Shown: piece by piece, positions 1-60,059 of the stretch
Layout of the letters: each line of letters opens with the position of its first letter
Position numbering within the stretch: position 1 is the first letter of the stretch
Assembly: GCA_964390475.1 (NCBI GenBank)
Contig: CAYMIB010000001.1
Location: 1-60,059 of the forward strand
DNA from: an uncultured Candidatus Saccharibacteria bacterium
Lineage (GTDB): Bacteria; Patescibacteriota; Minisyncoccia; Phycocordibacterales; DATGWK01
Reading direction: 5' to 3'
Length of the DNA stretch: 60,059 nt
Notes under the pieces: generated by a model
What the model saw: only the letters and a program-made list of their open reading frames with translations
Database searches by the model: none
What the model was told of the DNA's origin: nothing
Translations under genes and position numbers: made by a program

Positions 1-694
1 GATATACAGCATGAAATAGTGTTACTCCTTCGAGGCTATCAATTTTCTCGTTTTCTTTTGGACCGATTAACATGTATTTTTCTTTAGGAAAAATAAAAAG
101 TTCTCCATTTTTAAAATATTCAGTAAGAGCAATAGCAAGCGCTCCTTGTTCGTCGTGATGTGTTTGCTCCCCAGGGTGAATATTATTCTTCCACCAACTG
201 AACTCTCGTTCAAGTTCCAAGGAAATGCTGTAACCGGCCTTTTGTACAAACAAACCAGCATTTACAAATGGTGTATCTTTTGTGGCTTTTTTTTGCATCG
301 CGCCATGTTGCCATGATTGACCAAGAAATTCATCCATGATCGCAAATTTAATTTTCGGATTTTTTAACATCTCCCCAAGCTCTATCGGATATTTGAGTAA
401 AAATACGTCAGAATCAACGTAGATTTCTGTTTCATCTAGTTCAAGTTTTACTCTTGGACACCATTTTTTCCATGTTGCCTTTGATTCAATATCAAAAATA
501 CTTTTACCATTCTCATTAAAATAAATGACCTTGGCAATGTTTCCTATTTTATCCCTCAAAAATTCTACCTCGTCAGTGAAAACAATATATCGGTTATTTT
601 CACCAAACCGCGACTTAAATGACAATATGCTGTACCTGAGTAGTTCTACACTCTCAGTTTTGTGTAGTCCCCACAGTGACCATCTAAATATCAT
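1..694 (-). CDS. Edge-truncated glycosyltransferase-like protein (nucleotide-diphospho-sugar transferase, DxD-type)
   Basis: Not in the ORF track because it runs off the window. The reverse complement from the ATG at 694 reads uninterrupted to position 1 (MIFRWSLWGLHKTESVELLRYS...IYVDSDVFLLKYP...NAGLFVQKAG...). It has a DSD motif and a GT8-like flavour, and lies next to two more GT genes. Confidence 0.5.
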   Translation of the reverse strand, partial: MIFRWSLWGLHKTESVELLRYSILSFKSRFGENNRYIVFTDEVEFLRDKIGNIAKVIYFNENGKSIFDIESKATWKKWCPRVKLELDETEIYVDSDVFLLKYPIELGEMLKNPKIKFAIMDEFLGQSWQHGAMQKKATKDTPFVNAGLFVQKAGYSISLELEREFSWWKNNIHPGEQTHHDEQGALAIALTEYFKNGELFIFPKEKYMLIGPKENEKIDSLEGVTLFHAVY

Positions 695-747
695 ATCGTT
701 TGTATCTCATTAGTATGCTCTAGTAGTAGGACACAGGGGTTGATCGA

Positions 748-1602
748 TTAAATTTTACTTAGACCTGAACTTTTAAAAATTAGGTCCTCAACCGCCTGAT
801 CAGTTCCTATTGTCTTGGGGTGTGAAAAATTAGCAAAATCTATTTTTTTTGTTTTAATAAAAAGTTGATCCTCGTTCATTTCATGAACACCCACCAAACC
901 AATGTTGCTAATCAAATTATATTTAGGCAACACGGCATACCCATTGTTTAGAAGACATGTATATGTCCACTGAATTGACCATACAGATGAGACCTTTCCG
1001 TATACCTGGTCAATCATTTTCTCAACAAACATTCTATTTTCAATATTAGTAGGGAATACTTTTTCCAGCAAGCGTTCCTTTTTAAGGCGGGGCCATTCAG
1101 TTACGTTTACATCATACTTACTCCACGCTCTTTTCCAGGTTGCCCATCCCCAGATATGATAAAAGCGGGAGAAAAAATAATCATAGTCTGATGTTATTGA
1201 GGTTGCAGGATTTGAACCAGATATCATCATAATCTCATTTTTATTTCTGAATTTCTTAAGTAACTTTTCACAATATTCAAAAAAAGATTCATTTGGAAGA
1301 CAATCATCTTCCAGAATTATTCCTTCCTCTACATTTTCGAAAAACCAATTTGGTCCTTTAATTACACCAAGTCTGCAACCAAGATTTTCATTTCCAACCA
1401 TTGTTTTGGTTTCACAGGGCCAATCTATGCGCTCAACAATTTTTCTAGTTTCATTACACATTTCATCATCTCCCTCTTTGTCCATTTTGGGTCCATCTGC
1501 GGAAATAAAAAGCTTTTTAGGTCGAGCTCTTCTTATAGCCTCGAACACCTTCTTTGTATATTCTGGCCTGTTGTATATCAAAAATAAAATTGGAGTTTCC
1601 AT
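748..1602 (-). CDS. GT-A type glycosyltransferase (GNT-I/HlpA-like nucleotide-diphospho-sugar transferase)
   Basis: 284-aa ORF. The N-terminus ILFLIYNRPEYTKKVFEAIRRARPKKLFISADGPK and the EDD motif are typical of this family. Very AT-rich. Confidence 0.6.
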   Translation of the reverse strand: METPILFLIYNRPEYTKKVFEAIRRARPKKLFISADGPKMDKEGDDEMCNETRKIVERIDWPCETKTMVGNENLGCRLGVIKGPNWFFENVEEGIILEDDCLPNESFFEYCEKLLKKFRNKNEIMMISGSNPATSITSDYDYFFSRFYHIWGWATWKRAWSKYDVNVTEWPRLKKERLLEKVFPTNIENRMFVEKMIDQVYGKVSSVWSIQWTYTCLLNNGYAVLPKYNLISNIGLVGVHEMNEDQLFIKTKKIDFANFSHPKTIGTDQAVEDLIFKSSGLSKI

Positions 1603-1621
1603 TTATTAAAATGCTAATTAT

Positions 1622-2911
1622 TTATATAATATTTTTCCGCATATTATTTTTAAGAAAAATCTCAAGTATTTTTGGAAAATCAAAAAACTTAATGGTTGTT
1701 TCATTTCTTGCAATAATCTCCTTTCTTAACAAACTATCCATCTTAACGGCGCCAATAATTTTAGATGCAAATAAATGTGTGTCCCGAGGATCTACATAAA
1801 TTGATTCGTTTATGTCGAAAGCATCAACTGCACCGTCGACGTCGCTTATTATCGTTACAAAGTTCATATTTTTGGAAAAAAGTTTGGCCTCAATAGACGT
1901 GTGGGGGAACGGATCCATTAAAGATGGCACGCAGACTACTTCTGTGCTGTTTGTTCTTAAAATCGTCATCCAAACATTTGGATTAAAATCGTCAATGATT
2001 ATTACTCTAGGTATTTTTTTTAAAATTTCTTTTACTCCATTAAAATACTTTGTTTCGCCAGAATTATTGGGAATTTGTAAAATTAAATAATGATTCGGTA
2101 ATTTTTCAGCAACCTCAACCCAGGCAAGTGCTAATTCCTTAAACCCTTTTGCTATCGAACACCTACCCCACGCAAAAATTATTTTCTTGTCCTCAGAAAT
2201 TTTAATTCCAAATTTTTCCAAATCCCTATTACTAAACGTTACATCTAAAAATCCTTTGTACTTATCAAAGCATAAGCCATTTTGTAAGTAATCCTTTTCT
2301 GAAAAATGTATTCCGTAATCTTCGTGCATCCTTAGGGCAAATTTTTTGCCAAGTGAAATTACTTTTGAGTTTGGATCTTGTGTGATTTTATCAAAACAAA
2401 ATTGTTCCTCATCAATTCTTTTTTTTCTCCAATCCTCTAACCCAAATGCGTGATTTTTCCCCGTACTTAAGGGGAAGAAAAAACATTTTAAACCTCGGTC
2501 ACTAATCAGTTCTTTGTATTTAGCAAAAAACAAAAATGGTGTATCGCTTAAAATAATGTAATTCTCTTCATTGGAATCAAGCGTTAAATTAAGCGCTGTA
2601 ACCAAAGAAATACACAGATAATTCCACTCATCAAAACTTCTCCACATATCCCACTCACTTTCTCCTTTTGTGGAATTACATAAGGGAATCATTTTGCCAC
2701 CAGTTTTTGTTGTTAATTTTGTGGCCGCATCAAAGCATTGTTTGTTAAAAACTTTAGACGTTTGGTCTACATTTATGTATGCAATACTAATTTTAATATC
2801 TAAATTCCCCGAATCTAAAAGTGAGTTTATTATATTTTTTGAAATAGTTCCGACGCCAGAATAGTGGGTACCAACGCCGTCGTATGTGGCTATAATTAAG
2901 TGTTTTTTCAT
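1622..2911 (-). CDS. Putative GT-B fold glycosyltransferase
   Basis: 429-aa ORF in an AT-rich glycosyltransferase cluster. The N-terminus HLIIATYDGVGTHYSGVGT resembles GT-B enzymes. Family not confidently recognised. Confidence 0.35.
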   Translation of the reverse strand: MKKHLIIATYDGVGTHYSGVGTISKNIINSLLDSGNLDIKISIAYINVDQTSKVFNKQCFDAATKLTTKTGGKMIPLCNSTKGESEWDMWRSFDEWNYLCISLVTALNLTLDSNEENYIILSDTPFLFFAKYKELISDRGLKCFFFPLSTGKNHAFGLEDWRKKRIDEEQFCFDKITQDPNSKVISLGKKFALRMHEDYGIHFSEKDYLQNGLCFDKYKGFLDVTFSNRDLEKFGIKISEDKKIIFAWGRCSIAKGFKELALAWVEVAEKLPNHYLILQIPNNSGETKYFNGVKEILKKIPRVIIIDDFNPNVWMTILRTNSTEVVCVPSLMDPFPHTSIEAKLFSKNMNFVTIISDVDGAVDAFDINESIYVDPRDTHLFASKIIGAVKMDSLLRKEIIARNETTIKFFDFPKILEIFLKNNMRKNII

Positions 2912-2996
2912 GAATTACCGGGATACCTTTCTTGTCCATCCTAACCATTTAACTTTGGTAGTTAACAGGTTAGATAAATTCCCGTTTCTATTTTCT

Positions 2997-3032
2997 GCGG
3001 CGGACTGTTGAGGCTGTTAGAACTTATTATAT
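2997..3032 (+). repeat. Copy R1 of the ~40-bp intergenic repeat (GCGGCGGACTGTTGAGGCTGTTAGAACTTATTATAT)
   Basis: Direct sequence match to the copies at 3850, 4977, 6522 and 7872. Confidence 0.9.
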
Positions 3033-3081
3033 TAATTAAAAAAGCCGACATCGATATTATCGCATGCCAGCTTCTATTGCA

Positions 3082-3771
3082 TTATTTACGCAATACCTCA
3101 AAACCGTAAAACAGAATGTCGGGGTTTTCGTTGAGTGGTCGTTGCCCCATGAGCTCTGCGGTCCAGCCGTGCTCGTCGAGCATGGTTTGTATTGCGTCCA
3201 AAGGACCGAAATTTGCCTGAGCGAAGTAGATTCTCCCTCCCTTGGCTAGATGACCACCAACCCCGGCAAAGAACTCTTTGTGGACACGAAGTCCTTGGTC
3301 CCAAGTTGTACGTTCCGTCATTGTTCTGGTGGGCATGTCTCGGTATGGTGGGTTGAAAGTCACCACCTCGAATTGTGCCGCGGGATCGAGACCAGAAAAC
3401 ACATCCGAGACTAAGGCGTGATAATTGCGAACGTTGTGTTTTTTGGCATTAGAGTTGGCGCACTGGACCGACATTGGGTTGATGTCCAGTCCAGTTACAC
3501 CCCTTACTCCACGTTTCGCCGCGATAATGCCGACGACTCCACTGCCGCAACAAACATCTAGGACGCGGTCTCCCGGATTGACGACCATACCTTGGACAAG
3601 ACAGATCGAGTCCGGTCGGGGAGGAAAGACACCGGGTGACACCTCAAATTCTTCGTCGAAGTATTTCACGGTTCCACCTTGCATGAACTTCGTATGCAAA
3701 TCTTTCTGTAGTGTGGTTAGCTCCGCGGCTTCTTTTGGGGTCAGGTGCTTTTGCAGGCTCGAGATATTCAT
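3082..3771 (-). CDS. Class I SAM-dependent methyltransferase (MTS/PrmC-like, NPPY motif)
   Basis: 229 aa with VLDVCCGSGVVGIIAA (SAM motif I) and FNPPY. Visibly GC-richer than its neighbours. Confidence 0.7.
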   Translation of the reverse strand: MNISSLQKHLTPKEAAELTTLQKDLHTKFMQGGTVKYFDEEFEVSPGVFPPRPDSICLVQGMVVNPGDRVLDVCCGSGVVGIIAAKRGVRGVTGLDINPMSVQCANSNAKKHNVRNYHALVSDVFSGLDPAAQFEVVTFNPPYRDMPTRTMTERTTWDQGLRVHKEFFAGVGGHLAKGGRIYFAQANFGPLDAIQTMLDEHGWTAELMGQRPLNENPDILFYGFEVLRK

Positions 3772-3849
3772 TACAGTGCTCCTGTTTGTTTTTGACTATT
3801 CGCGCAAACGCCAACTTTAAATTACATCAAATTATTTTTTTGTCAACTT

Positions 3850-3912
3850 GGCGGAGAACTGTTGAGCCCTTCGCTTCACTCAGGATCTTCGAGCTGTTAG
3901 AACTTATTATAT
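3850..3912 (+). repeat. Copy R2 of the repeat, interrupted by an internal ~26-27 nt insertion (3867-3893)
   Basis: GGCGGAGAACTGTTGAG[cccttcgcttcactcaggatcttcgag]CTGTTAGAACTTATTATAT. Both halves match the consensus. Confidence 0.85.
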
Positions 3913-4950
3913 CGACCCTAACATCCAATTATCAACTTCCTTTCTTATCAGCTGACAATTTTGAGCAATGTTATCGTTTGAAAATATGAACGAGCCAAAA
4001 GCGATTCCAAAAGGGGATTCTCTCGGAATTTCTTTCAAAATCGATTTTATATTAGCGGGAGTTGCACCACCCACTATGATCGGAAGGGTTTTCTTTATTG
4101 GTAAATCTTTTGTAAATTCATGTATCATTTTGAGTTCGTCCTCTAAACTTAATCTGTAATAATCGCGTCCGCCAATAGGCATTACGTACGCATCACATCC
4201 AAAAAGGCGATGTAATTTAGCGACTAGTGCTGGAGATAAACTTTGCGAAAGAATACCCTGAAGAGCCATATGAGTGCAGAGAGGTGTCTTTGAAACTTTC
4301 TTTATTTGATTCAGCAAAGGAAAACCGATGGTCGATGCATTTATGAGGACCATGCTAATTTTTTCTGAATCGGGACCAGAAATCATCTCCATGTACTCTT
4401 TTTCTGAATCCAAGTTTACTGTTGGAATATAACCCTTCACATTTTTGGCTAATTCGATCCTGGCGTCTAGGGAAGAGTAGTCAAAATTTCCGAGCATTTC
4501 ATCATCTTTTACGGCATGAAACCCCGCCTCAAGAACCTCGTTGATTTTGTTTTTTAAATTAGATAACGGAGTATTTAACGAGGGCTTAATTATTCCCAAT
4601 AAAAGAGGATAGTTCTGTACATTAAATCTTTCCTTTATTTCTTCTGCACCAAAACTTGGCCCTGCAAATAAGGAGTAAATCTCCTTTGGTAATTCCAAGT
4701 CTAAAAAGGTTACTTTACCAAAGTCTTTCGCAAGCGAAATTTCTGCAAATAAAACAGAGATAAACTGTGTGACGGTACCATCAAATACGTTCAAGGGATA
4801 AAAAATGGAAAGGAGGAGCGTGTTCAAATCTACACTTTCTATTTCAAATCTACTACAAGGCAAATCAGAATTTTTCATCCAGTGCTGAATAAAACTTTCT
4901 ACCTTACTTTTTTCTGCATTCTCAAGTTTTAAGACAGATTTCAATTCCAT
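3907..4950 (-). CDS. Short RuBisCO large-subunit-like protein (RLP, form IV-like)
   Basis: GIIKPSL...HAVKDDEMLGN aligns to the RuBisCO KPKLG...KDDE active-site block. Start moved to M27 (4950) because the first 26 codons of the track ORF are just repeat R3. The stop codon lies inside repeat R2. Confidence 0.6.
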   Translation of the reverse strand: MELKSVLKLENAEKSKVESFIQHWMKNSDLPCSRFEIESVDLNTLLLSIFYPLNVFDGTVTQFISVLFAEISLAKDFGKVTFLDLELPKEIYSLFAGPSFGAEEIKERFNVQNYPLLLGIIKPSLNTPLSNLKNKINEVLEAGFHAVKDDEMLGNFDYSSLDARIELAKNVKGYIPTVNLDSEKEYMEMISGPDSEKISMVLINASTIGFPLLNQIKKVSKTPLCTHMALQGILSQSLSPALVAKLHRLFGCDAYVMPIGGRDYYRLSLEDELKMIHEFTKDLPIKKTLPIIVGGATPANIKSILKEIPRESPFGIAFGSFIFSNDNIAQNCQLIRKEVDNWMLGSI

Positions 4951-4976
4951 AGAATTCAACCTTTGTGCCCATACTA

Positions 4977-5017
4977 GCGGGGGACCGTTGAGGCTGTTAG
5001 AACGTATTATACAGAGC
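4977..5017 (+). repeat. Copy R3 of the repeat
   Basis: GCGGGGGACCGTTGAGGCTGTTAGAACGTATTATACAGAGC. Confidence 0.9.
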
Positions 5018-5075
5018 GTAATAAGCAAATCTATGCCCCAACGCTTACAAAAATCTAAGGGTGGGGTGAAACAGT

Positions 5076-5747
5076 ATGTATAGTGTAATATTAATATTCA
5101 TGAACTCAGATCAAGAAACAGACGACGTGTTAAACACGTACGAAAAAATTGCCGCAGACTATGCCACGACAGTGAAGTCTGATGTGCTGGACCATCGGTA
5201 TATTGAAAAATTTCTCCTTCTTTTTAAGCCTGGTCAAAAAATACTGGATATTGGGGTAGGAACAGGAACTTTGTCCGCCGAAATGAAAGAAAACCATGGA
5301 TTAGATGTCACCGCTATAGATTTTTCAAAAGAAATGCTCGACATTGCTCGAAAGAATCATGCGGACTTAAAAATACTTCGCATGGATTTGCGTGATCTTA
5401 ATTTTAAGGACGAATCTTTTGATGGTATCTTTGCAAACTATTCACTGATACATATCGTTGAAGGTGATGTTGCTGATTCAATAAAAGGCATGAATCGAGT
5501 CCTGAAGCCTGGTGGTTTACTATATTTGGCATTACAGGAGCCAATTACTCCAATGGATAAAGACGGTTATTATCCACTCGCCTATAGACCTGAGTTGAAA
5601 ATGTTTATCAATTTATTTACGGAAGATGAAATAAAAAATCATCTGGTAAAAACAGATTTTAAAATAGTCAGTATTGAAAGACGTGAGCCACAGAAGGAAA
5701 CCGAATTTCCTTTCTATAAGCTTTTCATAATTGCCGAAAAAATATAA
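5076..5747 (+). CDS. Class I SAM-dependent methyltransferase
   Basis: ILDIGVGTGTLS motif I and a Methyltransf_11/25-like layout. GGGTGGGG RBS 7 nt upstream. Confidence 0.7.
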   Translation: MYSVILIFMNSDQETDDVLNTYEKIAADYATTVKSDVLDHRYIEKFLLLFKPGQKILDIGVGTGTLSAEMKENHGLDVTAIDFSKEMLDIARKNHADLKILRMDLRDLNFKDESFDGIFANYSLIHIVEGDVADSIKGMNRVLKPGGLLYLALQEPITPMDKDGYYPLAYRPELKMFINLFTEDEIKNHLVKTDFKIVSIERREPQKETEFPFYKLFIIAEKI

Positions 5748-5778
5748 ACAAAGAGGCCCGCATCGTGTGACGCGGGCC

Positions 5779-6432
5779 TTAGGTTTGGTAGAGCCAGACA
5801 ATCGTTGTGATTATCCAGCTTGCTTCATTTGCGAACTCGCTTAGAGCGGAGCCCTTTCTGTTTCGGTCCCAGCCGGCTTCCTTGATGGAGAACCAGAGTT
5901 GACCAAGTCGAGAGAGGACTGAGACGTGACCGGCGATGATGGTTGTTGCCGCCAGCCCTGTGCCTCCAACGAAGAAAATGTTGACGGCGAGGGTCAGTTG
6001 CGGAACCCCCTTGAAGAAGACAGCAAGCCAGCCTTTGACCATCGGATCACTGATCGGCAGTTTCTTGTAGTGGGTGGTTAGGATGATGGCCACAATACCT
6101 GAGACCACTGCGATAGCTGTAGCGTTGTCGCGGCCGTTCCAGACCCAGTTGTTCTTGTAGAACATTGCTCCGAGATTGGCGCAGACCACGAGGGTCCAGC
6201 CAACGTAGCTCCACAAGGTCTGAATGGTCACTCTGCTCGGCTTGTTCTTGTGAGCATGGATGGCGAGTACAAGATTCAAGCAGAGGAAGATAAACCAACT
6301 CAGGTACCAGGTGATGCTTACTCCTGTAGAGGTCTGGAGAAGTCGAAGAAACTGACCGATTCCGAAAACGAGAATGCAAACGATTTGGACCCCAAAGAGC
6401 AGGTCCGCTGTCAGCTTTTTCTGCCAAGACAT
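5779..6432 (-). CDS. Multi-pass membrane protein (PQ-loop-like)
   Basis: 217 aa, about 6-7 hydrophobic helices, GGAGG RBS. TTGACT-16-TATTAT promoter at 6512-6517/6490-6495 on the minus strand. GC-rich. Confidence 0.4.
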   Translation of the reverse strand: MSWQKKLTADLLFGVQIVCILVFGIGQFLRLLQTSTGVSITWYLSWFIFLCLNLVLAIHAHKNKPSRVTIQTLWSYVGWTLVVCANLGAMFYKNNWVWNGRDNATAIAVVSGIVAIILTTHYKKLPISDPMVKGWLAVFFKGVPQLTLAVNIFFVGGTGLAATTIIAGHVSVLSRLGQLWFSIKEAGWDRNRKGSALSEFANEASWIITTIVWLYQT

Positions 6433-6521
6433 GCGAGCCTCCTTTGGTTTGGGATCCAGGGTTACAAGGTACGAAAAAACACCGTTATAATAATAGCATC
6501 AATATATAAAAAGTCAATAGT

Positions 6522-6562
6522 GCGGAGGACCGTTGAGGCTGTTAGAACTTATTATACAGAGC
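6522..6562 (+). repeat. Copy R4 of the repeat
   Basis: GCGGAGGACCGTTGAGGCTGTTAGAACTTATTATACAGAGC. Confidence 0.9.
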
Positions 6563-6720
6563 ATGGTGGTGAAATCTATGTACCTATTGCATAGTATTAT
6601 TTTATATGTTTTAATATGACCGGATCGAAAGCCACTTGTTGTGGTTTTGCTCATTGAAATCCTGGTCTGACTCCGCAAGGAGACTGGCTATCAACTCGAA
6701 CAAATCCGGAGAACTGACTC

Positions 6721-7797
6721 ATGAATACTCTCAGGACGATTGCAGACTACGAAAATGCTGCCCTGGGGAAACTTGGGGCGGGTCTCGCGGACTATGTCCA
6801 AAAGACGGCGGGTGAGGGACGGACGTTCCGTTCCAATCTCGGTGCGTACTCGCAGTACGGCCTCGTTGCCGGTTCGAGTTCCTCGGCGTTCAGAGTGCCG
6901 GCAACTAGCCTGAGGCTTATTGATAGAGGCATCATTTGGGCGCCGATCATGATCGCACCCACCGCTTGGCATGGCATGTTTACTCCGCGAGGAGAAGCGG
7001 CCACATCAGCGGCAGCAAGGATGTTTGGTACGAACTTCGTCATCTCTTCCTTTTCTACGCTCGACTTTCCTCAGATCGATTCCAGGCTCTCACATGCTTG
7101 GTACCAGCTCCTTATGTATAAGGATCTGGGTCTGATGAAGCGCTACATCGACAGGGCAATTGATGCCGGATGTTCAGCCATCGTCCTGACCGTGGACGCA
7201 GTGAACGGCTGCTCGATGTGCAAGACGGACCCAGCCATCCCTGTGGTGGAGTACCCGCTGCACAAGCTGCCGATCTTTCCTGAAGATCCGGCGGTTCCGT
7301 ACACGACCTTCGACGACTACTACGACAAGTACATGCCAAAGAAGCTTGATTGGGAGGATGTCCGAGAACTCGTGTCTTACACGAGAGTTTCGATGGTTCC
7401 GGTCGTCATCAAGGGAGTACTCACAGCAGAGGACGTTCTCAAAGCCGTCGAGGTTGGTGCGAAAGCCGTGATCATTTCAAATCACGGCGGACGACAGAAT
7501 GACGGGCTTCCGGCTACGCTGGAGGCTCTCGCACTGTTGCCAACCGATGTCAGGGACAGGATTGAGATCTACCTCGATGGTGGGATTCGCAGTGGGTCCG
7601 ATGTCTTCAAGGCGATTGCACTCGGTGCGAAAGCTGTGTTCATCGGTCGTCCTGCTCTCTACGGCCTCGCGGTCAACGGAGAGAAGGGGCTGACGAGCGT
7701 GCTCTTTATCCTCATTCAGGAACTGAGGGCATCTATGCGGCTCACGGGATGCAATTCACTCCAGGAAATTGGATCAGACAATGTAACGAAGGTCTAA
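6721..7797 (+). CDS. FMN-dependent alpha-hydroxy acid dehydrogenase/oxidase (glycolate/L-lactate oxidase family)
   Basis: 358 aa with the ISNHGGRQ, YLDGGIRSGSDVFKAIALGA and GRP motifs of the family. GC-rich. Confidence 0.8.
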   Translation: MNTLRTIADYENAALGKLGAGLADYVQKTAGEGRTFRSNLGAYSQYGLVAGSSSSAFRVPATSLRLIDRGIIWAPIMIAPTAWHGMFTPRGEAATSAAARMFGTNFVISSFSTLDFPQIDSRLSHAWYQLLMYKDLGLMKRYIDRAIDAGCSAIVLTVDAVNGCSMCKTDPAIPVVEYPLHKLPIFPEDPAVPYTTFDDYYDKYMPKKLDWEDVRELVSYTRVSMVPVVIKGVLTAEDVLKAVEVGAKAVIISNHGGRQNDGLPATLEALALLPTDVRDRIEIYLDGGIRSGSDVFKAIALGAKAVFIGRPALYGLAVNGEKGLTSVLFILIQELRASMRLTGCNSLQEIGSDNVTKV

Positions 7798-7825
7798 CGA
7801 TCTTCAATTTCGCAACAAACACTAA

Positions 7826-7860
7826 TGCACACTCGAAGGGGTGTGCATTTTTCTTTTTTT
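7826..7860 (+). terminator. Intrinsic terminator
   Basis: TGCACACtcgaaggGGTGTGCA hairpin followed by a T-run. Confidence 0.7.
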
Positions 7861-7871
7861 ATAAAACTTTT

Positions 7872-7908
7872 GGCGGAGGACCGTTGGGGCTGTTAGAAAG
7901 TATTATAC
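7872..7908 (+). repeat. Copy R5 of the repeat
   Basis: GGCGGAGGACCGTTGGGGCTGTTAGAAAGTATTATAC. Confidence 0.9.
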
Positions 7909-7965
7909 ATATTAGATGAAGAAAAAACCGACACACATTCGTGTGCCGGTTTGGGTGCCCATATT

Positions 7966-8832
7966 TTACAAAAGGTTCTCGGGTCGAACGACCAGTTGGA
8001 GTTTCGGCTCGTTCCCAAAGACACAGAAGCGAGTGATGTCCTCTTTCTTAACAACAACAGGACATCCGATGCCACCTTCTAGGGCCTCGTGTTTGAGCCA
8101 GCGATACATATCGACCATGAAAAGGTTGATTTCAAGCTCAAAGCCCTGGATGGTAGCGATCACAGCATAGTCTCTGGTCACCTCGTCCCACCTAAAGGCA
8201 GTGTAGAAGCCTTGGGAAAAAAGGTCTGTGAGAAGGTCGGGGTGAACGAGATGTAATCGATCGAAGGAGATGTGAATCTCTGTCGTCCGAAATTTTCTGC
8301 CGACGCTTGCCAGTGTGACTTTCTGGATATTTCTCACTGGACAGACTGTGGGAGAGCGTTCAGGTCTGAGAATGCCTCCAGGCATCTCGGCTCGGAAAGT
8401 TACACGCTCACCTTCTATGTACCCACTACTTGAAAGAGATTGCACCATTTCAACTCCGCGGCTGTAGAGGTCAAGAAATTCTTGGTACTTCTCTCCTGTA
8501 GAAATGCCGCCAAACTTTGCTGTGAGATGGGCAGTCGGTGCACCGAACAGCGATTGGTCTGAAAGAATGTTCGCCAACCTCTCATTGATCGGTTGGCCAC
8601 TCCGAGAAAACTGCTCCATCACTTCAGCGAAGCCGATTCTCTTGAAGTTCTGCCAGGTCAGCTTACCGCCTGTGGTCGCGACAAACCGGTCTACTGTTGC
8701 CAGGATGGAGTCATCGACCGTCTGAATGTCGAAGTGCAGATGGTCGTACACCCCATGGCTAGCCTCACTATTGCCCGCTGCAACAGAGATGCCGGTCGGG
8801 ATCGTCTTAGGAACAAAGATCTTATCACTCAT
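7966..8832 (-). CDS. Hypothetical protein
   Basis: 288-aa ORF, GC-rich, GGAGAA-type RBS (agggagaatccgATG). No family recognised. Confidence 0.5.
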   Translation of the reverse strand: MSDKIFVPKTIPTGISVAAGNSEASHGVYDHLHFDIQTVDDSILATVDRFVATTGGKLTWQNFKRIGFAEVMEQFSRSGQPINERLANILSDQSLFGAPTAHLTAKFGGISTGEKYQEFLDLYSRGVEMVQSLSSSGYIEGERVTFRAEMPGGILRPERSPTVCPVRNIQKVTLASVGRKFRTTEIHISFDRLHLVHPDLLTDLFSQGFYTAFRWDEVTRDYAVIATIQGFELEINLFMVDMYRWLKHEALEGGIGCPVVVKKEDITRFCVFGNEPKLQLVVRPENLL

Positions 8833-9013
8833 CGGATTCTCCCTTGTTGATTGTTTGTGAATCTTGCTCTATATTCGGGCACAATATTTTATTGTCAACA
8901 TAATTTGACGACAATATTTAATTATGTATACTTATGTAAATGATGGGCGACAGCAGGTACGGCGCCATTGAGCCAAACTTAGACCTGTTGTCATACATAA
9001 AAGACAAATCGAG

Positions 9014-9775
9014 ATGAAACAAGAACTGATAAAATTAGGTCTTACAGGAGATGAAGCAACTGTGTATTTGGCTGTGCTCGAATTGGGCCAATCTCCAGCA
9101 GGCCCTATCGTCAAAAAATGTCTGATGCATAGACAACAGGTGTACGACAATCTCAATAAACTCAGAGAGAAACAACTTATTTCTGAAACCATTAAATCAA
9201 ACCGCAAAAACTGGATGGCCTCGCATCCCGAAGAGATTATTCGGCAGATTAAGGAGAAACATTCTCTAGCCGAGAGCATTCTGCCTACATTGCTATCAAC
9301 CTACAAACTTTCTTCACATAAACAAGAGGTAAGGGTATTCGAGGGTATAGAAGGCTTCAAGGCTGTGCACAAAATAAATATTACTCATCAACCAAAGAAT
9401 ACTATTGTTCCTGTTATGGGAGCTAACGGCTGGAATTGGGTTGAAATAATGAAAGATGCTCATTATCTTAAGCAATACGAAAAACTTCGAGTAGAAAAAA
9501 ATATAGCCCATCATCTTGTTTTCTTCGAGAAAGAACGGAAGGGAACCGAGGAACTTATTGAGAAACACTTTGGTTCAAATCCACTAGAGAGAAAGAGGGT
9601 GTATAAATTTCTACCCGATGAATTTCAAAGCCCAGTTGGAATGCAGATCTGGCACGACAACATCACTCTTATTATCTATTCAAACCCAGTCGTTGTAATA
9701 CAAATCATCAACACCCTCGTTGTTAAAAACTTCCAAAAGTATTTTGATTTTCTGTGGAAGGTTGCAAATAAATAA
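9014..9775 (+). CDS. TrmB-family HTH transcriptional regulator
   Basis: The N-terminus LGLTGDEATVYLAVLELGQSPAGPIVKKCLMHRQQVYDNLNKL is a typical TrmB wHTH. Confidence 0.65.
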   Translation: MKQELIKLGLTGDEATVYLAVLELGQSPAGPIVKKCLMHRQQVYDNLNKLREKQLISETIKSNRKNWMASHPEEIIRQIKEKHSLAESILPTLLSTYKLSSHKQEVRVFEGIEGFKAVHKINITHQPKNTIVPVMGANGWNWVEIMKDAHYLKQYEKLRVEKNIAHHLVFFEKERKGTEELIEKHFGSNPLERKRVYKFLPDEFQSPVGMQIWHDNITLIIYSNPVVVIQIINTLVVKNFQKYFDFLWKVANK

Positions 9776-9848
9776 TCTGGATTCGAACCTAAAAATACAG
9801 CTTCAAACAAAAGAAAAATCACCATTTCTAGTAATTTTTCTCACGTGC

Positions 9849-9933
9849 GGAGGAGGTGAGATTCGAACTCACGGTCCCTTGCGAGACTCTCGTTTTCAAG
9901 ACGAGTGCGATAGACCACTCTGCCACTCCTCCG
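9849..9933 (-). tRNA. tRNA-Ser (anticodon TGA)
   Basis: Manual fold: acceptor GGAGGAG/CTCCTCC, anticodon loop CTTGAAA, long variable arm, T-loop GTTCGAATC. CCA not encoded. Confidence 0.9.
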
Positions 9934-9981
9934 TGTATTTGTTAAGTAGTGTGATTTGTCACACTCTTAATTTTTAATTCC

Positions 9982-10236
9982 TCAAGCCTGATCCTCAGTA
10001 CTTTCCTCAACCGTATACTTTTTGGCCACAAAATAAAGATAAATTATTTCGAGAATACCGACGGTATTGGCGACGAGGATGATAATGAACCACCATTTGT
10101 GTGAAAGCCGGGCTGCTTTCCAAAGCGCCCACCCTTTCCAAGCAATGACCCAAGCCAGGAGCAAAATCAAAAGCAGGGGATTCTCAACGAGAAATTTCAA
10201 CTGACTTGATTGGGCTAAGGTTGTTGGGTCGATCAT
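9982..10236 (-). CDS. Small two-TM membrane protein (DUF5652-like)
   Basis: 84 aa. WVIAWKGWALWKAARLSHKWWFIIILV matches a pattern common in CPR genomes. Confidence 0.45.
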   Translation of the reverse strand: MIDPTTLAQSSQLKFLVENPLLLILLLAWVIAWKGWALWKAARLSHKWWFIIILVANTVGILEIIYLYFVAKKYTVEESTEDQA

Positions 10237-10356
10237 ATATGCCTTTCGACGCTTTCGGCGCCCGCTTACTATACCGGAATTTTTTGATAAAGAAAAACCG
10301 CCGAGCAGCCCACGATGGGCGACTAAGCGGTTTGAAAAGTGAATGAATTATGTCAA

Positions 10357-11271
10357 CTATGCCTGCTGTGGTTTGAGCTTGAGCCACATGCCGGCGATTA
10401 GCTTGTGCTCGATGAAGCCGATGGCTCCGCCCGCGACAGCGCCGATGAGGGCGTTCTTGTCGAACCAGATGTAACCAGCTGTCGCGCCTGCAAAAGCAGC
10501 GAAGAGGGTTATCATCCGTTCGTCAGAGTGAATCAGGACGAACACTCTTGCAATGAACTCCTTGAGCAGTTGCCCAAAAGCGATGATGTGGTCTGGCAGA
10601 GTGGGGAGTTCATCAACAAGCCGGTTCAAAACCCAAAGAAAGCCCTCGATTAGCCAAAGAGAAATTCGGACTATGTTGAACTGGACAATCTGTTGTCGCA
10701 CATTGTTGATTTCTCTCGTCAAACACTGGTGCGGCACGTATTGTTCTGGCGACATACCAGCGGGCCGACGATTGTTCCAGTCTTCTTCAACCTGATCTTT
10801 GTCCTGAGCCGTGTTGAGTTTATCGATTCCTCTAACCGAGCTCCAAGCCAGACCTATCACGATGCATAAAACTGTGAGCCAGGTAAACGATCTGGATTGA
10901 TCGAAAGCTGTCCATATCGTTTCATTCTCCATACCGGCTGGCAACGAGCAAAAGCAAAGAAGAAAAAGGAAAGCAGCGGGTGCAATTACTGTCTGCCCCC
11001 ACAGCAGGAAGAGGAATAATCCTTTCCAGTAGAGCTTGTCTGGTTTCCAGCTCGACACGTCATGGTAGGCCCTGCACAGACCCTGCCACAGTCCCTTGAG
11101 GTCGATAGCGCAGTAGCCAACAATGCTACCAATGAGCGCTCCGACGATACCGAGCAGCCAGTCAAAGCTAGGCTCCCACTGGAGCCAGTTGCTCAACTGG
11201 ATACCGACTAGTACCCCGTTCATGGCGCCAAACGCTGACGCGATCACGACCGTCGCAGTTCTGTTCTTCAT
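10357..11271 (-). CDS. Hypothetical multi-pass membrane protein
   Basis: GC-rich ORF. Start moved to M10, which is preceded by an AGGAGA RBS. Confidence 0.5.
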   Translation of the reverse strand: MKNRTATVVIASAFGAMNGVLVGIQLSNWLQWEPSFDWLLGIVGALIGSIVGYCAIDLKGLWQGLCRAYHDVSSWKPDKLYWKGLFLFLLWGQTVIAPAAFLFLLCFCSLPAGMENETIWTAFDQSRSFTWLTVLCIVIGLAWSSVRGIDKLNTAQDKDQVEEDWNNRRPAGMSPEQYVPHQCLTREINNVRQQIVQFNIVRISLWLIEGFLWVLNRLVDELPTLPDHIIAFGQLLKEFIARVFVLIHSDERMITLFAAFAGATAGYIWFDKNALIGAVAGGAIGFIEHKLIAGMWLKLKPQQA

Positions 11272-11348
11272 TACGATTCTCCTGTAATTGTGATTCAAAG
11301 ACCAAAATGCTCATGCCGAGATTCGTCCCAGCACAGACTTCTGGCAAG

Positions 11349-11376
11349 ATAATATCAACTTTCTAGAAAAAGTCAA
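11349..11376 (-). promoter_or_regulatory. Sigma70-type promoter TTGACT-17-TATTAT
   Basis: Reverse complement reads aTTGACTttttctagaaagttgaTATTATcttgcCAGA, upstream of the 10357-11271 gene. Confidence 0.55.
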
Positions 11377-11425
11377 TAGCCCACAAAATAGTGTAGAATG
11401 AGAAAATAAATCCAAGATTAATAAC

Positions 11426-11821
11426 ATGACCAGATTTCTAGGCATCGACTACGGTTCAAAACGGGTGGGCATTGCCCTTTCGGATGAAAGCAACACAATT
11501 GCTACACCAAAGGCCGTTTTGCCAAACGACCGCTACCTTTTCACGGAAGTTAAAAATCTTTGCGAGGGGCATAAGGTGAGTGCGATCGTCATGGGCGATT
11601 CGATTGATTTTAAAGGCAATCCAAACCCGATTATGAAGGACGCTATTTTTTTTAAGGGCGAACTCGAGCGCGACCTGGGTTTGCCGGTTTATCTTGAGCC
11701 AGAATTCATGACCAGTCAGCAAGCGATGCGAGAGCAAGGCGAAAATAAATTGCTCGATGCTTCCGCCGCGGCGATTATTTTACAAAGCCACTTGAACGGT
11801 CTGAAGAATAAGAAGAAATAG
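11426..11821 (+). CDS. ruvX: Holliday junction resolvase-like nuclease RuvX/YqgF
   Basis: FLGIDYGSKRVGIALSD N-terminus, 131 aa. Confidence 0.85.
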   Translation: MTRFLGIDYGSKRVGIALSDESNTIATPKAVLPNDRYLFTEVKNLCEGHKVSAIVMGDSIDFKGNPNPIMKDAIFFKGELERDLGLPVYLEPEFMTSQQAMREQGENKLLDASAAAIILQSHLNGLKNKKK

Positions 11822-11859
11822 CACCGACACAGATTTTATTATATTGATTATTGGGTTTA

Positions 11860-11932
11860 GGTTCCGTGAGTTTCCTTTCTCGGAGGAGCGTTTACGCCGA
11901 CAGCTCCGGAGAGAGAGGAAACTCACGGAACC
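11860..11932. repeat. 73-nt extended inverted repeat (rod-like hairpin)
   Basis: GGTTCCGTGAGTTTCCT (11860-11876) is the perfect complement of AGGAAACTCACGGAACC (11916-11932). The interior has further imperfect pairing and a GCG-UUUA-CGC tip. No T-run follows. Confidence 0.8.
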
Positions 11933-11953
11933 AACAATGTTATAATTAACAAA

Positions 11954-13018
11954 ATGAAATCGAAAAGTTTTTTAGATTTTTTCCCGCCGCCGACATTTCT
12001 GACCATGCCCGCCGCCGGACTTTCTGTTGAAAGCGACATGCTCCGGCTAGTTTCACTTGAACAAAAACATCATGTGATGGCCATAAAAACCGTTGCCGAG
12101 TATAAGCTCGATAGTGGAGCGATTGTTGCTGGTGACATCATAAATCCGAACAACATTGCCTCCGTTCTAAAAACTATCCGTAGTGAGCACGGTGTTCGGT
12201 TTTTACGTTTGGCAATGCCAGAAGAAAAAGCCTACGTGTATGAAGCTGTGGTTCCAATGCCGGAGACGGGGGACATAAGTGATTCGGTGGAGTTTTCTCT
12301 CGATCAAAACATTCCGCTTCCACCAAACGAAACGGTTTTCGACTTTGCTGTGCTCGATGGACCATTTTTAAACAACGGCGTTCAGTCGGTCCGAGTAGTT
12401 GTTTCAGCTTATCCAAGGGAAATTGTTGAAATCTGGACTGATCTCATTAAACAAGCCGACATCACACCGCTTTTACTGACTACGGAGTCCCAAGCGATCG
12501 CCAACTCTCTTGTGGCTCATGGCGACACCAAGACTTTGATACTAGTTCATTTTTTGAAAGACAAAACTATTGTTGCTATCGTTTCAGGCGGCTTCATTCT
12601 TTTTTCCACCACGGTGCCGAACGACCCGGCAAACTCAGAAAAGATTTTAGCTTCTCATGATGGTGAAAAAATCGCCGAGTCGATCGAGCTTTTGGCGGTT
12701 CGCGACGAAGTCAAAAAAGTTTATTCATATTGGATGTCTAAAGAACGCGCCAAACCTCAAGCCGAGTCGAGAAGTATAAAATCAATAATCGTCACCGGTC
12801 ATGTTGGCGACATGATGGACGTTTCGGAATATTTAGGTAAACACCTTGGTGTGTCAGCCTATCTTGGAAACGTTTGGCAAAATGTTTTTTCACTCGACGA
12901 TTTCATTCCTGAAATTGAGTTTGAAAATTCGCTCTACCTATCGGCGGCAATCGGCGTCGCTTTGCCTCGCCGTAGTTCTTATTTCTCTAGTTCAAAAGTT
13001 TCAAGGGACTCAAAATAA
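11954..13018 (+). CDS. pilM: Type IV pilus assembly ATPase-fold protein PilM
   Basis: 354 aa with an actin-like PilM pattern, followed by PilN/PilO-like single-TM proteins. Confidence 0.65.
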   Translation: MKSKSFLDFFPPPTFLTMPAAGLSVESDMLRLVSLEQKHHVMAIKTVAEYKLDSGAIVAGDIINPNNIASVLKTIRSEHGVRFLRLAMPEEKAYVYEAVVPMPETGDISDSVEFSLDQNIPLPPNETVFDFAVLDGPFLNNGVQSVRVVVSAYPREIVEIWTDLIKQADITPLLLTTESQAIANSLVAHGDTKTLILVHFLKDKTIVAIVSGGFILFSTTVPNDPANSEKILASHDGEKIAESIELLAVRDEVKKVYSYWMSKERAKPQAESRSIKSIIVTGHVGDMMDVSEYLGKHLGVSAYLGNVWQNVFSLDDFIPEIEFENSLYLSAAIGVALPRRSSYFSSSKVSRDSK

Positions 13019-13029
13019 AAAATGCCAAA

Positions 13030-13566
13030 ATGTTGAACCTACTTTCTCAAGAACAAAAAGCCATTCTAAAAAAAGATTATTCGCTTCGCCGAACGATCGT
13101 TTGGCTTGAGGCAATTATTGTGGCAATGCTCATTTCGCTCGTGCTTTTAACGCCGTCATATTTTTTGACCAAAATCAGAGCCGAGCAAGCCAAGGTTGAC
13201 CTAGAAAACAATAAAAGAATTCTTGACGCCAAATTGCCACCAGCCGAAATGGTTGCGGAGATCCAAGCGGCGGTCAGAGTTACCCAAGATCTTCGGCCGC
13301 TGGTCGAGCGACGCTCGGTTTATGATTTGGTGAAGATTTTCGAAAGCCATCCACCACAAATAAAAATTTTGAAAATTTCTTTTTTGGAACAAACCGATGG
13401 CATATCCAGGTTCATTGTTGACGGCCGGGCCAATGACCGGGAAAGTCTCACCGCTTTTGGTCGAGCCCTTGAGGGACGGGTAGAGTTTGCAACGGTTGAT
13501 TTGCCGGTTTCCAATTTTGTCAAAGAAAGCAACATTAATTTTTCGATGACTATTACACTGAAATGA
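13030..13566 (+). CDS. pilN: PilN-like pilus assembly protein
   Basis: The N-terminus LNLLSQEQKAILKK followed by a single TM helix is typical of PilN. Confidence 0.55.
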   Translation: MLNLLSQEQKAILKKDYSLRRTIVWLEAIIVAMLISLVLLTPSYFLTKIRAEQAKVDLENNKRILDAKLPPAEMVAEIQAAVRVTQDLRPLVERRSVYDLVKIFESHPPQIKILKISFLEQTDGISRFIVDGRANDRESLTAFGRALEGRVEFATVDLPVSNFVKESNINFSMTITLK

Positions 13567-14129
13567 AAATTCGCCTAAATTCAACGAAACAAACTCTGAT
13601 CCTTTTATCTCTTTTAATCGTTGTTCTTTTTGGGCTTCATTTTTTGGCTTTTCGTTTTATTTGGAGCGCCGGACTCGAAGTTTCAGCTCTCGAAGCCAAC
13701 GTCAACGTTCTCAATGCTCAGGTTTTAGAATTTTCAAAATACAAACCCGAAGGAATACGAGATTTAGCCCGGGCCGTCACTAGTCGAATTATTTCTAGGA
13801 CAAATATTGCTGATTTCATCCAAGTTATTGAAAACAAAGCTAAGGCTCAGAATTTGGCGATAGAAATCCGCTCGGCGAAAGTTGAGCCGCGAGATGTAGA
13901 TAACCCCGAGGACTACTTAGAAATTGCTCGACTAAGAATTGAAACTCGTGGTTCTTGGGCTAACACCATGAGGTTCGTTAAATATCTCGAACATTTGCCA
14001 TACAAGGTTTCACTTCACGCTCTCAACCTTTCGACAATCGTTGGAGATGGAACGGAGAAAGTTCCGGAATGGCGAGGCGAGGTCGAAATTACTGCTTTGA
14101 AATTTAAGCAGTTAAATTCATCTAATTAA
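13563..14129 (+). CDS. pilO: PilO-like pilus assembly protein
   Basis: Single TM plus coiled-coil. ATGA overlap with pilN indicates translational coupling. Call rests on position in the cluster. Confidence 0.45.
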   Translation: MKIRLNSTKQTLILLSLLIVVLFGLHFLAFRFIWSAGLEVSALEANVNVLNAQVLEFSKYKPEGIRDLARAVTSRIISRTNIADFIQVIENKAKAQNLAIEIRSAKVEPRDVDNPEDYLEIARLRIETRGSWANTMRFVKYLEHLPYKVSLHALNLSTIVGDGTEKVPEWRGEVEITALKFKQLNSSN

Positions 14130-14142
14130 AATAATTTTTAAA

Positions 14143-14466
14143 ATGAACCTTTTTAGTAAACACAAAAAAATCTCCAAAGCACCAGAAGTCCAAAAGAGGG
14201 AAGCCGGTGGCCAAGTTCTCAAAGACTGGATGTTGATTATCGGAGCATTTGTCGCTCTGGTTCTGATCATTGCCACGATCGATGGCTATCTTTTAGTGAA
14301 AATCAACCGCGGGGATTTTTTCAAAGTTGAAGAGAATTCTGAATTGAGTCAGGAGACGGTAAACCGAAAGAAGCTCGTCGATGTTGAAGAATTTTTCGCT
14401 GCCAGACAAAAGGCCTATGCTGAATTTTCTCAAACCGCCGCTCCAGAAATTGACCCTTCGATTTAA
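14143..14466 (+). CDS. Small single-TM protein of the pil cluster
   Basis: 107-aa ORF with one hydrophobic helix. Confidence 0.4.
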   Translation: MNLFSKHKKISKAPEVQKREAGGQVLKDWMLIIGAFVALVLIIATIDGYLLVKINRGDFFKVEENSELSQETVNRKKLVDVEEFFAARQKAYAEFSQTAAPEIDPSI

Positions 14467-14571
14467 TCCCGCACTGATTCGTCGCTTTAAACCGCTACCA
14501 CTGTCTGGTATATTGGCCACGTAGCCGACCGTAGCGGTCACGGCTGTAGTCGTGCTGAAGCCGTACGTAAC

Positions 14572-14646
14572 GCCCTTGTAGCTCAATGGATAGAGCAGTG
14601 CTCTTCTAAGGCATTGATGTAGGTTCGATTCCTACCGAGGGCACCA
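14572..14646 (+). tRNA. tRNA-Arg (anticodon TCT), CCA encoded
   Basis: Manual fold: acceptor GCCCTTG/CGAGGGC, D-arm GCTC/GAGC, anticodon loop CTTCTAA, T-arm GTAGG-TTCGATT-CCTAC. Confidence 0.9.
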
Positions 14647-14648
14647 TA

Positions 14649-14678
14649 TTGACACCAAGACTATACACATGCTCTAAT
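14649..14678 (+). promoter_or_regulatory. Sigma70-type promoter TTGACA-18-TCTAAT
   Basis: Immediately 3' of tRNA-Arg and upstream of the 14753 gene. Confidence 0.45.
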
Positions 14679-14752
14679 TGGAAAAGAATTTTGTCCAAAC
14701 CGAGCAGTTGAACGCAAAGCACATTAAACAACGACAAAGGAAAGGAGGGTTC

Positions 14753-15295
14753 ATGTCACCAGTTTCAAAAGTGTTGAGGACCAGGCATGGCTCTCCGGTC
14801 TGTGTCAGTCCGGCAGAGAAGATAGACGGCGGTGGGGTGGTTGATCATGGTCCTGGCCGGATCATTCTTCCTGTAACCATTGACCGCGTTAGTCGGTCGG
14901 ACCAAACCCAGTGGCTCAAGAAGGTCTTGGGTCGCTCATGGTTTTTTCGAAACATCGACGACGATGCGGCGAAAACGATTCCGCTTGAAGTCAGTCGGAA
15001 ACCGACACTGGTCTGTTTTCCGATCAGTGGTGGTTTGAGTCCTGATGAAATCGTGCGCGAGTACGAAAGTCAGGGACTGAGGCCCGCTGGTGTTCAGGCT
15101 CTAGCCAAGGCCAATCTCGGCATGGGGCTCATTCACATGACGACCTCAAACGCCACCTTCTGGATCAACCCGGACGGAAAGATGTGTTACGCCTTGTTCT
15201 CGACTATTGCCTGTGGCGAGGTGTCGGTTCACATTGGTTTCGTGAACGATGCGGCCCCGTGTCGCAAGTTGAAATGGTGCGTCGGCGTTCGTTGA
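14753..15295 (+). CDS. Hypothetical protein (GC-rich orphan)
   Basis: Start moved to the ATG preceded by AAAGGAGGG. 180 aa. Confidence 0.55.
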   Translation: MSPVSKVLRTRHGSPVCVSPAEKIDGGGVVDHGPGRIILPVTIDRVSRSDQTQWLKKVLGRSWFFRNIDDDAAKTIPLEVSRKPTLVCFPISGGLSPDEIVREYESQGLRPAGVQALAKANLGMGLIHMTTSNATFWINPDGKMCYALFSTIACGEVSVHIGFVNDAAPCRKLKWCVGVR

Positions 15296-15351
15296 TTGAT
15301 GCTCGTCGTTTAGATCAGTAAATCAAACGACGTCCAAGTTCGTTTCAAAAG

Positions 15352-15372
15352 CCCCGGTCGTCGGGGTTTTTT
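15352..15372 (+). terminator. Intrinsic terminator
   Basis: CCCCGgtcgtCGGGG followed by TTTTTT. Confidence 0.75.
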
Positions 15373-15400
15373 CTTTTTCGGGAAAAGAAAAAAGGAAAAT

Positions 15401-15476
15401 TGGTGCGCGATGAGGGACTTGAACCCCCGACCCACTGAGTGTAAATCAGTTGCTCTACCAGCTGAGCTAATCGCGC
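15401..15476 (-). tRNA. tRNA-Val (anticodon TAC), CCA encoded
   Basis: Manual fold: acceptor GCGCGAT/ATCGCGC, anticodon stem ACTGA/TCAGT, loop TTTACAC. Confidence 0.9.
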
Positions 15477-15561
15477 AATCGTCTAATAATAATCATTTCT
15501 TCCATTTTTTCAATAGATAAAAGTGAATTCCTGTGGTAAGCTTATATACAATACATCTCTG

Positions 15562-16233
15562 ATGAAAAGAATTGAGAAGGAGAAAGCGATCAAGCTAAGA
15601 CAAAAAGGGGAATCAATTAAAACGATTGCCAAAATTTTGGCTGTTTCAAAAGCTAGTGTAAGTATGTGGGTTCGTGATGTTCAGCTTACGGCTAAGCAAC
15701 AGCAGAAATTAAAGATGAACGAGCACAGTAAGGTTGTTATTGAAAAAAGAAGGACTTCTCGTTTGAGGAATGAATTAGAGAAACGCAATTTAATAAGCAA
15801 TAGGGCAAAGGTTGATATCAAGTCTATTTCTAAAGAGGATCTAAGAGTTGTCGGGTCCATGCTTTATTGGGCTGAGGGAAGGAAAAGAGGTAGAAGAATC
15901 ATCACATTTTCTAATAGTGATCCCGAGATTATTAAAATAATGATGAAGTTTTTTAGAGAAATATGCCACGTCGACAATAAAAAATTTCGAGGCCATATTC
16001 ATACCTATTCGCATTTAAGTGTCAAAAATTCTGAGAGATATTGGTCGAACATATCCAATATCCCACTTAGTCAATTTTACAAGACATACACTAAGCCAAG
16101 TAAATCTAGTAAAAATAAGATGGATAGTTTGCCGAACGGTACGTTTGATATTTATGTGTGCGACAGTGTATTGTTCCTGACAGTGAAGGGCTGGATCGAA
16201 AAAATTTCTAGTTTGATCCTTAATGATGAATAA
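15562..16233 (+). CDS. HTH-containing protein with possible LAGLIDADG-type endonuclease-like C-terminal domain
   Basis: The N-terminus KAIKLRQKGESIKTIAKILAVSKASVSMWV is a resolvase-type HTH. LYWAEGRKRG...ITFSNSDPEIIKIMMKFF...YWSNISNIPLSQF resembles LAGLIDADG_3-type proteins. Start uncertain (GTG 15523 or ATG 15562). Confidence 0.4.
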   Translation: MKRIEKEKAIKLRQKGESIKTIAKILAVSKASVSMWVRDVQLTAKQQQKLKMNEHSKVVIEKRRTSRLRNELEKRNLISNRAKVDIKSISKEDLRVVGSMLYWAEGRKRGRRIITFSNSDPEIIKIMMKFFREICHVDNKKFRGHIHTYSHLSVKNSERYWSNISNIPLSQFYKTYTKPSKSSKNKMDSLPNGTFDIYVCDSVLFLTVKGWIEKISSLILNDE

Positions 16234-16236
16234 AAA

Positions 16237-17037
16237 ATGAACCCAGAAATCTTGTACGAAGACGAGCAATATATTATTTTCAACAAACCCGCTGGGCTTG
16301 TTGTGCATGCCGACGGGCGATCGAAAGAGGCGACGTTTGCCGACTGGCTTTTGGAAAATCGACCAGAAATGAAAGATGTGGGGGAGCCGCTTGTGATTTT
16401 GCCTGGCACAGAAAAAGAGCAGAAAATTTTGCGTCCGGGAATCGTGCACCGTCTGGACAAAGAAACTTCTGGTGCGATCGTCGTCGCCAAAACCACGGCG
16501 GCTTTCGAAGACCTTAAGGAAAAATTCCAGAACCGCGAAGTGGGGAAGAAGTATCACACATTTGTTTACGGAAATCTTTCAGAAGAAGACGGCACGATCA
16601 ATCGCCCAATCGGCCGAAGTAAAAGTGATTTCCGGAAATGGTCGGCCCAGCGTGGCGCTCGCGGTGAGATGCGTGAGGCGGTCACAAACTATCGTGTGCT
16701 GGCGCATGGCGAAATCACTGGCGTGAAATTTGATTTTGTCGAAGTAGAACCCAAAACCGGCCGGACTCATCAGATCCGTGTTCATTTTAAAGCGATCCAT
16801 CATCCAGTTATTGCTGACTCTTTATATGCAGAAAACCAAACGCCGGTGCCGGCAGATGTTGAATCAGGTTCAGGTCTCGGTCCGAACCTTGGTTTCAAAC
16901 GTCTTGCTCTTCACGCTCATGAAATTTCCTTTATGCCAAAAAGCCGCGCCAAAAATCCAAAAAAAATCACCATTCAGGCGCCATATCCGGAAGATTTTGC
17001 GATGGCGGTGAAGTTAATGGATAAAAAGACAGCTTAG
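16237..17037 (+). CDS. RluA-family pseudouridine synthase
   Basis: HRLDKETSGAIVVAKT catalytic motif and RTHQIRVH. Confidence 0.85.
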   Translation: MNPEILYEDEQYIIFNKPAGLVVHADGRSKEATFADWLLENRPEMKDVGEPLVILPGTEKEQKILRPGIVHRLDKETSGAIVVAKTTAAFEDLKEKFQNREVGKKYHTFVYGNLSEEDGTINRPIGRSKSDFRKWSAQRGARGEMREAVTNYRVLAHGEITGVKFDFVEVEPKTGRTHQIRVHFKAIHHPVIADSLYAENQTPVPADVESGSGLGPNLGFKRLALHAHEISFMPKSRAKNPKKITIQAPYPEDFAMAVKLMDKKTA

Positions 17038-17076
17038 TTGCCCTAGAACCACTCCTGTGTTACATTATCTTCCTAT

Positions 17077-17529
17077 ATGAAAGGAGCCCAAACAGCAGCC
17101 CCAAAAGAGTTCAAACTCTCAACAGTGAACACCGACGAGCGGAAAAAGCTCGATCTTCGTGCTGGTGATACGGTAAAGGTTTGGCAGAAAATTAAGGAAA
17201 AAGACAAGACTCGTCTTCAGGCTTTTGATGGTCTTGTTTTGGCTGTAAAGCATGGCGTGGAAGCTGGTGCCACTTTCACTGTTCGCAAGGTTGCGAGCGG
17301 TGTCGGTGTCGAGAAAATTTTTCCTCTCTACTCTCCAATGATCGACAAGATCGAAACCGTAAAGCGTGCAAAGGTTCGCCGCGCAAAGCTCTACCACATC
17401 CGCGACAAAGCCGCGAAAGAAGTCCGCCGTCAGATGCGAAATGTTCGGGCGGAGAAAGCTCCGGTTGCCGAAGCAGGTGAAGTGAGTGCTCCTGCTGTCG
17501 AAACTCCGAAAGCAGAAGTTGTCGCGTAA
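17077..17529 (+). CDS. rplS: Ribosomal protein L19 with terminal extensions
   Basis: GDTVKVWQKIKEKDKTRLQAFDGLVLAVKH...FTVRK...GVEKIFPLYSP. Confidence 0.9.
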   Translation: MKGAQTAAPKEFKLSTVNTDERKKLDLRAGDTVKVWQKIKEKDKTRLQAFDGLVLAVKHGVEAGATFTVRKVASGVGVEKIFPLYSPMIDKIETVKRAKVRRAKLYHIRDKAAKEVRRQMRNVRAEKAPVAEAGEVSAPAVETPKAEVVA

Positions 17530-17624
17530 TTCCTATAAAAAATTTCAAAAACAAAATTCCGCCAGTCGGCGGTTTTTTGTTCCGCTTGAATTCCCGCGTT
17601 TTTTTACATAGTATGTCCCTACAA

Positions 17625-17707
17625 GCGCGGGTGGCGAAATTGGTAGACGCACTACCTTGAGGTGGTAGCGCCCTTCGGGCTTGGAGGTTCAAATCCTCTC
17701 CCGCGCA
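17625..17707 (+). tRNA. tRNA-Leu (anticodon GAG)
   Basis: Manual fold: acceptor GCGCGGG/CCCGCGC, anticodon stem CTACC/GGTAG, loop TTGAGGT, long variable arm. Confidence 0.9.
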
Positions 17708-17730
17708 CAAGGCTTTTTATTTTAAGGCCG

Positions 17731-17811
17731 TTTATAGTGGCTAGTTAGTAAGGCGGAGTCGTGCGAACAATTTATGGGGCTGGCTAGTAAGGTGCCCCTT
17801 GAACAATTTAT
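17731..17811 (+). repeat. Two degenerate tandem units imitating the upstream region plus 5' end of tRNA-His
   Basis: TTTATaGTGGCTAGTtAGTAAGG...GAACAA | TTTATggGGCTGGCTAGTAAGG...GAACAA | TTTATgGTGGCTATAGTTTAGTGG (the real tRNA). Confidence 0.7.
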
Positions 17812-17883
17812 GGTGGCTATAGTTTAGTGGTAAAACCCAAGTTTGTGGAACTTGAGTCGAGGGTTCGATTCCCTCTAGTCACC
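17812..17883 (+). tRNA. tRNA-His (anticodon GTG) with encoded G-1
   Basis: Manual fold: G-1, acceptor GTGGCTA/TAGTCAC, anticodon stem CAAGT/ACTTG, loop TTGTGGA, discriminator C. Confidence 0.9.
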
Positions 17884-17954
17884 CAGCGTTTAAAATCTAT
17901 AAAATACCCTTGTTTTAAGGGTTGTTTTTGGTTCCACAAAACAGCTGTTTTCTG

Positions 17955-17983
17955 TTTGACATATTCACATTTACGTGATATTC
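17955..17983 (+). promoter_or_regulatory. Sigma70-type promoter TTGACA-17-TATTCT
   Basis: Canonical spacing, upstream of the two-gene orphan operon. Confidence 0.6.
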
Positions 17984-18064
17984 TTTTTAACAGAGGTAAG
18001 AATGTCTTATCTGCTCATTCACAAGGGTCCTAGAGAACCCGTTACTCCCGAAAGGAGAAATCTC

Positions 18065-18454
18065 ATGCTTACTTCTACCCAGGTGTCCCTCGTGGCCGAC
18101 TTCGAGTCCTGTATTCACAACACCAGGTGTTGGTACGGGGCGAGCGTTGACAAGGTGGTGCAAGAGACCAAGGGGAGTGATCACCCTCACTCCTTCGATG
18201 GCTACTGCATCTGCATGACGCCGGAGTGGGTGAAGGATGTTTACACCCTCCTCACATCACGCGGTATCAAGCCAGAACCATTCTTTGAATTTCTCGCAGA
18301 ACGCGAGTGGTTCAAGAAAGGCGCTGACTTTCTCAACGCGAAACGACTGAACGGGTATGGTAAGGATGATGCGGTGGAAAGAGACGATCAATATTGTCTC
18401 GAACTCCCACATCTCATCAGGCTATTCCGTGAGTTCGTTGAGCGGTCCGCGTAG
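18065..18454 (+). CDS. Hypothetical protein (orphan A, upstream of the hammerhead)
   Basis: GC-rich ORF. The ATG at 18065 is preceded by GAAAGGAGAAATCTC, nearly identical to the RBS context of orphan B. An in-frame ATG at 18002 is an alternative start. Confidence 0.5.
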   Translation: MLTSTQVSLVADFESCIHNTRCWYGASVDKVVQETKGSDHPHSFDGYCICMTPEWVKDVYTLLTSRGIKPEPFFEFLAEREWFKKGADFLNAKRLNGYGKDDAVERDDQYCLELPHLIRLFREFVERSA

Positions 18455-18564
18455 CCCAAGCGTAAGAAGGAAGTCAGCGCGAAAAAATAAGCGCAGACAA
18501 TCCTTCAGGGATGGATTCGTATATCCAAATAAAATACGAACGCAGGTAGAGCGTTTCTCTACCA

Positions 18565-18613
18565 CTGTCGGGAAGTGTGTACTTCTCCTGATGAGTCCGA
18601 AAGGACGAAACAG
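18565..18613 (+). ncRNA. Type III hammerhead ribozyme
   Basis: CUGUC^GGGAAGU-GUGU-ACUUCUC-CUGAUGA-GUCC-GAAA-GGAC-GAA-ACAG. The complete conserved core is present: CUGAUGA, GAAA and a GUC cleavage triplet. Helix I has 7 bp, helix II 4 bp with a GAAA loop, and open helix III has 4 bp. Confidence 0.85.
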
Positions 18614-18667
18614 AAGTGTTCTTTCACAAACGGTCATAGCGAACCACTTCCTGAAAGGAGAAATCGC

Positions 18668-19141
18668 ATGTTTCGGAAACTGACTACAATCATCGACAGT
18701 AAGTTGGTGAGGGAGATGGACAGGAAAGAGGGTCTTCGGTCGGGGAAAGGATTTGAGGAGTGTTTGCTCCTCGGACATCGGTTGGTTTCGGTGGCGTTTC
18801 AAGCTCCCGAAAACATCCTGAATCTTTTCTCCACGAATAACCCTCTACCTTTTGGGATGGACGGCGATCTTTATGATCGTCTACGTCATTCCCGCGAGGC
18901 ACGGGTGAGGAATCACCAAGTCGCAATTCAACAGGCAGCTCGAATCGACTCGGTTGTCAGTCTCATCGACACCAGCGACGTCTTCAGGTTGGTGATGTAC
19001 TGCTACCGGTGCGAGGAAAAGGAACCGTTCTATAGGGTTCGTTTCCACATCAACTCTAAGGGGGAATTTGTTCATGCCGATGTGGACCCTAAGGGTGATG
19101 GTCCATCCGATCCTGGTCATTTTGTTTCCAGGATTGTGTAA
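18668..19141 (+). CDS. Hypothetical protein (orphan B, downstream of the hammerhead)
   Basis: ATG preceded by GAAAGGAGAAATCGC. 157 aa, GC-rich. Confidence 0.55.
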   Translation: MFRKLTTIIDSKLVREMDRKEGLRSGKGFEECLLLGHRLVSVAFQAPENILNLFSTNNPLPFGMDGDLYDRLRHSREARVRNHQVAIQQAARIDSVVSLIDTSDVFRLVMYCYRCEEKEPFYRVRFHINSKGEFVHADVDPKGDGPSDPGHFVSRIV

Positions 19142-19149
19142 TCAATAGC

Positions 19150-19190
19150 CCCCACGAAAATCCCACGGGACGTTTCGTGGGGTTTTCTTT
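19150..19190 (+). terminator. Intrinsic terminator
   Basis: CCCCACGAAA...TTTCGTGGGG hairpin followed by TTTTCTTTT. Confidence 0.75.
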
Positions 19191-19424
19191 TATATGGTGA
19201 GTTCGTGAGTTGGGTATAATACAGGAATGTAGATAGTGGCATCGTTTTTCTGTTCAAATTTAGTTCTAACATCCTCTACTACGGCACCCTGGTTAGAATT
19301 TTTAAACAAAAGCTTTATTCAGCAAGGACTTTTTGGTTCTAGCTGTTTCGCTTTCTTGATACATTTTACTTTCTAACAAATTTTAAATACCATTGGCCCA
19401 GAACACCATAAAGGAGAAGAGAAT

Positions 19425-20024
19425 ATGAAAATTATTCTTTCAACACGTAACCCGAGTAAGTTGGAACAGATCCAGGGATTGTTTCTCGGATCACCCATCA
19501 AGGTTTTGAGTTTGGATGATGTGCGGATAACTGGTGAGGCTGTAGAAGACGGTATAACACTTGCTGAAAATGCATTCAAAAAAGCGCACTTCGCTTACGT
19601 CCAGAGTGGGTCCAAAGAGTGGGCAATGGCGGACGATACCGGCCTTCACATCGGAGCTTTGAATGGAGCGCCGGGAGTCCGAGCGGCACGCTGGGCGGGC
19701 GAGACCGCCACAACTGACGAAATTACGCAGTTTACACTCAAGCAGTTGGAAGGGAAGCTAGATCGATCTGCTGTTTTTGAAACAGTAGTCGCCGTAATCG
19801 CACCAAACGGCGAGCATCATTTTTTCAATGGAGAAGTTCATGGAACATTACTCGAAGCTCCGCGTGTCAGACCTCAGCCAAAGATGCCGTACAGTCCGAT
19901 CTTTGTGCCGGATGGAGAAAACAGGGTGTGGGCTGAGATGACTGTAGAACAAGAAAACAGCATCTCACACCGCGGTAAGGCGTTTCGGAAAGCGCGTGCG
20001 TTTTTGGAGAGTCTGATCAAGTAG
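19425..20024 (+). CDS. rdgB: Non-canonical purine NTP pyrophosphatase RdgB/HAM1
   Basis: STRNPSKLEQI, ADDTGL, GAPGVRAARWAG and SISHRGKA motifs. Confidence 0.85.
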   Translation: MKIILSTRNPSKLEQIQGLFLGSPIKVLSLDDVRITGEAVEDGITLAENAFKKAHFAYVQSGSKEWAMADDTGLHIGALNGAPGVRAARWAGETATTDEITQFTLKQLEGKLDRSAVFETVVAVIAPNGEHHFFNGEVHGTLLEAPRVRPQPKMPYSPIFVPDGENRVWAEMTVEQENSISHRGKAFRKARAFLESLIK

Positions 20025-20047
20025 TCAATGGCTCTTGTTCTCACAAG

Positions 20048-20077
20048 CCTCGGGCATCACGCTCGGGGTTTTTCTTT
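20048..20077 (+). terminator. Intrinsic terminator
   Basis: CCTCGGGCatcacGCTCGGGG followed by a T-run. Confidence 0.65.
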
Positions 20078-20108
20078 TAACGAGAAAGACTATACTTAGA
20101 GAAACGCC

Positions 20109-21197
20109 GTGCTTTCTCACTTCCACAACTTAAAAAATTGGACCGTCAAAAATGAACGCAAACTTTCGGCGCTTGCGCTTTTTGCCGGCTTTGTTTTGGA
20201 TGCGCTGACACTGCGCCGAGTAGACAATATTTACGAGAATGCTGTTTTCATATCTTATTTTTTCATCATCGGGTTTTCTATTATTGTCATTAACTACATC
20301 GAGGCGGGGAAATATGAAAGGGAATGGGTTGGTCGCACACATCCTTTTTTGCTCCTCCTTATTCAGTTTGCGTTCGGTGGTCTGTTTAGCGGCTTTTCGA
20401 TTTTTTATTTTCGCAGTGGGTCGCTGTTGTCGAGCTGGCCATTCATTCTGATTCTAGTTGTGTTGCTTGTTGGGAATGAATCTTTGCGTAAGCAGTACGA
20501 GCGTTTGGTTTTTCAAGTTTCATTTTTGTTTGTCGCCTTGTTTTTCTTCACGATTTTCGCTGTGCCGGTGGCACTTGGTCATATGGGTGCGGCCATTTTC
20601 GTTTTGAGTGGGGCAGTTGCTCTTGTATTAGTTGCAGGTTTTGTGTATCTACTGTGGCGAATTGTACCCGAGCGGGTAGCGAAGAGTCGACGGCGTCTGA
20701 TTTATTCCATCACCACCATTCTTCTTTTGGTCAACGCCCTTTATTTCACCAACCTCATTCCGCCCATTCCGCTTTCTTTGAAACAGGCGGGTGTTTATCA
20801 TTCAATCGTACGCGCTGGGGGTGAATATGTTGCAAAAGAAGAAAAACAATCTGGTCTTTCGACTCTGCAAATTTTTGAGAACATTCACGTGAAAAAAGGT
20901 GAGCCGATTTATGTGTACAGTGCGGTTTTTGCGCCTGACAACATCAGCACCACCGTCGTGCACAACTGGCGGCGTTTTGATCCCGAAACTAGTCGCTGGA
21001 TTTCTGTCAGTCGAATTCCATATATCGTCATTGGCGGAGTCGATCGGGGTTACCGCGGCTATACCAAAAAGTCGAATCTTGAGGAAGGTCGGTGGACCGT
21101 AAACATTGAGACCGACCGAGAGCAAGTCATCGGCCGAGTCACTTTTGAAGTAATGTATGACGACGAAATTTATCAGCTTGTAGAGAAGGCTCTTTAG
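20109..21197 (+). CDS. Membrane protein with C-terminal DUF2914-like domain
   Basis: GTG start, multiple TM helices. The C-terminal block VVHNWRRFDPETSRWISVSRIPY...GYRGYTKK...GRWTVNIE matches the DUF2914 pattern. Confidence 0.5.
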   Translation: MLSHFHNLKNWTVKNERKLSALALFAGFVLDALTLRRVDNIYENAVFISYFFIIGFSIIVINYIEAGKYEREWVGRTHPFLLLLIQFAFGGLFSGFSIFYFRSGSLLSSWPFILILVVLLVGNESLRKQYERLVFQVSFLFVALFFFTIFAVPVALGHMGAAIFVLSGAVALVLVAGFVYLLWRIVPERVAKSRRRLIYSITTILLLVNALYFTNLIPPIPLSLKQAGVYHSIVRAGGEYVAKEEKQSGLSTLQIFENIHVKKGEPIYVYSAVFAPDNISTTVVHNWRRFDPETSRWISVSRIPYIVIGGVDRGYRGYTKKSNLEEGRWTVNIETDREQVIGRVTFEVMYDDEIYQLVEKAL

Positions 21198-21249
21198 GGT
21201 GTACTCTTATTTCAATATGAAAGTGCAAGAGAAGATGTAAATATATTTT

Positions 21250-22371
21250 ATGTCCAGATCAATAAAAAATATGCTGGAGTCCGCTGATATCAAAATAAAC
21301 GGTGATCGACCTTGGGATATTCAAATTTTAGACAAGAGAGTATACAGGGCCGTCGCTCTCCGTGGGCTCATGGGCTTAGGCGACGCATATGTTAAAGGTT
21401 GGTGGGAATGCAAAGAACTCGATACTTTTTTCTATAAGGCATTTACCGCAAATCTTCAGGAGAAACTCAGATTCGACGTCGTAAATATTGGTGAGTACGT
21501 TAAGCAGAAACTTTTTAATCTTCAAAGTAAATCAAGAGCTTTCATTGTTGGGCAAGAACACTATGACTTGGGCAATGATCTATATGAAGCAATGCTCGAC
21601 AAAAGAATGGTTTATACCTGCGGATATTGGAAAGACGCAAGAACACTTGATGAAGCTCAAGAGGCAAAATTAGACCTCACCTGTAGGAAACTTAATCTTA
21701 AACCTGGTCAGAAAGTTCTTGATATTGGCTGTGGATGGGGAAGCTTTGCGAAATTTGCCGCAGAAAAGTATGGTGCGCATGTTGTCGGCGTTACTGTTTC
21801 AAAAGAGCAAGTTGAGCTAGCTCAAGAGCGATGCAAAGGTCTTCCTGTCGAAATTCGTTTGCAAGATTACCGAGATGTTAATGAGAAATTTGACCACATT
21901 GTTTCGTTGGGAATGTTTGAGCACGTCGGTTACAAAAATTACCGAGAATATTTTGAAGTTGCGTATCGGTGTCTTAGAGATGATGGAACTTTCTTGCTTC
22001 ATACCATGGGTCAACGCGATGACTATCCAAATACTCACCAGCCAGAAACACATTGGATAATCAAACACATATTTCCAAACGGCATGCTTCCTTCGGTTAG
22101 TCAGATCGGCAAAGCGTCGGAAAAACTTTTCGTTATGGAGGATTGGCATACTTTTGGGAAGGATTACGATCGAACCATGATGGAATGGTTTAAGAATTTT
22201 GATAAAAATTGGCCAAAACTTCAGCAAAAATATGGCGACCGATTTTACAGAATGTGGAAATACTATCTCATGACATTTTGTGGTGCGTGGCGTGCTCACG
22301 GGCAATATAATTTGTGGCAAATTGTGTTCACGAAACCAAACAGAGAAGGGAGGTATCAATCAGTAAGGTAA
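21250..22371 (+). CDS. cfa: Cyclopropane-fatty-acyl-phospholipid synthase
   Basis: VLDIGCGWGSFAKFAAEKYGAHVVGVTVSKEQ and HYDLGNDLYEAMLD are family hallmarks. Confidence 0.85.
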   Translation: MSRSIKNMLESADIKINGDRPWDIQILDKRVYRAVALRGLMGLGDAYVKGWWECKELDTFFYKAFTANLQEKLRFDVVNIGEYVKQKLFNLQSKSRAFIVGQEHYDLGNDLYEAMLDKRMVYTCGYWKDARTLDEAQEAKLDLTCRKLNLKPGQKVLDIGCGWGSFAKFAAEKYGAHVVGVTVSKEQVELAQERCKGLPVEIRLQDYRDVNEKFDHIVSLGMFEHVGYKNYREYFEVAYRCLRDDGTFLLHTMGQRDDYPNTHQPETHWIIKHIFPNGMLPSVSQIGKASEKLFVMEDWHTFGKDYDRTMMEWFKNFDKNWPKLQQKYGDRFYRMWKYYLMTFCGAWRAHGQYNLWQIVFTKPNREGRYQSVR

Positions 22372-22431
22372 AGCTTGATTCTGAGCGAAGCTAAAGCCCT
22401 ACGACGACACTCAGCAAATTTCAAAAGTATA

Positions 22432-22460
22432 TTTGCCACATTAAAACAATTGGAGTATGT
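22432..22460 (+). promoter_or_regulatory. Sigma70-type promoter TTGCCA-17-TATGTT
   Basis: Upstream of the three-gene orphan operon. CAGA lies 5 nt after the -10 box, as in several other orphan promoters. Confidence 0.5.
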
Positions 22461-22511
22461 TTTTCTCAGATTGAGTTGTTTAACAGTACAAAAAGTTGGA
22501 AGGAGATAAAA

Positions 22512-22910
22512 ATGCCCGACAGGAAACCCGTTAAGTCCAAGAAGCCAACAGACGATCTTCTGGATGACCATGAGTATAAATTGGTCATGCGTTTGCTCCC
22601 AAAGATCCTCAACACTCCGCTCCTTATTGGCATGCGGCCGAAGGAAAGTGTTGAGCGAGTCCACGATGATCATGAAGGAACGTTCAAGGGTCGACTTCAG
22701 ATCAGTATGTCTGTCGACGGTGATCTGTGGGTGAAAACGACGGATACTCACACCGGGTTTGGTACTCTGCGTTTTCGAGCGATAGGTGGTGGTAGTGCAA
22801 GCCCGAGAATTCATAACGCTCTCCGGCTTCTTGCGGAAGCGATCAGACTCGACAACTTGTCTATGCCGGTCAAGTATCCGGAACAAAGGGCTCAAGAGCA
22901 ACCAGAGTAA
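22512..22910 (+). CDS. Hypothetical protein (orphan operon gene 1)
   Basis: ATG preceded by GGAAGGAGA. 132 aa. Confidence 0.5.
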   Translation: MPDRKPVKSKKPTDDLLDDHEYKLVMRLLPKILNTPLLIGMRPKESVERVHDDHEGTFKGRLQISMSVDGDLWVKTTDTHTGFGTLRFRAIGGGSASPRIHNALRLLAEAIRLDNLSMPVKYPEQRAQEQPE

Positions 22911-22959
22911 GATCAGAGTTTTCAAACGAGAACGAAGACAAAAACAAAAAGGAGACCGT

Positions 22960-23403
22960 ATGTCCGACTTCATTTCCAATTTGCTTGTCCGATGTGGTTT
23001 GGTGGTGGTTCGTTATCCGCCAATCGAAAAGATTTCCGACCCAGCGTTTGAACTTCTGATGGCATATCACCGCTGTAGGAAAACAGGGCGGTGGCAGTAC
23101 AGCAAACTCTACGACTATCTTTCCCAAAACGAGCGCTTCGTTTGCGCCGATTGCGGTGAATGTCGCCGGGTGAAATCGGTTTTCGGTATCAGTCGGTTTC
23201 TGCTCGCTGAGTGCAAGAGAGTTGCCAGAGAGAAAAATTCCTGGGTGCCGTTTCCGCTTCGTGTCATCGGACTCATTTTGGGTGGCCTAGAAAAACACCT
23301 GCCAAAGGACAGGGGTGGCAAAACTGCCGGCGAGCTTGAGTCGCAGGCAATCGGAAAAACCATTTCAAGCTTCGCGTATTTTTCCAGTGTCATAAGACCA
23401 TAA
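22960..23403 (+). CDS. Hypothetical Cys-containing protein (orphan operon gene 2)
   Basis: ATG preceded by AAAGGAGA. 147 aa with a CADCGEC motif. Confidence 0.5.
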   Translation: MSDFISNLLVRCGLVVVRYPPIEKISDPAFELLMAYHRCRKTGRWQYSKLYDYLSQNERFVCADCGECRRVKSVFGISRFLLAECKRVAREKNSWVPFPLRVIGLILGGLEKHLPKDRGGKTAGELESQAIGKTISSFAYFSSVIRP

Positions 23404-23431
23404 CTTGTTCACTGAAATGAAAGGAGGTTAT

Positions 23432-23743
23432 ATGTCGAGAGTAACGTCAGGCTGTCGGCTCATTGTCGGTAATTTTCAGCTCCAACCCGGGCGGGAAATT
23501 TCAGGTGTACTCGATGAAGAGGGCAGGGTGTATCGTCCTCATCCGTATGACATCCCTCGCGACCCGCACAAACTTTCACTTTTCTCTGTCCATCTGTTGG
23601 AGGCGATGATTGACTCTGGACTTATCACCGACGAGTACTTTAGCGGCCGCGAAGGGGACGTTCTCGATTTTCATAGTCACCTCATGCACTTGCGCAACAA
23701 CATGGGGCGTTGCTCCGGTGTCCCGATGCGGTGCCAGTCGTAG
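23432..23743 (+). CDS. Hypothetical protein (orphan operon gene 3)
   Basis: ATG preceded by AAAGGAGG. 103 aa. Confidence 0.5.
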   Translation: MSRVTSGCRLIVGNFQLQPGREISGVLDEEGRVYRPHPYDIPRDPHKLSLFSVHLLEAMIDSGLITDEYFSGREGDVLDFHSHLMHLRNNMGRCSGVPMRCQS

Positions 23744-23767
23744 TCGTAGTTCTCAGTTAGTGACTTA

Positions 23768-23800
23768 ACCGGTTTGCTTTAAGCGACCGGTTTTTCTTTT
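23768..23800 (+). terminator. Intrinsic terminator
   Basis: ACCGGT...ACCGGT hairpin followed by TTTTTCTTTT. Confidence 0.6.
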
Positions 23801-23825
23801 ATGAAAAATAAACAAAAAAGCTCTC

Positions 23826-24242
23826 TTAATTCCTTCGTTCTTTTTGGTTAAAGGTAACCTTAGATTTTTTTGTAATAGCTAAGATTCCAAGCACGACAAT
23901 GTAGGTTGAAATGATCTCTGGCGGAATCTGATATTTTATATAACCAAAATACTCGCCCACAAAAAGGCCAGCGATGAGTATGGTCCAAAGGGCAACATAT
24001 ATTTCTCCTGGGTGTCGGCCGATAGGGTGGTGGAGCCAGCGCTCGAATTCTTTTTCGGCACTATATATAGCAAGGCAAGCTGTATAAATAGCGGCGATCG
24101 GGCCGATGACGTTTTCTAGTGAGCCGGCAGAAAAGACATCTTTAATGATCGCCAGAAATAAAATCAGCGTCCAAAAAATCACCGCATATCTCCAAAAGGC
24201 ACCTTGATTTTTTGCTGGTCTAGCCATATCTAAACTTTGCAA
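23826..24242 (-). CDS. Hypothetical 4-TM membrane protein
   Basis: 138-aa hydrophobic ORF. Confidence 0.45.
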   Translation of the reverse strand: MQSLDMARPAKNQGAFWRYAVIFWTLILFLAIIKDVFSAGSLENVIGPIAAIYTACLAIYSAEKEFERWLHHPIGRHPGEIYVALWTILIAGLFVGEYFGYIKYQIPPEIISTYIVVLGILAITKKSKVTFNQKERRN

Positions 24243-24305
24243 CTATTATACATTGATGGCCGTTTTATTCGCTAATTCTTACAACGTTAAATACGACAAA
24301 ACAAC

Positions 24306-24704
24306 ATGATCAAAGAATTCAAACAGTTTTTGCTTCGAGGAAACGTTGTCGACCTAGCGGTCGGTGTGGTGATCGGCGCCGCTTTTGGCTCGGTGGTTAC
24401 AGCCTTGGTAGCCGATCTTCTGACTCCGCTCATTGCCGCTATCGCCAAGGTGCCAGATTTTGGCGGTCTAACTTTTATGGTTAATGGCAGTAAATTTATG
24501 TACGGGCATTTCATAAACGCCCTGATCTCATTCTTACTTGTAGCGTCGGCGGTTTTCTTTTTTGTGGTAAAGCCGATGAACATGCTGGTTTCTCGGTCAC
24601 GCAAAGAACCACCGGCTGATCCGACAACCAAAAAATGTCCGGAATGTGTCAGCGAAATTCCGATTTCGGCCAAACGCTGTTCTCACTGCGCTCAGATTGT
24701 TTAA
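24306..24704 (+). CDS. mscL: Large-conductance mechanosensitive channel MscL with C-terminal zinc-ribbon tail
   Basis: EFKQFLLRGNVVDLAVGVVIGAAFG N-terminus. C-terminal CPECVSEIPISAKRCSHC. Confidence 0.85.
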   Translation: MIKEFKQFLLRGNVVDLAVGVVIGAAFGSVVTALVADLLTPLIAAIAKVPDFGGLTFMVNGSKFMYGHFINALISFLLVASAVFFFVVKPMNMLVSRSRKEPPADPTTKKCPECVSEIPISAKRCSHCAQIV

Positions 24705-24735
24705 ATAACCCAAGGAGTTTAAAAATCGCTAAAAC

Positions 24736-24760
24736 AAAAATCCGGCTTGTCCGGATTTTT
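24736..24760 (+). terminator. Intrinsic terminator (bidirectional context)
   Basis: AAAAATCCGGcttgtCCGGATTTTT. Confidence 0.7.
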
Positions 24761-24805
24761 GCGTTGATTTAAATTTCAACTCGCCTTCAACCTATTTAAG
24801 TCTAT

Positions 24806-25948
24806 CTAAGAACCAGTTTGGAATTTTTGCTCACTTGAGATAGTTGTATTTTTTGATGCGTCGGTTGACTCAACAGAATATCGGTAAACCGTACTTGTTG
24901 ATAAACCGGAAAGCATTATCGAATGATTTGTGACCAGTGAAGATACGCTAACTGACTTTGTCGACGGCGCGCTGCGATCAAAGTTTTCTTTTGTTGAATA
25001 GTAAACCTTTGAGGTCGCTGGCTCGTTTGTTACCCATGTTATTTGAGTTGTCGTTGATCCGTCAGTCGAAGATATTGAACTCAAAACCGGCGCCGCAGTG
25101 TCAGCTTTAGTTGCGACTTTCATCGAAACCGATGCTGATCTGTTTCCAGCCGTGTCAGTAGACTCGACTATTAGGTAGTAAGTCGTGCCAGGAGTCAGGC
25201 CAGAAATAACCACCTCATGTTTTAAGTCTGCTGAACCAGATTCTTTAAAGTACTCTGCTGTACCAATGTCTACCGGTAGGGCTTTACCGAAGTAAACTCG
25301 TCCAGTTGAATTTTCATTGGTGTTCCAAGTTACCGTGATAGTTCCTTCTGTTGAAACTGTTGCAATGCTACTCATCACTGGTCCAGTTTGGTCAGTCGTC
25401 TCTGGTTTAGTTACGAATGATGTTACTGGTGAGTTAGCAGTATTTCCGCTTTTATCGGTCGAGCGAACGACTGCGTAATATGTAGTGCTTGTACTGAGGT
25501 CTCGGATGATCAGAGCATGTTCTTTAGTCATGTCATCATCGTGGAGTTTGTTGTCGGCAGTGTCAGATGTGTCGACGTTACTGTCGGTATCCCAGAACAC
25601 CGTGCTGTCGGCGTCCTCGTTAGTATCCCACGACACCTCGGCTTCGTTTTTAGCTTCGTCAAAGTCGATGTCGCTAATTCGGGGAGCAGTTGTGTCCTTG
25701 CCATCTTTGTTCATTTTTTTCGCTATACCAAATGGCAAGCGACATTCTTCACGGATACTAATAGGTCCATTGTGTTTGATCCATCCTGGGGCGATCAAAT
25801 GTCCGATGGCTCGTAAACAACCAGACTTGTCTTTTCCGTTGTCATTTTCTTTAGCAAAGCCGGAAAGGGGAGCTACAAAGACAAGGGCCGCCAAAATTAC
25901 TAAACCGGCTATAAATCCCATGTATTTGTTTTTTGTTTTCATGTTCAT
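24806..25948 (-). CDS. Secreted protein with three fibronectin-III-like repeats
   Basis: Signal peptide, then three repeats of the type VSWDTNE..STVFW...TTYY..V.STD.SGN. Confidence 0.6.
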   Translation of the reverse strand: MNMKTKNKYMGFIAGLVILAALVFVAPLSGFAKENDNGKDKSGCLRAIGHLIAPGWIKHNGPISIREECRLPFGIAKKMNKDGKDTTAPRISDIDFDEAKNEAEVSWDTNEDADSTVFWDTDSNVDTSDTADNKLHDDDMTKEHALIIRDLSTSTTYYAVVRSTDKSGNTANSPVTSFVTKPETTDQTGPVMSSIATVSTEGTITVTWNTNENSTGRVYFGKALPVDIGTAEYFKESGSADLKHEVVISGLTPGTTYYLIVESTDTAGNRSASVSMKVATKADTAAPVLSSISSTDGSTTTQITWVTNEPATSKVYYSTKENFDRSAPSTKSVSVSSLVTNHSIMLSGLSTSTVYRYSVESTDASKNTTISSEQKFQTGS

Positions 25949-26062
25949 TTTGATAATTTTAAAGTTTTAAGAATTTTTGATAAACAACTAACCACGCGTG
26001 CTTGCTTATGAGAAGCACCACTTTTAAGACTTGGTCAATTACTGCTTTGTCGACTGTGGAAT

Positions 26063-26248
26063 TTATGCGTGTCTATGGATTCGCCCAGCGTTTTCCATAT
26101 CTCGGTGCTCAAGGGCACCCCAGACAGCAAGTATTGCCACAATTCCACCAGTTACTAGCAAGTTTAGAACCATATTATCTGGGCTAACTACATAGGCGGA
26201 TGTAACAAGCCACAAGCCCAGCACCAAATTTGTCCATTGTTGCCACAT
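26063..26248 (-). CDS. Small two-TM protein (SPW-repeat-like)
   Basis: WQQWTNLVLGLWLVTSAYVV pattern. 61 aa. Confidence 0.35.
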   Translation of the reverse strand: MWQQWTNLVLGLWLVTSAYVVSPDNMVLNLLVTGGIVAILAVWGALEHRDMENAGRIHRHA

Positions 26249-26389
26249 ATATTTGATGGTTTAAGCCAATAATCAAGTCGACCTTTGCTTACTGTGACGG
26301 AGTCAGACAAGACCTCTTACTTTTTGCACAACTAACCCAAAAATTGCTGTATAATAGACACACTTATTGGATATTTAATTTAATTTATT

Positions 26390-27367
26390 ATGCGTCTTAA
26401 AAATATTATTCTTGCGAGTTTTGTTCTGTTGGTTGTCATGTCTTTTGGAACAGTTTTTGCTCCGAAAAATACTTCAGCTCAAGTTAGTACTTCTAGTCAC
26501 TGCACCTTTGGCAGTGGAAACCTTGAAGTTGGAGTTATAAACGAAGAAGTTCGTTGTCTTCAAAAGTTCTTAAACGAAAACGGTTTTAAAATCGCTGAAG
26601 CTGGTGTTGGCTCACCTGGTCAAGAGACCACAATGTTCGGCGAGCTCACAAAGGGTGCTGTAATGCGATGGCAGAACGCTAATGGTATTACTTCGACAGG
26701 AATTTTTGGTCCGCTTTCTCAGGAAAAATATTTAAAATCTATCGCCGCTCTTTTGACCAGTCAGCTTTCTGCTGCTAGTACTGGCTTTGCTCCAGGTTCT
26801 GGTGTGCCAGTTCCAGCAGGCACTGTTGGAAACTCAGGTAACAATCAACCACCGGCTGCTCAGGGGAATGAAGAACAGGAAGAAGCAAGAGATGCTGTTT
26901 TGGAAGCTCGTGATGCGATCGAAAAGGCAGAGGACGATGTCGAGGATGCGGACGCAGACGAGATTGATGTCGAAGATGCAAATGATGATATCGCAGATGC
27001 AAAAGATGATTTGCTTGACGCACTCTACGCTTTTGTTGAAGAGGACTATTCAGAAGCAAAAAATAAAGCCGAAGACGTTATAGATTCGATGGGGGATATT
27101 TTGGATGAACTACACGGCGATGACAGCGATGCCGAAGAAGCTATTGATGATGCTCGAGCCGCTATTGAAGATGCAGACGAACAAATCGATGAAGCCTACG
27201 ATGATGATGAGGAGGTAGACGCCGCTAGAAATCTTCTCGAAGACGCTGAGGATAAACTAGACGATGCCGAAGAAGCCTTTGACGACGAAGACTTTGATGA
27301 AGCCGAAGATTTGGCGAATGAAGCCGAAGATTTGGCTGACGATGCAGTAGATGCAATCGGTAACTAG
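26390..27367 (+). CDS. Secreted peptidoglycan-binding-domain protein with hyper-acidic D/E/A-rich tail
   Basis: Signal peptide. PG_binding_1-like CLQKFLNENGF...GELTKGAVMRWQNANGITSTGIFGP. About 170 aa of low-complexity acidic repeats. Confidence 0.65.
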   Translation: MRLKNIILASFVLLVVMSFGTVFAPKNTSAQVSTSSHCTFGSGNLEVGVINEEVRCLQKFLNENGFKIAEAGVGSPGQETTMFGELTKGAVMRWQNANGITSTGIFGPLSQEKYLKSIAALLTSQLSAASTGFAPGSGVPVPAGTVGNSGNNQPPAAQGNEEQEEARDAVLEARDAIEKAEDDVEDADADEIDVEDANDDIADAKDDLLDALYAFVEEDYSEAKNKAEDVIDSMGDILDELHGDDSDAEEAIDDARAAIEDADEQIDEAYDDDEEVDAARNLLEDAEDKLDDAEEAFDDEDFDEAEDLANEAEDLADDAVDAIGN

Positions 27368-27567
27368 TTTTAGGGTTTTGGCTTTAGATTAAAAAAACAA
27401 AAAAATTGAAAAAAGAAATTAAAAGATTCTCGAAAGATCAAGCACAGATGAGACGAAGCGCGCCTCGCATGCAAGGTCAGGCAAGGAACGCTGGACTGAG
27501 AAACCAGAGAAGGGGAAGGAGTCGTTAACCTACTAGTTTCTAGGATTCTGGGTTAGGATTCTATGTT

Positions 27568-28500
27568 ATGGAAGATCGACCCAAAATTCTGTCTACGAAG
27601 CCTTCAGTAGGTTATGAAATTCTCGACTCCGGAAATGGAGAAAAGCTCGAGCGTTTTGGTGACTTTGTTTTGCGTCGCCCAGACCCGCAGGCTCTGTGGA
27701 GTAAGGAGTTGTCCAACGAAAAATGGGAAGCGGCCGATGCTCATTTTGTGAATTCTGGCCGGTCGGGAAGTTGGAGAACTAAAACTGATTTGCCGGAATC
27801 TTGGCCGATCGAGCTGGCTGGACTGACATTTGGAATTTCTCTATCGGCTTTCAAACACACCGGAATTTTTCCTGAACATGCCGAAAATTGGAATTGGATC
27901 GGCGAGACAGTGGAAAGAGAATCAAAAAAGCGCACTGACAACAAACCTATAAGTGTTTTAAATCTTTTTGGTTACACTGGCGGGGCGAGTTTGGCTGCGG
28001 CCAAAGCGGGTGCCAGTGTTACTCATGTTGATGGTTCGAAAGTTTCGGTAAATCGGGCGAGTGAAAATGCCCGACTCTCCGGACTCGGAGAAAAACCTAT
28101 TCGCTGGATTATTGACGATGCGATGGAGTTTGTTAAAAGGGAAGTGCGGCGTGGCAACCACTATGATGGAATAATTATGGATCCGCCGGCTTATGGTCAC
28201 GGGCCAAATAAAGAGCTTTGGGAAATCGAAACTCATTTACCAATTTTGATCGCCGAATGTCAGAAAATTCTTTCCGACCAACCACTTTTTGTGCTCTTGA
28301 ACGGCTATGCTTCAGGATATTCTGCGATTGCTTACAAAAACAACCTCTCCGACTTAATCAAAGGGAAAACCGCCATCGGTCAGTCTGGCAGAAAAGAGGG
28401 GGAAATGGAATTTGGCGAACTGGCGTCCGAGACTAAGTCTGGGCGACAACTTCCAGCTGGAATATTTGCTCGGTGGCGAGCCGGAGTATCGGGAGTATAA
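27568..28500 (+). CDS. Class I SAM-dependent (RlmI/Methyltrans_SAM-like) methyltransferase
   Basis: LNLFGYTGGASLAAAKAGASVTHVDGSK and IIMDPPAYG. Confidence 0.75.
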   Translation: MEDRPKILSTKPSVGYEILDSGNGEKLERFGDFVLRRPDPQALWSKELSNEKWEAADAHFVNSGRSGSWRTKTDLPESWPIELAGLTFGISLSAFKHTGIFPEHAENWNWIGETVERESKKRTDNKPISVLNLFGYTGGASLAAAKAGASVTHVDGSKVSVNRASENARLSGLGEKPIRWIIDDAMEFVKREVRRGNHYDGIIMDPPAYGHGPNKELWEIETHLPILIAECQKILSDQPLFVLLNGYASGYSAIAYKNNLSDLIKGKTAIGQSGRKEGEMEFGELASETKSGRQLPAGIFARWRAGVSGV

Positions 28501-28534
28501 TGTGCATAAGCGTGCTGACACACAGCTATAATTT

Positions 28535-29047
28535 ATGAAAACCAAGCATGTCATTTTAATTTCAATTTTGGTATTCGTTGTCTTTTTAGGCACGATTGCA
28601 ATGTTTGTGTATAAAACATTTACAGGTGGCCCAACTCCTAGCCAGCGCGTTGACACAAATACCGAGCAAACTCAAAACCAAATAAATAATTCCACAACTA
28701 CAGCTACGACAACTAATACCACAAACATACCGCCACCAGACAACCACACTGCTTTAGACGACTGTATCGAACTCAAAGCGAACGAAGCGAAAGGTAAAGA
28801 ATACGAACGCGGCTCACTTCTGGTCTCCTTCTTTAATTCTCTAAGCTACAGTCTTGCACTTGATACTATAAAACTTCTCGGTCTGCGTCCCGATGATTCT
28901 ACTGAAGCCAAAAACAATTTTAATCAAAACCATTGGCTGACAGTTTTTGTGCCGAAGGGAAAAGAGTTTGAATGGCAGTGCAAGCTCGACGCAAGCGAGG
29001 GAATAAAGAAAGCTAACCTCAACCTGACTTTCAACCTTCGACAGTAA
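28535..29047 (+). CDS. Hypothetical membrane-anchored protein
   Basis: 170 aa with an N-terminal TM helix and a T/N-rich linker. Confidence 0.45.
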   Translation: MKTKHVILISILVFVVFLGTIAMFVYKTFTGGPTPSQRVDTNTEQTQNQINNSTTTATTTNTTNIPPPDNHTALDDCIELKANEAKGKEYERGSLLVSFFNSLSYSLALDTIKLLGLRPDDSTEAKNNFNQNHWLTVFVPKGKEFEWQCKLDASEGIKKANLNLTFNLRQ

Positions 29048-29130
29048 TTCTTTCTGTTGGTACCGGCTTAATTTTTGCTAACTGTAAGATATCGAGTGTT
29101 ATAATGTCTAAACAGGGGCAAACTTAATTA

Positions 29131-29958
29131 TTGTTTAAATTATTATTTCAGTTAAAACAAATGTTTAATTCACCAGAAGGTAATAAGATTTTGAAGTATG
29201 GTTCGATTGTGCTTATTTTACTCGCTGTGTTCTTGGCTGTTCAAAGTCTTCATGCTTTGATCTCGACTAAATACATTAGTCAAAATAATCCGGTCATGGA
29301 CTCTATAACCGTAAACGGAACTGCAGAAAAAATTGTTCTTCCAGACGTTGCAACTTTCTCTTTTGGAGCCCAAATGACTGGCGAAACTGTCGCTTCTGCT
29401 CAAAAAGTTGTGACTGAGCGAATCAACAAGGCACTCGATATTATAAAAGCCGCTGGTGTTGATGAAAAAGATATTAAGACAATCGCTTACAACATCAATC
29501 CTCACTACGAATATACTCAAAGACCGTGCACTCAGTTTAGTTGTCCTTCCGGTCAGCAAAATCTCACTGGCTACGATGTCAGTCAGACAGTCCAGGTCAA
29601 AATTCGCGATACATCTAAAGCGGGTGAGATTTTAGGAAAACTTGGTTCAGCTGAAATCACCGATCTTAGCGGCCTCATTTTTGCCATCGACGACGAAGAA
29701 AAAGCTCAGGCCGAAGCTCGAGCAATGGCGATCGACGACGCTCAAGCAAAAGCTAAGGTTCTTGCTAAAGACCTCGGTGTTCGCCTAGGTAAAGTCATTA
29801 GTTTCAGCGAGGGTTACTACCCACAGCCGTATTACATGGAGTCTTATGCAAAAGCCGGCGATGCCGTTATGGGTATGGGCGGTGCTCCTTCACCAGAAGT
29901 ACCTGCAGGCGAAAATACTATCGTTTCAAACGTTTCGATTACGTACGAGATAAGGTAG
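29131..29958 (+). CDS. SIMPL/DUF541 domain protein
   Basis: ITVNGTAEKIVLPDVATFSFG...AQAKAKVLAKDLGVRLGKVISFSE pattern. TTG start. Confidence 0.7.
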   Translation: MFKLLFQLKQMFNSPEGNKILKYGSIVLILLAVFLAVQSLHALISTKYISQNNPVMDSITVNGTAEKIVLPDVATFSFGAQMTGETVASAQKVVTERINKALDIIKAAGVDEKDIKTIAYNINPHYEYTQRPCTQFSCPSGQQNLTGYDVSQTVQVKIRDTSKAGEILGKLGSAEITDLSGLIFAIDDEEKAQAEARAMAIDDAQAKAKVLAKDLGVRLGKVISFSEGYYPQPYYMESYAKAGDAVMGMGGAPSPEVPAGENTIVSNVSITYEIR

Positions 29959-30117
29959 TCTTTTCCAGATGTCGCTTCCATAGACCGCTCGTGTTCTCCA
30001 GCGAAAAATAATTTGACAATTTGTAATACTAGGTATAGTATCTAGACAAATCACGCCGTAGGGCGTTTTTTGTTAGAATCAAGCGGTAGAAATTACTATA
30101 GAAATACCCAGAAAATT

Positions 30118-30297
30118 ATGAAAATTGTTGAATACATAAAGGACACAAAAGGGGAGATGAAGCATGTCAGCTGGCCGACTCGCAAGCAGGCGGTTGTTTT
30201 TACAGCAATCGTAATTGCTCTATCGTTGTTTGTAGCATCATTTCTTGGTCTGTTCGACTTTATTTTTACCAAGATCCTGGCATTCTTTTTGGTTTAG
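30118..30297 (+). CDS. secE: Preprotein translocase subunit SecE
   Basis: KHVSWPTRKQAVVFTAIVIALSLFVA, located upstream of nusG. Start moved to the internal ATG. Confidence 0.8.
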   Translation: MKIVEYIKDTKGEMKHVSWPTRKQAVVFTAIVIALSLFVASFLGLFDFIFTKILAFFLV

Positions 30298-30350
30298 TCG
30301 GCTTAGGTAATATTTTGTTTATTGAGAGATAATTTTTAAAGATTAAAACA

Positions 30351-30896
30351 ATGTCAAAACAAAAAATCCAAGAGGGTCGTAATTGGTATGCAATCCACAC
30401 ATATGCCGGATACGAAAACGCAGTGTTGCGAAATTTGAAGCAACGCATCGAGTCGCTTGGCATGGAGGATAAAATTTTCAACGTTATCGTGCCGACTGAG
30501 AAAAAAATCAAGGTCAAGGGCGGCAAACGAGTCGTCGAGGAAGAAAAAATCTATCCGGGTTATATTTTGGTTGAAATGTCGGTGACTGATGATTCTTGGT
30601 ATGTTGTTCGAAACACTCCCCGTGTAACCGGTTTCGTCGGTTCTGGTGTTTATCCAGTACCGCTTAGCAAGCCAGAAGTCGACGCTCTATTTGCCCGAAT
30701 GAATACCGATACTGCAAAGCATATGATTGACCTCTCGATTGGTGATGCGGTTAAGATTGCCGACGGTCCGTTTAAGGAGCTTGAAGGAAAGGTAAGTGAA
30801 GTCGACAGTGAGCGCGGCAAGGTTAAGGTTTTGGTCGCTATGTTCGGCCGCGAAACACCGGTTGAGCTCGACTTCTTGCAAGTGAAGCGCATTTAG
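30351..30896 (+). CDS. nusG: Transcription termination/antitermination factor NusG
   Basis: WYAIHTYAGYENAV NGN domain and a KOW motif (GDAVKIADGPFKELEGKV). Confidence 0.9.
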   Translation: MSKQKIQEGRNWYAIHTYAGYENAVLRNLKQRIESLGMEDKIFNVIVPTEKKIKVKGGKRVVEEEKIYPGYILVEMSVTDDSWYVVRNTPRVTGFVGSGVYPVPLSKPEVDALFARMNTDTAKHMIDLSIGDAVKIADGPFKELEGKVSEVDSERGKVKVLVAMFGRETPVELDFLQVKRI

Positions 30897-30920
30897 GTTA
30901 TCTTTTAGACTCATAAAAAC

Positions 30921-31346
30921 ATGGCTAAAAAGCTTACAAAACAACTCAAAATGATCATCGCGGGCGGCAAGGCCGTTCCAGGTCAGCAACTCGGTCCGGT
31001 CCTCGGTGCCGCTGGCATTAACATTGGTGAATTCGTAAAGCGCTTTAATGCTGAAACCATCACTCGCGTCGGTGAACTTGTACCGACTGTTGTGAACGTC
31101 TACGAAGATCGTACTTACAAGATGATCTACAAGACCGAGCCTGCTAGCCAGATGATTTTGAAAACAATCGGCGCGGAAAAAGGTTCCGGTACTCCAAACA
31201 CCAAGAAAGTGGGGAAAATCAGCAAGGCTCAGATCAAAACCATCGCTGAAAAGAAAATGCCCGACCTCAATGCTCACGATGTCGAAGGTGCCATGAAGAT
31301 CGTCGAAGGTACCGCTCGTTCGATGGGAGTGGAAGTGAAAGGATAA
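30921..31346 (+). CDS. rplK: Ribosomal protein L11
   Basis: IAGGKAVPGQQLGPVLGAAGINIGEFVKRFN. Confidence 0.9.
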   Translation: MAKKLTKQLKMIIAGGKAVPGQQLGPVLGAAGINIGEFVKRFNAETITRVGELVPTVVNVYEDRTYKMIYKTEPASQMILKTIGAEKGSGTPNTKKVGKISKAQIKTIAEKKMPDLNAHDVEGAMKIVEGTARSMGVEVKG

Positions 31347-31347
31347 A

Positions 31348-31424
31348 CAAAAAAACCAAGCATAATTCGTTCCGGCGTGGGCCCCGCTTCGCGAAACGCC
31401 TTCACGAACAATGCTTGGTTTTTT
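31348..31424 (+). terminator. Unusually long (~77 nt) A-tract/T-tract-flanked hairpin after rplK
   Basis: AAAAAACCAAGCAT...ATGCTTGGTTTTTT outer stem, with inner TTCGT/ACGAA and GGCGT/ACGCC pairings. Confidence 0.65.
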
Positions 31425-31487
31425 GTTGCTCGAGAAAGAGTCCAAAGAAAAACCCCGACACATGTCGGGGTTTTGATTGTTGTGGTT

Positions 31488-32591
31488 CTAACTTTTTACG
31501 GTCGCTAGCATGCGGTTTGAGTACGCTTTATCATCCGTGACATCGACGGCACGATCTGCAAGAAATGGTGGTAGGGTGACCTCTTGGTTGATGTCCGTCA
31601 GCTCTACTTCGAGCAGTATCAAGCCCGGAGGCTGGCTGAACACGTCGAGTTCGAAACACAGACCATTCCAAGGGAAGCAGCAACGCTTCTTCTGGATCGG
31701 TCGGCAGTTCGGGTCAGCTCGAGCAAGAAGTGCGAGGTGTTCTTCCTTGGTAACTTGCCTCTCAATCTCAGTTCTGGTCCCGGGCCCGATCTTTTTCTTT
31801 GTTGTGTGAAAGTAGATTGAACCGCCGCCTTGGCTTCGTATCCGAACACGTTCCTCAATATCTGGATTGCCGGTTGTGAGGTAGTACTGGGTAATATCAA
31901 CCCAAGCGTGTGGTGAAGGCAAAAGGCCGATGTCGACACCAGTGATTTTGTACTTTCTCTCGATCTCGACTGGTGCTGGAATACCAAGAACGCTGCAAAC
32001 TTCCCGAAGCACGCGGTCAATTTTTCCTTCCAATCCGTCGCCGCTGTTGTCGACAATTCTCAGATGCGAGTGTCCTGTCCAGGCAGCCAGTGTACGTTCA
32101 TCGAGCGCTGCTGCTTGTTCAACTGTTTCGCTTCTCGCGATATTGTTTTCACAGCTGTAAAGATCGGGTTTGTCGAAAGCCAATGACCGAAGATGAATGA
32201 CCGCGTCGTACGGTTCGTCTCGCAGGCTCACCAGATTCAAGCCACGTTCACCCAAAAGAAGATCAGCTTCGTGTGGGGGAATGTAGGCAAGGACGTCAGC
32301 AAGACCACGGTCACAGAGAATAACTTTCCTGTCGCCCGGCATAAGTCTGGCCGCTTCCAGCATTCGTCGCTCTTTTTCCTGGGTCAGACCAATGATCTGA
32401 CCTTGAAAGCCGCTGGGTCCAAGCCGCCTTGGTTGGATACCTGCAAGAATGAGGTCGGTTGCTGCTTCAGTGACCACAATGACTGTGTAGCCCAGGTCTT
32501 CAAGTCTCTGTCGAAGCTTGCTCAGGGCTGTTGTTTTACCAGCACATGGTCCACCAGTCAGGACAATCTTTGGGATTCGACCGCTGCTCAT
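31488..32591 (-). CDS. AAA_28-type P-loop NTPase/kinase fused to a C-terminal CYTH (triphosphate tunnel) domain
   Basis: Walker A LTGGPCAGKTT at the N-terminus. The C-terminal half starts with VEIERKYKI (the ExExK CYTH signature). GC-rich. Confidence 0.6.
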   Translation of the reverse strand: MSSGRIPKIVLTGGPCAGKTTALSKLRQRLEDLGYTVIVVTEAATDLILAGIQPRRLGPSGFQGQIIGLTQEKERRMLEAARLMPGDRKVILCDRGLADVLAYIPPHEADLLLGERGLNLVSLRDEPYDAVIHLRSLAFDKPDLYSCENNIARSETVEQAAALDERTLAAWTGHSHLRIVDNSGDGLEGKIDRVLREVCSVLGIPAPVEIERKYKITGVDIGLLPSPHAWVDITQYYLTTGNPDIEERVRIRSQGGGSIYFHTTKKKIGPGTRTEIERQVTKEEHLALLARADPNCRPIQKKRCCFPWNGLCFELDVFSQPPGLILLEVELTDINQEVTLPPFLADRAVDVTDDKAYSNRMLATVKS

Positions 32592-32761
32592 GTCACACTC
32601 CTTTTGGTTCAGTCACTTTCTGCTGTGTACAGGGATTCTTCCTGTAGGTTATGGAATTAGAAAGGGGGAGTCAAGTTTTTGGATTGGTTTTTGCGCTAGC
32701 CTTGAGTCACGTTTCACAACCGCTTCGGGAAAAATACTAATGGTATGATGATTAAAATTTA

Positions 32762-33385
32762 ATGACCGACTACAAACAAATCACAAAAGGAACATACGAT
32801 GATATCGCCGCGGATTATTCGGAACGAGATTCATCTGTGATTGCAGAAAGTTGGGAAGTCAAAGGGGCTCTCGACGCATTTGTCGCTCTTTTAAAGCCCG
32901 GTGCTCACGTTCTTGATGTTGGTTGTGGTGGCGGTCGTGACTCACGATATCTTGCTGAAAAAGGAATGCGGGTAACGGCGATCGATTTTTCAGAGAGTAT
33001 GGTTCGAAATGCACAGAAAATAAATTCCAACATTGAGTATATGCAGATGGATTTCGAGCATATTGATTTTCCTGAAAAAGCTTTTGATGGAGTATGGGCA
33101 AATGCTTCGCTTCACCATATCCCGAAAGCAAATCTTGCACATGTTCTCAGATCACTTCATCGTATTCTTGTGTCCGACGGTGTTTTGTTTTTGAAGGTGA
33201 AACACGGTGATTCTGAAGGAGTACGTGAGAATATGAAGTTTGGAAAATCACTTAAACGTTACTTCGCTTTCTATAAACCCGAGGAAATGATCAGTCTCGT
33301 TGAGTCCGCTGGTTTCCAAATAGTTAGGCATTCTCTAGTAACCTCTGATGAGTGGCTTGATGTTGTGGCGAGAAAAATAGGCTAG
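32762..33385 (+). CDS. Class I SAM-dependent methyltransferase
   Basis: VLDVGCGGGRDSRYLAEKG and a Methyltransf_11-like layout. Confidence 0.7.
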   Translation: MTDYKQITKGTYDDIAADYSERDSSVIAESWEVKGALDAFVALLKPGAHVLDVGCGGGRDSRYLAEKGMRVTAIDFSESMVRNAQKINSNIEYMQMDFEHIDFPEKAFDGVWANASLHHIPKANLAHVLRSLHRILVSDGVLFLKVKHGDSEGVRENMKFGKSLKRYFAFYKPEEMISLVESAGFQIVRHSLVTSDEWLDVVARKIG

Positions 33386-33390
33386 GTCGG

Positions 33391-33894
33391 TTACTTCCGT
33401 TCCCAGATTTGAAAACTGAAACCGTCGTGATCCTCTTGGCTTACCACCTTGAATTTATCTTCGTAGGCAGGGAAGAAGGTGTCTGCGGTTTCGATTTTTT
33501 GGTCGACGATTGTCAGGTAAAGTCTTTCGACGTAAGGTAAGGTGAAATTGTAGATTTGGCCGCCGCCGATTACGAATATTTCTTCACTGCCTTTTGCTTC
33601 ACTTGCGGCTTTGATTGCTTCATCAAAGGTCGATACGATGAAAGCCCCCTCGGCCTTTAGTTCGCCGTCGTTGTTCATAATGATGTTGGTCCGGCCGGGC
33701 AAGGGACGAAATTTTTCCGGAAGAGATTCCCAAGTTTTCTTACCCATGATTACTGGATGATTCAAAGTGAATTCTTTGAACCTTTTCATATCCTCCGGAA
33801 TTTGCCACGGAATTGCGCCTTTATTTCCTATCGCTCTACTGCCTTTGGCAATTGCGGCAATGGATGAAATCCTCATTTGTAGTTTATTGTTCAA
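33391..33894 (-). CDS. folA: Dihydrofolate reductase
   Basis: IGNKGAIPWQIPEDMKRFKEFT, VIMGKKTWESLP, PLPGRTNIIM. Confidence 0.9.
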   Translation of the reverse strand: MNNKLQMRISSIAAIAKGSRAIGNKGAIPWQIPEDMKRFKEFTLNHPVIMGKKTWESLPEKFRPLPGRTNIIMNNDGELKAEGAFIVSTFDEAIKAASEAKGSEEIFVIGGGQIYNFTLPYVERLYLTIVDQKIETADTFFPAYEDKFKVVSQEDHDGFSFQIWERK

Positions 33895-34537
33895 CTTTGT
33901 GATCTTGTTTTAGCTTCTTAATGTCACCCTTCGCAACCAGCTCGATCTCGATTGCATCACGGTCGGATTTTTCTTTTTCCATAACAAATCCCTCGATAAT
34001 GTCTTTTTTATGGTAACGACTTTTTTCGGCTTCGATAACCGTGTCGAGTCTTTCAAAAACGATTTGGCAAAAACGTTCACCCGGGTAAAGTTTTACAACC
34101 TGTGATCCTGTATTGTTTCTGACCGGGACGACGAGTTGGCCTTCGTAGCCAGAATCAATTATTCCTGTAAGGTCGACAGACAAACCCTTTCGGTTGGTCG
34201 ACGATCGCGGATACAGGACGGCCATTAAATCCTTCGGGATTTTTACCGATTCAAGGGTTGAAACTAGAACATATTCGTTTGGAAGTAATTCAAAAATCTG
34301 CCCTTGTTCTAGTTCTATCGTTTCAAAATATGCCGGCCGTTTTTTGTCGAAATGGTCGATGTTTAGAGCTTCTCGGCCGCGCTGAGTCATGACCCAATTT
34401 TTTGGAACAAGAAATGTAAAACCGAGTCGGAGATCGACTGCATGTGCTTGAATTTGAAATGAGTCCAAGGCCGGACTAAAACCAATCTCGTTCATTTTCA
34501 CTCTTTCTAGTATTTGGTTTTTTGTCAGGATTGCCAT
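33884..34537 (-). CDS. dcd: dCTP deaminase/dUTPase-superfamily protein with C-terminal extension
   Basis: VDLRLG, PRSSTNRKGL, GIIDSGYEGQLVVPVRN and FCQIVF motifs. Overlaps folA by 11 nt. Confidence 0.75.
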   Translation of the reverse strand: MAILTKNQILERVKMNEIGFSPALDSFQIQAHAVDLRLGFTFLVPKNWVMTQRGREALNIDHFDKKRPAYFETIELEQGQIFELLPNEYVLVSTLESVKIPKDLMAVLYPRSSTNRKGLSVDLTGIIDSGYEGQLVVPVRNNTGSQVVKLYPGERFCQIVFERLDTVIEAEKSRYHKKDIIEGFVMEKEKSDRDAIEIELVAKGDIKKLKQDHKVEQ

Positions 34538-34560
34538 GGTGTTATTTTACTTGTTTGAAG

Positions 34561-35397
34561 CTAAAGAACAATTTTTAGACCCTTTATGGCTTCACCTGGC
34601 GTATATTGGTCTGTTAAGTTTTTGATAATTTCTTCGGCCAAAGCAACATCTTTTTTCTCAGCTCGTTCGAAAGCGTTGGCTGGCAGGTTGAGTTCAACTT
34701 TTTTCTGATGGGTGGTTCGACTCATGAGCTCCTTGGCTGCTTCGTAGTGGATACTATAAATGTGAGCATTTGAAATAGTGTGGGTGTATATGCCGGGTTT
34801 CACTCCAAGTCTTGCCGCGAGGATCGTTTGAACCAAAGCAAAACCGGCAACATCGTGAGGGCATCCGAGGATCATGTCGTTTGAACGGATGATGTTGTGC
34901 ATGTGAAGCCGACCACCAATTATATTTACAGTGAAAGAGAAAAGGCAGGGCACATTTTTTTTCATCACCCCGCCGAGCCCGTCGCTACCCGGGTCCCAGG
35001 CGATGACGACACCGTGCCTGGAACTCGGCTCTTTTTCAAGGAGTTCAATGAGTTTACCGATCTGGTCGCGACCAAAATGTTTTCGCCAGCGATAGCCGTA
35101 GGCGACGGTTACAACGTCGTTTGGATTTGTGAAGTCGTCCCAGATTTTGGTGTAGTCTCGTAGAAAGTCCTCAGGTTTTCTTGAGCCACTTAGAAACCAG
35201 ATTTGTTCAGCGACGAAGATCCGAATCGGAATTTTTCGAAGACTTAAAAGTGGGAAACCGTCTTTTTCAAGGTCAGTAGAGAAGGTGAGACCAGGGAGAG
35301 CGCGGGTTTCGTGACCAGTTCTTTGGTTAAGATCAGAGATTCCTTCTTCCATGATTTTTGAAATCATTGTCTGGTATATGTGGTCGAAGGATGTCAT
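34561..35397 (-). CDS. Thymidylate synthase (ThyA) family protein with Asp at the Asn177-equivalent specificity position
   Basis: Ungapped match to the E. coli ThyA block PCH-19aa-RSCDVFLGLPFNIASYALL, here PCL-19aa-RSNDMILGCPHDVAGFALV. Also YGYRWR and AHIY. Confidence 0.8.
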   Translation of the reverse strand: MTSFDHIYQTMISKIMEEGISDLNQRTGHETRALPGLTFSTDLEKDGFPLLSLRKIPIRIFVAEQIWFLSGSRKPEDFLRDYTKIWDDFTNPNDVVTVAYGYRWRKHFGRDQIGKLIELLEKEPSSRHGVVIAWDPGSDGLGGVMKKNVPCLFSFTVNIIGGRLHMHNIIRSNDMILGCPHDVAGFALVQTILAARLGVKPGIYTHTISNAHIYSIHYEAAKELMSRTTHQKKVELNLPANAFERAEKKDVALAEEIIKNLTDQYTPGEAIKGLKIVL

Positions 35398-35462
35398 GAA
35401 AGCATTATAGTATACTTACTCGAAGCGATAAAATTGAAGCCGAAAATACCTCCCATACCTCT

Positions 35463-35981
35463 ATGGTTACTCAAATTAACTACCCGTATTTGCCCGATGG
35501 TCGTAGCTTCAAGTATGTTTCTATTGACAATCAATTCATGCGACTGGCTCGAAGCTACGCCATGTCCAATTCAGTTGATGACGACACTCCGACTGGTTCA
35601 GTGATTGTAAAAAATCAGGCAATCGTCGGTCTTGGGGCAAATGGCACTGATTATCATAAGAAAAATGTCTGTGTGCGCGTGGTAAAAAAAATTCCAACCG
35701 GACAAGGCTACGAACTTTGTGAAGGCTGTAATCCAAAAAATCACAGCGAGCCTAGGGCGATTGCTGATGCAATTTCAAAAAAGCACGAAACGAAAGACGC
35801 AGATCTGTATCTATGGGGTCACTGGTGGTGCTGCAGATGGTGCTGGGCTTCTATTATTGAAGCCGGAATAAAAAATGTTTACTTGCTTGAAGACAGTCAG
35901 AAATTATTTGACGATAATTCAAAGGAAAATATTCTTGGCAAACAATTTAAATTATTCGCCGCTGAATTACAGTCTAGATAA
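35463..35981 (+). CDS. dCMP/cytidine deaminase-family zinc enzyme
   Basis: An HSEPRAI (HxE) motif and a later Cys pair (WWCCRWC). Sits among dNMP-metabolism genes. Confidence 0.6.
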   Translation: MVTQINYPYLPDGRSFKYVSIDNQFMRLARSYAMSNSVDDDTPTGSVIVKNQAIVGLGANGTDYHKKNVCVRVVKKIPTGQGYELCEGCNPKNHSEPRAIADAISKKHETKDADLYLWGHWWCCRWCWASIIEAGIKNVYLLEDSQKLFDDNSKENILGKQFKLFAAELQSR

Positions 35982-35993
35982 AAGATATAAAAC

Positions 35994-37169
35994 ATGAAAG
36001 ATAAAGAAATTGCAAAACTCATAAAGTCTGAATCAACCCGACAGAAAAAAGTTGTGAATCTTATCGCCTCTGAAAATTATGTGTCAGACGATGTGCTTGA
36101 AGCTCTTGGTTCAAAACTCACTAACAAATACGCCGAAGGCTATCCAGGTAAAAGATATTATGGAGGCAATAAATTTTCGGATGAAGTAGAAGATTTGGCC
36201 CAAAAACGTGCCCTGAAACTTTTCGGCCTGACTGCAAAAAATTGGCATGTAAATGTGCAGGCATTGTCTGGTTCCCCAGCAAACTTGGCGGTGTATTTTG
36301 CTCTCGTTTCTCCGCACGGAAAAATTATGGGCATGAGCCTTGATCACGGGGGACACTTAACCCACGGTCATCGAGTTTCTATGACTGGAAAGTTTTGGAA
36401 TCAGATTCCATATGGTGTCGATCCAAACACTGAGGTTTTGAACTACGACGAGGTGCGCAAGATCGCCATGGAGCATAAGCCAAACATTATCGTTGCTGGC
36501 TTCACTGCCTATCCGCGAAAAATTGATTTTAAAAAGTTTCGAGAAATTGCTGACGAATGCGGGGCGTTTTTGATGGTCGACATGTCACATGTTGCCGGAC
36601 TCGTGGCTGGTGGGGTGTACCCGAATCCGTTTGAATACGCTGACATCGTGACGACTACTGTGCATAAAACTCTGCGCGGTCCACGTTCAGCTCTTATTTT
36701 TGCCCGTAAAGATGCTCGCGAACTCGACAAGAAAATCGACAAAGCAATTTTCCCAGGTCTACAGGGCGGTCCCCATTTAAATCAAATCGCGGCGGTCGCA
36801 GTGGCGCTCAAAGAGGCTTCGACGCCGGCCTTTAAAAAGTACTCAGCTCAGGTTGTAAAAAACGCCTCGGCGCTTGCGGGCGAACTCAAAAAACTCGGCT
36901 GGAAAATTATTTCCGGTGGCACGGACACCCATCTCATTCTCGTCGACACCTGGATGAAGGGCGCGGGAATTTCTGGCGCTGAAGCAAGTACTCGTCTTGA
37001 AAAAGAGGGAATTATTGTAAACAAAAATACGATTCCGTATGAAACCCGTTCAGCGTTTGATCCGTCGGGAATTCGCCTTGGCACTGCGGCGGAAACGACG
37101 CTCGGTAAAAAAGAGAAAGATATGGTGGCGATTGCCCGGAAGATTAACAGGATCTTAAGATTGAAATAA
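35994..37169 (+). CDS. glyA: Serine hydroxymethyltransferase
   Basis: LIASENYVS, YAEGYPGKRYYGG, TTTVHKTLRGPR. Confidence 0.9.
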   Translation: MKDKEIAKLIKSESTRQKKVVNLIASENYVSDDVLEALGSKLTNKYAEGYPGKRYYGGNKFSDEVEDLAQKRALKLFGLTAKNWHVNVQALSGSPANLAVYFALVSPHGKIMGMSLDHGGHLTHGHRVSMTGKFWNQIPYGVDPNTEVLNYDEVRKIAMEHKPNIIVAGFTAYPRKIDFKKFREIADECGAFLMVDMSHVAGLVAGGVYPNPFEYADIVTTTVHKTLRGPRSALIFARKDARELDKKIDKAIFPGLQGGPHLNQIAAVAVALKEASTPAFKKYSAQVVKNASALAGELKKLGWKIISGGTDTHLILVDTWMKGAGISGAEASTRLEKEGIIVNKNTIPYETRSAFDPSGIRLGTAAETTLGKKEKDMVAIARKINRILRLK

Positions 37170-37883
37170 ATGAAAAAAACCTCGGCGAAAAAAGGCAAAC
37201 TCATTGTTATCGACGGCATCGACGGTTCAGGTAAAGCGACTCAAGTCCGACTTTTGGCGGATCATTTAAAAAAAGATGGGGTGAAAATTAAGACCATTGA
37301 TTTTCCGCGGTACGAAGAGAACTTTTTTGGCGGACTCATAGGTCAGTTTCTTTCCGGTATGTACGGCGATTTTATTCAGGTCGCGCCGCGTCTGGCCTCG
37401 GTCCTTTACGCCGCAGATCGTTTTGAATCAAGTAAAAAAATTCGTGGTTGGCTCAAGCAGGGCTACACAGTTGTTGCAGACCGTTATGTGAGCGCGAATC
37501 AGATTCATCAGGGCGGAAAAATTCCGAATGCGAAACAGCGCCGAGAATTTTTGGCTTGGCTCGACAAGATGGAGCATGAAGTGTTTGGTATTCCTCGGCC
37601 GGACTTGGTGGTATATCTCGACGTACCGTTTGAAGTCAGTAAAGAGTGGCTACAGAAAAAAGTCGCTCAAGCGAAAAAGGTTTATCTCAAAGACGGTCGC
37701 CGCGACGTTGCCGAGGACAATCTTCTTCATCTTGAACATTCCCGCAACGGCGCACTCGAGCTCGTTCGAACTCAGAAAAATTGGATAAAGATTCAGTGTT
37801 GTCAGGGAATGGTCTGCATGTTGCCGGAAGGTGTGCACGAGGAGGTTTATAAAATCGTGAAAAAGAAACTCGGCCGAAAATAA
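37170..37883 (+). CDS. tmk: Thymidylate (dNMP) kinase
   Basis: IVIDGIDGSGKATQ P-loop and DRYVSANQIHQGG. The start directly abuts the glyA stop. Confidence 0.8.
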   Translation: MKKTSAKKGKLIVIDGIDGSGKATQVRLLADHLKKDGVKIKTIDFPRYEENFFGGLIGQFLSGMYGDFIQVAPRLASVLYAADRFESSKKIRGWLKQGYTVVADRYVSANQIHQGGKIPNAKQRREFLAWLDKMEHEVFGIPRPDLVVYLDVPFEVSKEWLQKKVAQAKKVYLKDGRRDVAEDNLLHLEHSRNGALELVRTQKNWIKIQCCQGMVCMLPEGVHEEVYKIVKKKLGRK

Positions 37884-37916
37884 ATCTGAGAATGTATCAA
37901 GTGTTACAATTGCTAT

Positions 37917-38351
37917 ATGCCGCTTACGCTAAAAATTGTCCGACTCGATAAAGAAATGCCAATGCCGAAGTTTGCCCAACCGGGGGATGCGGCGTTCGAT
38001 CTTTTCTCAGTCGAAAAAGTCACCATCGCTCCAGGCGAACGAGTGCAGGTAAAAACGGGGCTCAAAATGGAGATTCCCAACGGTTATGTCGGTTTCATTT
38101 GGGATAAAAGCGGGCTTTCGCACAAGGCAGGGCTAAAAACACTTGGCGGGGTGATAGATGCCAGTTATCGTGGTGAAGTCATGGTCGGCATGATCAATCT
38201 TTCAAAAGAGTCGTATACTTTTGAAAAAGGTCACAAGGTTGCTCAGATGGTGATTCAGAAGCGAGAAGATGTCAGTATTGTTGAAGTCGAGGAAGGTGAG
38301 CTTTCCGAAACAGCGCGGGGTGAAGGGGGTTTCGGTAGTACAGGAAAATAA
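37917..38351 (+). CDS. dut: dUTP diphosphatase
   Basis: GDAAFDL, GVIDASYRGEV and RGEGGFGSTG motifs. Confidence 0.9.
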   Translation: MPLTLKIVRLDKEMPMPKFAQPGDAAFDLFSVEKVTIAPGERVQVKTGLKMEIPNGYVGFIWDKSGLSHKAGLKTLGGVIDASYRGEVMVGMINLSKESYTFEKGHKVAQMVIQKREDVSIVEVEEGELSETARGEGGFGSTGK

Positions 38352-38376
38352 TCAGGAAAATGATGAAGAAAGTTTT

Positions 38377-40098
38377 ATGTTTAATTTTTTAAAAATTTTC
38401 AGCGGGCGAAAAAATGGGCAATCAAAAACTGACTTGGTTCGGTCGGTTATTTTAAATGAGCTAAAAAAAATCTCGATCGACGCGACACCTGAAGAGTTGG
38501 ATTACCCAAAGAACCTTTCAAACGGTGATTTTTCTTTTTTCATTAAAGACAATAGTGTCGACCCGACCACACTGCCGATTGGTCAAATTTCTCATTCGTA
38601 TATTGAGAAAGTTTCGGTACTTGGCCGCTTCATTAATTTTTATTTATCTAAACAGTTTTTTGCAGACTGTTTGGAAAGTGTTATTGAGGCAAAGAGTGGG
38701 TTTGGATCAAACGAAAATTTGGCGGGGCGAAAGGTCATCATTGAATACACCGACCCGAATTTATTTAAAGAACTCCACATTGGCCATTTGATGAGCAACA
38801 CGGTGGGTGAGTCGCTTTCTAGAATTATTGAATGGAATGGGGCGAGTATAAGCCGGGCGATTTATCAGAGTGATGTTGGACTTAACGTCGCCAAAGCTAT
38901 TCGGGGCATTATTGATTTGGAAAAAGAAAAGCCGGTTGATACAGCATCACTTCAGGAAAAAATTTCGTTCATTGGCCGCGCTTACGCCCATGGCTCTGGT
39001 TTGTATGAGAACAACCCTGAAACCAAAAAAGAAATTGACGCACTGAACAAAATTGTTTACGAAAAATCCGACTCGCAGGTCAATGAGATTTATGATTGGG
39101 GGAAGGAAATCAGCCTGGAGCACTTTGAAGAATTGTATAAAAAACTCGGCACGAAGTTTGATTATTATTTTCTGGAAAGTGAAGCGGCGCCGATTGGCCT
39201 TTTTGCAGTCGAAGAACTTTTGGAAAAGGGGATTTTGGAAAAAAGCGAAGGCGCAGTGGTGTTCAAGGGCGAGCGGTACGGCCTGCACACTCGCGTTTTT
39301 GTGAACTCGCTTGGCTTGCCGACATATGAAACAAAAGAGCTCGGACTTTCTAAAATGAAATTCGACCGCAAGGATTGGGATCAGTCTATCGTGATCACTG
39401 CCAACGAACAGACGGATTATTTTACGGTCGTACTAAAGGTGCTTGAGTTTTATGATCACCGCGCGGCCAATCGGACCAAGCACGTCAGTCACGGCATGCT
39501 TCGTTTTGCTGAAGGGAAGATGTCTTCGCGAAAAGGGAACGTTATCACAGGTGAATCACTCATCTCTGATGTCGAGGCACTCGTGCAAGAAAAAATAAAA
39601 GACCGCGACCTGCCAGCTGATGAGAAAGACGAAATTGCCGAGCAGGTGGCTGTTGGAGCGATCAAATATTCCATCCTTAAACAATCTCCGGGTCGCGACA
39701 TCATTTTCGATTTTGAAAAATCCCTTTCATTTGAAGGCGATTCAGGTCCGTATTTGCAATACACCCATGCAAGGGCGTGTTCAATTTTGCGCAAGGCAGC
39801 CGAACAAAAAATTCACAGCGACACTTCCAAAATTTCTGATCAAATAAGTGACATCGAACATTTGCTTATTCGTTTTCCGGCTGTCGTCGAAAGAGCTCAA
39901 AAAGAATTGGCGCCGCAACTCATCACCACATATCTCACCAATCTCGCCGCGGCATTTAACCATTACTACGCTGAACAAGTGATTGTTGATGCGGGGAAAT
40001 CAGAATCTGCATACCGCATCGCCCTGACTATGGCGGTGAAAAATGTTTTGGGAAGTGGCCTGTGGCTTTTGGGAATAAAATCGCCGGAGAGGATGTAG
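38377..40098 (+). CDS. argS: Arginyl-tRNA synthetase
   Basis: TDPNLFKELHIGHLMS (HIGH) and MSSRKG. The track ORF start at 38269 overlaps dut, so the ATG at 38377 was chosen. Confidence 0.85.
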   Translation: MFNFLKIFSGRKNGQSKTDLVRSVILNELKKISIDATPEELDYPKNLSNGDFSFFIKDNSVDPTTLPIGQISHSYIEKVSVLGRFINFYLSKQFFADCLESVIEAKSGFGSNENLAGRKVIIEYTDPNLFKELHIGHLMSNTVGESLSRIIEWNGASISRAIYQSDVGLNVAKAIRGIIDLEKEKPVDTASLQEKISFIGRAYAHGSGLYENNPETKKEIDALNKIVYEKSDSQVNEIYDWGKEISLEHFEELYKKLGTKFDYYFLESEAAPIGLFAVEELLEKGILEKSEGAVVFKGERYGLHTRVFVNSLGLPTYETKELGLSKMKFDRKDWDQSIVITANEQTDYFTVVLKVLEFYDHRAANRTKHVSHGMLRFAEGKMSSRKGNVITGESLISDVEALVQEKIKDRDLPADEKDEIAEQVAVGAIKYSILKQSPGRDIIFDFEKSLSFEGDSGPYLQYTHARACSILRKAAEQKIHSDTSKISDQISDIEHLLIRFPAVVERAQKELAPQLITTYLTNLAAAFNHYYAEQVIVDAGKSESAYRIALTMAVKNVLGSGLWLLGIKSPERM

Positions 40099-40224
40099 GA
40101 CAGTTGGCATGGGCATTCTTGATTACTTGACATGTAAGGTACTTTGTATTACTCTGCCCGATAGAAAGTAACGTACTTTTGACGAGTCGATGGACCGAAA
40201 TACCCCGTAGATAGGGAGCAAACG

Positions 40225-41055
40225 ATGGGTTCCAAGAATAGTAGTAAGGGCAAGCCAGTGCCAACTGATGACACGTTTGGGGAGTATGTGGCAAACGTTT
40301 TGCGCGGAATGCAGCCTGGGTATCCAGTAGACGTGGTGAGTCCGCGGGAAATTCTGATAAATGGTCGTCGTCTGGATCCGGATAATCTCCTTCGAATGGT
40401 GAACAATGAGCCTGACCGTGGACAGGAAATTGTGGAGCTTTACCTGGAGCAATTGTTGCTTGGTGAGGTGATCCAACTCGCGACGATACCCTTCGACTTT
40501 GCAAGGCCCAGGATCATGCCACGTATCCGGCCCGAGTCGATCTTCGAGCATCTCTCTCGTGATCAGGTCGCACACGTGCCGTTTGTGAACGATACTGTGA
40601 TTACGTTTGTGACCGATCTTCCTGATATGACAATTTCGATCACCACCGATCAACTGACACGGTGGAAGGTGCCGATCAGTGAGATTGACAAGATTGCACG
40701 ACACAATCTGGATAGCCGTCTGGATAAAAATCTTTCTTACCCGGATATCCAGACTGCTCGAAATCACCACAGTGAAATGGTGGCCATTGGTGTTAGTGAT
40801 GGATACGACGCGTCGAGGTTGCTGTTTGTTGATTTGTTCGAGCGTATGCAACCTACCCTCGGTAAAAAATTCTACGTGGCCATTCCGGCTCGTGACTGTT
40901 TCACGGCATTCAACTGTTCTAACGATAGTGCGCTTCAGAATATGCGTGGCATGATTCAGAGTGACTTTATGAAGCTTCCATATCCAATCACACCAGCATT
41001 GTTCACTGTCACCAGCGACGGCGTCGTTGGGTCAGAAGATTTGGCGAAGAAGTGA
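40225..41055 (+). CDS. DUF1444 (YtpQ/UPF0354)-like protein, paralog 1
   Basis: IMPRIRPESIFE...HVPFVNDTVITFVTD...SDGYDASRLL...YVAIPARDCF parallels the B. subtilis YtpQ pattern from memory. GC-rich. Confidence 0.5.
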   Translation: MGSKNSSKGKPVPTDDTFGEYVANVLRGMQPGYPVDVVSPREILINGRRLDPDNLLRMVNNEPDRGQEIVELYLEQLLLGEVIQLATIPFDFARPRIMPRIRPESIFEHLSRDQVAHVPFVNDTVITFVTDLPDMTISITTDQLTRWKVPISEIDKIARHNLDSRLDKNLSYPDIQTARNHHSEMVAIGVSDGYDASRLLFVDLFERMQPTLGKKFYVAIPARDCFTAFNCSNDSALQNMRGMIQSDFMKLPYPITPALFTVTSDGVVGSEDLAKK

Positions 41056-41069
41056 CAACTTGACATCAA

Positions 41070-41097
41070 AGCCCTGGAAAACCGGGGCTTTTTTCTT
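41070..41097 (+). terminator. Intrinsic terminator
   Basis: AGCCCTGGaaaaCCGGGGCT followed by a T-run. Confidence 0.7.
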
Positions 41098-41118
41098 TGT
41101 CTCTATTGTCAGTATCGT

Positions 41119-41147
41119 TTGACAAAATCTTTTTAAATAACTATTGT
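41119..41147 (+). promoter_or_regulatory. Sigma70-type promoter TTGACA-17-TATTGT
   Basis: Canonical spacing, with CAGA 6 nt downstream. Confidence 0.55.
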
Positions 41148-41189
41148 TTCCCGCAGAGTTTGATCATTTTAAAAGCAAAGGAGTTCGAT

Positions 41190-42035
41190 ATGACGACGCC
41201 ACCTGCTGACAATGCTGGTCCGCACCTTGAATCACAGCCCGACCCGACCTCGGGAAATGCCTCAGAGTGGAATCCTCATGCGACTGACGGCAGTCCGCCA
41301 CCATCTCCGACCGACCCAGTGAAGCAATTTTCCGGACATAAGTTTGCGCTCAAAACAATGCTCGGTGATTGCAGTGGCCTTGTTGATGAACTCGAAGCGT
41401 CGGGCCGACTTACGCCCCACAACATTCAGTCAGTGATGTCGGGTGTGTCTATGCTAAAGGCGCAGGCACGTGAGACGTTGCGGAACGGACTCTACAGGCT
41501 GACGTTTGATGAAGTTCGAGACAGTCTGAGTGTTTCATCCTCGAGAATTGAGACGATCATCGACATGCCGGCTACTGACAAGATGTTTGTGGTCAAGGAG
41601 CACTTCGTCCAAGACGCTGTGGGGGTGAGTGGAATAAAGTTTATTCACCTAGACCAGCTGTTTGTTGAAAGATTTCTGACTGGGGAAGGGAAGGTTGAGT
41701 CACCGACGCCTACACACAAGCTCGCTCGAGTGACGATTGTCCATGGCACCAAAGACTCGCGAATTATTGATGAGCTGGGTGGTCCAGATCTTGTTGAAAC
41801 CATGGTCGCTGACGTTTGTCACCTCATTGTTGAGGCAATGACAGATAAAAATCTCCAACTGGACATGGATGGATGGGAAAACATTTTCTACATTCGTGAT
41901 TTGATCGGCGAACTACAAGTGGTGCACGTATGGGAAGACGACGCAGGTTGGGTTGTTAATACTCGAGCTATCGATAGTCAGCCAAACGGACAAGATGGAA
42001 AGTGTCGAGTGTTTGTTCGAACCCTTGTCCCTTAA
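41190..42035 (+). CDS. Hypothetical protein (GC-rich orphan)
   Basis: ATG preceded by AAAGGAG. 281 aa with a Pro-rich N-terminus. Confidence 0.5.
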   Translation: MTTPPADNAGPHLESQPDPTSGNASEWNPHATDGSPPPSPTDPVKQFSGHKFALKTMLGDCSGLVDELEASGRLTPHNIQSVMSGVSMLKAQARETLRNGLYRLTFDEVRDSLSVSSSRIETIIDMPATDKMFVVKEHFVQDAVGVSGIKFIHLDQLFVERFLTGEGKVESPTPTHKLARVTIVHGTKDSRIIDELGGPDLVETMVADVCHLIVEAMTDKNLQLDMDGWENIFYIRDLIGELQVVHVWEDDAGWVVNTRAIDSQPNGQDGKCRVFVRTLVP

Positions 42036-42077
42036 ATGTGAATTTGATTAGCGTAACCATGAAAGAAGTTTTTTCAA

Positions 42078-42105
42078 CACCCCGGCTTCGGGGTGTTTTC
42101 TTTTT
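42078..42105 (+). terminator. Intrinsic terminator
   Basis: ACACCCCGgcttCGGGGTGT followed by a T-run. Confidence 0.75.
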
Positions 42106-42138
42106 GCCAAGAAATCGCAGTGGAAGTAGTATTTACGC

Positions 42139-42615
42139 ATGAAACACGCCACAAATTGTTTTCTCCTTCGCGCAGACGGAAAAGTTTTGCTGTCGATGAA
42201 AAAGCGCGGTTTTGGGGTTGGTAACTGGAACGGGTCGGGCGGGAAAGTTCAAGAAGGTGAGAGTGTTGAAGAAGCGGCCGTGCGGGAAGTTTCCGAAGAA
42301 ATCGGGGTGACGCTCGCGACAAAGGATCTTGAAAAAGTTTACGAACTAAACTATATAAAAACCGATGACCCACAATGGGGGATGTTTGTCCACGGTTTTA
42401 TCGTTCGAACCTGGAGCGGTGAGCCGACAGAAAGCGAAGAAATGAAACCAGCTTGGTTTGATCTAGATAAAATTCCATACGACAAAACCTGGGCAGACAC
42501 CAGGCACTGGTTGCTAAAAGTACTGGCTGGCGAAAAAGTAAAAGGTGATTTTATATACAAACCAGACGGTAAAAGTCTGGAGCGTTTTGATGTGGCCAGT
42601 GTTGTAAACTTCTAA
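42139..42615 (+). CDS. NUDIX hydrolase (MutT-like)
   Basis: Nudix box GGKVQEGESVEEAAVREVSEEIGV. Confidence 0.85.
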   Translation: MKHATNCFLLRADGKVLLSMKKRGFGVGNWNGSGGKVQEGESVEEAAVREVSEEIGVTLATKDLEKVYELNYIKTDDPQWGMFVHGFIVRTWSGEPTESEEMKPAWFDLDKIPYDKTWADTRHWLLKVLAGEKVKGDFIYKPDGKSLERFDVASVVNF

Positions 42616-42746
42616 AACACACAAACACCAGGCTGAATTTTTCAATTGACGCATACAATAATCTGTATTATTATCCCGAACAGAAAGTTCCTCGTAATCG
42701 AACTGGTTGATCTGATGATCTCTTTCAAGGAAAGAAAGGATAAGTC

Positions 42747-43721
42747 ATGAGTCAAGTCGAGGCTAGCAAGTCCAAACTGAACGATTTACTCGTTAACTTG
42801 GCACAAGCCACTCGGACTGGTGAACTCACTATGGAGCAACTGGAGTGGTTTTCGAAGTCGACTAAGGAGCAGCGCGAAAAGTTGCTAGAAGACATGCGGT
42901 CAGCTTGCTCCCTGTTAGAGGAAGAGACCGCACGCGAAGCAAAAGTCGGTTTCGCAGCATTTGTGGCGCAAACCTTGCGTAGGATTAATCCCAAGCTTTC
43001 GGTTGTTGAAGTATCTGCGATGGAAGTTCAGGTTGATGGTCGGCGCCTCGACCTAGAGAACATCTGGCGCATGGTGAATCATGATCCTGAACGAAAGACG
43101 GAAATTATTGAGCACTACCTGAATCAAATGTTTTTAGGTGATGGAATTCAATTGAGCACAATGTCTTTCGAGTTCGCCAGACCCAAGATTATGCCGCGCA
43201 TCCAGCCCGAGTCGATTTTCGAACTCCTCTCGCGTGATCACGTCGCCCACGTACCGTTCGTCAACGATACGGTGATTGTGTTTGTGACTGATCTGCCGAA
43301 TATGACAATTTCCATCACCACCGAGCAATTGGTGAGATGGAAAGTGTCAGCTGAAGACATCGGTAGGATTGCCAAAGAAAACCTTGCCAAATACGTTCCT
43401 GATCTGGAAGTCAGTCTCGTCGAGAGCAAAGAAGGTGCACAGGCTGCGATTTTTGGTCAGCACGATGGCTACGACGCAGCCCGTCTCTGGCTTACTGGAC
43501 TCTACGAGCGTTTTTGCGATCAACTTGGCGGCGACTTTTTTGTCGCTGTGCCAGCCCGGGACATGTTTGTGGCGTTCAGTCGTGGTCCGGAGCCTTTCAT
43601 ACGGCGATTACGAGAGCGCGTAACATCAGACTTCAAAAGACTTCCGTACCCGATCTGCCCGGACTTTTTTCTGGTCACTCGCGATGGTGTTGCCGGGACG
43701 AAGCCAGTGTCTGCGTTCTAG
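42747..43721 (+). CDS. DUF1444 (YtpQ/UPF0354)-like protein, paralog 2
   Basis: Shares a long ungapped block with the 40225 gene (IMPRIQPESIFELLSRDHVAHVPFVNDTVIVFVTDLPNMTISITTEQLVRWKV). Confidence 0.5.
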   Translation: MSQVEASKSKLNDLLVNLAQATRTGELTMEQLEWFSKSTKEQREKLLEDMRSACSLLEEETAREAKVGFAAFVAQTLRRINPKLSVVEVSAMEVQVDGRRLDLENIWRMVNHDPERKTEIIEHYLNQMFLGDGIQLSTMSFEFARPKIMPRIQPESIFELLSRDHVAHVPFVNDTVIVFVTDLPNMTISITTEQLVRWKVSAEDIGRIAKENLAKYVPDLEVSLVESKEGAQAAIFGQHDGYDAARLWLTGLYERFCDQLGGDFFVAVPARDMFVAFSRGPEPFIRRLRERVTSDFKRLPYPICPDFFLVTRDGVAGTKPVSAF

Positions 43722-43752
43722 TAATCGATTTAGTTAATCAAACACATCACAA

Positions 43753-43781
43753 AGACCCTGCTTCGGCGGGGTCTTTTCTTT
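43753..43781 (+). terminator. Intrinsic terminator
   Basis: AGACCCtgcttcggcGGGGTCT followed by a T-run. Confidence 0.7.
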
Positions 43782-43846
43782 ATTTCGGATTTCCGGTTTT
43801 TACAGTTTTTGCCATTTGGGTCTAAAAAAGCTAGTATTTTAGCACT

Positions 43847-46800
43847 ATGGCTGATATCCATAACAAAACTCCAAAAACCGCCGGCTTGAAAGCTGATGGT
43901 TCGCAGAAAAGCCCTGCAAAAAGCCCGGTCGCGCTTGCCGAAGAAAAAACTCTCCAATTTTGGCGCGAAAAGCAGATTTTTAAAAAGACTCTTGAAAAAC
44001 CGTCGCCGGGCGGGAATTTTATTTTTTACGACGGTCCGCCGTTTGCAACCGGTTTGCCTCACTATGGCCACATTTTAGTAAGCACCATTAAAGACGCTGT
44101 GCCACGATATCAAACGATGCGCGGCAAGCATGTTGAGCGCCGTTGGGGTTGGGACTGCCATGGTTTGCCGATCGAAAACATTGTTGAAAAAGACCTTAAG
44201 GTTTCTGGGAAAAAAGAAATCGAAGAGCTTGGTATTGATCGTTTTAACGAATACGCTCGAAGCAAAGTTTTAGATTTTGCTGATCATTGGCGCGATACTG
44301 TGGAACGTATCGGCCGCTGGGTGGACTATGACGGTGCCTACATGACGATGGATAACACATTCATCGAATCTGTTTGGTGGGCGCTCAAAGGCATTTGGGA
44401 TAAAAATTTAATTTACGAAGGCACAAAAGTTTTGCCGTACTGCCCGCGTTGCGAAACCCCAATCGCGAATTCCGAAATTGCGATGGACGGGTCGTATAAA
44501 GACATTACAGATATTTCGGTGTATGTAAAACTGGCTGTCGAAAACGAGCCGCGAACATTTTTGATCGTCTGGACGACAACTCCGTGGACATTGCCAGGCA
44601 ATACTGCCGCTGCAGTGAACCCCGACCTAGACTACGTCATCGTTAAGATCGGTGGAGAAAATGGCGACTATTACATCGTTGCGAAAGACAAAACAGGAAT
44701 TTTCAAAGAAAAATTTGAGCTGGTCGAAGAAATAAAAGGCAGCGCGCTGGTTGGTAAAAAATTCAAGCCGCCGTTTGATTATTTCACAGGGGACACATTT
44801 GCTGACGGTAAACCAAACAATCTTCCAAACCGCGAAAACGCTTGGAAGGTCTACGCCGCGCCGTACGTTACCGCCGAGGCTGGTTCGGGTATCGTCCATC
44901 TCGCACCCGCATATGGTGAAGAAGACATGGCGCTTGCCAAGGAGCACAATATTCCGTTTATTCGCCACGTTGGCCACGACGGAAAATTCACGGCCGAAGT
45001 CACTGATTTTGCTGGTGTAAAAGCTAAACCGAAAGAAGATCATCAGTCAGGTGATGTTTTGATAATTAAAAATCTAGCGGCTCGGGGCTTGCTTTTTGCA
45101 AAAGAAAAAATCGTTCACTCATACCCGCATTGTTATCGTTGCGAAACCCCTCTTTACTATTTTGCTTTGCCAGCTTGGTTTATAAAAATCGCTACTGAAA
45201 CTGAAAATGGAAAAGCTGTCAAAAAAGATCTCCTAAAAAATAATGAAGACATAAACTGGGTGCCGGAGCATTTGAAACACGGCCGGTTCGGAAAAAGTGT
45301 TGAGGGTGCACCGGATTGGAATATTTCTCGAAACCGTTACTGGGCTTCGCCTTTGCCTTTTTGGAAGTGTCAGAAATGTGAAAAAGCGGTGTGTGTTGGT
45401 TCACAAGATGATCTAGCAAAACACGCACCAGCAAAAAATAAATATTTTCTGATGCGCCACGGCGAGTCGGAGTTTAACCTCGTCAACAAAATCAGCAGTA
45501 CGCCGAATGACAAAAACCACATAACAGAAAAGGGTAGGACCGAGGCTGTTGCGGCCGCAACATTACTAAAGAAAGACGGTGTTGATTTGATTTACGCTTC
45601 TGATCTAGTTCGAGCGAAAGAAACCGCAGAGATTGTTGCCAAGGAAATCGGTTTGCCGATTGAAAGCATTATTTACGCGCCAGAAATCCGCGAGCTAAAT
45701 GCTGGTACATATAATGGCAAAACCTGGGATGAATACCGGGCAACCTTCACCTCGGTTGCCGACCGTTTCGAAGCCGAGCATGTTACCGAGGACGGGGAGT
45801 CTCTTCTAGATGTTCGGGATCGGGCAACAAAATTCATTTATGATCTAGAAAAGAAACACGCCGGTAAAAAAATTCTCATCGTCAGCCACGGCGATACGAT
45901 TTTCTTTATGCAAAAAGGTGTGAAGGGTCTGACCAAAAAAGAACTCGTCAAAGCTTTCGAGATCAAAAATGGAATGATTCCAACCGGCACATATGAAGAG
46001 CTCGATTTCTCACCGATTCCTCACAATAAAAATTTCGAACTTGATTTTCATCGACCATATATTGATGAAATAACTTTTGCCTGCGCGTGCGGTGGTGTGA
46101 TGCATCGAATTCCAGAAGTCATCGACTGCTGGTTTGAGTCTGGTTCAATGCCTTTTGCTCAAAATCATTATCCTTTTGAAAACAAGGAAAAATTTGAGAA
46201 AAATTTCCCCGGTGATTTTATTTCAGAATACATCGCTCAAACTAGGACTTGGTTCTACTACATGCATGTAGTTTCGACAATTCTTTTTGGAAAAGCAGCG
46301 TTTAAACACGTTTTGACGACCGGTACGGTTTTGGCCGAGGACGGCGAAAAGATGTCGAAATCCAAAGGTAATTTTCCAGACCCAGCGATTATTTTCGACA
46401 AATTTGGCGTTGATGCACTTCGTTTCTACTTACTCGGTTCCACTCTTCTTAAATCCGAGGATTTAAACTTTTCGGAAAAAGGCGTCGACGAAGTTTATAA
46501 AAAAATAATTTTGCGGCTGAAAAACGTTGCTTCTTTTTATGAAACTTACGCTGCCGGTGAAGAAGTAGTTACAGGTACGATCGCTACAACCGTCAGTGCA
46601 CCTGACTCGAAAAATATTCTCGATCGATGGATAGTGGAGAGGATCAACATTGTTGTGGCTGAGGTTACTTCATCTATGGAGGCTTACAAAATTGACCAAG
46701 CTCTTTCTCAGATTGATGGTTTCATCGAAGATCTTTCGGTTTGGTTTTTGCGTCGTTCACGCGAACGTCTGAAAAGTGACGACAAAGTGACCCGCGAAGA

Positions 46801-47458
46801 AGCTTTGAAAACTTTCCGTGCAATTTTGTTCAAACTTTCGAAAACAATGGCGCCGTTTACACCATTTATCGCTGAAGAAATTTATCGCACAGTGAATGGT
46901 GAAAAAGAGAGCGTGCATTTGGAAGAATGGCCAACATCCTGGGTTACGCCTGTTGAGGACATGGCGCTCATTTCCGATATGCTCGAAACCCGCCGCGTGG
47001 TCAGTCTTGCTCTGGAGGCCAGGGCCAAAGCTGGTATCAAGGTTCGTCAACCACTTCAAAACCTCGTTGTGAAGTCTACTGTGCTTCAAGGTAAGCAGGG
47101 TTGCATTGATCTCATTGCTGATGAAACGAATATCAAAGAAATTTTATTTGATGCTGAAATTGTGGATGAGGTAGTGCTCGATACAGAAATCACTCTCGAT
47201 TTGCGCGAAGAGGGAAGTCTGCGAGAACTAATCCGATTCGTTCAGGAGCTTCGTAAAAAAGCCGGCCTCAAGCCTGGTGATCTGACGACACTTTTAGTCG
47301 AAGCTGATGCCGATGGTCGGGAATTCGTTAAGAGGTTTGAGGAGGTGATTAAAAAATCGGCTCTGCTTTCTGCTATTTCAATTGTGAAGGACGTCGACGA
47401 CGGTGAAAAAATCGAAATTGATAATGCGAAGTTTAATTTGAGAATCGGAAATAATTAG
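43847..47458 (+). CDS. ileS: Isoleucyl-tRNA synthetase (type 2) with an inserted histidine-phosphatase (PGM-family) domain
   Basis: PPFATGLPHYGHIL (HIGH), KMSKS and a CP1/editing region. The insertion is at about 45440-46005 and carries RHGESEFN, DLVRAKETA, IRELNAG and VSHGDTI. Confidence 0.9.
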   Translation: MADIHNKTPKTAGLKADGSQKSPAKSPVALAEEKTLQFWREKQIFKKTLEKPSPGGNFIFYDGPPFATGLPHYGHILVSTIKDAVPRYQTMRGKHVERRWGWDCHGLPIENIVEKDLKVSGKKEIEELGIDRFNEYARSKVLDFADHWRDTVERIGRWVDYDGAYMTMDNTFIESVWWALKGIWDKNLIYEGTKVLPYCPRCETPIANSEIAMDGSYKDITDISVYVKLAVENEPRTFLIVWTTTPWTLPGNTAAAVNPDLDYVIVKIGGENGDYYIVAKDKTGIFKEKFELVEEIKGSALVGKKFKPPFDYFTGDTFADGKPNNLPNRENAWKVYAAPYVTAEAGSGIVHLAPAYGEEDMALAKEHNIPFIRHVGHDGKFTAEVTDFAGVKAKPKEDHQSGDVLIIKNLAARGLLFAKEKIVHSYPHCYRCETPLYYFALPAWFIKIATETENGKAVKKDLLKNNEDINWVPEHLKHGRFGKSVEGAPDWNISRNRYWASPLPFWKCQKCEKAVCVGSQDDLAKHAPAKNKYFLMRHGESEFNLVNKISSTPNDKNHITEKGRTEAVAAATLLKKDGVDLIYASDLVRAKETAEIVAKEIGLPIESIIYAPEIRELNAGTYNGKTWDEYRATFTSVADRFEAEHVTEDGESLLDVRDRATKFIYDLEKKHAGKKILIVSHGDTIFFMQKGVKGLTKKELVKAFEIKNGMIPTGTYEELDFSPIPHNKNFELDFHRPYIDEITFACACGGVMHRIPEVIDCWFESGSMPFAQNHYPFENKEKFEKNFPGDFISEYIAQTRTWFYYMHVVSTILFGKAAFKHVLTTGTVLAEDGEKMSKSKGNFPDPAIIFDKFGVDALRFYLLGSTLLKSEDLNFSEKGVDEVYKKIILRLKNVASFYETYAAGEEVVTGTIATTVSAPDSKNILDRWIVERINIVVAEVTSSMEAYKIDQALSQIDGFIEDLSVWFLRRSRERLKSDDKVTREEALKTFRAILFKLSKTMAPFTPFIAEEIYRTVNGEKESVHLEEWPTSWVTPVEDMALISDMLETRRVVSLALEARAKAGIKVRQPLQNLVVKSTVLQGKQGCIDLIADETNIKEILFDAEIVDEVVLDTEITLDLREEGSLRELIRFVQELRKKAGLKPGDLTTLLVEADADGREFVKRFEEVIKKSALLSAISIVKDVDDGEKIEIDNAKFNLRIGNN

Positions 47459-47467
47459 AGTCAAAAA

Positions 47468-48076
47468 ATGAAAAAACCAGAATCAATTTGTGTGTTTGGT
47501 GATAGCGCAGCCTGGGGAGCCTGGGATTTGGAAAAAGGCGGCTGGGTAAATCGGTTGTGGTTGCACATTGGTCCAAGAGATGAGGATTATGCGGAAATTT
47601 ACAATCTAAGTATCTCAGGCGGCACAACAGAAACTATTTTGGAGCGTTTTGAAAAAGAAAGCGCAATGAGATATGGACCCGACGCCCTCATTTTTCAGAC
47701 CGGAGGGAACGACGCTTCCCGCGAGCACGGTAAAGATACACACAGAGTTGCTCCAGAAAAATTCGAAGAAAATGTCAGGGAAATAATTAAGAGAGCAAAG
47801 AAGCATACTGACAAAATTGTTTTTCTTGGTTTTAAAAATTGTGATGAATCCAAAACTGTTCCGGTTTACTGGATCGACATCGATTATTTAAATTCTGATT
47901 TGCAAAAGTATGACGCTATTATGAAAAAAGTATGCCAAGAAACCGGTGTACTATTTTGCGATATAAAACCACTAAACAATGAAGATTTCTACGATGGCCT
48001 ACATCCAAATGCTGCTGGTCACGAAAAAATATTTGTGCAAGTTCGTGATTTTCTCACGACACACGGCTGGATTTAG
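47468..48076 (+). CDS. SGNH/GDSL hydrolase
   Basis: VFGDSAAWG, GGNDAS and DGLHPNAAGH blocks. Confidence 0.8.
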   Translation: MKKPESICVFGDSAAWGAWDLEKGGWVNRLWLHIGPRDEDYAEIYNLSISGGTTETILERFEKESAMRYGPDALIFQTGGNDASREHGKDTHRVAPEKFEENVREIIKRAKKHTDKIVFLGFKNCDESKTVPVYWIDIDYLNSDLQKYDAIMKKVCQETGVLFCDIKPLNNEDFYDGLHPNAAGHEKIFVQVRDFLTTHGWI

Positions 48077-48100
48077 TCAGTTGATCAGAGTTAAAACAAA

Positions 48101-48694
48101 TTGGCCTACCACACCTACAACACACCGGGATTAATTTTAGGCAGTACACCTTCGGGTGAGGCGAGTCGCTATGTTTACATTTTCACTAAAGATCTCGGTC
48201 TAGTCGGCGCTCACGCTCAAAACACTCGGCATGTAAGTTCGAAATTGCGATATGCTCTAGACGCTCCGGCTCGTTCTCAGGTCTCGCTCGTCCGCGGCAA
48301 AAATATGTGGCGGCTTATAAGTGCTGTGCCGGACAAACGGTTCTATTCAGTTTTTGGCGAAGATACTGAGCGAATGATGCTCTGCACTCGAACGTTTTCT
48401 TTGATTAAAAAGCTTCTGGCAGGCGAGGAGGCCCATCCAGAACTTTTTGATGTGGTTAACGATTTTTTAGATTTTATACAAAATCCGGAGCCTGCAAGCG
48501 TTGATTTAAAAGATGCAGAAGCGGTGCTCGTTTTGAGAATTTTGCACTCTCTCGGTTACATTCCAGAAAACGATTTAGCCAAACAATTCGCGCGTGGTAC
48601 TGAATGGAATCCAGAAATTATTTCCGCCATGGCTCCATATCGTAAGGAGGCGATTAAGATCATAAATGAATCACTGCGGGCGACGGGGCTGTAA
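48101..48694 (+). CDS. recO: DNA repair protein RecO
   Basis: TTG start, 197 aa, RecO-like N-terminal OB pattern (GLILGSTPSGEASRYVYIFTKDLGLV). Confidence 0.6.
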   Translation: MAYHTYNTPGLILGSTPSGEASRYVYIFTKDLGLVGAHAQNTRHVSSKLRYALDAPARSQVSLVRGKNMWRLISAVPDKRFYSVFGEDTERMMLCTRTFSLIKKLLAGEEAHPELFDVVNDFLDFIQNPEPASVDLKDAEAVLVLRILHSLGYIPENDLAKQFARGTEWNPEIISAMAPYRKEAIKIINESLRATGL

Positions 48695-48780
48695 TAGTCG
48701 AGTTTATCTTTTCTTAATTTTTTCTTGAACTCACTCTGCTAGGCTGGGTGAGTTGTGAATACTTGCACAAAAACGCGTGT

Positions 48781-48808
48781 TTGACGCAATATACCAAAAG
48801 TATATACT
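48781..48808 (+). promoter_or_regulatory. Sigma70-type promoter TTGACG-16-TATACT overlapping the TA operator
   Basis: Read directly. The -10 box lies within the palindrome. Confidence 0.55.
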
Positions 48809-48818
48809 TTTGGTATAT
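48789..48818. promoter_or_regulatory. Perfect 30-bp palindrome, probable TA autoregulatory operator
   Basis: ATATACCAAAAGTAT|ATACTTTTGGTATAT, immediately 5' of the antitoxin ATG. Confidence 0.7.
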
Positions 48819-49094
48819 ATGAAAACCCAGATAAATATAAAAGTAGATATGAAAGTAAAAAAAGTGGCACAAAAAAAAGCCGAGAAACTCGGACTCTCGC
48901 TGAGTTCTGTTATTAATGCGAATCTAACGCAGTTTGCCAAAAGCGGAGAGCTTAATTTGTCTACCGAATTGCGACCGAATGCACGATTGAGAAAAGAACT
49001 AAGGTTAGCAATGGAAGATTTTAGAAATGGCAGAAATCTAGCCGGCCCATTTAAGACTGGAAAGGAGATGGATGACTATCTAAACTCACAGTAA
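48819..49094 (+). CDS. Type II antitoxin (RelB/DinJ-like)
   Basis: 91 aa. MKTQINIKVDMKVKKVAQKKAEKLGLSLSSVINANL is an RHH-type N-terminus. Located upstream of the toxin. Confidence 0.65.
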   Translation: MKTQINIKVDMKVKKVAQKKAEKLGLSLSSVINANLTQFAKSGELNLSTELRPNARLRKELRLAMEDFRNGRNLAGPFKTGKEMDDYLNSQ

Positions 49095-49100
49095 GTCAGC

Positions 49101-49361
49101 ATGAATATTATTACTCATAGGAATTTTCAAAGACAGTTTCAAAAACTGTCTCAATTAGATAAGGAAAAATTTACAAAACGTAGAGATTTATTTCTTCAAA
49201 ACCCATTTGATCCAATCCTAAAAAATCACGCTTTGCACGGAAAATATTCTGGGTTTAGAAGTATAAATATTACCGGAGATATCCGAGTAATCCACTATCC
49301 ACTCAACGAAAACACAGTCGTGTTCTTTAAAATTGGCTCCCATAGCGAGCTATATGAATGA
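49101..49361 (+). CDS. Type II toxin, YafQ/RelE-family mRNA interferase
   Basis: 86 aa. LKNHALHGKYSGFRSINITGDIRVIHY is a typical YafQ pattern. Confidence 0.7.
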   Translation: MNIITHRNFQRQFQKLSQLDKEKFTKRRDLFLQNPFDPILKNHALHGKYSGFRSINITGDIRVIHYPLNENTVVFFKIGSHSELYE

Positions 49362-49469
49362 GATTTGACTTTTAAATATTTATAGGTATCATTTTTGCAG
49401 TTTTGTGATCTTTAATTCAGCCCTCGAATCTCGCGTGTTGCGGGGTTGGTTTACTGAATATCCAGAAAG

Positions 49470-50210
49470 GTGGATGCCGTGTGCATGCGCAAGACCGTTT
49501 CGCGGATTTCGGCGATCGTTTTGGCGGCTTGTGTGGGGCTTTGGCTTCCTGCATGTGCCACCAGTGCTCCGCAGGGATCGGCTGGCATGATGCAGTCCAA
49601 CGTGCAGATTTCCGGCCGGTGTGACCAGTCGGAAAAAGTGAAGGCGGAGCCTTTGCTTGGGGAACCGGAGGTTCCTGCAAGCAGGCGCACAGTCAGAGAT
49701 CTTCCAATCTGGAAGACCATCACGCTCGGTACGTATTCGAGAACAGCCAATGAATTCTGGGAAGCGTTGGACCGGTCGGATCGTAAGCCGAGTTCTGCCA
49801 TCTACGAAGTGATGCGCAGCCCAGACTTTAAAACAAGCGAATTCCGGCAAGAGGTGAACCTCGTCGTCGTGTCCGTAAAGGAGCTCGGTTTTTCTGGTAT
49901 CAAAAGTGCAGCGGAGATTTGCGATCGAGCGATCATCGAATTCGGGCTAGATTTGTGCCCCAACGAAGTTGGGCCGCAGCTTGTTTTGCAGCTCGAGCTC
50001 GGCATGCCCGAGAATGAGAAACTGCAAGATTTGATAATTGCTTCTCGACCCCTTACTGTATTGCATACCGGGGTGAGGCATGATCAATGCTTGTTTGGTG
50101 TTCGTTACAGCGAGAATGGCATACCAATTTTGCGGCGTGAACTTGGAGAAAAAAACGATAAGCTTTGTTTGAAAGAAGGAACCGTGCTGGTGTTTGTGCG
50201 GCGTCCATGA
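49470..50210 (+). CDS. Hypothetical lipoprotein (GC-rich orphan)
   Basis: Signal peptide with a lipobox-like LPAC. Start is 49470 or 49485. TTGACT-16-TATCAT promoter at 49365-49392. Confidence 0.5.
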   Translation: MDAVCMRKTVSRISAIVLAACVGLWLPACATSAPQGSAGMMQSNVQISGRCDQSEKVKAEPLLGEPEVPASRRTVRDLPIWKTITLGTYSRTANEFWEALDRSDRKPSSAIYEVMRSPDFKTSEFRQEVNLVVVSVKELGFSGIKSAAEICDRAIIEFGLDLCPNEVGPQLVLQLELGMPENEKLQDLIIASRPLTVLHTGVRHDQCLFGVRYSENGIPILRRELGEKNDKLCLKEGTVLVFVRRP

Positions 50211-50248
50211 AGTGATGTTCCGCGACTGAATAATCAACGAAATAACAA

Positions 50249-50275
50249 GGCCCCGTACAGTCGGGGCTTTTTCTT
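50249..50275 (+). terminator. Intrinsic terminator
   Basis: GCCCCGtacagtCGGGGC followed by a T-run. Confidence 0.75.
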
Positions 50276-50293
50276 TGCTATAATTCTCCCAAT

Positions 50294-52237
50294 ATGGCCT
50301 TTGACCCTAAGGACAGTTCAAACGAAGGAAGAATAGATAGCCTGGAGCGAAATTTGTACTCGCGAGATGCGGTGCCGATTACGGCTAAAAAGCGCCCGGA
50401 CATGACGCCGCATGAAAAGCTTGTGGAATACGGCTGGAGGGGGGATGATAAAAAGCTCGACGAAGATATTGTTGAAATGAATCAAACTCACCGAAAAAGT
50501 TCGTTTGCGACCAAAATTTTCCTGGCATCGGTTTTGTTTTTTGCGTTAGCTGCCGGTATTGCTGCTTACATTATTCTCGGTGGCTTCAATGTCATTTCTT
50601 CTAAAAATGTTGATGTTACGATCCAGGGACTTATTTCCGTCGCCGCCGGTGAAGAATCTTCCTTCGATATCATTGTAAAAAATAACAATAACTCGACGAT
50701 CGAATCCGGCACAATATATGTAGAGTATCCAGAAGGCACGCGAATGTCTGGCGATGTGACAAAGGAGTTGACACGCGATCAATTTGAACTAAAAACAATC
50801 GCTTCGGGTGGTATCTATACCGCCACCATCAAACCAGTTTTTTTTGGTGAGAAGGACAGCCTGAAACAAATAAAAGTTAATCTAGACTACAAAGCTCGTG
50901 GTTCAAATGCTTCATTTCAAAAAGAAAAAACCTTCGACGTTACAATAAAATCTTCGCCAGTCATCATGACTGCTGAGGTGCCAAGCGAGGTCAACGCCGG
51001 CCAGGACATCGAAATCAAAATCGAGGTCGCTTCGAATTCGAATACTTTAATTCGCAACCTGATCGTTCGTGCCGAGTATCCGTTCGGTTTTTCTTTCATC
51101 AGTGCTAGTCCAGCGGCTGCTTTCGACACAAACGTTTGGCGGATTGGTGACTTGAACCCGACCGACAAACACACGATCGTCATCAAGGGTCGTATGGAAG
51201 GTCAGAATGAAGAAGAGAGAACTTTCAGATTTATGACTGGCACCGCTAGTCCGAATGATGACAAACAACTAGCGGTTAGCTATATCGCTACTCAGGCCAC
51301 TCTTGCTATAAAAAAACCTTTCATTGGTCTGACTTTACAGCTCGGCGGAAAAGCTGAAACGAAAATCGCTTCGGCTGGAGAAAAAATTCAAGGCACGCTT
51401 TCATGGACAAACAATGTTCCGGTTGCTATTAACGATGCGACGATTCAGATTAAGCTTTCTGGAAAAGGTCTTGATCGAAATCAGGTGTCGGCTGGCCTCG
51501 GCGGTTTTTACCGGTCTTCGGACAACACCATAACTTGGGATAAAAATTCGGTATCAGAACTGCGAAGCATTGAGCCGGGCGAAAGAGGTTCTGTCAGTTT
51601 TGTTGTCGGAGTATTGCCAAGCTCACAGCAACTTCTTGCTCAGGGCCGAAATATGGATATTGTTCTCGATGCCACAGTTTCTGGCACTAGGATTCAGACT
51701 GGATTGCCACAGGAAGTTAGATCGCGAGTCTCTGGCCTAGCTAAGGTCGGTACAAATCTTTTGGTTAATGGTCGGGTCATGCATTCAATCGGTATTTTCA
51801 ATAACACCGGCCCAGTTCCTCCGAAAGCTGAAACCGAAACGACTTATACGATTGTTCTAAACGCCCTGAATTCTTTTAACGATGTAGCGAACGTCGTGGT
51901 TACTACTCAACTGCCGCCATATGTTCGATGGCTTACCAAGGTTAGTCCGTTGAGCGAACAGGTCTCATATAATGAATCAACTCGGACTGTCACATGGTCA
52001 ATTCCAGACTTGCGAGCCGGAGTCGGTTATACTTCGGCTGCGAAAGAAGTTGCTTTTCAAGTCGCGCTTTTGCCAAGCCTGAGCCAAGTCGGCACGATTC
52101 CTGATCTTACTGGTCCGATCATAATGAGAGGAACTGATCGGTTTGTCGGCGGGACAGTTGAATCGAATAGGGCAGCGTTCAACACACGCACTACCGATCC
52201 TGGTTTCGACAACCGCGATGCTGAAGTTGATAATTAA
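50294..52237 (+). CDS. Large membrane-anchored surface protein with repeated beta-sandwich-like segments
   Basis: 647 aa with one N-terminal TM helix and a repetitive Ig-like composition. No family recognised. Confidence 0.5.
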   Translation: MAFDPKDSSNEGRIDSLERNLYSRDAVPITAKKRPDMTPHEKLVEYGWRGDDKKLDEDIVEMNQTHRKSSFATKIFLASVLFFALAAGIAAYIILGGFNVISSKNVDVTIQGLISVAAGEESSFDIIVKNNNNSTIESGTIYVEYPEGTRMSGDVTKELTRDQFELKTIASGGIYTATIKPVFFGEKDSLKQIKVNLDYKARGSNASFQKEKTFDVTIKSSPVIMTAEVPSEVNAGQDIEIKIEVASNSNTLIRNLIVRAEYPFGFSFISASPAAAFDTNVWRIGDLNPTDKHTIVIKGRMEGQNEEERTFRFMTGTASPNDDKQLAVSYIATQATLAIKKPFIGLTLQLGGKAETKIASAGEKIQGTLSWTNNVPVAINDATIQIKLSGKGLDRNQVSAGLGGFYRSSDNTITWDKNSVSELRSIEPGERGSVSFVVGVLPSSQQLLAQGRNMDIVLDATVSGTRIQTGLPQEVRSRVSGLAKVGTNLLVNGRVMHSIGIFNNTGPVPPKAETETTYTIVLNALNSFNDVANVVVTTQLPPYVRWLTKVSPLSEQVSYNESTRTVTWSIPDLRAGVGYTSAAKEVAFQVALLPSLSQVGTIPDLTGPIIMRGTDRFVGGTVESNRAAFNTRTTDPGFDNRDAEVDN

Positions 52238-52242
52238 GTAAA

Positions 52243-53553
52243 ATGGAAACTGAAGCTCAAAAAAATGTAAATATGGAAGACATTATCTCGCTTGCCAAGC
52301 GCCGAGGTTTTATTTTTCAAGGCTCCGAAGTCTACGGCGGTCTTTCTGGTACTTGGGACTATGGCCCGCTCGGCGTTGCACTCAAAAACAACATCAAAAA
52401 TCTCTGGTGGCGACGGTTTGTGGAAAGTCGTGACGACATGCACGGTGTCGACGCGGCGATTTTAATGAATCCAAAAGTTTGGGAGGCGAGCGGTCATGTT
52501 TCTGGTTTTTCTGATCCGCTTGTCGAGTGTACGAAATGCAAAAAGCGTTTTCGAGCTGATCAGATAGAAGGAGATGCAACAAAATGTCCAGACTGCGGTG
52601 GCAAACTCGGCGAGTCGCGCCAGTTCAACATGATGTTCAAAACTCATGTCGGAGCAATGGAAGACGAAACTTCTGTTTCGTATCTTCGCCCAGAAACTGC
52701 TCAGGGTATGTTCATGAACTACAAAAATGTGATGGATTCAATCCATCCAAAGCTTCCGTTTGGTCTCGCGCAGATTGGCAAAGCTTTTCGCAACGAAATC
52801 GCTCCGCGTGATTTTATTTTCCGTTCCCGTGAGTTCGAAAAAATGGAAATCGAATATTTTATTCACGCCGGCGAATGGAAAAAACATTTTGAATATTGGC
52901 GAGAACAAATGGTGGAGTGGATGAGAGACATTGGTCTTAGCTCAGCGAAAATTCATGAGCTCGATGTTCCTGAAGGCGACCGCGCTCACTACTCAGACAA
53001 AACGATTGATTTCGAATACGATTTTCCTTTCGGCCGCAAAGAACTTTACGGCATTGCCTACCGCACTGATTTTGATTTAAAAAAACATAGCGAATCGAGC
53101 CGTGTCGACCTTTCTTACTACGATGAAGAAACCAAAGAGCGATTCATTCCGCATGTCATCGAGCCGACATTTGGTCTCGACCGCACAATTCTCGCCGTGC
53201 TCTGCGAAAGCTATAGCCTCGACACGATGGGCGAGGAGCCACGCGCATTTCTGAAACTTCCGCTCGCTCTTGCTCCGGTCAAAGTCGCGGTCTTTCCTTT
53301 GCTTAAAAATAAGCCGCAACTCGTCGAAAAAGCTCGCGAAGTTTTTGCTCAAATTAAAAAAGTTGTTCCGAGTGCTGTGTTCGACGACAACGGCAATATC
53401 GGCAAACGCTATCGCCGCCAAGACGAAATTGGTACGCCATTCTGCGTGACCGTTGATTTCGATACGCTCGAAGACAACACCGTGACTCTCCGCGATCGAG
53501 ATACTGGCCAGCAGAAACGGGAGAAAATTGAGGAAATTCTCCAGAATTTTTAA
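52243..53553 (+). CDS. glyQS: Glycyl-tRNA synthetase (dimeric class II type)
   Basis: RRGFIFQGSEVYGGLSGTWDYGPLG, FRNEIAPRDFIFRSREFEKME. Confidence 0.9.
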   Translation: METEAQKNVNMEDIISLAKRRGFIFQGSEVYGGLSGTWDYGPLGVALKNNIKNLWWRRFVESRDDMHGVDAAILMNPKVWEASGHVSGFSDPLVECTKCKKRFRADQIEGDATKCPDCGGKLGESRQFNMMFKTHVGAMEDETSVSYLRPETAQGMFMNYKNVMDSIHPKLPFGLAQIGKAFRNEIAPRDFIFRSREFEKMEIEYFIHAGEWKKHFEYWREQMVEWMRDIGLSSAKIHELDVPEGDRAHYSDKTIDFEYDFPFGRKELYGIAYRTDFDLKKHSESSRVDLSYYDEETKERFIPHVIEPTFGLDRTILAVLCESYSLDTMGEEPRAFLKLPLALAPVKVAVFPLLKNKPQLVEKAREVFAQIKKVVPSAVFDDNGNIGKRYRRQDEIGTPFCVTVDFDTLEDNTVTLRDRDTGQQKREKIEEILQNF

Positions 53554-53575
53554 CCAAGATTTGATTTGACGTTTT

Positions 53576-53604
53576 GATATGTCGAGACTATTCTTTGGGC
53601 AGAA
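53576..53604 (+). promoter_or_regulatory. Sigma70-type promoter TTGACG-17-TATTCT
   Basis: Canonical spacing, with CAGA 5 nt downstream. Confidence 0.55.
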
Positions 53605-53666
53605 TGTAGCCTGAAAGAGTAACGCTTTTGGCGCAAGGTCATAGATTTAGTAAAGGAGTGTGCTGT

Positions 53667-54482
53667 ATGGGAGACAAGAGATTTACCGATCAGGGCAGGC
53701 AGTTGGTAGCTCAAGCCCAAGTAGAGGCAATAAAAAGGTGTCACGAGTACATCGGTACAGAGCATTTGCTGTTGGCGATGCTTGCCGATGGTCTTCCAGG
53801 GGTGTCTGTTGGAGTTAGGGTGTTACAGAAATTAGGGTGTGATTCTGAGAAACTTCGTCAAAAAATTGATGAAAGGATTAAACCAGGAATTCCCCCCGAA
53901 AATACAATAGGAAGATTACCTCTAACTCCTCGGGCCAAAATGATCTTTGAGTTTGCCATCTGGGAGGCTGAAGCGATGAAGCATGATTATGTTGGTACCG
54001 GCCACATGCTTATCGGTCTCATCAGAGAGAAAGACGGTGTTGCTGGGTCAGTACTGATTAGTTCTGGTTGTGTCTATGAGGTAGTCGTGAAAGAAGTCAA
54101 AGAAATGCTCCAGGATGGTGATGGAGCTGGTGGGGAAACTTTCCTTGTCCAGGCAAGTTTTAGGCCGGGTCCACAGATATCTGCTCCGGCGCCCTCCACT
54201 TCTATCCCTTCACCCGCCGCTACGAAAATCGGTACCACGATCACTATCGAGCGCTGCCGGGTAGAACTCGAGCCGCACATTGATGTGTTTCATGTCTCTG
54301 TGGTGCAAAATGGTGGTTCGTGGGACGAGACCTTTGGCTCCGAGGAGCTGCTGCGAGCGTTCCTCCGTGGGGTTCAGGCCGGAAGAGGGGGTATGGATTA
54401 TGTTCCTATGCCAGAAATCCCGCGTGGTACCCAAGTAGTGCTAACAGTTTCTCAGCGCGCTTCTGATCCTTCTGGTAGTTAG
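53667..54482 (+). CDS. Stand-alone Clp_N (double Clp repeat) domain protein with unknown C-terminal half
   Basis: HEYIGTEHLLLAML...LTPRAKMIFEFAIWEAEAMKHDYVGTGHMLIGLIRE. ATG preceded by AAAGGAG. Confidence 0.65.
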   Translation: MGDKRFTDQGRQLVAQAQVEAIKRCHEYIGTEHLLLAMLADGLPGVSVGVRVLQKLGCDSEKLRQKIDERIKPGIPPENTIGRLPLTPRAKMIFEFAIWEAEAMKHDYVGTGHMLIGLIREKDGVAGSVLISSGCVYEVVVKEVKEMLQDGDGAGGETFLVQASFRPGPQISAPAPSTSIPSPAATKIGTTITIERCRVELEPHIDVFHVSVVQNGGSWDETFGSEELLRAFLRGVQAGRGGMDYVPMPEIPRGTQVVLTVSQRASDPSGS

Positions 54483-54490
54483 CATATTTA

Positions 54491-54516
54491 ACCCGCACTC
54501 GGAGTGCGGGTTTTCT
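54491..54516 (+). terminator. Intrinsic terminator
   Basis: ACCCGCACTcggAGTGCGGGT followed by TTTTC. Confidence 0.75.
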
Positions 54517-54525
54517 TGTGTGGAA

Positions 54526-54554
54526 TTGACACTCCAGCGCCGGAAGATTACTCT
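54526..54554 (+). promoter_or_regulatory. Sigma70-type promoter TTGACA-17-TACTCT overlapped by an 8-bp-stem hairpin
   Basis: The CCGGAAGAttacTCTTCCGG hairpin spans the -10 region. Confidence 0.45.
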
Positions 54555-54603
54555 TCCGGGTAGAAATGCGGTTTTTTCTCGATCTTTAAAAGAAAGGGGC
54601 AGC

Positions 54604-55098
54604 GTGGCAAAAAGACAAAGACATAAAAACGGATTATTCGAGCAATTATTGAGAATGCAAAGACTAAGGAGGGCAAGCCTTTTTCGTCGCCTCGAGTCAC
54701 TTCCACCGAACCGTCGCCAGCCGCTCATAGTTGACCGTACTCTCTATCTCAAAGAGTTTGATCCAGAGAAGGTCCACTGGATCAGAATGTTCTTGGATGG
54801 GAAGGCTTGTGATCTGTATTTTGACGTCAGAGGCAAAACCCCTGAAGAGATCATCGACTCATGTCTGAAAATCGTTTTGCTCCTGGATGATGTCGGCGGA
54901 CTCGTTGAGCCGCTTGTTGTTGGTCCGGTGGGTAGACTTGATCCGAAGGTTGAAGCAGTATTTGCTCGGGAAGTTATCGGTATTACAACTTTTAGCTTCA
55001 AAGAATACTGCGCTGACCTAGAGGAAGATCGTCTTTTTGTTAGAGGGATGACGGAGCGAAATCCGCCAATCAAGAAGAGAAAAAGGAAAAAGCGTTAA
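54604..55098 (+). CDS. Hypothetical protein with basic termini
   Basis: GC-rich ORF. Start uncertain: GTG 54604 after AAAGGGG, or ATG 54655. C-terminal KKRKRKKR. Confidence 0.4.
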   Translation: MAKRQRHKNGLFEQLLRMQRLRRASLFRRLESLPPNRRQPLIVDRTLYLKEFDPEKVHWIRMFLDGKACDLYFDVRGKTPEEIIDSCLKIVLLLDDVGGLVEPLVVGPVGRLDPKVEAVFAREVIGITTFSFKEYCADLEEDRLFVRGMTERNPPIKKRKRKKR

Positions 55099-55229
55099 TA
55101 AAAAGCCCTGGCATTAGTGCGGGGCTTTTCAATTGACATTTTTCAAATCTAATATATAAATTTCATCAGAACGTTACAAAACTGCTCGGTTTCAGTTGGT
55201 TGAGCACATCGTATACAAAGGAGTGAACG

Positions 55230-55751
55230 ATGCCAGGACGTGTATTTACTAATCAGGCTCAGAAAGTTCTCGACGATGCAAGAGACCGCGCACGATACAA
55301 CCACAACGCCGAATCTGTGCAGGTGCCGCATTTTCTGTGGGATCTCACCCATGCCAATGATTCTGTCGCAGTACGAGTTATGTGTGGTCTCGGCTGTAAC
55401 CTTGTTTCGATACGGAAGAACCTTGGGCAGTTGATGGAGACCAGAGATGGCGTGTCACCAAGAGGAAGATTGCCAGTATCAGGTCTTCTTGATGAGATCA
55501 TTCAACTCGCCGCCCGTGAAGCTCGTGCTTCGGGTTGTAATGAGATCGACACTCATCACTTACTCATTGCCCTTGTCGTTTTGAAGGGTACAGACCCGAT
55601 TGTGAGCGATGTCTTGTCTCGGTATGATAATCTTGCACCAGAAAATGTGAGAACTGAGATCAAGAAGGTCCTTGCTCAGACATCAACCGCTCTACCCAGT
55701 CAAACCAAGAGGGAAAAGCCGAAAAAGCAGAAAAAGAAAACTGTTTCGTAA
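55230..55751 (+). CDS. Stand-alone Clp_N-like domain protein
   Basis: FTNQAQKVLDDAR...VPHFLWDL...LLDEIIQLAAREARASGCNEIDTHHLLIALV. AAAGGAG RBS. Confidence 0.55.
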   Translation: MPGRVFTNQAQKVLDDARDRARYNHNAESVQVPHFLWDLTHANDSVAVRVMCGLGCNLVSIRKNLGQLMETRDGVSPRGRLPVSGLLDEIIQLAAREARASGCNEIDTHHLLIALVVLKGTDPIVSDVLSRYDNLAPENVRTEIKKVLAQTSTALPSQTKREKPKKQKKKTVS

Positions 55752-55767
55752 ACGAGCAAGCCCCCGA

Positions 55768-55793
55768 ACCCGCACTGTATGCGGGTTTTTTCT
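55768..55793 (+). terminator. Intrinsic terminator
   Basis: ACCCGCActgtaTGCGGGT followed by TTTTTTC. Lies inside the 5' extension of track ORF 55779, which supports 55821 as the true start of the next gene. Confidence 0.75.
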
Positions 55794-55820
55794 TTGCCAC
55801 TTTTCTGCTACACTCCCGAC

Positions 55821-57089
55821 ATGAATTTCAAAAAGACCACTCTCAAAAATGGCCTCAGGATTATCACCGTGCCAATGAAAGATACGCCGACTGCGACCGT
55901 GCTCGTACTTGTTGAAGCTGGCTCGAAATACGAAACCAAAAACATAAATGGCATTTCGCATTTTCTTGAACATATGTGTTTTAAGGGCACGACTCGTCGA
56001 CCGAAACCTTCTGACATTAGTCGCGAGCTCGACTCTCTTGGTTCTCAATACAACGCTTTTACTTCCCAGGAATTCACTGGCTACTACGCCAAAGCTCAGG
56101 CCAAAAAGTTGCCTCAGCTCATCGACATTATTGCTGACATGTATTTGAATCCGGTTTTTGACCAAGTAGAAATAGAAAAAGAAAAAGGGGTGATAGTGGA
56201 GGAGATAAATATGTACGAGGATATGCCGCATCGTCACATTCATGAAATTTTTGATCATCTTCTTTATGGTGACCAGCCAGCTGGATGGGAGGTTGCCGGT
56301 ACTCGAGAAAATGTTCGGGCGATGACTAAAAATCATTTTGTAAATTATCGTAACGACCACTATGTTGCCAAAAGCACGATTGTCGTTGTCGCCGGAAACA
56401 TAAAGGAGTCGGTAGTTCATAAACAAATTCTGAAGGCTTTTGAAAAAATCAGCACGACAAAAAAGGCCGGTAAGGAAAAAGTGAAAGAGATGCAAACTAT
56501 GCCGGCTTTTATTGTTCAGGAAAAGAAAACCGACCAAATGCATTTGGTTTTAGGTGTAAGGACCTTTGATATTTTTAATAAAAAATTGCCAGTGTTGAAA
56601 GTGTTAGCTACCGTTCTTGGCGGGGGAATGAGCTCCCGGCTTTTTCAAAAAATGCGCGATGAAATGGGAGTCTGTTACTACGTCCGGGCTGGTTCTGATG
56701 AATTTACCGACCACGGAGTCTTCTCGATCTCGGCTGGGGTAGATAAAAATCGTCTCATTGAATCTGTTGAAGCGATTTTGTCGGAGTGTCGCCGACTGAT
56801 GAACGAACTAGTCTCGCCAGAAGAACTGCGAAAGGTTAAAGACTATATCGGCGGTAACGTCTTTCTAGGACTTGAATCGTCGGACTCAGTGGCCGAGTTT
56901 TTGGGTATGCAGGAAGTTTTGAAGGGAGAAGTCAAAAAGCCACAGGAAATGATTTCTAAGATTGAAAAAGTGACAGCTAAGGATGTTCAAAAACTCGCTC
57001 TTGAAATCTTCAAAAATAAACACCTAAACTTGGCAGTTATCGGTGATGTCAAAGACAAAACTGCCCTAGAAAAAGTTTTAAAATTCTAG
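55821..57089 (+). CDS. M16-family zinc peptidase (pitrilysin-like)
   Basis: GISHFLEHMCFKGT (HxxEH) motif. Confidence 0.85.
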   Translation: MNFKKTTLKNGLRIITVPMKDTPTATVLVLVEAGSKYETKNINGISHFLEHMCFKGTTRRPKPSDISRELDSLGSQYNAFTSQEFTGYYAKAQAKKLPQLIDIIADMYLNPVFDQVEIEKEKGVIVEEINMYEDMPHRHIHEIFDHLLYGDQPAGWEVAGTRENVRAMTKNHFVNYRNDHYVAKSTIVVVAGNIKESVVHKQILKAFEKISTTKKAGKEKVKEMQTMPAFIVQEKKTDQMHLVLGVRTFDIFNKKLPVLKVLATVLGGGMSSRLFQKMRDEMGVCYYVRAGSDEFTDHGVFSISAGVDKNRLIESVEAILSECRRLMNELVSPEELRKVKDYIGGNVFLGLESSDSVAEFLGMQEVLKGEVKKPQEMISKIEKVTAKDVQKLALEIFKNKHLNLAVIGDVKDKTALEKVLKF

Positions 57090-57093
57090 TACT

Positions 57094-58182
57094 ATGGGGT
57101 CAATGGAAGGCCCATTTTCTCATACCAGAATTACCGTCAGCGCCGGCACCATAGCTAAGGTGGTTTTCGTTCTTCTGCTTTTCTGGCTAGCTTTTTACCT
57201 CCGCGACATTCTGCTTGTTATTGTCGCTTCGGTCGTTATCGCTTCTTCTATTGAGCCGATTGTCAAATGGTGTATAGGTAAACGCTTGCCGCGGACCATC
57301 GCAGTTCTCCTTATTTATATTTTTGCAGCAGCGATTTTTGTTGGTACTTTCTATTTCCTAATCGTCCCGCTTTTTGGTGAGTTCCAATCTTTCACTTCAT
57401 CACTACCCAACTATCTTGGAACGCTTTCGACTCTGTCATTTGTCCAGGGTAGCAACTTCTTTGGCTCGTCTGTAACTGGACTCATTAGTAACTTACCAAT
57501 TACTGAAATCGTCGACCGGGTGAACAATCTGATTTCAGCTCTTTCTCAAAATGCCTTTACGACTGCCAGCGTTGTGCTTGGTGGTCTACTCAACTTTATT
57601 TTGATTATTGTTCTATCTTTCTATTTGTCTGTTCAGACTGGAGGCATCACGAATTTTCTAAAAACCATTTCACCGGCTTCCCATCGAAAATATGTTGTTG
57701 AGCTTTGGGGTCGAGCCGAGCAAAAGATCGGCCTTTGGCTACAAGGCCAGTTGCTTTTAGGTGTGATTGTCGGTGTTCTAACTTATCTTGGCCTAACCTT
57801 ACTTGGTGTTCAGCACGCTTTGTTGCTCGGTTTTATCGCCGGCATATTCGAACTCATTCCATTGTTTGGTCCGATCTTGGCTTCGATTCCGGCTATCGTC
57901 TTTTCGTTTAATGCCGGTGGTGTCGGTTCATCTGCTTTGGTTGCTGGTTTCTATCTCATCATTCAACAGTTTGAAAGTCAGCTCATTTACCCGCTTGTCG
58001 TAAAAAAAGTTATAGGTGTGCCTCCGATCATTTCGATTCTGGCTTTGGTTGTTGGTGCAAAACTCGCCGGATTTCTTGGTTTGCTATTGGCAGTGCCAAT
58101 CGCTACCCTGATTATGGAATTTTTCAACGACCTCGAGCGCGATCGTTTTGCGGAAGAAGAAAAAAGCGGAAGATCTGCTTAA
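57094..58182 (+). CDS. AI-2E family transporter (UPF0118/PerM-like)
   Basis: 362 aa, about 8 TM helices, ELIPLFGPILASIPA motif. Confidence 0.75.
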   Translation: MGSMEGPFSHTRITVSAGTIAKVVFVLLLFWLAFYLRDILLVIVASVVIASSIEPIVKWCIGKRLPRTIAVLLIYIFAAAIFVGTFYFLIVPLFGEFQSFTSSLPNYLGTLSTLSFVQGSNFFGSSVTGLISNLPITEIVDRVNNLISALSQNAFTTASVVLGGLLNFILIIVLSFYLSVQTGGITNFLKTISPASHRKYVVELWGRAEQKIGLWLQGQLLLGVIVGVLTYLGLTLLGVQHALLLGFIAGIFELIPLFGPILASIPAIVFSFNAGGVGSSALVAGFYLIIQQFESQLIYPLVVKKVIGVPPIISILALVVGAKLAGFLGLLLAVPIATLIMEFFNDLERDRFAEEEKSGRSA

Positions 58183-58194
58183 ACTCCCGACTTC

Positions 58195-59685
58195 ATGAAG
58201 CCACCTTTTTACATCACCACCACTCTGCCGTATGTGAATTCTGACCCCCACATTGGTCATGCGATGGAGTTTATTCGGGCAGACATCGTCGCTCGCTACA
58301 GAAAACTCATGGGCCACGAAGTTTTTTTTAATACTGGCACCGACGAACACGGCATCAAGATTTATCAAAAGGCAACTGAGGCCGGCCGCGTACCACAGGA
58401 TTACGTCGATGAATATGCTGCAAAATTTCGAGATCTGTTGTTGGCATTAGGTATTAGTTCTGACGTCCATTTCATCCGTACCACTGACGCACAACATGTT
58501 GCGGCAGCTCAGGAATTTTGGAAAATGTGTGACAAAGCAAGGGATATATATAAAAAAGAGTACAAAATAAAATACTGTGTTGGCTGCGAGCTCGAAAAAA
58601 CCGAGTCAGAACTCGTCGACGGTCGCTGCCCGATTCATCCAAGCCGCGAACTCGAGATCATAGAAGAGGAAAATTATTTCTTTAGATTTTCTAAATATCA
58701 GGCACGGCTACTCGAACTTTATGCCAAAACGCCGGATTTTGTCATTCCTTCGTCGCGTCTCGGTGAAATTCGATCTTTTGTTGAGCGCGGCCTCGAGGAC
58801 TTTAGTATTTCACGTCTTGCAAGCAAAATGCCATGGGGAGTGCCAGTGCCGGGCGACAGCGAGCAAGTCATGTATGTTTGGTTCGATGCGCTCGTGAGCT
58901 ACATCTCAACGCTCGGCTGGCCAAAAGACCTGATGACTTTTGAAAAATGGTGGAACGAATCAGGTGGTGTCGTGCAGTATTGTGGCAAAGACAACCTTCG
59001 TCAGCAGGCGGCAATGTGGCAGGCCATGCTCATGTCGGCTGGTCTTGCGCCGTCTCGGCAAATCGTCATCGACGGTTTTATTACTAGTGGCGGCAAAAAA
59101 ATGTCGAAAAGCGAAGGTAATGTCATTGATCCGATCGCTATTGTGAATGAGTACGGCGGAAATGGAACCAATGGAAACAACGGCGCCGAAATTCTTCGCT
59201 ATTACGTTGCTCGCGAACTCCATCCGTTTGAAGACAGCGATTTTACGATGGAAAAATTCAAAGGTGCCTATAATTCTCATCTTGCTAACGGCCTCGGTAA
59301 TCTCGTCAGTCGAATCATGAAAATGGCTTCGGCTAACCTGTCTGGCCCAGTTTCAATTCCTAAAGAATCTGATGCCAATAAAACCGCGCAGGATTTTCCA
59401 GAAAATTTCAAAAAAGCCGTCGAAGGTTTTGATCTTCAAACCGCGACAAACATAATCTGGGAGCATGTCGGAGTGCTCGATGCGACAATCCAAGAAACTG
59501 CACCCTTTAAACTCATCAAAACTGATAAAGAAAAAGCGATTACAACAATCGAGGATTTAGTAACCAAACTTTACGTTGTGGCCAGTATGCTTCAGCCAAT
59601 TATGCCTGAGACTTCAAATAAAATTAAGGAGCTTGTAAAGACCAACACTGCACCTGAGTTGCCGATTTTCCCGCGGCGTGACTAG
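58195..59685 (+). CDS. metG: Methionyl-tRNA synthetase
   Basis: TTLPYVNSDPHIGHAMEF (HIGH), KMSKSEGN, and Zn-knuckle CVGCE...CPIH. Confidence 0.9.
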   Translation: MKPPFYITTTLPYVNSDPHIGHAMEFIRADIVARYRKLMGHEVFFNTGTDEHGIKIYQKATEAGRVPQDYVDEYAAKFRDLLLALGISSDVHFIRTTDAQHVAAAQEFWKMCDKARDIYKKEYKIKYCVGCELEKTESELVDGRCPIHPSRELEIIEEENYFFRFSKYQARLLELYAKTPDFVIPSSRLGEIRSFVERGLEDFSISRLASKMPWGVPVPGDSEQVMYVWFDALVSYISTLGWPKDLMTFEKWWNESGGVVQYCGKDNLRQQAAMWQAMLMSAGLAPSRQIVIDGFITSGGKKMSKSEGNVIDPIAIVNEYGGNGTNGNNGAEILRYYVARELHPFEDSDFTMEKFKGAYNSHLANGLGNLVSRIMKMASANLSGPVSIPKESDANKTAQDFPENFKKAVEGFDLQTATNIIWEHVGVLDATIQETAPFKLIKTDKEKAITTIEDLVTKLYVVASMLQPIMPETSNKIKELVKTNTAPELPIFPRRD

Positions 59686-59699
59686 TGTAATATTCGTAT

Positions 59700-60050
59700 A
59701 TGAATAAAAAAATTGGACCATTTAATCTAGCCTTACGAGCAGCTTTGTTTTTAAGCGTGGCATTTCTTTTATTGGCGATTGCTCGTATGCCTTTTGCATT
59801 TTCATGGGTAGAAACGCCAGGAATCAACAATTTGATGAGAATTATTGGCTCTCCAATTTATTTCTTTTTACCAATAATTGTTGAAAAACTACATCCATAT
59901 ATTGGCGGTGGCGTAATGATCTTCGCGGTATTTTCTCCAATATTCATGTTTGCTGTTTGGTTTGTCGCTTTTTATCTACTATTTTCTATTTGTAATTATT
60001 TAAAAATAATTTTTCAAAAACTATTTACGAAAATTGATCGACAAGAATAG
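59700..60050 (+). CDS. Small hydrophobic membrane protein
   Basis: 116-aa ORF with 3-4 predicted helices, AT-rich. Confidence 0.4.
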   Translation: MNKKIGPFNLALRAALFLSVAFLLLAIARMPFAFSWVETPGINNLMRIIGSPIYFFLPIIVEKLHPYIGGGVMIFAVFSPIFMFAVWFVAFYLLFSICNYLKIIFQKLFTKIDRQE

Positions 60051-60059
60051 TCATTTATG

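Follow-up and report, generated by a model that had tools for sequence, protein, structure and literature searches.

The window, the 60,059-nucleotide stretch of DNA analysed here, contains near its left end a series of genes that leads up to a tRNA-Ser(UGA) gene on the minus strand (9847-9932) and is interrupted by five copies (R1-R5) of a short repeat. Left of R1 (GC 0.34) lies a GT1 glycosyltransferase gene (1622-2911, minus strand; Pfam). The module between R1 and R2 (3032-3847; GC 0.49) encodes an MTS-type methyltransferase (3082-3771, minus strand), and that between R2 and R3 (3912-4974; GC 0.37) a RuBisCO_large-like protein (3907-4950, minus strand). Two genes occupy the interval from R3 to R4 (5059-6519), one for a Methyltransf_25 protein (5076-5747, plus strand; GC 0.38) and one for a 217-aa protein without Pfam assignment (5779-6432, minus strand; GC 0.51), with a terminator between them (5754-5779). 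Between R4 and R5 (6595-7869; GC 0.52) there is an FMN-dependent dehydrogenase gene (FMN_dh; 6721-7797, plus strand). The last module, from R5 to the tRNA (7908-9846), carries genes for a 288-aa protein without Pfam assignment (7966-8832, minus strand; GC 0.49) and a TrmB-family protein (9014-9775, plus strand; GC 0.38). The rest of the window has a GC content of 0.45. Hence, the compositional mosaic described in an earlier note on this DNA is real, with modules spanning 37-52% GC, and the tRNA-Ser named there as the boundary of an island is present. The gene list of that note also agrees with Pfam, except that the RuBisCO_large-like match is weak (27.9 bits, under the Pfam cut-off). No recombinase gene or fragment was found in the 60-kb window, and no recombinase remnant adjoins the tRNA-Ser in the last module.

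All five repeat copies lie on the plus strand and between genes, as had been claimed. A search of the 60 kb with the 20-mer GGCTGTTAGAACTTATTATA, allowing up to 3 mismatches, matched the R1-R5 sites only, and a profile search of the window yielded no others at the DNA level. In shuffled sequences the mean number of copies was 0.01, and five were reached in none of 100 shuffles. The repeat consists of two parts. The first is a core of 9-11 nt, T(G)GCGGAGGA, identical to the antisense strand of the 3′ end of tRNA-Ser(UGA) (GTGCGGAGGAGGTGAGATTCGAAC). The second, hereafter the P′ arm, has about 26 nt (CCGTTGAGGCTGTTAGAACnTATTATA) and codes for the C-terminal tail R-x-T-V-E-A-V-R-T-Y-Y of a large serine recombinase (LSR). 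Further downstream, an extension is conserved at the peptide level only (..RT[YFW]YExxxxx[FI]Y[IVM]P..). The CCUCC motif that had been taken for an anti-SD-like element is instead the antisense acceptor stem of tRNA-Ser, and the two supposed half-sites of the repeat both lie in codons of a single reading frame. The repeat contains no significant hairpin or dyad, in line with the earlier description; the lack of obvious dyad symmetry in its half-sites was counted against reading it as an att site.

The copies differ in their state of preservation. R1 (2996-3031; core TGCGGCGGA, P′ arm CTGTTGAGGCTGTTAGAACTTATTATA) reads L-R-R-T-V-E-A-V-R-T-Y-Y-I-N-stop. R2 (3848-3911) is disrupted: TTGGCGGAGAACTGTTGAG (3848-3866) is separated from CTGTTAGAACTTATTATA (3894-3911) by an insert at 3867-3893 that breaks the frame. 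This insert, previously put at 26-27 nt, sits between GTTGAG and CTGTTAGAAC and substitutes 27 nt for one G, a net gain of 26 nt. Two earlier remarks on the RuBisCO-like gene were correct, as its stop codon (3907-3909) falls inside R2 and its ORF (3907-5028) is spuriously lengthened by R3. R3 (4975-5058; repeat at the DNA level 4975-5011, extended at the peptide level to 5058) has the long tail R-G-T-V-E-A-V-R-T-Y-Y-T-E-R-N-K-Q-I-Y-A-P-T-L-T-K-I-stop, which is not translatable alone because an in-frame TAG lies directly upstream. R4 (6520-6594; DNA-level repeat 6520-6556) is the best-preserved copy, with the tail (V)RRTVEAVRTYYTEHGGEIYVPIA-stop. R5 (7870-7907), the closest to the tRNA, carries TTGGCGGAGGA, which matches the antisense tRNA-Ser 3′ end including CCA, and is flanked by two convergent terminators (7824-7849 and 7925-7952).

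The LSR family with this tail is common in CPR bacteria. Profile searches recovered its C-terminal domain in 1669 representative proteins, and full-length members of about 500 aa combine Resolvase, Recombinase and Zn_ribbon_recom domains. At one locus (L026), a C-terminal LSR remnant continues straight into ...TGCGGAGGACCGTTGAGGCTGTTAGAACTT, and its 3′ end is identical to R4 over 29 nt (GTGCGGAGGACCGTTGAGGCTGTTAGAACTT). In four genomes the antisense strand of tRNA-Ser reads (T)TG(G)CGGAGGA followed by GGTGAGATTCGAAC, and in R4, R5 and L026 the sequence ...T(G)GCGGAGGA is followed by CCGTTGAGG. Among 21 relaxed-pattern matches, which include 17 flank-core-P′ copies of the tRNA-Ser type, information content is at background immediately left of GCGG; the breakpoint is therefore fixed. 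Most differences between copies from different CPR genomes are synonymous (GTT>GTA, AGA>CGA, ACT/ACG/ACC, GCT>GCC, TAT>TAC). Some of the copies were collected by searching for an exact DNA pattern or through a peptide profile, which inflates both their apparent conservation and the synonymous share.

The core varies with the adjacent tRNA, be it Ser, Asn or His; in the L003 copies beside tRNA-Ser, only GCGG is common to that tRNA. Plus-form copies with an opposite-strand tRNA-Ser(tga) after them are seen in the window and in three other loci (L003, L004, L014). Around the copies in L001, L005, L006 and L007, there is no tRNA within the surrounding sequence examined. On the 5′ side of tRNA-Ser, the genes of the window, L003, L027 and L030 are syntenic, and the 3′ side differs. 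Many LSR fragments of the Ser lineage end in ..T[MVL]RRR-stop. In L027 and L030, an LSR remnant running through T/GTGCGGAGGA into GGTGAGATTCGAAC abuts tRNA-Ser via the same core, and in L019 the overlap between tRNA-Asn and a full-length LSR measures 42 nt and includes the core TGGCTCC. Hence, the partner junction predicted by an att model exists.

The window also contains a sixth, divergent copy (19190-19290, minus strand) from a different LSR lineage. Its core, AGGGTGCC, is tRNA-His-like, and the copy lies 1.3 kb from tRNA-His(GUG) (17813-17884, plus strand; antisense strand of the 3′ end TGGGTGACTAGAGGGAATCG), its probable target. The module in between (17885-19189; 1.3 kb) has a GC content of 0.48. 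The tail reads G-A-V-V-E-D-V-R-T-K-F-E-Q-K-N-D-A-T-I-Y-I-P-V-L-Y-P-T-H-E-L-T-I-stop and is followed by a hairpin rich in G+C that, judged by eye, resembles a terminator. An overlap between an LSR fragment and tRNA-His occurs in L027.

Taken together, R1-R5 are probably attL-type junctions left by an LSR element integrating at the 3′ end of tRNA-Ser(UGA), which would provide the attB side. Each junction would consist of a variable flank, a common core of 9-11 nt corresponding to the antisense tRNA acceptor end, and the P′ arm, which in the free element would double as the final codons of the recombinase gene (..R-x-T-V-E-A-V-R-T-Y-Y..). In this family, the LSR gene points towards the tRNA from the other strand, and crossover would occur within its last codons. 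After integration, the final codons of the recombinase, next to the tRNA, would therefore be antisense-tRNA codons, and its native tail would stay behind alone at the far end of the insert. Successive integrations at the same tRNA would displace older inserts outward, which would produce the order R1 to R5 and then the tRNA, with compositionally differing modules between. The origin of the repeat sequence, the identity of core and tRNA end, the sharp breakpoint, the geometry and the recurrence in other genomes are observed; we infer the formation of the junctions by LSR catalysis and the order of insertion of the modules. The P arm is retained in none of the five modules; since the recombinase is absent as well, serial integration needs an additional step, in which the recombinase end was lost precisely or the modules were mobilised in trans. 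Modules without recombinase may reflect decay or abortive excision, or else mobilisation in trans. To our knowledge, canonical LSRs recombine attP with attB only, and re-insertion at an occupied tRNA would be a non-textbook reaction. Neither an empty site nor a circular junction nor any strain polymorphism was found, all contigs of this strain having the same arrangement. Of the options put forward earlier, the recombination scar that assembles cassettes at a tRNA-Ser island is supported by the tRNA core, the LSR tail and L026, and the other two are not.

Those two options regard the repeat as a portable minus-strand promoter or leader (TATAAT plus a conserved 5′ leader) or as an upstream activator site for the left-hand gene. 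The minus-strand TATAAT does occur in all five copies, four of which have a minus-strand gene start 27-90 nt to their left, as had been noticed and as is also seen at other loci; R2 even offers TTGATA-18-TATAAT (11/12 matches). However, TATTATA corresponds to two Tyr codons (TAT TAT) of the recombinase tail, and related copies with the same gene arrangement have TGGTAT, TTTTAT or TACTAC in place of TATTAT. R2 alone has a suitably spaced −35 box, and promoter-like sites number 10 in the region as against 10.4 in shuffles. The −35 boxes reported past the repeat are real (TTGACA after R2, TTGACT after R4). For R2 and R4, a separate −35/−10 pair lies between repeat and gene. Since R5 is directed into a terminator, and since a promoter would not be expected to vary in a synonymous manner or to be continuous with an LSR gene, these two options are improbable, although 'YY' variants may carry an incidental outward promoter. 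Random decay, in which ordinary deletions would have worn recombinase pseudogenes down to these 3′ remnants, is also unlikely. The 5′-truncated LSR remnants of 60-150 aa that are very common in CPR genomes show that LSR gene decay clearly occurs. But random deletion endpoints should vary, and the flank-core-P′ copies among the 21 matches all break immediately left of the core, none preserving so much as a short run of codons from the conserved ..PFNL..SPNW segment; nor would decay make the core follow the identity of the neighbouring tRNA.

It is very unlikely that each copy is a small independent gene for a 14-31-aa peptide (M-R-x-T-V-E-A-V-R-T-Y-Y...) with its own function. The tail peptide is conserved, and several copies have ATG, GTG or TTG at the first conserved codon and a terminator past the stop (the L013/L014 copies and R4), but an NTG codon also stands at this point of the recombinase gene itself (..T[MVL]RR..). 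In addition, no copy has a Shine-Dalgarno sequence, a start codon is absent from R3, R5 and most TGG-type copies, and R2 is frame-shifted. That the repeat forms a structured RNA or binds a transcription factor, for instance the TrmB-family protein encoded nearby, is likewise very unlikely. The strong conservation of the DNA between distant CPR lineages and two direct GTTRRR boxes in the repeat would fit such a role, but a recombinase gene plus an att site accounts for this conservation. Rfam gave no match even at E=1, folding energy equals that of shuffles on both strands (z −0.15 to 0.86), and there is no dyad. TrmB is missing from the other motif-carrying loci, and the link to this regulator suggested earlier could not be demonstrated.

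The closest parallels to the proposed att junctions are tycheposon islands and SCCmec composite arrays. Tycheposons of Prochlorococcus insert at the 3′ ends of particular tRNA genes, among them tRNA-Ser(tga), and can sit in tandem, parted by a partial tRNA copy only, newcomers displacing older elements outward; integrase fragments and additional partial tRNAs occur in their islands (Hackl et al., bioRxiv 10.1101/2020.12.28.424599). The window resembles them in its tRNA, its same-orientation repeats with a tRNA end and its mosaic cargo. However, tycheposons carry tyrosine recombinases in 910 of 937 elements and repeat about 40 nt of the tRNA (10.1101/2020.12.28.424599), whereas here an LSR is involved and the tRNA part has only 9-11 nt, the remainder being the recombinase C-terminal coding tail. 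Moreover, modules here hold one or two genes without integrase or replication genes, and the host is a CPR bacterium.

In the SCCmec/SCC composite islands of staphylococci (CcrAB/CcrC), too, an LSR inserts cassettes downstream of a conserved gene. The SCC insertion site lies in the 3′ end of that gene. SCC-like tandem cassettes flanked by additional att sites build up with a common orientation, and the SCCmec-encoded Ccr mobilises them (PMC11470126). Functionally, SCC is the best analogue for modules that lack a recombinase and lie between repeated att sequences, although mobilisation in trans, demonstrated for SCC, would here be one option only. The SCC target is protein-coding (rlmH, orfX) and read sense, whereas here a tRNA gene would be read antisense by the recombinase; SCC cassettes measure tens of kb, modules here about 1 kb. 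Integron arrays share the small, mostly single-gene, promoter-poor units, each with a recombination-site copy, beside a fixed platform. Unlike them, the present repeat lacks both a dyad and the folded structure of attC sites, the recombinase is a serine enzyme and not an IntI-type tyrosine recombinase, the platform is a tRNA gene and gene orientation within modules is mixed. In SSV-type integrases of Sulfolobus viruses, attP lies inside the integrase gene and matches a tRNA gene, and integration splits that gene, leaving part at the far end of the element. An att site within the recombinase's own coding sequence, matching a tRNA gene, is thus common to both. However, SSV integrases are tyrosine recombinases that lose a large part of the gene, whereas the LSR swaps its final 12-30 codons for antisense-tRNA codons and is otherwise intact (L019).

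Overall, the repeats would mark sites where foreign gene modules were added serially beside a tRNA gene of a CPR bacterium. Serial insertion at the side of a tRNA is a known route to genomic islands, met here in a little-studied lineage.

The five ~40-nt repeats of the window are best explained as attL-type junctions left by integration of a large serine recombinase (LSR) at tRNA-Ser(UGA). Such junctions would have the form flank/core/P' (slashes mark boundaries), the core being the tRNA-end part of the repeat and the P' arm the part that belongs to the recombinase C-terminal tail. The copies lie on the + strand at 2996-3031 (R1, farthest from the tRNA), 3848-3911 (R2), 4975-5011 (R3), 6520-6556 (R4) and 7870-7907 (R5). 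The earlier note's count of five same-strand copies holds, as a 20-mer with three mismatches allowed matches exactly these window sites; shuffled sequence gives 0.01 matches on average, and a profile search found no further DNA-level copy in the 60 kb. Also borne out are the tRNA-Ser(tga) that bounds the island (9847-9932, minus strand), the gene content between the copies (by Pfam) and the compositional mosaic, with a G+C content of 0.34 left of R1, then 0.49, 0.37, 0.38/0.51, 0.52 and 0.49/0.38, against 0.45 for the remainder of the window. The protein described as RuBisCO-like (3907-4950, minus strand) scores 27.9 bits with Pfam RuBisCO_large, for a cut-off of 30.1, in a match that spans part of the catalytic domain; its assignment is uncertain. 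R2 does carry the insertion reported for it, 27 nt (3867-3893) in place of one G between GTTGAG and CTGTTAGAAC; in this insert the right part, CAGGATCTTCGAG, resembles either an antisense T-arm that has degenerated or a decayed second left half.

Within the window the modules measure 0.85-2 kb, and at comparison loci in other genomes (L003, L005, L007, L014 and L018) 0.45-4.2 kb; these small, regular sizes are compatible with cassettes without proving them. Genes left of the copies almost always read away from the copy. No integrase or recombinase gene or fragment was found in the 60-kb window, and a P arm is kept by none of its modules. Every contig that carries window proteins, as retrieved with the FMN dehydrogenase and the DUF5652 protein as queries, has the identical arrangement.

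Other repeated sequences occur in the window. A 31-nt stretch at 6490-6520 recurs with 81% identity at 11349-11379. Each site lies upstream of a minus-strand gene and has TTGACT-N16/17-TATTAT on that strand, the gene encoding a 217-aa protein in the former case and a 304/313-aa protein beside RuvX in the latter, where no repeat follows; this stretch looks like a common house promoter type. The largest direct repeat (300 nt, 74%) corresponds to paralogous genes at 40225-41055 and 42747-43721 (+ strand; 51% protein identity, 2.7 kb apart), unrelated to the att repeats. Equally unrelated are short degenerate GAT/GAA/GCC-rich repeats, an Asp/Glu-rich coding repeat within a gene, at 26965-27357.

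Most differences among the repeat copies affect the third base of codons in a single + strand frame, ..[TGG/NTG] CGG nnn ACY GTT GAG GCT GTT AGA ACN TAT TAT.., which reads [W/M/V/L]-R-x-T-V-E-A-V-R-T-Y-Y. Copies recovered with a peptide profile (L011-L015) show GTT>GTA, AGA>CGA and TAT TAT > TTT TAT, TGG TAT or TAC TAC, and their downstream stretch is conserved as protein only (..E-x5-[FI]-Y-[IVM]-P-K-L..). Because part of the copy set was ascertained by peptide similarity, the synonymous excess is partly built in. We counted nine codons by hand on copies not ascertained in this way (R1-R5 and the second copies of L003, L005 and L007): five third-position columns vary, three second-position and no first-position, and the third-position changes are synonymous in every case. 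Between stops, the frame of most copies is just 16-45 codons long; a stop precedes R3 in frame, and the frame of R2 is shifted. The copies are therefore pieces of a gene and not genes in their own right.

The gene from which they derive belongs to a family of recombinases. P0004, a 76-aa profile match, is related to 174 proteins (66-133 aa) from CPR genomes; they align as ..ITKDIYDKKHQE..EMSEHxKADYDYQTTVATVxSVARRAKTIFENSSEPAxKRAFLNYLLQNPTVNEKKLxFTIASPFNLVLELADSPNWLR before variable tails. An exhaustive profile search gave 1669 representative proteins, including ~500-aa members in which this domain is C-terminal; the full-length P0163, P0167, P0235 and P0252 each match all three of Pfam Resolvase, Recombinase and Zn_ribbon_recom. 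The peptide of the repeat is the C-terminal tail of the family's recombinases. More precisely, it belongs to the "native" tails, W-[LR]-x-x-[VL]-[DE]-x-[VIF]-R-T..., while tails of a second kind, such as ..WLRGQDSNLRP.., are a tRNA T-arm translated antisense. This second kind is seen directly at L019, where a 519-aa recombinase (4297-5856, + strand) overlaps tRNA-Asn (5815-5889, minus strand) by 42 nt, with the junction ..CCATCT/TGGCTCC/GGGGGCGGGGATCGAACC. L019 1-5856 is the one intact element seen, its contig ending short of the distal junction. Upstream of the recombinase the element encodes an HTH_17 protein that may be an excisionase-like factor, an EcoRI-type methylase, and also a GmrSD/HNH nuclease; its cargo is therefore of defence type.

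CPR genomes abound in 5'-truncated C-terminal remnants, which are 60-150 aa long and share 60-95% identity (L016 9947-10243, L018 7974-8342, L026 482-793, L027 10001-10294, L030 10001-10312; proteins P0270-P0324). Many are near contig ends. No full-length recombinase of the Ser lineage was found, 57 of 57 matches being fragments of 152 aa or less. Many remnants start near the same residues (..ITDEMYD..), and in many of the Ser lineage similarity breaks off at roughly one place (..G/ITDEMYDSFLREYKEKQ..). The shared break hints at a second preferred breakpoint, or at a piece retained for some reason.

Two observations tie these remnants to the repeats and to tRNA-Ser. At L026, the remnant P0205 continues uninterrupted into TGCGGAGGACCGTTGAGGCTGTTAGAACTT, identical to R4 over 29 of 29 nt (..ACTACTA/TGCGGAGGA/CCGTTGAGGCTGTTAGAACTTGGTATGAG..), and the same uninterrupted passage from recombinase to tail is seen in a different lineage at L011, L016 and L018. 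In addition, the repeat opens with 9-11 nt, the core T(G)GCGGAGGA, that in four genomes equal the 3' end of tRNA-Ser(UGA) read antisense, including the CCA part where the gene encodes CCA. Read on the minus strand, R5 to R1 terminate in ..TCCTCCGC(CA), like tRNA-Ser (..CTCCTCCGC). The tRNA-derived part is confined to these last 9-11 nt of the minus form; reading the whole repeat as a tRNA 3' half was abandoned, the minus form being 5 nt too long from the T-loop-like GTTCTAA to the acceptor end. If the core is shared in this way, a Ser-lineage recombinase beside tRNA-Ser is predicted to end in ..[M/V/L]-R-R-R-stop, an ending found in 15 of the 57 P0205 relatives. At L027 and L030, which share with the window the RuvX, PilM, tRNA-Arg, tRNA-Val, tRNA-Leu and tRNA-His neighbourhood, the remnant reads ..ATTACG/TTGCGGAGGA/GGTGAGATTCGAAC.. 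into tRNA-Ser. L027 also holds the matching distal junction, terminator/TGGCGGGAG/P' with the tail REWLDAFRTVKW, ~0.6 kb upstream of the remnant (~9410). P/core/tRNA junctions are hence represented by L027, L030 and L019, and flank/core/P' junctions by the window repeats and L027 ~9410.

The window contains a sixth, divergent copy. A peptide-profile search of its six-frame translation detected a tail on the minus strand (19290-19190, E = 4e-8) reading G-A-V-V-E-D-V-R-T-K-F-E-Q-K-N-D-A-T-I-Y-I-P.., close to the tails of recombinases P0112 and P0156. It lies in the predicted geometry relative to tRNA-His(gtg) (17813-17884, + strand), whose 3' end is 1.3 kb away, and its core, AGGGTGCC, resembles antisense tRNA-His (TGGGTGAC) and not tRNA-Ser. 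The intervening 1.3-kb module (G+C 0.48) carries ORFs at 17975-18454 and 18575-19141. The interval 17813-19290 is a second, separate recombinase-type island; at L027, a 274-aa recombinase fragment overlaps tRNA-His likewise. Taken with tRNA-Asn at L019 and the tRNA-Ser copies, the sixth copy indicates that the core tracks the neighbouring tRNA in three lineages.

Copies of this kind might also arise by random erosion of recombinase pseudogenes, which are abundant in these genomes. This is argued against by the breakpoint, which is fixed. In 21 sequences matching a relaxed pattern, of which 17 are flank/core/P' copies of the tRNA-Ser type, information content is ~1.7 bits at the GC of GCGG and falls to background 2-3 positions leftward. 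Moreover, none of the window copies keeps the conserved recombinase codons (..SPFNL..SPNW) on its left. Both features favour site-specific junctions between a flank, the core and the P' arm. A GTCAA-N4-5 preceding GCGG in a subset (R2, R4, L004 and two L014 copies) was considered as a P arm left of the copies and set aside, overall information content there being at background; it can also be read as a TTGAC -35 box of the divergent gene. The repeat shows no inverted symmetry, nor is any expected of a hybrid junction with an arbitrary left flank, and the P arm of the true attP is seen from remnants only.

One option in the earlier note was a portable promoter on the minus strand, a reading that is not supported: its TATAAT corresponds to the Tyr-Tyr codons and varies across the family, the -10 being lost in the L012, L014 and L026 copies. 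Only R2 has -35 and -10 hexamers at 16-18 nt, and promoter-like sites are as numerous as in shuffles. An incidental outward promoter in some copies is possible. By eye and by scan, no sigma-70 (either strand), sigma-54, ECF-type or archaeal BRE/TATA model fits all copies. That the repeats are small-peptide genes is contradicted by R2, R3 and R5. As for a structured RNA, no family or fold is detectable, with no Rfam match and folding not better than shuffles; the apparent CGG-NNNN-CYG hairpin is made of codons only. The note was right that the repeat is not attC-like, since it has no dyad or stable fold (z about 0). Whereas the R and L boxes of integron attC sites fold as a hairpin and are recombined by the tyrosine recombinase IntI, the present site belongs to a serine recombinase gene. 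Presumed resemblances to RfaH ops/JUMPStart (GGCGGTAG), rrn boxA (GUUCU..AACA), LexA boxes, Xer/dif and the GTTRRRY core sites of integrons were dropped, as spacing or conservation failed.

Beyond the window, the motif is widespread among CPR bacteria, where it likewise occurs in clusters. In an exact-pattern scan of one genome per species, five true loci were found, in Saccharibacteria, Parcubacteria and Taylorbacteria MAGs (L001 and L003-L006), together with a chance match in a Bacteroidota coding region (L002). A metagenome collection added one further locus only. The viral collection IMG/VR gave no match, and a viral origin of the repeat was dropped. A profile search located second copies in the same orientation, 0.7-4 kb away, at L003, L005 and L007. 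In the window, L003, L004 and L014, the + form copies are followed on their right by tRNA-Ser(tga), encoded on the other strand, so that the island adjoins the tRNA 3' end and carries direct repeats of this end in the orientation of the tRNA. The orientation being constant and the tRNA a single specific one, this cannot be coincidence in genomes assumed to measure ~1 Mb. The 5' side of tRNA-Ser is conserved (DUF5652, RuvX, PilM and tRNA-Arg/Val/Leu/His at L003, L027 and L030), while gene content on its 3' side differs in every genome and the adjoining flank varies, so most of the recognition appears to lie with the tRNA side. In an all-against-all BLASTP comparison of the module proteins, no module was shared between the window and other loci. 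The sole recurrent cargo family (~180 aa, 42% identity) sits beside motif copies at L001 1456-2010 and L003 6507-7034. L004 also has two short forms, GGCTGTTAGAACTTTTT(T)AC.., at 1709-1722 and 2340-2354, each just beyond the terminator of one minus-strand gene and ahead of where the following gene starts; the sequence of one is ATG GCT GTT AGA ACT TTT TAC GGG CAA TAA (M-A-V-R-T-F-Y-G-Q-stop). Both probably represent P' arms that have decayed further, in which case the Taylorbacteria array would have three units.

We propose that, in the free element, a P/core/P' site spans the end of the recombinase gene. Recombination with the tRNA 3' end (flank/core/tRNA) would give flank/core/P' - cargo - recombinase-P/core/tRNA, the window repeats representing the first kind of junction. 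Recognition on the tRNA side could let new elements enter an occupied tRNA and push older ones outward, as new insertions do in tycheposon islands (10.1101/2020.12.28.424599). The modules without recombinase or P arm imply either that recombinase ends were precisely removed or that recombinase-less units were moved in trans. The latter would parallel the mobilisation of tandem SCC-like cassettes by SCCmec-encoded Ccr recombinases (PMC11470126). Such units, of one to three genes (0.45-4 kb) with a core and P' site only, would be inserted and excised in trans at the 3' ends of tRNA-Ser, tRNA-His and tRNA-Asn or at resident site copies. With a crossover inside the last codons of the recombinase, the native tail (..VEAVRTYY..IYIPKL) would exist in the excised form only and the integrated enzyme would bear an antisense-tRNA tail, a swap that could serve as a built-in directionality switch. 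There is a modest chance that the recombinase-less modules are a real cassette system. The full proposal, an integron-like gene-capture platform of CPR bacteria driven by an LSR instead of an integron integrase, with trans cassettes and tail swap, we regard as unlikely.

Islands seeded at tRNAs with att repeats and serine-recombinase cassette arrays are already known. In the literature covered, which is incomplete, nothing was found on this LSR family, its antisense tRNA overlap or such arrays in CPR bacteria. CPR/Patescibacteria have tiny genomes with few recognisable mobile elements and, to our knowledge, very little is known of how they acquire genes. The present locus suggests one route, in which a widespread LSR family targets tRNA 3' ends. 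In this route each insertion is left with a recognisable 40-nt signature at its far end, by which DNA gained through horizontal transfer could be traced in thousands of CPR MAGs. Two artefacts are explained as well: many short CPR "hypothetical proteins" of 60-150 aa are recombinase remnants, and contig breaks adjoin such remnants. The family would also be a source of compact serine integrases that target tRNAs and have defined att sites. If the recombinase-less modules are mobile, they would constitute a cassette system of a new mechanistic type.

Follow-up and report, generated by a model that had tools for sequence, protein, structure and literature searches.

What might a complete hammerhead ribozyme do between two protein-coding genes of a bacterial chromosome? 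Thousands of genome-encoded hammerheads are known, and the function of those in bacteria and phages is largely unsettled (PMC6765202). In prophages and phages, they are found beside single genes or short runs of variable genes, and those clustered in prophages cut polycistronic RNAs of ~2 kb in vitro, weak stems III being common (Perreault et al. 2011; PMC3088659). The DNA analysed here, hereafter the window, is a stretch of 60,059 nt from an uncultured Candidatus Saccharibacteria bacterium (contig CAYMIB010000001.1), in which the ribozyme motif lies in the spacer between two genes, ORF1 and ORF2. All cassette features described below are on the forward (+) strand.

Results

Sequence and structure of the hammerhead

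Read directly from the sequence, the motif occupies positions 18565-18613, with cleavage predicted between C18569 and G18570. It opens with CUGUC (18565-69), that is, the 5′ strand of helix III followed by the cleavage nucleotide, and runs through helix I (GGGAAGU at 18570-76 with ACUUCUC at 18581-87, 7 bp including G18571-U18586) and its GUGU loop (18577-80) to the core CUGAUGA (18588-94). Helix II follows (GUCC at 18595-98 with GGAC at 18603-06, closed by a GAAA loop at 18599-602), then GAA (18607-09), and finally ACAG (18610-13), which pairs with CUGU (18565-68). A 7-bp hairpin (GGUAGAG at 18545-51 with CUCUACC at 18557-63) abuts helix III. The first-pass annotation had described this assembly, from 18545 to 18625, with its helices, core and loops, and was right base for base and at every coordinate. 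The core contains the entire expected set, C3 U4 G5 A6 N7 G8 A9 together with G12 A13 A14. The A15.1-U16.1 pair is formed by A18610 and U18568, and C18569 is the non-G H17 that completes the GUC triplet; the pairs that close the core are G18595-C18606 (10.1-11.1) and G18570-C18587 (1.1-2.1). Helices I and II are closed by loops and helix III, of only 4 bp, is open, a hammerhead topology that is supported by covariation.

The Rfam covariance model RF00008 (Hammerhead_3) aligns to positions 18562-18616 from end to end (model positions 1-54), with 43.9 bits and an E-value of 1.1e-8 for the 261 nt searched, or ~2.5e-6 when scaled to the whole window. The model check suggested in the first-pass annotation thus yielded a match, albeit one that misses the gathering score of 48.5 by 4.6 bits. 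Scanned with Rfam at default settings, the window yields 5 tRNAs and no ribozyme; the hammerhead surfaces under E-value reporting rather than at the curated cut-off. A chance match in an intergenic spacer, the reading that a score under the gathering threshold might favour, is nevertheless already refuted, as had been anticipated by the initial judgement that chance was very unlikely. Besides the E-value, a type III structural descriptor matches the window once, at this site, and has 0 matches on both strands of 300 random windows matched to it in length and dinucleotide make-up; an independent covariance model built from phage copies only (R2, 60 viral copies) gives the site 71.1 bits, its sole match in the window; and compensated changes conserve the motif in other loci. 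Identification as a type III hammerhead is therefore backed by the sequence, by the covariance model, and by the compensatory changes in related loci.

In nearest-neighbour folding, which leaves out tertiary core contacts, the hammerhead fold has -23.8 kcal/mol, 3.5 above the minimum-energy fold (-27.3 kcal/mol). The predicted probability of helix III is <0.01, because the CUG of the core can pair with the CAG of ACAG; this competing pairing has a probability of ~0.5.

A class of phage-type hammerheads

A 26-mer of the motif, CUGAUGAGUCCGAAAGGACGAAACAG, is found in 8 IMG/VR viral contigs, and the looser pattern CTGTC-N16-22-CTGATGAG-N10-16-CGAAACAG in at least 120 viral stretches and, across all loci, in at least 102 distinct variants. 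The commonest build consists of a hairpin, 0-2 nt, CUGUC, a helix I of 6-7 bp with a UGUGUG- or GUGU-type loop, CUGAUGAG, a helix II of 4 bp whose loop is AAAA or GAAA (NAAA), and CGAAACAG. Helices I and II were left unconstrained by the search pattern, and in the 63 distinct 49-nt copies among the matches listed, 99.6% of their cells are paired, compared with only 35-48% in register-shifted controls; cells with double changes number 249 as against 70.7 ± 10.2 in shuffles, and 9 pairs show such double changes. The invariance of the core across the phage copies was, for its part, partly imposed by the search pattern. In the loops, conservation reaches at least 90% at U12, G13 and U16 of loop I and at the AAA and G of loop II, and the window copy has every one of these nucleotides, which is the pattern that one would expect of a loop-loop tertiary contact.

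The sub-threshold score of the window copy is typical of this class: RF00008 gives 36.2-48.3 bits to 13 type III matches in 8 phage loci, all below 48.5. The cut-off is therefore too strict for the class, and missing it is not evidence against the window copy. The shortfall reflects the RF00008 training set, and the class is systematically missed at the curated threshold.

The hairpin upstream of the ribozyme is equally a property of the class. Across 108 distinct viral copies, the mean folding energy of the 32 nt upstream is -12.2 kcal/mol, compared with -1.9 for the 32 nt downstream and -4.3 for shuffled upstream sequences, and in 82 of the copies, the hairpin ends 0-2 nt before CUGUC. Given that the median distance from the preceding same-strand stop codon to the phage element is 33 nt, and that from its end to the next same-strand ORF 30 nt, the element is intercistronic. 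Several viral contigs carry 2-3 copies. Two apparent leads were discarded. Some phage copies have a T-arm-like upstream hairpin (GGGUUCAAACCC) that hinted at a link with tRNAs, and ARAGORN found no tRNA there; no tRNA gene adjoins the copies. Among named phages, blastn of the motif gave a single match, over 25 nt of the core in Xanthomonas phage RiverRider, which scores 20 bits with the class model and is therefore of another topology. We conclude that the window carries a type III hammerhead of the phage type in an intercistronic position.

Like the modules described by Perreault et al. in 2011, it lies on the coding strand between same-strand genes of one predicted transcription unit, has variable flanking genes of mostly unknown function and a weak stem III, and is proposed to process a polycistronic RNA. 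Since hammerheads beside single genes in polycistronic RNAs of phages and prophages have been known from that time (PMC3088659), the first-pass annotation overrated the novelty of the find. Unlike those modules, the window copy is chromosomal, with housekeeping neighbours and no integrase nearby, is a single copy rather than part of a cluster, and sits inside a duplicated leader.

The core is also identical to that of the satellite hammerhead, and the two have in common helix II (GUCC/GGAC), helix III (CUGU/ACAG), the GUC triplet and the open helix III. They differ in that the window copy is a DNA-encoded part of a bacterial mRNA rather than of a circular RNA replicon, has a helix III of only 4 bp, GUGU and GAAA loops and a hairpin abutting helix III, and scores under the Rfam gathering cut-off. 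RiboJ, an engineered insulator that combines a satellite hammerhead with a hairpin, makes leaders uniform and increases expression (PMC6206723). In both RiboJ and, as we would expect for ORF2, the window, a type III hammerhead ahead of the ribosome-binding site (RBS) strips off upstream RNA and leaves a fixed 5′ end that bears a hairpin; unlike the natural element, RiboJ is synthetic and has its additional hairpin on the downstream rather than the upstream side of the ribozyme. The resemblance is functional, not by descent. Contamination by a RiboJ-like construct was considered and rejected: neither helix I nor the loops are those of RiboJ, and the locus turns up again in four further contigs assembled from other samples (L002-L005), as well as in diverged relatives.

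Genomic setting of the two-gene cassette

The conserved gene of the cassette is ORF2 (18668-19141, 157 aa). Its family comprises 11 protein clusters with the invariant N-terminus MFRKLTT, the loci of which we compared (L numbers). The AlphaFold model of ORF2 has a pLDDT of 71 and no match in PDB or BFVD at E <= 0.001. The gene upstream, ORF1 (18065-18454, 129 aa), occupies a variable position: the sole relative found is P0013, 63% identical, in locus L143, and unrelated genes stand in its place in L001, L129, L131 and L133/L136. As the first-pass annotation had it, neither gene belongs to a known family, ORF1 and ORF2 both being without a match in Pfam, PHROG or PADLOC. Its description of the two as GC-rich is only partly true: GC is 0.53 in ORF1 and 0.50 in ORF2 for a window at 0.445, and GC3 is 0.65 and 0.56, respectively, the value for ORF1 being atypical against ~0.45-0.50 in housekeeping genes.

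A promoter-like site, recognised by its match to the consensus (TTGACA, a 17-nt spacer and TG-n-TATTCT; 17956-17984), precedes ORF1. With 10 of 12 sigma-70 matches and an extended -10, it is the only such site upstream of this gene, and TTGAC(A/T) plus a -10 recur at the equivalent relative position in L001, L128, L129 and L135. Downstream of ORF2, a hairpin of 14 pairs followed by a U tract (19156-19195; hairpin site 19156-19187) resembles an intrinsic terminator; it is the only terminator-like site on the + strand after ORF1, and a comparable hairpin follows ORF2 in L001, L128 and L131. The spacer between the genes measures 213 nt (18455-18667), as first reported, and contains neither a promoter-like nor a terminator-like site. 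It does contain a conserved structure upstream of the ribozyme (18466-18540), with an outer stem GAAGGA/UCCUUC (18466-71/18501-06), an inner hairpin (18473-80/18491-98), and a further hairpin UUCGUAU/AUACGAA (18516-22/18534-40), in which RNAalifold finds compensated pairs over four loci. Because these promoter-like and terminator-like sites bracket the two genes and the spacer has neither, a dicistronic transcript cut at 18569/18570 is the natural reading. The shared promoter and terminator proposed at the outset are thus plausible, and so, judging from these signals, is a single ORF1-ORF2 transcript.

The cassette stands among housekeeping genes, in the order rplS, tRNA-Leu, tRNA-His, cassette, Ham1, DUF2914 and cyclopropane-fatty-acid synthase, and the window also encodes SHMT, Arg-, Ile-, Pro-type and Met-tRNA synthetases, an M16 peptidase and PilM. 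Megablast of positions 16000-22000 against phage genomes gave no match; among four proteins compared with PHROG, rplS alone had a match, to a family of unknown function; and no reverse transcriptase, integrase or transposase is encoded in the cassette or adjoining it. The host replicon is a bacterial chromosome, not a prophage. The nearest named relative that we found is a Candidatus Taylorbacteria metagenome-assembled genome (MAG), in which the Met-tRNA synthetase is 59% identical to that of the window and with which the window has the gene order M16 peptidase, permease, Met-tRNA synthetase in common; the host is accordingly placed in Patescibacteria (CPR). Integration at tRNA-His was considered and rejected, no direct repeat of the 3′ end of the tRNA flanking the cassette. 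A weak AT-rich inverted repeat, 80% complementary (17888-17902/19293-19307), is probably due to chance.

A duplicated leader

The 5′ untranslated region of ORF1 begins with a hairpin, hairpin 1 (GGUAAGA/UCUUAUC, 17995-18011), ~4 nt past the inferred transcription start; at the position of this hairpin, the aligned L001, L128 and L129 have differing self-complementary sequences. Leader A follows (18025-18067), with a box hairpin (GGGUCCUAGAGAACCC), a Shine-Dalgarno mini-hairpin and an RBS block (GAAAGGAGAAAUCUCAUG). The leader of ORF2, leader B (18614-18670), comprises UUCACAA, the box GGUCAUAGCGAACC (18632-45) and the RBS block GAAAGGAGAAAUCGCAUG (18653-70). Once the 49-nt hammerhead is removed, leader B aligns with leader A from hairpin 1 through the AUG, and the hairpin abutting the hammerhead then corresponds to hairpin 1. 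The common order is hairpin 1, UUCACAA, the box hairpin GG(G)YC(C/A)UAG(A/C)GARCC, the small Shine-Dalgarno hairpin and GAAAGGAGAAAUC(U/G)CAUG, and the RBS block, 25 nt in length, is duplicated (repeat D3). As judged from this alignment, the leader of ORF2 duplicates the promoter-proximal one, with a hammerhead inserted.

Box and RBS block occur in the window only at 18025-18067 and 18632-18670 and, among 143 fetched loci, are confined to the cassette family. First-position genes of the cassette always have ...UCUCAUG and second-position genes always ...UCGCAUG. The conserved leader patterns had 0 matches in each of two metagenome scans, and the pattern of the 5′ untranslated region, in a genome scan, matched only one Ca. 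Taylorbacteria MAG.

Cleavage after C18569 would leave ORF2 with a leader of 98 nt (18570-18667), in agreement with the length first proposed. Unmasking of the RBS by this cut was considered and rejected, the predicted accessibility of the Shine-Dalgarno sequence not being raised by it (0.43-0.45 in the uncleaved and 0.28 in the cleaved RNA). Any benefit of cleavage is therefore more likely to lie in RNA stability or uncoupling.

Variation within the cassette family

The loci of the family fall into four groups. In the single-gene group (L128, L135), only the promoter and leader A lie upstream of ORF2, and there is no ribozyme; L141, of which only 16 nt upstream are readable, has the first-position RBS block and probably belongs here as well. 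The canonical two-gene loci (the window, L001, L131 and L143) have upstream genes that are unrelated except between the window and L143 (63%), and each retains a perfect core; in L001, L131 and L143, it does so while ORF2 identity drops to ~30% and ORF1 is replaced. Among the canonical loci, compensated substitutions are seen in helices I and III and in the abutting hairpin. Variant cores characterise L133, L136 and L142, which have an upstream gene of 177-178 aa (cut by the contig end in L142): the core reads CCGAUGA (U4C), with an A-A mismatch at 10.1/11.1 and helix III as CCGU/ACGG, and the helices are kept. Finally, L129/L130 and L140 have an upstream gene (128 aa in L129) and remnants of the ribozyme, namely, only the GUC, part of helix I and the GUGU loop; the core is lost, and the neighbouring hairpins and leader are kept.

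Over the family, compensated changes affect 8 of 15 pairs, including one pair of helix III (U-A to C-G or U-G), and extend to the abutting hairpin (UACAGAG/CUCUGUA in L001, GCAGAC/GUCUGC in L143, AGGGAGU/ACUCCCU in L136). The conservation check that had been suggested for the motif thus came out in two ways, with perfect cores and compensated helices in the 4 loci of most window-like spacer and mutated or decayed cores in others. A hammerhead or its remnant is present in all 9 distinct loci that have a gene upstream of ORF2, and in neither L128 nor L135, the 2 single-gene loci of which the upstream sequence is readable. With the core mutated in L133/L136/L142 and lost in L129/L130/L140, catalysis is therefore dispensable in some lineages.

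Discussion

Here, we explored the structure, relatives and setting of a hammerhead between two genes of a Patescibacteria chromosome. What the sequence and its relatives suggest is that a catalytically competent hammerhead, carried on one ORF1-ORF2 mRNA, probably cuts constitutively and thereby uncouples ORF2 from a variable upstream gene. The mRNA would run from the promoter at ~17956-17984 to the terminator at 19156-19195 and would cleave itself after C18569. The ORF1 product would then end with the hairpin at 18545-63, followed by ACUGUC with a 2′,3′-cyclic phosphate, and the ORF2 product would have G18570, with a 5′-OH, as its first nucleotide, directly at the base of the helix I hairpin, after which come the hairpin of helix II and the leader copy. 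Judging from conservation across the class, the short helix III of 4 bp may allow the products to be released, and the abutting hairpin may either stack on helix III or shield the new 3′ end. The fates of the two cistrons would be separated by the cut. A copy of the leader and a hairpin near both 5′ ends are what leads us to read the hammerhead as a replacement for an ORF2 promoter that insulates the gene from upstream inserts: the ribozyme would stand in for the promoter by giving ORF2 a standard, structured 5′ end, whatever the gene in front of it.

Two other readings of the RNA were considered. Cleavage could be conditional, with the pairing of CUG (18588-90) and CAG (18611-13), the spacer hairpins or a protein bound to the box tuning the ratio of ORF1 to ORF2. 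The dominance of the CUG/CAG pairing in the predicted ensemble would fit such a switch, as would the covarying structure of ~100 nt that precedes the ribozyme in the subfamily of the window and the conserved box hairpin, with its invariant loop, before each gene; regulated phage hammerheads have, moreover, been suggested as a possibility (Perreault et al.; PMC3088659). Yet the CUG/CAG competitor is inherent to any helix III that ends in ACAG, and thus to every retrieved copy, and nothing marks it as a designed switch. Rfam scans found no ligand-binding or aptamer-like element, and the extra spacer hairpins are absent from L136/L142 and from the phage copies, so that we hold conditional cleavage to be improbable. 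Alternatively, a hammerhead-shaped RNA could be kept for its structure, as an mRNA-stabilising or protein-binding three-way junction, the perfect core of the window being a recent inheritance that is no longer relevant. The loci L133, L136 and L142, which keep three compensated helices despite U4C and the A-A at 10.1/11.1, and L129 and L140, which are without the core and retain the neighbouring hairpins and leader, speak for this view. It has to contend with a core that is intact in the window, L001, L131 and L143, where the flanking proteins differ by 37-70% or are unrelated, with the conservation, not imposed by the search, of loop nucleotides that are usual in the rate-enhancing tertiary contact, and with the observation that some natural core variants still cleave (PMC3088659). 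The invariance of the core across the phage class was given no weight here, because it was partly imposed by the search pattern. On balance, a purely structural role appears quite improbable.

A different role would be in the mobility of the cassette as RNA, through circularisation or reverse transcription in the manner of retrozymes. The upstream genes are indeed unrelated between loci with conserved flanks, types of ORF1 and ORF2 have been recombined (L143 pairs the ORF1 type of the window with a P0006-like ORF2), the RBS block is found at both ends of the inserted unit, and the GC3 of ORF1 is atypical. However, with one hammerhead per cassette, a unit-length RNA cannot be excised, the enzymes of such a pathway (reverse transcriptase, integrase, transposase) are absent from the cassette and its borders, and homologous recombination between the conserved leaders accounts for the shuffling without any RNA step. 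An RNA-borne mobile element is thus a highly improbable explanation of the locus. Constitutive cleavage that uncouples ORF2 from its upstream neighbour accordingly remains the reading that we favour, and a further step can be contemplated from it, namely, that the spacer with its hammerhead is a portable, promoter-free expression adaptor: in these ultra-small bacteria, recombination at the leaders would slot new genes in front of the conserved gene, and the ribozyme would restore an independent mRNA for the latter. We regard this extension as rather unlikely.

The present analysis adds to the known hammerheads a bona fide-looking chromosomal one that lies outside a prophage, in Patescibacteria. 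It also reveals a gap in annotation, in that a large phage class, marked by a hairpin against a 4-bp helix III and by GUGU and NAAA loops, falls under the Rfam cut-off. Within the cassette family, ORF2 is found in four states, that is, with no upstream gene and no ribozyme, or with an upstream gene and a ribozyme that is perfect, mutated in the core or decayed, and this series makes the idea of an intercistronic insulator directly testable. If the adaptor reading is true, the locus would represent a natural ribozyme insulator and a site tolerant of gene-cassette turnover, and those lineages in which the core is mutated or decayed would serve as natural knock-outs through which the purpose of a bacterial hammerhead may be approached.

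A variant hammerhead and the spacer around the ribozyme

Three relatives of the ORF2 cassette carry a conserved variant of the hammerhead (L133, positions 3533-3581; L136, 2898-2946; L142, 115-163), in which U4 is changed to C and an A-A mismatch occupies positions 10.1/11.1, with helices that are fully compensated. This variant is found with three ORF2 protein clusters and represents either a tolerated version of the catalytic core or a structure that was retained after catalysis had been lost. In L133 (2959-3495) and L136 (2326-2859), the gene upstream of the variant encodes a protein of 177-178 aa, whose resemblance to ECF sigma factor region 4 is weak and falls short of the threshold (E 0.002-0.004).

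Comparison between loci revealed three additional covarying stems in the spacer (window 18466-18540), namely, GAAGGA/UCCUUC, the hairpin at 18473-98 that it encloses, and UUCGUAU/AUACGAA at 18516-40; in the cassette relative L001, the first spacer stem overlaps the terminal part of the preceding coding sequence. UUCUCC (18583-18588), on the 3′ strand of helix I, is complementary to GGAGAA, the ORF2 Shine-Dalgarno sequence (18657-18662). In L001, a single mismatch interrupts this complementarity, which may be a coincidence.

Other features of the phage loci and the window

Two phage contigs with the type III class each yielded a further RNA motif match, namely, a DUF805b RNA in L006 (3733-3765; 42.7 bits, above the cut-off for that RNA) and a type I hammerhead-like match in L007 (3101-3150), which, at 31.9 bits, fell short of its own cut-off of 34. 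In Xanthomonas phage RiverRider (MG983743.2, ~17799-17840; L144, 1485-1526), an unannotated intergenic stretch with the sequence CUGAUGAGUCC-GUUA-GGACGAAAC lies directly upstream of a tRNA cluster and probably represents a hammerhead of a different topology. Elsewhere in the window, a 1203-aa isoleucyl-tRNA-synthetase-like ORF (43847-47458) contains a histidine-phosphatase (His_Phos_1) domain, residues 534-708, placed between the catalytic and anticodon-binding parts.

A leader shared by the two ORFs

One copy of a conserved leader precedes each ORF of the cassette (window 18025-18067 and 18632-18670). It consists, in order, of a box hairpin whose loop is invariant, GG(G)YCMUAGMGARCC, a mini-hairpin, CUCC-CGAAA-GGAG, that contains the Shine-Dalgarno sequence, and GAAAGGAGAAAUC(U/G)CAUG. 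The leader bears on the start of ORF1, which differs between gene callers: ATG 18002, giving 150 aa, in L002 and L003 vs ATG 18065, giving 129 aa, in L004, all three being copies of the same locus assembled from other samples. A start at 18065 is favoured both by this leader and by a homolog of 129 aa in the cassette relative L143. The cassette is flanked by a weak, AT-rich inverted repeat of 15 nt with 80% complementarity (17888-17902 / 19293-19307), which is probably due to chance. Among 143 loci, the conserved leader is restricted to the ORF2 cassette family, and it looks like a regulatory site, putatively one that binds a protein or an RNA.

Follow-up and report, generated by a model that had tools for sequence, protein, structure and literature searches.

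The gene cluster

We analysed a cluster of nucleotide-metabolism genes in the window, which is the whole 60,059-nucleotide stretch of DNA under study. Profile searches identified the neighbours of its ThyA-family gene just as an earlier note on this DNA had described them, namely genes for a dihydrofolate reductase, a Dcd/dUTPase-fold protein, a zinc deaminase, a serine hydroxymethyltransferase, a dTMP kinase and a dUTPase. The features of the cluster are as follows.

33391-33894, minus strand: dihydrofolate reductase (DHFR; PF00186, E=1e-45)
33884-34537, minus strand: Dcd-like protein with the dUTPase fold, 217 aa (TIGR02274, 113.7 bits, cut-off 92.8)
34561-35397, minus strand: ThyA-family protein of the Asp177 clade, 278 aa (assigned from PF00303, active-site shell, indels and clade)
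34852-34854, minus strand: Asp182 codon (GAT), the pyrimidine specificity determinant equivalent to E. coli Asn177 in alignments
34945-34947, minus strand: codon of the catalytic Cys151 (Cys146 in E. coli); the next residue is Leu152, in the place of His147 of canonical thymidylate synthase (TS)
35398-35462: intergenic region of 65 bp separating the divergent genes of ThyA homolog and deaminase; a shared control region is presumed
35463-35981, plus strand: zinc deaminase of the dCMP-deaminase family, 172 aa (PF00383), divergent from the ThyA homolog
35994-37169, plus strand: serine hydroxymethyltransferase (SHMT; PF00464, E=8e-165)
37170-37883, plus strand: dTMP kinase (Tmk; PF02223)
37917-38351, plus strand: canonical trimeric dUTPase (Dut; TIGR00576, 146 bits; C-terminal GGFGSTG motif)

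The first 11 nt of the DHFR gene are also the last 11 nt of the Dcd-like gene, and the two lie in the same operon. The region at 35398-35462 contained no strong match to the sigma-70 consensus. The arrangement was found to recur across the Patescibacteria (CPR). The deaminase gene immediately adjoined the ThyA homolog, in divergent orientation, in 76 of 76 CPR loci, and the Dcd-like gene was located at most 1.5 kb downstream of ThyA in all 71 loci compared. DHFR was within 1.5 kb of ThyA in 58 of 71 loci; among the 30 loci with full flanks, 28 contained DHFR, 24 SHMT and 21 Tmk. The module is chromosomal and phylum-wide, located in the nusG-rplK region among ribosomal-protein genes. Between distant CPR lineages the ThyA homolog was about 67% identical, compared with 38-61% for L11 and 40-46% for ArgRS. 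This degree of conservation, together with the location, indicates a housekeeping role. No second TS was found in the window or in the 82 related loci, and our literature search found no description of such a cytosine-type TS or thymidylate module in CPR.

A ThyA homolog of the Asp177 branch

The 34561-35397 protein aligned to PF00303 with E=2.1e-52 (residues 7-254 on profile positions 2-252 of 266), and matched 124 solved TS chains in phmmer searches. Alignments to these structures set 'gcphdvagfal' on 'gvpfniasyal' with zero gaps. Alignment to E. coli ThyA from the MG1655 genome placed Asp182 at Asn177, Leu152 at His147 and His128 at Arg127. The earlier note had read a ThyA-family protein in which Cys151 is kept and Asp182 occupies the Asn177 site, with PCL for PCH and RH for RR; this reading was verified, down to the two codons. 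Its ungapped block was right in the equivalence of residues and wrong in length: PCx and RS are separated by 18 residues in each of the two proteins, where the note has 19. The T4 gp42 motif RSNDVVFGFRND was as it had been quoted there.

In canonical ThyA, Asn177 hydrogen bonds to uracil O4/N3. The window protein shares with canonical ThyA (EC 2.1.1.45; E. coli, L. casei) the fold, the catalytic Cys, the phosphate- and sugar-binding residues, the C-terminal tail and the linkage to DHFR, and presumably also reductive methyl transfer from CH2-THF. In E. coli numbering, the residues retained are Cys146, Arg21, Glu58, Trp80, Tyr94, Arg126, Arg166, Ser167, Asp169, His207 and Tyr209. Five residues constant in all 19-20 Asn-type TS sampled (His147, Gln165, Leu143, Trp83 and Arg127) are, however, absent, and their places are taken by Leu152, Ile170, Asn148, Phe89 and His128. 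From canonical ThyA to the window protein the changes are therefore Asn177Asp, His147Leu/Pro, Gln165Ile, Leu143Asn, Trp83Phe and Arg127His, and the protein lies outside the Asn177 clade.

These replacements complete a cytosine-type active-site shell (Asn143, Leu/Pro147, Phe83, Ile165 and Asp177). Around C5, the protein shares Lys142, Asn143, Leu/Pro147, Ile/Leu165, Asn/Ser168, Asp177 and Phe83 with the enzyme of phage Xp12, unlike canonical TS, and the signature Asn143/Pro-Leu-Val-Ile147/Phe83/Asp177 was present in 91 of 135 full-length sequences, Xp12 among them. Experiments have verified the Xp12 enzyme as a methyltransferase converting dCMP to 5-methyl-dCMP, and both it and five of seven metagenomic Asp177 homologs yielded 5mdC in vivo (bioRxiv 10.1101/2024.12.05.627091). 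In a MetaGPA study, positions 147 and 177 were the two that best told phage DNA with modified cytosine apart from unmodified DNA (PMC8670742).

All 82 related genomic loci encode Asp at the position of Asn177, as do 119 of the top 120 database homologs; the exception gave no match to the search pattern. All of these were from Patescibacteria, and the Asp is not due to chance. The nearest clusters at 50% identity (about 85) all carried Asp177, and canonical TS appeared among the matches only from E~1e-36.

We constructed a tree of the ThyA superfamily by a distance method only (neighbour-joining). With the exception of T4 gp42, the Asp177 sequences formed a single clade separate from canonical TS (97 of 100 bootstrap replicates), so that the placement suggested as a check on the earlier note puts the window protein inside this clade. 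The split between Asn and Asp types persisted in 83 of 100 replicates when the signature columns were removed. The CPR group was sister to the subclade of Xp12 and PaMx74. Enzymes of these two phages share with the window protein the clade, Lys142, Asn143, a non-His residue at 147, a hydrophobic residue at 165, Asp177, Phe83 and two indels, in that all lack the AWPTPDG loop and have DGLGxxxx inserted before NVPC. They differ in that identity to the window protein is only 33-38% and in position 127, which is His or Gln in the CPR proteins and Arg in the Xp12 type. From its sequence, we assign the ThyA homolog to the Asp177 (Xp12-type) branch of the TS superfamily as a cellular member. The organism is cellular and belongs to the CPR, as the earlier note had suggested.

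The gene set had been likened to that of T4-like phages. The tree separates gp42 from the window protein, and the nearest parallel is instead the module of Xp12 and PaMx74, which comprises an NTP pyrophosphatase, a TS with Asp, a deaminase and DHFR. The pyrophosphatase analogue has the Dcd fold in CPR and is of the MazG/PRA-PH type in the phages, the deaminases are very divergent, and Tmk and SHMT are linked in the CPR module, unlike that of Xp12. The CPR module also belongs to a cell and that of Xp12 to a phage.

The Dcd-like protein and the deaminase

The Dcd-like protein has Pro138 (codon 34124-34126) where E. coli dCTP deaminase has its catalytic Glu138. The same replacement was found in 72 of 72 locus homologs and 120 of 120 database homologs (192/192). 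Since the catalytic Glu is missing, deamination is probably absent, and the classical feed from dCTP to dUTP for a dUMP-specific TS is probably missing as well. The protein has in common with Dcd, Dcd-Dut and SIRV1 Dcd-like dUTPases the fold, the RSS...R motif, the Asp128 equivalent and the Dcd-like C-terminal region. It differs from them in a charged C-terminal extension of about 40 residues. Glu138 is retained in E. coli Dcd, the SIRV1 dUTPase and the HGTV-1 homolog, whereas every Dcd-like member of the window type has Pro. We predict that the protein is probably a non-deaminating dCTP (or dUTP) pyrophosphatase. The earlier description of a dCTP deaminase/dUTPase-fold protein thus stands for the fold and fails, in all probability, for the activity. 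Dictyostelium Dcd2, which has relatives in CPR, complemented an E. coli dcd mutant (PMC10733785); this would count against the proposed role if Dcd2 is of the Pro138 type.

In homologs of the 35463-35981 deaminase, the zinc and catalytic motifs His94-Ser-Glu96 and Cys124-x-x-Cys127 were invariant. The best solved relatives of its profile were dCMP deaminases (4p9c, 2hvv, 2w4l and 1vq2). An AF2 model (pLDDT 83) gave top Foldseek matches that include the S-TIM5, human, T4 and PBCV-1 dCMP deaminases, as well as RibD and TadA deaminases. The relationship to the Xp12 deaminase is only distant. In the three nearest phage-like relatives a deaminase gene followed the TS gene downstream within two genes at most, and in P0140 the deaminase was fused to an Asp177 TS. 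Deaminases adjoining the Xp12 and metagenomic Asp177 enzymes have been found to give dT from 5mdC nucleotides (bioRxiv 10.1101/2024.12.05.627091). Of the possible substrates dCMP, 5-methyl-dCMP and 5-methyl-dCTP, we predict 5-methyl-dCMP for the 35463-35981 protein, which would then yield dTMP.

A candidate route to dTMP and its alternatives

We propose that the module runs from dCTP through dCMP and 5-methyl-dCMP to dTMP, as the housekeeping counterpart, in a cell, of the Xp12 pathway; in our judgement the scheme has about an even chance of being correct. The Dcd-like protein would hydrolyse dCTP to dCMP and pyrophosphate, supplying dCMP. The ThyA homolog would then methylate dCMP, rather than dUMP, at C5, with 5,10-methylene-THF providing the carbon as well as the reducing equivalents, giving 5-methyl-dCMP and dihydrofolate. 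Folate recycling would fall to DHFR and SHMT, the latter regenerating CH2-THF. The divergent deaminase would convert 5-methyl-dCMP to dTMP, and the adjacent Tmk would phosphorylate it. The order of thymidylate synthesis would thus be the reverse of that in textbooks, and dUMP would not be needed as an intermediate. From the residues, clade, synteny and loss of Glu138 observed in this purely computational analysis we infer all substrates and products, as well as the role of the Dcd-like protein. The deaminase is always present and Tmk, with its thymine contacts, usually so, which indicates dTMP as the end product. A separate observation concerns the canonical dUTPase of the cluster, which yields dUMP; this speaks against the methylate-first route, where dUMP has no obvious sink.

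To our knowledge, just ThyA and ThyX, both dUMP methylators, serve de novo thymidylate synthesis in cells, and dCMP methylation followed by deamination to dTMP is documented so far only in infection by a few phages. If the proposed route is true, a very large bacterial radiation obtains dTMP from dCMP by methylation first and deamination second. The reconstruction of CPR nucleotide metabolism would change, thousands of database entries for 'thymidylate synthase' and 'dCTP deaminase' would carry wrong descriptions, and exchange of a core function between phages and CPR would be indicated. The predicted dCMP methylase, the possible 5mC-nucleotide deaminase and the Dcd lacking Glu may also be of interest as tools for methylation sequencing.

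The gene set also fits the classical order, in which dCMP is deaminated to dUMP and dUMP methylated to dTMP, and the two orders are told apart only by the active site of the TS and its phylogeny. The protein may be an ordinary dUMP-specific TS in which Asp182, perhaps protonated, substitutes for Asn; dCMP deaminase and dUTPase would give dUMP, ThyA would give dTMP, and DHFR and SHMT would recycle folate. The zinc deaminase, Dut, DHFR, SHMT and Tmk are exactly the classical set. The catalytic Cys, Arg166, Ser167, Asp169, Tyr94, Glu58, Trp80, His207 and Tyr209 are retained, the TIGR03284 score (121.6) exceeds the cut-off (108.35), and the strong conservation, the ribosomal-operon location and the single TS suit an essential enzyme of this kind. 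However, the Asp change is not isolated. It is accompanied by replacement of Arg127 and of His147, Gln165, Leu143 and Trp83, and the last four are also replaced in verified dCMP methylases. Of eight NCBIfam TS equivalog models, seven gave scores far under their cut-offs (for example, 143 against 327), and the protein falls within the Asp177 clade, of which we know of no dUMP-specific member. We consider a dUMP-specific TS rather unlikely. The earlier note had left open a divergent TS or cytosine C5 methylation, and the latter is better supported by the position inside the clade of the verified Xp12 enzyme.

The module also raises the possibility of 5-methylcytosine-rich DNA in ultra-small bacteria. 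Here 5-methyl-dCMP would be phosphorylated and incorporated, and 5-methylcytosine would replace a large share, or even all, of the chromosomal cytosine in many Patescibacteria, as in Xp12, with the deaminase diverting part of the pool to thymidine nucleotides and the Dcd-like protein depleting dCTP. These bacteria would be the first lineage of cells to use a non-canonical base wholesale, and would also draw thymidine from 5-methyl-dC nucleotides. Such replacement would be invisible to ordinary Illumina metagenomics. The 5mC phages Xp12 and PaMx74 have the same module, with an analogous pyrophosphatase, and a T4 gp1-like dNMP kinase (PF21448) lies beside the module in one Saccharimonadales locus. 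The locus survey found, however, that this kinase is no conserved member. The conserved kinase is Tmk, which retains the equivalents of the thymine contacts Arg74 and Asn100 of M. tuberculosis TMPK (alignment to 1g3u/4unp). Many long-read CPR genomes exist, and our literature search turned up no account of global modification in CPR DNA. Among phage deaminases, mSCD-B5 has been characterised and acts on 5mdCTP, and T4 gp1 was required in E. coli for 5mdC to enter DNA (bioRxiv 10.1101/2024.12.05.627091). We regard global cytosine modification, which the earlier note had raised, as clearly improbable and not the best reading, given the deaminase and the usual Tmk.

A third alternative is a pyrimidine hydroxymethylase (T4 gp42-like or MilA-like), or a maker of another C5 substituent; we hold this to be highly improbable. 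The window protein shares Asp177 and the RSND motif with gp42, whose substrate is a cytosine nucleotide. Hydroxymethylases typically have Asp or Glu at position 143, admitting water, and Xp12 has Asn (PMC13326640). The window protein has the non-acidic Asn148 at this position and a full TS-like C-terminal tail, whereas gp42 has Asp, lacks the tail and makes THF, not DHF. No glycosyl- or other transferases were found near the ThyA homolog in the window or the inspected loci. The linkage to DHFR implies production of DHF. Asn at 143, the tail and the DHFR/SHMT linkage all fit reductive methylation, as had been argued from DHFR alone, and in the neighbour-joining tree gp42 fell with the Asn-type TS clade, away from the window protein.

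The ThyA homolog and its gene neighbourhood

We compared the ThyA-family protein with solved thymidylate synthases (TS) using phmmer and found that its segment 'gcphdvagfal' falls on 'gvpfniasyal' without gaps. Alignment to the ThyA encoded in the E. coli MG1655 genome equates Asp182 with Asn177, Leu152 with His147, and His128 with Arg127. Both alignments place Asp at the Asn177-equivalent site, as the earlier note had read it, and the second also bears out its reading of the arginine pair as RH and of PCH as PCL. Its sole slip was the spacer between PCx and RS, given as 19 residues, which is 18 residues long in both proteins. The neighbouring genes it had listed were all found where described, based on the window ORFs and family profiles.

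Genes and key codons of the thymidylate module in the window
33391-33894, minus strand: DHFR
33884-34537, minus strand: Dcd/dUTPase-fold protein (Dcd-like protein), above the TIGR02274 cut-off
34561-35397, minus strand: ThyA-family protein, 278 aa, matching PF00303 (Thymidylat_synt) with E=2e-52
34852-34854, minus strand: codon GAT for Asp182 of the ThyA homolog, the residue picked out by the earlier note
34945-34947, minus strand: codon for the catalytic Cys151 of the ThyA homolog
35463-35981, plus strand: zinc deaminase
35994-37169, plus strand: SHMT
37170-37883, plus strand: Tmk
37917-38351, plus strand: Dut

The window encodes NusG, L11, several aminoacyl-tRNA synthetases, and five tRNAs, and is therefore cellular DNA, in keeping with the CPR-like (Patescibacteria) source proposed before. 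No thyX, Asn-type thyA, or tdk was seen within +/-10 kb of the related genes or among the approximately 46 window ORFs scanned. Scanning the sequence between the divergent ThyA-homolog and deaminase genes for sigma-70 promoters gave no signal exceeding background.

Asp177 in Patescibacteria and in phage enzymes

A database search with the ThyA homolog returned 2327 homologs, of which the best 120 were inspected. These were 68-85% identical to it and nearly always exactly 278 aa long; the named members came from Parcubacteria/Paceibacterota, Saccharimonadales, and their relatives, and were annotated as 'thymidylate synthase'. By pattern match, 119 of these 120 carry the Asp within RSND..LG.P.D, with one sequence outside the pattern. 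Scanning GTDB, with one genome per species, yielded 236 relatives. The best 80 loci were retrieved, and all were from Patescibacteria MAGs save one 3.6-kb contig binned as Saprospiraceae. Asp occupied the site in 82 of 82 loci. Judged from these sequences, Asp at position 177 is a family trait of Patescibacteria. Across CPR, in the window and the related loci, the ThyA homolog is better conserved than L11: identity among distant lineages is ~67%, versus 38-61% for L11, 40-46% for ArgRS, and 48-49% for SHMT from the same loci.

To place the family, we then searched 1.84 billion cluster representatives exhaustively and aligned the 150 best with E. coli ThyA, T4 gp42 (a dCMP hydroxymethylase), and the verified dCMP C5-methyltransferase of Xanthomonas phage Xp12. 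Every one of the ~85 closest clusters carries Asp177, accompanied by a non-His residue (Pro, Leu, Val, or Ile) at 147, Asn143, Phe83, and a hydrophobic residue at 165. Among these 150 relatives, the canonical set Asn177/His147/Leu143/Trp83/Gln165/Arg127 did not appear before E~1e-36. Among the twelve residues situated within 6 A of the substrate C5 (PMC13326640), all class-specific positions of the window protein match the Xp12 enzyme. It also shares two indels with the enzymes of Xp12 and the related phage PaMx74, namely the loss of the AWPTPDG loop, which leaves AYGYRWRxHFGRDQ, and a DGLGxxxx insertion preceding NVPC. The closest deposited phages found with tblastn were Xp12 and its relatives PaMx74, PaMx28, AAT-1, Bosa, and DLP4; identity was 33-38% across ~96% of the length.

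These positions have been linked to substrate choice. In the TS of E. coli and L. casei, the Asn-to-Asp mutation makes dCMP the preferred substrate. The two residues that discriminate most strongly between phage contigs with modified cytosine and those without are 177 and 147 (PMC8670742). The Xp12 enzyme and five of seven metagenomic Asp177 homologs make 5-methyl-dC in vivo (bioRxiv 10.1101/2024.12.05.627091). A dCMP-deaminase-family gene lies within 3 kb of a TS gene in 70% of modified versus 6% of unmodified contigs.

The earlier note had proposed an alignment to PF00303 and a tree, and in the latter the CPR proteins group with the Asp177 sequences, apart from the Asn177 TS. The tree was built by neighbour-joining, a distance method only. 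The CPR family was monophyletic (99/100), with the large Xp12/PaMx74 subclade as its sister. The split between Asn177 and Asp177 sequences was recovered in 26/100 replicates with T4 gp42 included, because this long branch shifts about, and in 97/100 with it removed; it still stood at 83/100, likewise without gp42, once nine signature columns were deleted.

The conserved module and its putative activities

The proteins of the window served as queries against 82 CPR loci. In each of the 76 loci whose upstream sequence extends far enough, the ThyA homolog is immediately flanked by the zinc deaminase gene, transcribed divergently. The Dcd-like gene lies within 1.5 kb downstream in 71 of 71 loci, and DHFR within 1.5 kb in 58 of 71. 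Where at least 9 kb was available on either side (30 loci), the module contained the deaminase in 30, the Dcd-like gene in 30, DHFR in 28, SHMT in 24, Tmk in 21, and Dut in 12. It usually adjoins rplK in the otherwise conserved secE-nusG-rplK...rplA-rplJ-rplL region (window 30351-38351; loci L003, L005, and L008-L087).

Beyond the CPR family, the three closest relatives (46-47% identity) all come from phage-like contigs, which encode a helicase, HNH, DNA polymerase A, and an anti-defence hairpin protein. A dCMP_cyt_deam_1 gene directly follows the TS gene in two of the three and lies one gene further in the third. On another phage-like contig (L088 10001-11973; Logan SRR28892722, 58 kb), a deaminase-TS(Asp177) fusion, P0140, adjoins a Dcd-like gene that has a long C-terminal tail and Pro at the site of E. 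coli Dcd Glu138. The three-gene module is thus common to CPR and a probable virus. A class I RNR and a VanY-type peptidase are also encoded near the fusion gene.

The same substitution marks the Dcd-like protein of the window, in which Pro138 (LVVPV, codon 34124-34126) takes the place of the catalytic Glu138 found in E. coli Dcd (IVLEF). Besides the L088 copy, Pro was found in all 72 locus homologs and all 120 database homologs (P0397-P0516). The protein retains the RSS...R motif that binds phosphate, as well as the counterpart of Asp128. Johansson et al. in 2005 reportedly used E138A dCTP deaminase as an inactive form for crystallography. From the substitution, the retained phosphate motif, and the inactivity of E138A, we infer that the protein may bind a pyrimidine dNTP without deaminating it. 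Its most economical role would be to convert dCTP to dCMP and PPi; it would then be analogous to the MazG/PRA-PH gene that neighbours the enzymes of Xp12 and PaMx74. A caveat to the non-deaminating reading is that Dictyostelium Dcd2, which has CPR relatives, complements an E. coli dcd mutant (PMC10733785). Dcd-like dUTPases were ruled out as a precedent for the loss of Glu, since it is retained in the SIRV1 and HGTV-1 proteins, which are known or presumed dUTPases. Database entries call the Glu-less homologs 'dCTP deaminase' and the Asp177 proteins (P0001-P0120) 'thymidylate synthase', labels that may mislead metabolic reconstructions of CPR.

The deaminase family has about 700 database matches, the named ones from CPR, with invariant His94-x-Glu96, Cys124-x-x-Cys127, and four more Cys/His. 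A single-sequence PDB search with the window deaminase gave no match; the family profile reached solved dCMP deaminases, the best being those of cyanophage S-TIM5, S. mutans, human, and T4. Foldseek matches to its AlphaFold model (pLDDT 83) included the S-TIM5, human, T4, and PBCV-1 dCMP deaminases at the top, alongside RibD and TadA. Direct similarity to the Xp12 deaminase was negligible. The enzyme is predicted to be catalytically competent, and its sequence does not reveal the substrate. Aligned with M. tuberculosis TMPK, Tmk retains the counterparts of Arg74 and Asn100, residues through which the mycobacterial enzyme contacts thymine O4/N3. The presence of this putative thymine-reading kinase beside the deaminase points to dTMP formation at the monophosphate level.

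Possible routes to thymidylate

In the textbook order, dCMP is deaminated to dUMP, which is then methylated to dTMP. The same genes would equally fit a reversed order, in which dCMP would be methylated to 5-methyl-dCMP and then deaminated to dTMP, and gene content does not distinguish the two. We favour this second, 'methylate, then deaminate' reading, at about even confidence, because the active site, indels, and phylogeny of the ThyA homolog all indicate a cytosine substrate. A difficulty for it is the dUMP still produced by the canonical dUTPase, for which there is no evident use. A dUMP-specific TS of the ordinary kind, able to tolerate Asp, is a less probable alternative; the whole co-varying shell common to proven dCMP methylases would then be misleading.

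Incorporation of 5-methyl-dC into DNA is a less probable outcome still. A T4 gp1-like dNMP kinase adjoins the module in one Saccharimonadales genome but is not a conserved component. That the enzyme hydroxymethylates its substrate would be very surprising. Hydroxymethylases are marked by an acidic residue at 143 (PMC13326640), whereas the window protein has Asn148 there, as does Xp12. It also keeps the TS-like C-terminal tail (...YTPGEAIKGLKIVL vs ...YDPHPGIKAPVAI), which is absent from T4 gp42. Together with the linkage to DHFR and SHMT, these features support reductive methylation, for which the earlier note had argued from the DHFR neighbour.

The enzyme class is already known from phages. 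In the literature on thymidylate synthase, thyX, dCMP, and 5-methylcytosine, we found no discussion of an Asp177 TS in CPR, Patescibacteria, or Saccharibacteria, nor any account of a major cellular radiation whose conserved and seemingly only TS homolog is of this type, paired with a Glu-less Dcd. If 'methylate, then deaminate' is correct, cells would have a third way of making thymidylate.

Several further genes were observed at these loci. A HAD_2 hydrolase adjoins the module in L003 (14143-14790) and L005 (region 11980-13360; Saccharimonadales GCA_035457485.1); in L005 it lies beside the T4 gp1-like deoxynucleotide monophosphate kinase (PF21448), and the pair could be a 5'-nucleotidase and kinase for non-canonical dNMPs. 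An Xp12 'HAD hydrolase' was rejected as its counterpart, being actually PRA-PH/MazG-like. In L003 (7370-9346, minus strand), Tmk is fused to a C-terminal region of ~450 residues without a Pfam or PDB match; a precomputed 'faint' Thy1 match, which would have made this a ThyX-Tmk fusion, was not reproduced by either search.

Two genes from the module in the window, a 367-aa protein (31488-32591, minus strand) fuses a P-loop AAA_28 (NadR/dNK-like kinase) domain to a CYTH triphosphate-tunnel domain. Only one of the 82 related loci has a homolog, a weak one, and a small AAA_28/dNK-like protein lies two genes upstream of an Asp177 TS in phage-like contig L095. The longest ArgRS ORF (38269-40098, plus strand) begins 83 nt within the dUTPase gene, so the true start probably lies downstream. 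Two DUF1444 paralogs (40225-41055 and 42747-43721, both plus strand) flank an ORF without a Pfam match (41097-42035) and a NUDIX hydrolase (42139-42615). A 373-aa protein (3907-5028, minus strand) with a weak RuBisCO large-chain match (27.5 bits vs a cut-off of 30.1) may be a form III-like RuBisCO of CPR nucleotide salvage. In the 1203-aa isoleucyl/class-I tRNA synthetase (43847-47458, plus strand), a complete His_Phos_1 domain (residues 534-708) interrupts the catalytic domain.

Follow-up and report, generated by a model that had tools for sequence, protein, structure and literature searches.

Does the isoleucyl-tRNA synthetase (IleRS) gene of this bacterium encode one enzyme or two and, if two, does their association have a function? 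The window (the whole 60,059-nt stretch of DNA that was analyzed) contains an ileS gene into which, according to a preliminary description made from the sequence alone, a histidine phosphatase (HP) domain with intact catalytic motifs is inserted in frame. The family models PF00300 and TIGR00392 and a comparison with IleRSs that lack the insert agree with that description, and our verdict is that the nested HP-IleRS is real, widespread and apparently undescribed. We estimate a probability of roughly 55% for our overall explanation, which is that the HP and IleRS make up a conserved two-enzyme unit in which the HP would be an active phosphomonoesterase.

The host gene is a continuous open reading frame that passes the equivalog threshold of the ileS model TIGR00392 (845 bits; cut-off, 621) and carries the type 2 C-terminal domains PF08264 and PF19302. 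It is predicted to be the housekeeping type 2 IleRS of a bacterium of the Patescibacteria (CPR, Paceibacteria-like). No second ileS was found within the 60-kb window, the only part of the genome examined. The IleRS features are as follows.

43847..47458, + strand: ileS, type 2 IleRS with nested HP domain, 1203 aa, stop codon TAG (open reading frame listing of the window)
44060..44071, + strand: HIGH signature (HYGH, aa 72-75) in the N-terminal half of the Rossmann fold (invariant in the 80-sequence alignment A2)
44570..44908, + strand: CP1 editing-domain signatures WTTTPWT (aa 242-248) and GSGIVHLAP (aa 346-354) (invariant or nearly so in A2)
45368..45379, + strand: first half of the CP3 zinc knuckle, C508-x2-C511 (CQKC, aa 508-511) (motif position)
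46043..46090, + strand: IleRS resumes, with DFHRPYID (aa 733-740) and the second half of the zinc knuckle, C746-x-C748 (CAC) (alignment and motifs)
46349..46363, + strand: KMSKS signature, aa 835-839 (nearly invariant in A2)

The top structural matches of the host protein in Foldseek are IleRS2 and eukaryotic IleRS (8c9d, 1ile and 8wnd). It shares the fold of Priestia megaterium IleRS2 (8c8v/8c9d) and Thermus thermophilus IleRS (1ile) at TM scores of 0.82-0.91 and 31-34% identity, together with HIGH, KMSKS, the CP1 editing motifs and the two C-terminal domains. It differs from them in about 200 extra residues that amount to a complete HP in CP3, which no solved or described IleRS has. The CxxC...CxC zinc motif of CP3 is also present in T. 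thermophilus IleRS (PMC7191050). Among 130 divergent embedded copies of the family, the first-half zinc-knuckle cysteines are kept in about 65%, and D733, H735 and D740, which follow the insert, are conserved.

In the insert-less IleRSs of loci L123 and L126, the zinc knuckle runs directly into HRPYID, as the preliminary description had supposed for a normal IleRS. Alignment with these two proteins locates the extra segment of the window protein between ...GSQDDL and ELDFHRPYID, and therefore the interval first proposed for the insert, 45440-46005, is right to about 30 nt. The features of the inserted segment are as follows.

45422..46033, + strand: inserted segment relative to insert-less IleRS, aa 526-729, consisting of the HP domain and short linkers (alignment with L123 and L126 IleRS)
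45446..45970, + strand: histidine phosphatase domain, PF00300 envelope aa 534-708 (Pfam, E=2.6e-34)
45455..45463, + strand: RHG motif with R537, nucleophile H538 and G539 (MRHGESEFN, aa 536-544) (conservation)
45611..45613, + strand: second phosphate-binding arginine, R589 (SDLVRAKETA, aa 585-594) (129/130 conserved)
45692..45694, + strand: putative acid/base glutamate, E616 (IRELNAG, aa 614-620) (E in 122/130, D in 7/130)
45887..45889, + strand: second catalytic histidine, H681 of the SHG motif (IVSHGD, aa 678-683) (130/130 conserved)

In the full-length protein, PF00300 (His_Phos_1) scores 119 bits (cut-off, 21.7) and is flanked on both sides by PF00133 (tRNA-synt_1), which is the nesting that had been anticipated; the interval 45440-46005 searched alone gave E=5.9e-36, and scores across both searches were 119-124 bits. 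All of the motifs quoted earlier are present (RHG, second Arg, Glu region, second His, HIGH and KMSKS). Across the 130 divergent embedded copies, R537, H538 and H681 are invariant, R589 and E651 are found in 129 and G539 in 117. We take the acid/base role of E616 from homology to PhoE/dPGM. As far as motifs can show it, both predicted enzymes, the synthetase and the HP, retain every catalytic signature. The insert is a predicted HP of branch 1, PhoE/PspA/CobC type, nested in CP3 between the halves of the Rossmann fold.

An in-frame domain of this kind could be an assembly chimera, a fusion artefact, an intein, a pseudogene or a catalytically dead structural spacer. Two relatives, L001 and L002, have an ileS broken by single-base indels, and there is one apparent "split" gene. 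Against this, 109 independent loci fetched for relatives each have a single uninterrupted open reading frame, hundreds of clusters share the architecture and the catalytic residues are invariant. In L001 and L002, a single nucleotide is gained or lost at each break, most often within a homopolymer; on this basis and on that of the 109 intact loci, we rejected pseudogenization. Many cluster representatives are about 750 aa long and share a common start, which could suggest a split ileS; in the one case examined, the break proved to be a run of Ns at a scaffold gap. For the insert, Pfam returned only PF00300 and neither an intein nor a homing-endonuclease domain; the insert borders are ordinary linker sequence and GC content shows no break across the junctions. 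An artefact or dead element thus has a negligible probability, as the preliminary description had argued for fusion artefacts, inteins and pseudogenes, and more than 100 independent assemblies show the architecture as a single ORF.

The survey of CPR orthologs proposed at the outset returned the insertion at the same site many times over. An exhaustive HMMER scan at E<=1e-30 found same-site nesting in at least 336 representatives of 50%-identity clusters; nearly all of the best 150 of these match the insert and its flanks as a single stretch, and PF00300 is present in each of the best 120 full-length matches. In GTDB, a scan with a hand-built gapped DNA pattern, for which 117 of the 120 matches listed were true, gave at least 117 species genomes with a nested HP, nearly all of them Patescibacteria/CPR. 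A word-index search with the insert and its flanks had returned only two ileS-embedded relatives. The rarity that it implied was a sensitivity artefact, overturned by the HMMER scan. On the genomes sampled, the nested HP is apparently the usual form of IleRS across large parts of the CPR, and we are close to certain that this is a real, CPR-wide bifunctional architecture whose HP is predicted to be active. The belief that no aminoacyl-tRNA synthetase with an embedded phosphatase has been described holds in that our literature searches found no paper on the HP-in-IleRS architecture, but the architecture is not rare, and a GenBank entry from 2015 (KKP39778.1) already has it. Databases give these proteins no name other than IleRS or "class I tRNA ligase family protein".

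AlphaFold (AF2) models are confident throughout. The full-length model has a pLDDT of 89.8 and a pTM of 0.84, with pLDDT of about 87-96 through both insert junctions and no low-confidence linker around the insert, and the HP domain modeled alone has a pLDDT of 87 and a pTM of 0.86. We infer from the full-length model that the HP would be mounted rigidly on CP3. In Foldseek, the HP model matches PspA, GpgP, PhoE, PGM and CobC at TM scores of 0.74-0.79, indicating an alpha/beta PGM-like fold; together with PF00300, this settles in favor of a phosphatase fold the concern that the insert might be an IleRS-specific CP insertion lacking one.

The closest solved relatives of the HP are PhoE (1ebb/1h2e), PspA (4ij5) and CobC, and the family profile aligns with them over its full length (138, 131 and 118 bits, respectively). 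PhoE/YhfR, PspA, CobC and mycobacterial GpgP have the same fold, catalytic set and size (about 200 aa) as the HP; they are free-standing, whereas the HP of the window is nested in IleRS and in sister lineages is apparently translationally coupled to ileS. Scores fall below the curated cut-offs for CobC (TIGR03162, 83-88 bits versus an equivalog cut-off of 162.9), PspA (NF045917, 69-73 versus 350), SixA (TIGR00249, 41.9 versus 74.5) and GpmB (NF002901, 60-65 versus 261). Because no curated subfamily cut-off is reached, the substrate class rests on weak similarity and the substrate of PhoE, PspA, CobC or GpgP is not transferable to the HP.

This comparison bears on whether the nested HP is a divergent phosphoglycerate mutase missed by metabolic reconstructions of some Parcubacteria. 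Phosphoglycerate mutase has been reported absent from several shallow Parcubacteria clades (PMC7304191), the small monomeric enzyme of Schizosaccharomyces pombe (1fzt) aligns over its full length (108 bits, TM 0.78) and NF038349, the model for archaeal small dPGMs, gives a weak match. However, the dPGM model TIGR01258 gives 48-54 bits, short of its cut-off of 81.7, and matches the first ~70 residues only, dPGM_arch gives 59-65 against 225, canonical dPGM structures align only with the N-terminal ~115 positions of the HP profile (~3-117) and phosphatase-type HPs score higher. Nor does the sequence contain FTGW, ERHYG, WRR or HGN, the mutase-specific motifs of Escherichia coli GpmA. We consider a hidden glycolytic enzyme very improbable, disfavored as it is by the model cut-offs and partial alignments. 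Sequence and predicted fold place the HP with the small metabolite phosphatases (PhoE, PspA, CobC and GpgP) rather than with the dPGM mutases. Judged from these nearest relatives, the HP most likely acts on a small phosphorylated molecule, either a metabolite or a nucleotide, and not on a macromolecule, and if the HP and IleRS are functionally coupled, a small-molecule substrate is probable. A tRNA end or a signaling nucleotide, as first suggested, would be candidate targets, to be set against relatives that act on small metabolites.

Related lineages hold the HP in a different format, as its own gene directly upstream of an insert-less ileS within argS-ileS-recO synteny. Both synteny anchors are present in the window.

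38269..40098, + strand: argS (ArgRS), the upstream anchor common to separate-HP loci (Pfam)
48101..48694, + strand: recO, the downstream anchor (Pfam)

The separate upstream gene in sister lineages is not visible from the window alone. The order argS-HP-ileS is found in loci L123-L127 and many metagenome loci, and recO also lies 3' of ileS in L126, L127 and many others. The closest standalone HPs are those between argS and an insert-less ileS, and in the adjacent standalone copies the R-H...R...E...H catalytic set is likewise essentially invariant. In 14 of 14 separate-gene loci, the HP stop codon and the ileS start codon overlap or are 1-10 nt apart, a layout that shows the two as predicted translationally coupled genes. 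In a metagenome scan at E<=1e-20, all 69 close HP relatives among the matches listed are linked to ileS: about 55 are nested, 12 lie directly upstream, 1 is beside an inverted ileS and 1 is truncated by the end of its contig. Therefore, the HP and IleRS appear to be a conserved pair. The linkage persists at about 30-50% identity while the genes intervening between argS and ileS vary, and control HPs of other bacteria show no linkage to ileS. Neighbor-joining bootstrapping of IleRS gave at least three format changes in 200 of 200 replicates, with the linkage kept through all of them; our trees are neighbor-joining only and leave the evolutionary direction between the nested and separate formats unrooted. 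A first neighbor-joining tree had suggested monophyly of the ileS-linked HPs. When the HP tree was bootstrapped, these were not cleanly split from outgroups, so we make no claim of monophyly and the argument is carried by gene context.

One interpretation of the linkage is historical: an independent housekeeping metabolite phosphatase may have been captured once in a permissive CP3 loop of an essential, constitutively expressed gene and retained solely for its own function. CP3 is peripheral and its topology differs between solved IleRSs (PMC7191050), the HP has its nearest relatives among broad-specificity or metabolite phosphatases that are not connected with translation, and in loci L128 and L169 the HP-ileS pair has been loosened by a few genes or an inversion. 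Moreover, by our reasoning, an HP excised by partial tandem duplication would land upstream of ileS with no selection needed. A mere passenger would, however, hardly be expected to remain linked to ileS in all 69 listed close relatives at such divergence and amid varying intervening genes, to retain the stop/start overlap in the adjacent format or to keep its linkage through at least three format changes, and the predicted junctions are rigid and modeled with high confidence rather than forming a floppy tether. We therefore regard this account as possible but doubtful, and set slightly better than even odds on the HP and IleRS activities being functionally coupled, not just co-inherited, as the gene-context data suggest.

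If they are coupled, the HP might act on tRNA. toxSAS toxins pyrophosphorylate the CCA end of tRNA and HEPN toxins clip it, and an HP working in cis could strip a 2'- or 3'-terminal phosphate, or deal with a pyrophosphorylation or cleavage product, so that damaged or toxin-modified tRNA(Ile) becomes chargeable, as a built-in repair or antitoxin step. The HP is embedded, according to the model, at a fixed geometry in a tRNA-binding enzyme, and a gatCAB operon, which is also an aminoacyl-tRNA enzyme context, contains one distant HP. There is also precedent for joining an HP to a nucleic-acid-processing enzyme in the actinobacterial RNase H/acid phosphatase (NF005567, PRK07238; Mycobacterium tuberculosis Rv2228c), the second-best NCBIfam match to the insert (E=5e-23; 82 bits against a cut-off of 326), although those proteins are end-to-end fusions with an unrelated partner enzyme, whereas the HP of the window is a nested insertion. 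This interpretation is weakened by the action of the closest HPs on small metabolites, by the lack of any report of CP3-tRNA contact in the paper on the yeast IleRS-tRNA complex (PMC11685878) and by the lack of a reason for IleRS specificity in general end repair. Standalone HPs are strongly basic (charge about +20), which could suggest an RNA- or partner-binding adaptation. This was ruled out: within the same subclade, the embedded HPs and the IleRS bodies are just as basic. The charge thus reflects lineage-wide composition, and there is no format-specific basic surface. A tRNA-end phosphatase in cis is thus distinctly improbable. A somewhat broader proposal, in which the HP would be a third catalytic center acting in cis on the 3' end of tRNA(Ile) or on a phosphorylated nucleotide bound to IleRS, also seems unlikely to us; it could, for example, undo toxin-made 3'-(pyro)phosphorylation or rid the enzyme of an inhibitory ligand. 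If it were true, CPR bacteria would gate or repair isoleucylation by means of a built-in phosphatase that is also supplied as a separate subunit.

Accessory enzymes on IleRS have precedent, since the NCBIfam exception model NF040702 (ileS_w_GNAT) describes an IleRS with an N-acetyltransferase domain. That protein also has an extra catalytic domain, but one of the GNAT family; the window protein scores 299 bits against its cut-off of 1999 and matches through the IleRS parts only. A literature search on IleRS with a GNAT domain found no paper.

In the two-enzyme unit that we favor, the HP would sit on CP3, or dock there when encoded separately, and its amount and location as an active phosphomonoesterase would be tied one-to-one to IleRS. 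The change of format could begin with a partial tandem duplication in which the 5' part of ileS, up to and including the HP, is copied. This would put a second HP directly upstream, and loss of the internal one would then give an insert-less ileS with a separate upstream HP. On this mechanistic argument only, repeated derivation of the separate format from the nested one is the most plausible course. Such a duplication alone would place the HP upstream of ileS without selection for adjacency.

Few enzymes have been studied as thoroughly as the aminoacyl-tRNA synthetases, whose accessory domains have time and again yielded new biology, including editing, signaling and complex assembly. Here, an apparently active second enzyme is kept in the catalytic body of IleRS, or as its coupled neighbor, across the CPR, which makes up a large share of bacterial diversity. 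Even if the HP is a passenger, the architecture offers a clean natural case of one enzyme nested within another with repeated switching between nested and separate forms, and a convenient lineage marker. It also calls for caution when metabolism is reconstructed for CPR bacteria: the gene has no annotation beyond that of a tRNA ligase, and this conceals an HP/PGM-like enzyme. Recombinant protein would allow a direct test of the system. In minimal genomes, each retained domain is likely to matter, and if the two activities are coupled, the HP-IleRS unit would represent a new kind of translation control or repair step in minimal-genome organisms.

The ileS gene of the window is a single unbroken open reading frame in which a histidine phosphatase (HP) domain is nested inside an isoleucyl-tRNA synthetase (IleRS), an architecture we write as IleRS[HP]. 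The preliminary description had placed an HP domain at 45440-46005 in a continuous reading frame, quoted phosphatase and synthetase motifs, and expected a domain search to find PF00300 nested in tRNA-synt_1. All of this was confirmed: the motifs lie at the positions given, and Pfam assigns PF00300 (E=2.6e-34) between two stretches of PF00133 (tRNA-synt_1), with PF08264 (anticodon-binding) and PF19302 (type 2 C-terminal) as further domains. Searched by itself, the interval returned PF00300 at E=5.9e-36. The protein scores 845 bits against TIGR00392, the NCBIfam ileS equivalog, above its cut-off of 621, and GC content shows no break at either insert junction.

Features of the window around ileS
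38269-40098, +, argS (ArgRS), upstream synteny anchor
40225-41055, first DUF1444 gene (276 aa), between argS and ileS
41097-42035, unannotated ORF (312 aa), between the two DUF1444 genes
42139-42615, NUDIX hydrolase gene, between the two DUF1444 genes
42747-43721, second DUF1444 gene, a paralogue (324 aa), between argS and ileS
43847-47458, +, ileS[HP], 1203 aa
45422-46033 (aa 526-729), +, inserted segment of ~200 residues, from alignment with L123 and L126
aa 534-708, +, PF00300 (His_Phos_1)
48101-48694, +, recO, downstream synteny anchor
50294-52237, DUF11 gene, downstream of recO
52243-53553, class II HisRS-like gene
58195-59685, MetRS gene

We estimate a probability of about 95% that this is a real, CPR-wide architecture with a predicted-active phosphatase. 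A first word-indexed search suggested that it was rare, a reading overturned when HMMER was run exhaustively over 1.84 billion cluster representatives with the insert and ~60-aa flanks as query: at least 336 proteins matched at E<=1e-30. In almost all of the best 150, the query aligns over its full length without interruption, around residues 430-750 of ~1150-1200-aa proteins, and the best 120 full-length matches (50-76% identity) all carry PF00300 plus IleRS domains. A gapped DNA pattern (WG-P-P-W, gap, RHG, gap, LT--G) found at least 120 loci in GTDB species-representative genomes; tblastn confirmed 117 of the 120 listed, the other three being chance actinomycete matches. The same insertion, which the preliminary description proposed to seek in CPR orthologs, was found here in genomes of which almost all are labeled Patescibacteria/CPR, including many Paceibacteria/Parcubacteria, Peregrinibacteria/Peribacteria, Magasanikbacteria, and MAGs labeled Saccharibacteria. 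One member, KKP39778.1, has been in GenBank since a 2015 groundwater CPR set. Three confirmed loci (L013, L025, L026) come from MAGs labeled Gammaproteobacteria or Spirochaetia; mislabeling or mis-binning is more likely than non-CPR occurrence, since the L025 protein is ~52% identical to CPR members.

Among the fetched loci, 109 are single ORFs with at least 400 codons on either side of HP, 52 are edge-cut, and about six are apparently frameshifted. Because the same architecture recurs as an intact ORF in more than 100 loci, and Pfam found no Hint or endonuclease domain in the window protein, an assembly chimera, pseudogene, or intein is excluded, the last two as the preliminary description had argued. 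Broken assemblies can lead gene callers to emit HP-containing fragments that mimic standalone or split genes: ileS carries three 1-nt indels in L001 (4470-8047) and one in L002 (1-2039), mostly in homopolymers, is interrupted by a scaffold gap of Ns in L214 (2769-6271), and appears in GenBank as two pieces, KKP37996 and KKP37997.

The catalytic residues are strongly conserved. In 130 embedded copies, each from a different 50%-identity cluster, R537, H538, and H681 are invariant, R589 and E651 are conserved in 129, and R659 in 128; position 616 is occupied by E in 122 copies and by D in seven. A full-length alignment of 80 sequences shows little or no variation in the HIGH region, the T-rich and GxGxVHxAP editing motifs, D-W-F-x-S-G, and KMSKS. 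The claim that both motif sets are intact thus extends across the family, excluding a catalytically dead spacer and a degenerate synthetase alike; the chance of an artefact or dead element is negligible. As judged from sequence conservation, both enzymes are under purifying selection, and one polypeptide with two intact catalytic sets is a predicted bifunctional enzyme.

The insert lies in CP3, a connective-peptide subdomain that is peripheral, varies in topology among solved IleRSs, and contains a zinc motif in Thermus thermophilus (PMC7191050). In the insert-less IleRSs of loci L123 and L126 (47% and 36% identity, respectively, outside the insert), protein alignment shows a CxxC...GS-x-x-EL hairpin followed by a ~10-residue linker and D-x-HRPYID; the insert replaces this linker. 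The window protein retains both cysteine pairs, C508/C511 (45368-45379) and C746/C748 (46082-46090). These cysteines are kept in only ~65% of the 130 family members, with S, N, G, or D as replacements, so many lineages evidently do without zinc binding here. An AlphaFold2 model of the full protein (80 homologues; pLDDT 89.8, pTM 0.84) has a host part resembling the type 2 IleRS structures 8c9d, 1ile, and 8wnd, and no low-confidence linker at either flank of the insert, which argues for an HP mounted rigidly rather than tethered.

The nearest solved proteins by sequence are PhoE/YhfR (1ebb/1h2e, E=6e-17), Schizosaccharomyces pombe PGM, PspA, GpgP, and CobC. A model of HP alone (pLDDT 87) bears out the predicted phosphatase fold, with TM scores of 0.74-0.79 to PspA, GpgP, PhoE, 1fzt, TIGAR, and CobC. 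The domain belongs to the HP superfamily and is of the small metabolite-phosphatase type, outside every defined subfamily: the family profile aligns full-length to PhoE (138 bits), PspA (131), and CobC (118), and the window sequence scores below every curated NCBIfam subfamily cut-off (CobC, 83-88 versus 163; PspA, ~70 versus 350; SixA, 42 versus 74.5; pgm_1, 48-54 versus 82). Given these relatives, it most likely acts as a phosphomonoesterase on a small molecule or nucleotide. The mutase-specific motifs of dPGMs known from Escherichia coli GpmA (FTGW, ERHYG, WRR, HGN) are all missing from the window HP. That the nested HP is a phosphoglycerate mutase is very improbable: PGM is reported missing in some Parcubacteria clades (PMC7304191), but the pgm_1 score is below its cut-off and canonical dPGMs align over the N-terminal ~115 positions only.

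HP also occurs as a separate gene beside ileS. The closest standalone HPs, P0003 and P0005, are 35-41% identical and are flanked by argS and an insert-less ileS (960-976 aa) in the order smpB-argS-HP-ileS-recO-DUF11, matched in the window with ileS[HP]; P0012 follows argS, three genes upstream of ileS. Scanning metagenome contigs with an alignment of standalone HPs yielded 80 kept loci. All 69 listed matches with E<=1e-20 are linked to ileS: about 55 are nested, 12 lie directly upstream of an insert-less ileS, one is beside an inverted ileS, and one is cut by a contig end. At the 11 lowest-scoring loci the HP is unrelated and ileS is not in the vicinity, and linkage was not seen for control HPs P0017, P0031, and P0044, from apparently non-CPR genomes. 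In a neighbor-joining tree of IleRS with HP masked, adjacent-format enzymes are scattered over several places; at least three format changes were needed in 24 of 200 bootstrap replicates and at least four in the other 176, although their number and direction are provisional because the trees are distance-based and unrooted. HP-tree bootstraps did not cleanly separate ingroup from outgroup, the alignment being too short, so the claim of one family rests on gene context. The HP-IleRS linkage is deep and recurrent and takes two genetic formats. A few genes upstream of smpB-argS-HP-ileS in L123-L125 is a HepT-like/MNT nucleotidyltransferase toxin-antitoxin pair (L123, 965-1548), probably by coincidence; tRNA 3' ends can be a target of HEPN toxins. 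A second and independent link of an HP to an aminoacyl-tRNA enzyme is P0034, a distant standalone HP (218 aa; L133, 5001-5657, on a 216-kb Logan SRR14271345 contig) that lies inside a gatCAB operon, overlapping gatC by 8 nt and stopping 4 nt short of gatA.

HP and IleRS may form one unit, in which HP would sit on CP3 when nested and dock onto it when separate, so that the formats could interchange without loss. Going from nested to separate would be simple: partial tandem duplication of ileS from its 5' part through HP would put a second HP immediately upstream, and in-frame deletion of the internal one could then leave an insert-less ileS; the reverse route would require an exact in-frame insertion at the identical site every time. 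We lean slightly toward functional coupling of the two activities. HP might instead be a passenger retained for its own sake, its link to ileS being historical: CP3 tolerates insertion, the relatives are generic phosphatases, duplication would yield adjacency without selection, and the pair is loosened at L128 and L169. This is doubtful given the linkage of all 69 listed close relatives despite deep divergence, the rigid junctions predicted by the model, and the retained stop/start overlaps: in 14 of 14 adjacent loci, HP and ileS overlap (ATGA-type or by 10 nt) or are separated by 1-10 nt, as is typical of translational coupling. If the activities are coupled, the substrate is probably a small molecule. 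A phosphatase acting in cis on tRNA ends is an attractive reading with a precedent in an HP-RNase H fusion (NF005567 match, NCBIfam), but is quite improbable, as HP's relatives act on metabolites and the seemingly special basicity of standalone HPs reflects lineage composition. In the yeast IleRS-tRNA complex, moreover, CP3 is mentioned once, in a domain list, and is absent from the described tRNA contacts (PMC11685878).

A 22-kb part of the window contains four aminoacyl-tRNA synthetase genes (ArgRS, IleRS[HP], the class II HisRS-like gene, and MetRS), and only IleRS has an extra domain. The block of DUF1444 genes, 312-aa ORF, and NUDIX gene is not present at the argS-HP-ileS loci. Five tRNA genes (Ser-TGA, Arg-TCT, Val-TAC, Leu-GAG, His-GTG) occupy 9847-17884, within the window's first third, and no tRNA-Ile is near ileS. 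A 367-aa ORF at 31488-32591 (-) pairs, unusually, an AAA_28/KTI12-like P-loop with a weak CYTH (triphosphate tunnel) match.

The host is the same kind of enzyme as an ordinary type 2 IleRS, with the nested HP added, and the guest is the same kind as an ordinary branch 1 HP, differing in its nesting. The novelty lies in the nesting, in how well it is conserved, and in the second format with coupled genes. That an IleRS carries an accessory enzyme has some precedent, since NCBIfam includes a GNAT-bearing IleRS (NF040702), on which we found no publication. A phosphatase in IleRS or another aminoacyl-tRNA synthetase was not found in the literature covered, mostly outside the subscription journals but including a survey from 2026 of how IleRS domains evolved. 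Database labels for IleRS[HP] proteins are "isoleucine--tRNA ligase", "class I tRNA ligase family protein", and in some cases only "hypothetical protein". An HP/PGM-superfamily domain concealed in ileS could mislead HMM-based pathway calls in either direction, and the architecture, widespread as it is, would surprise a synthetase specialist.
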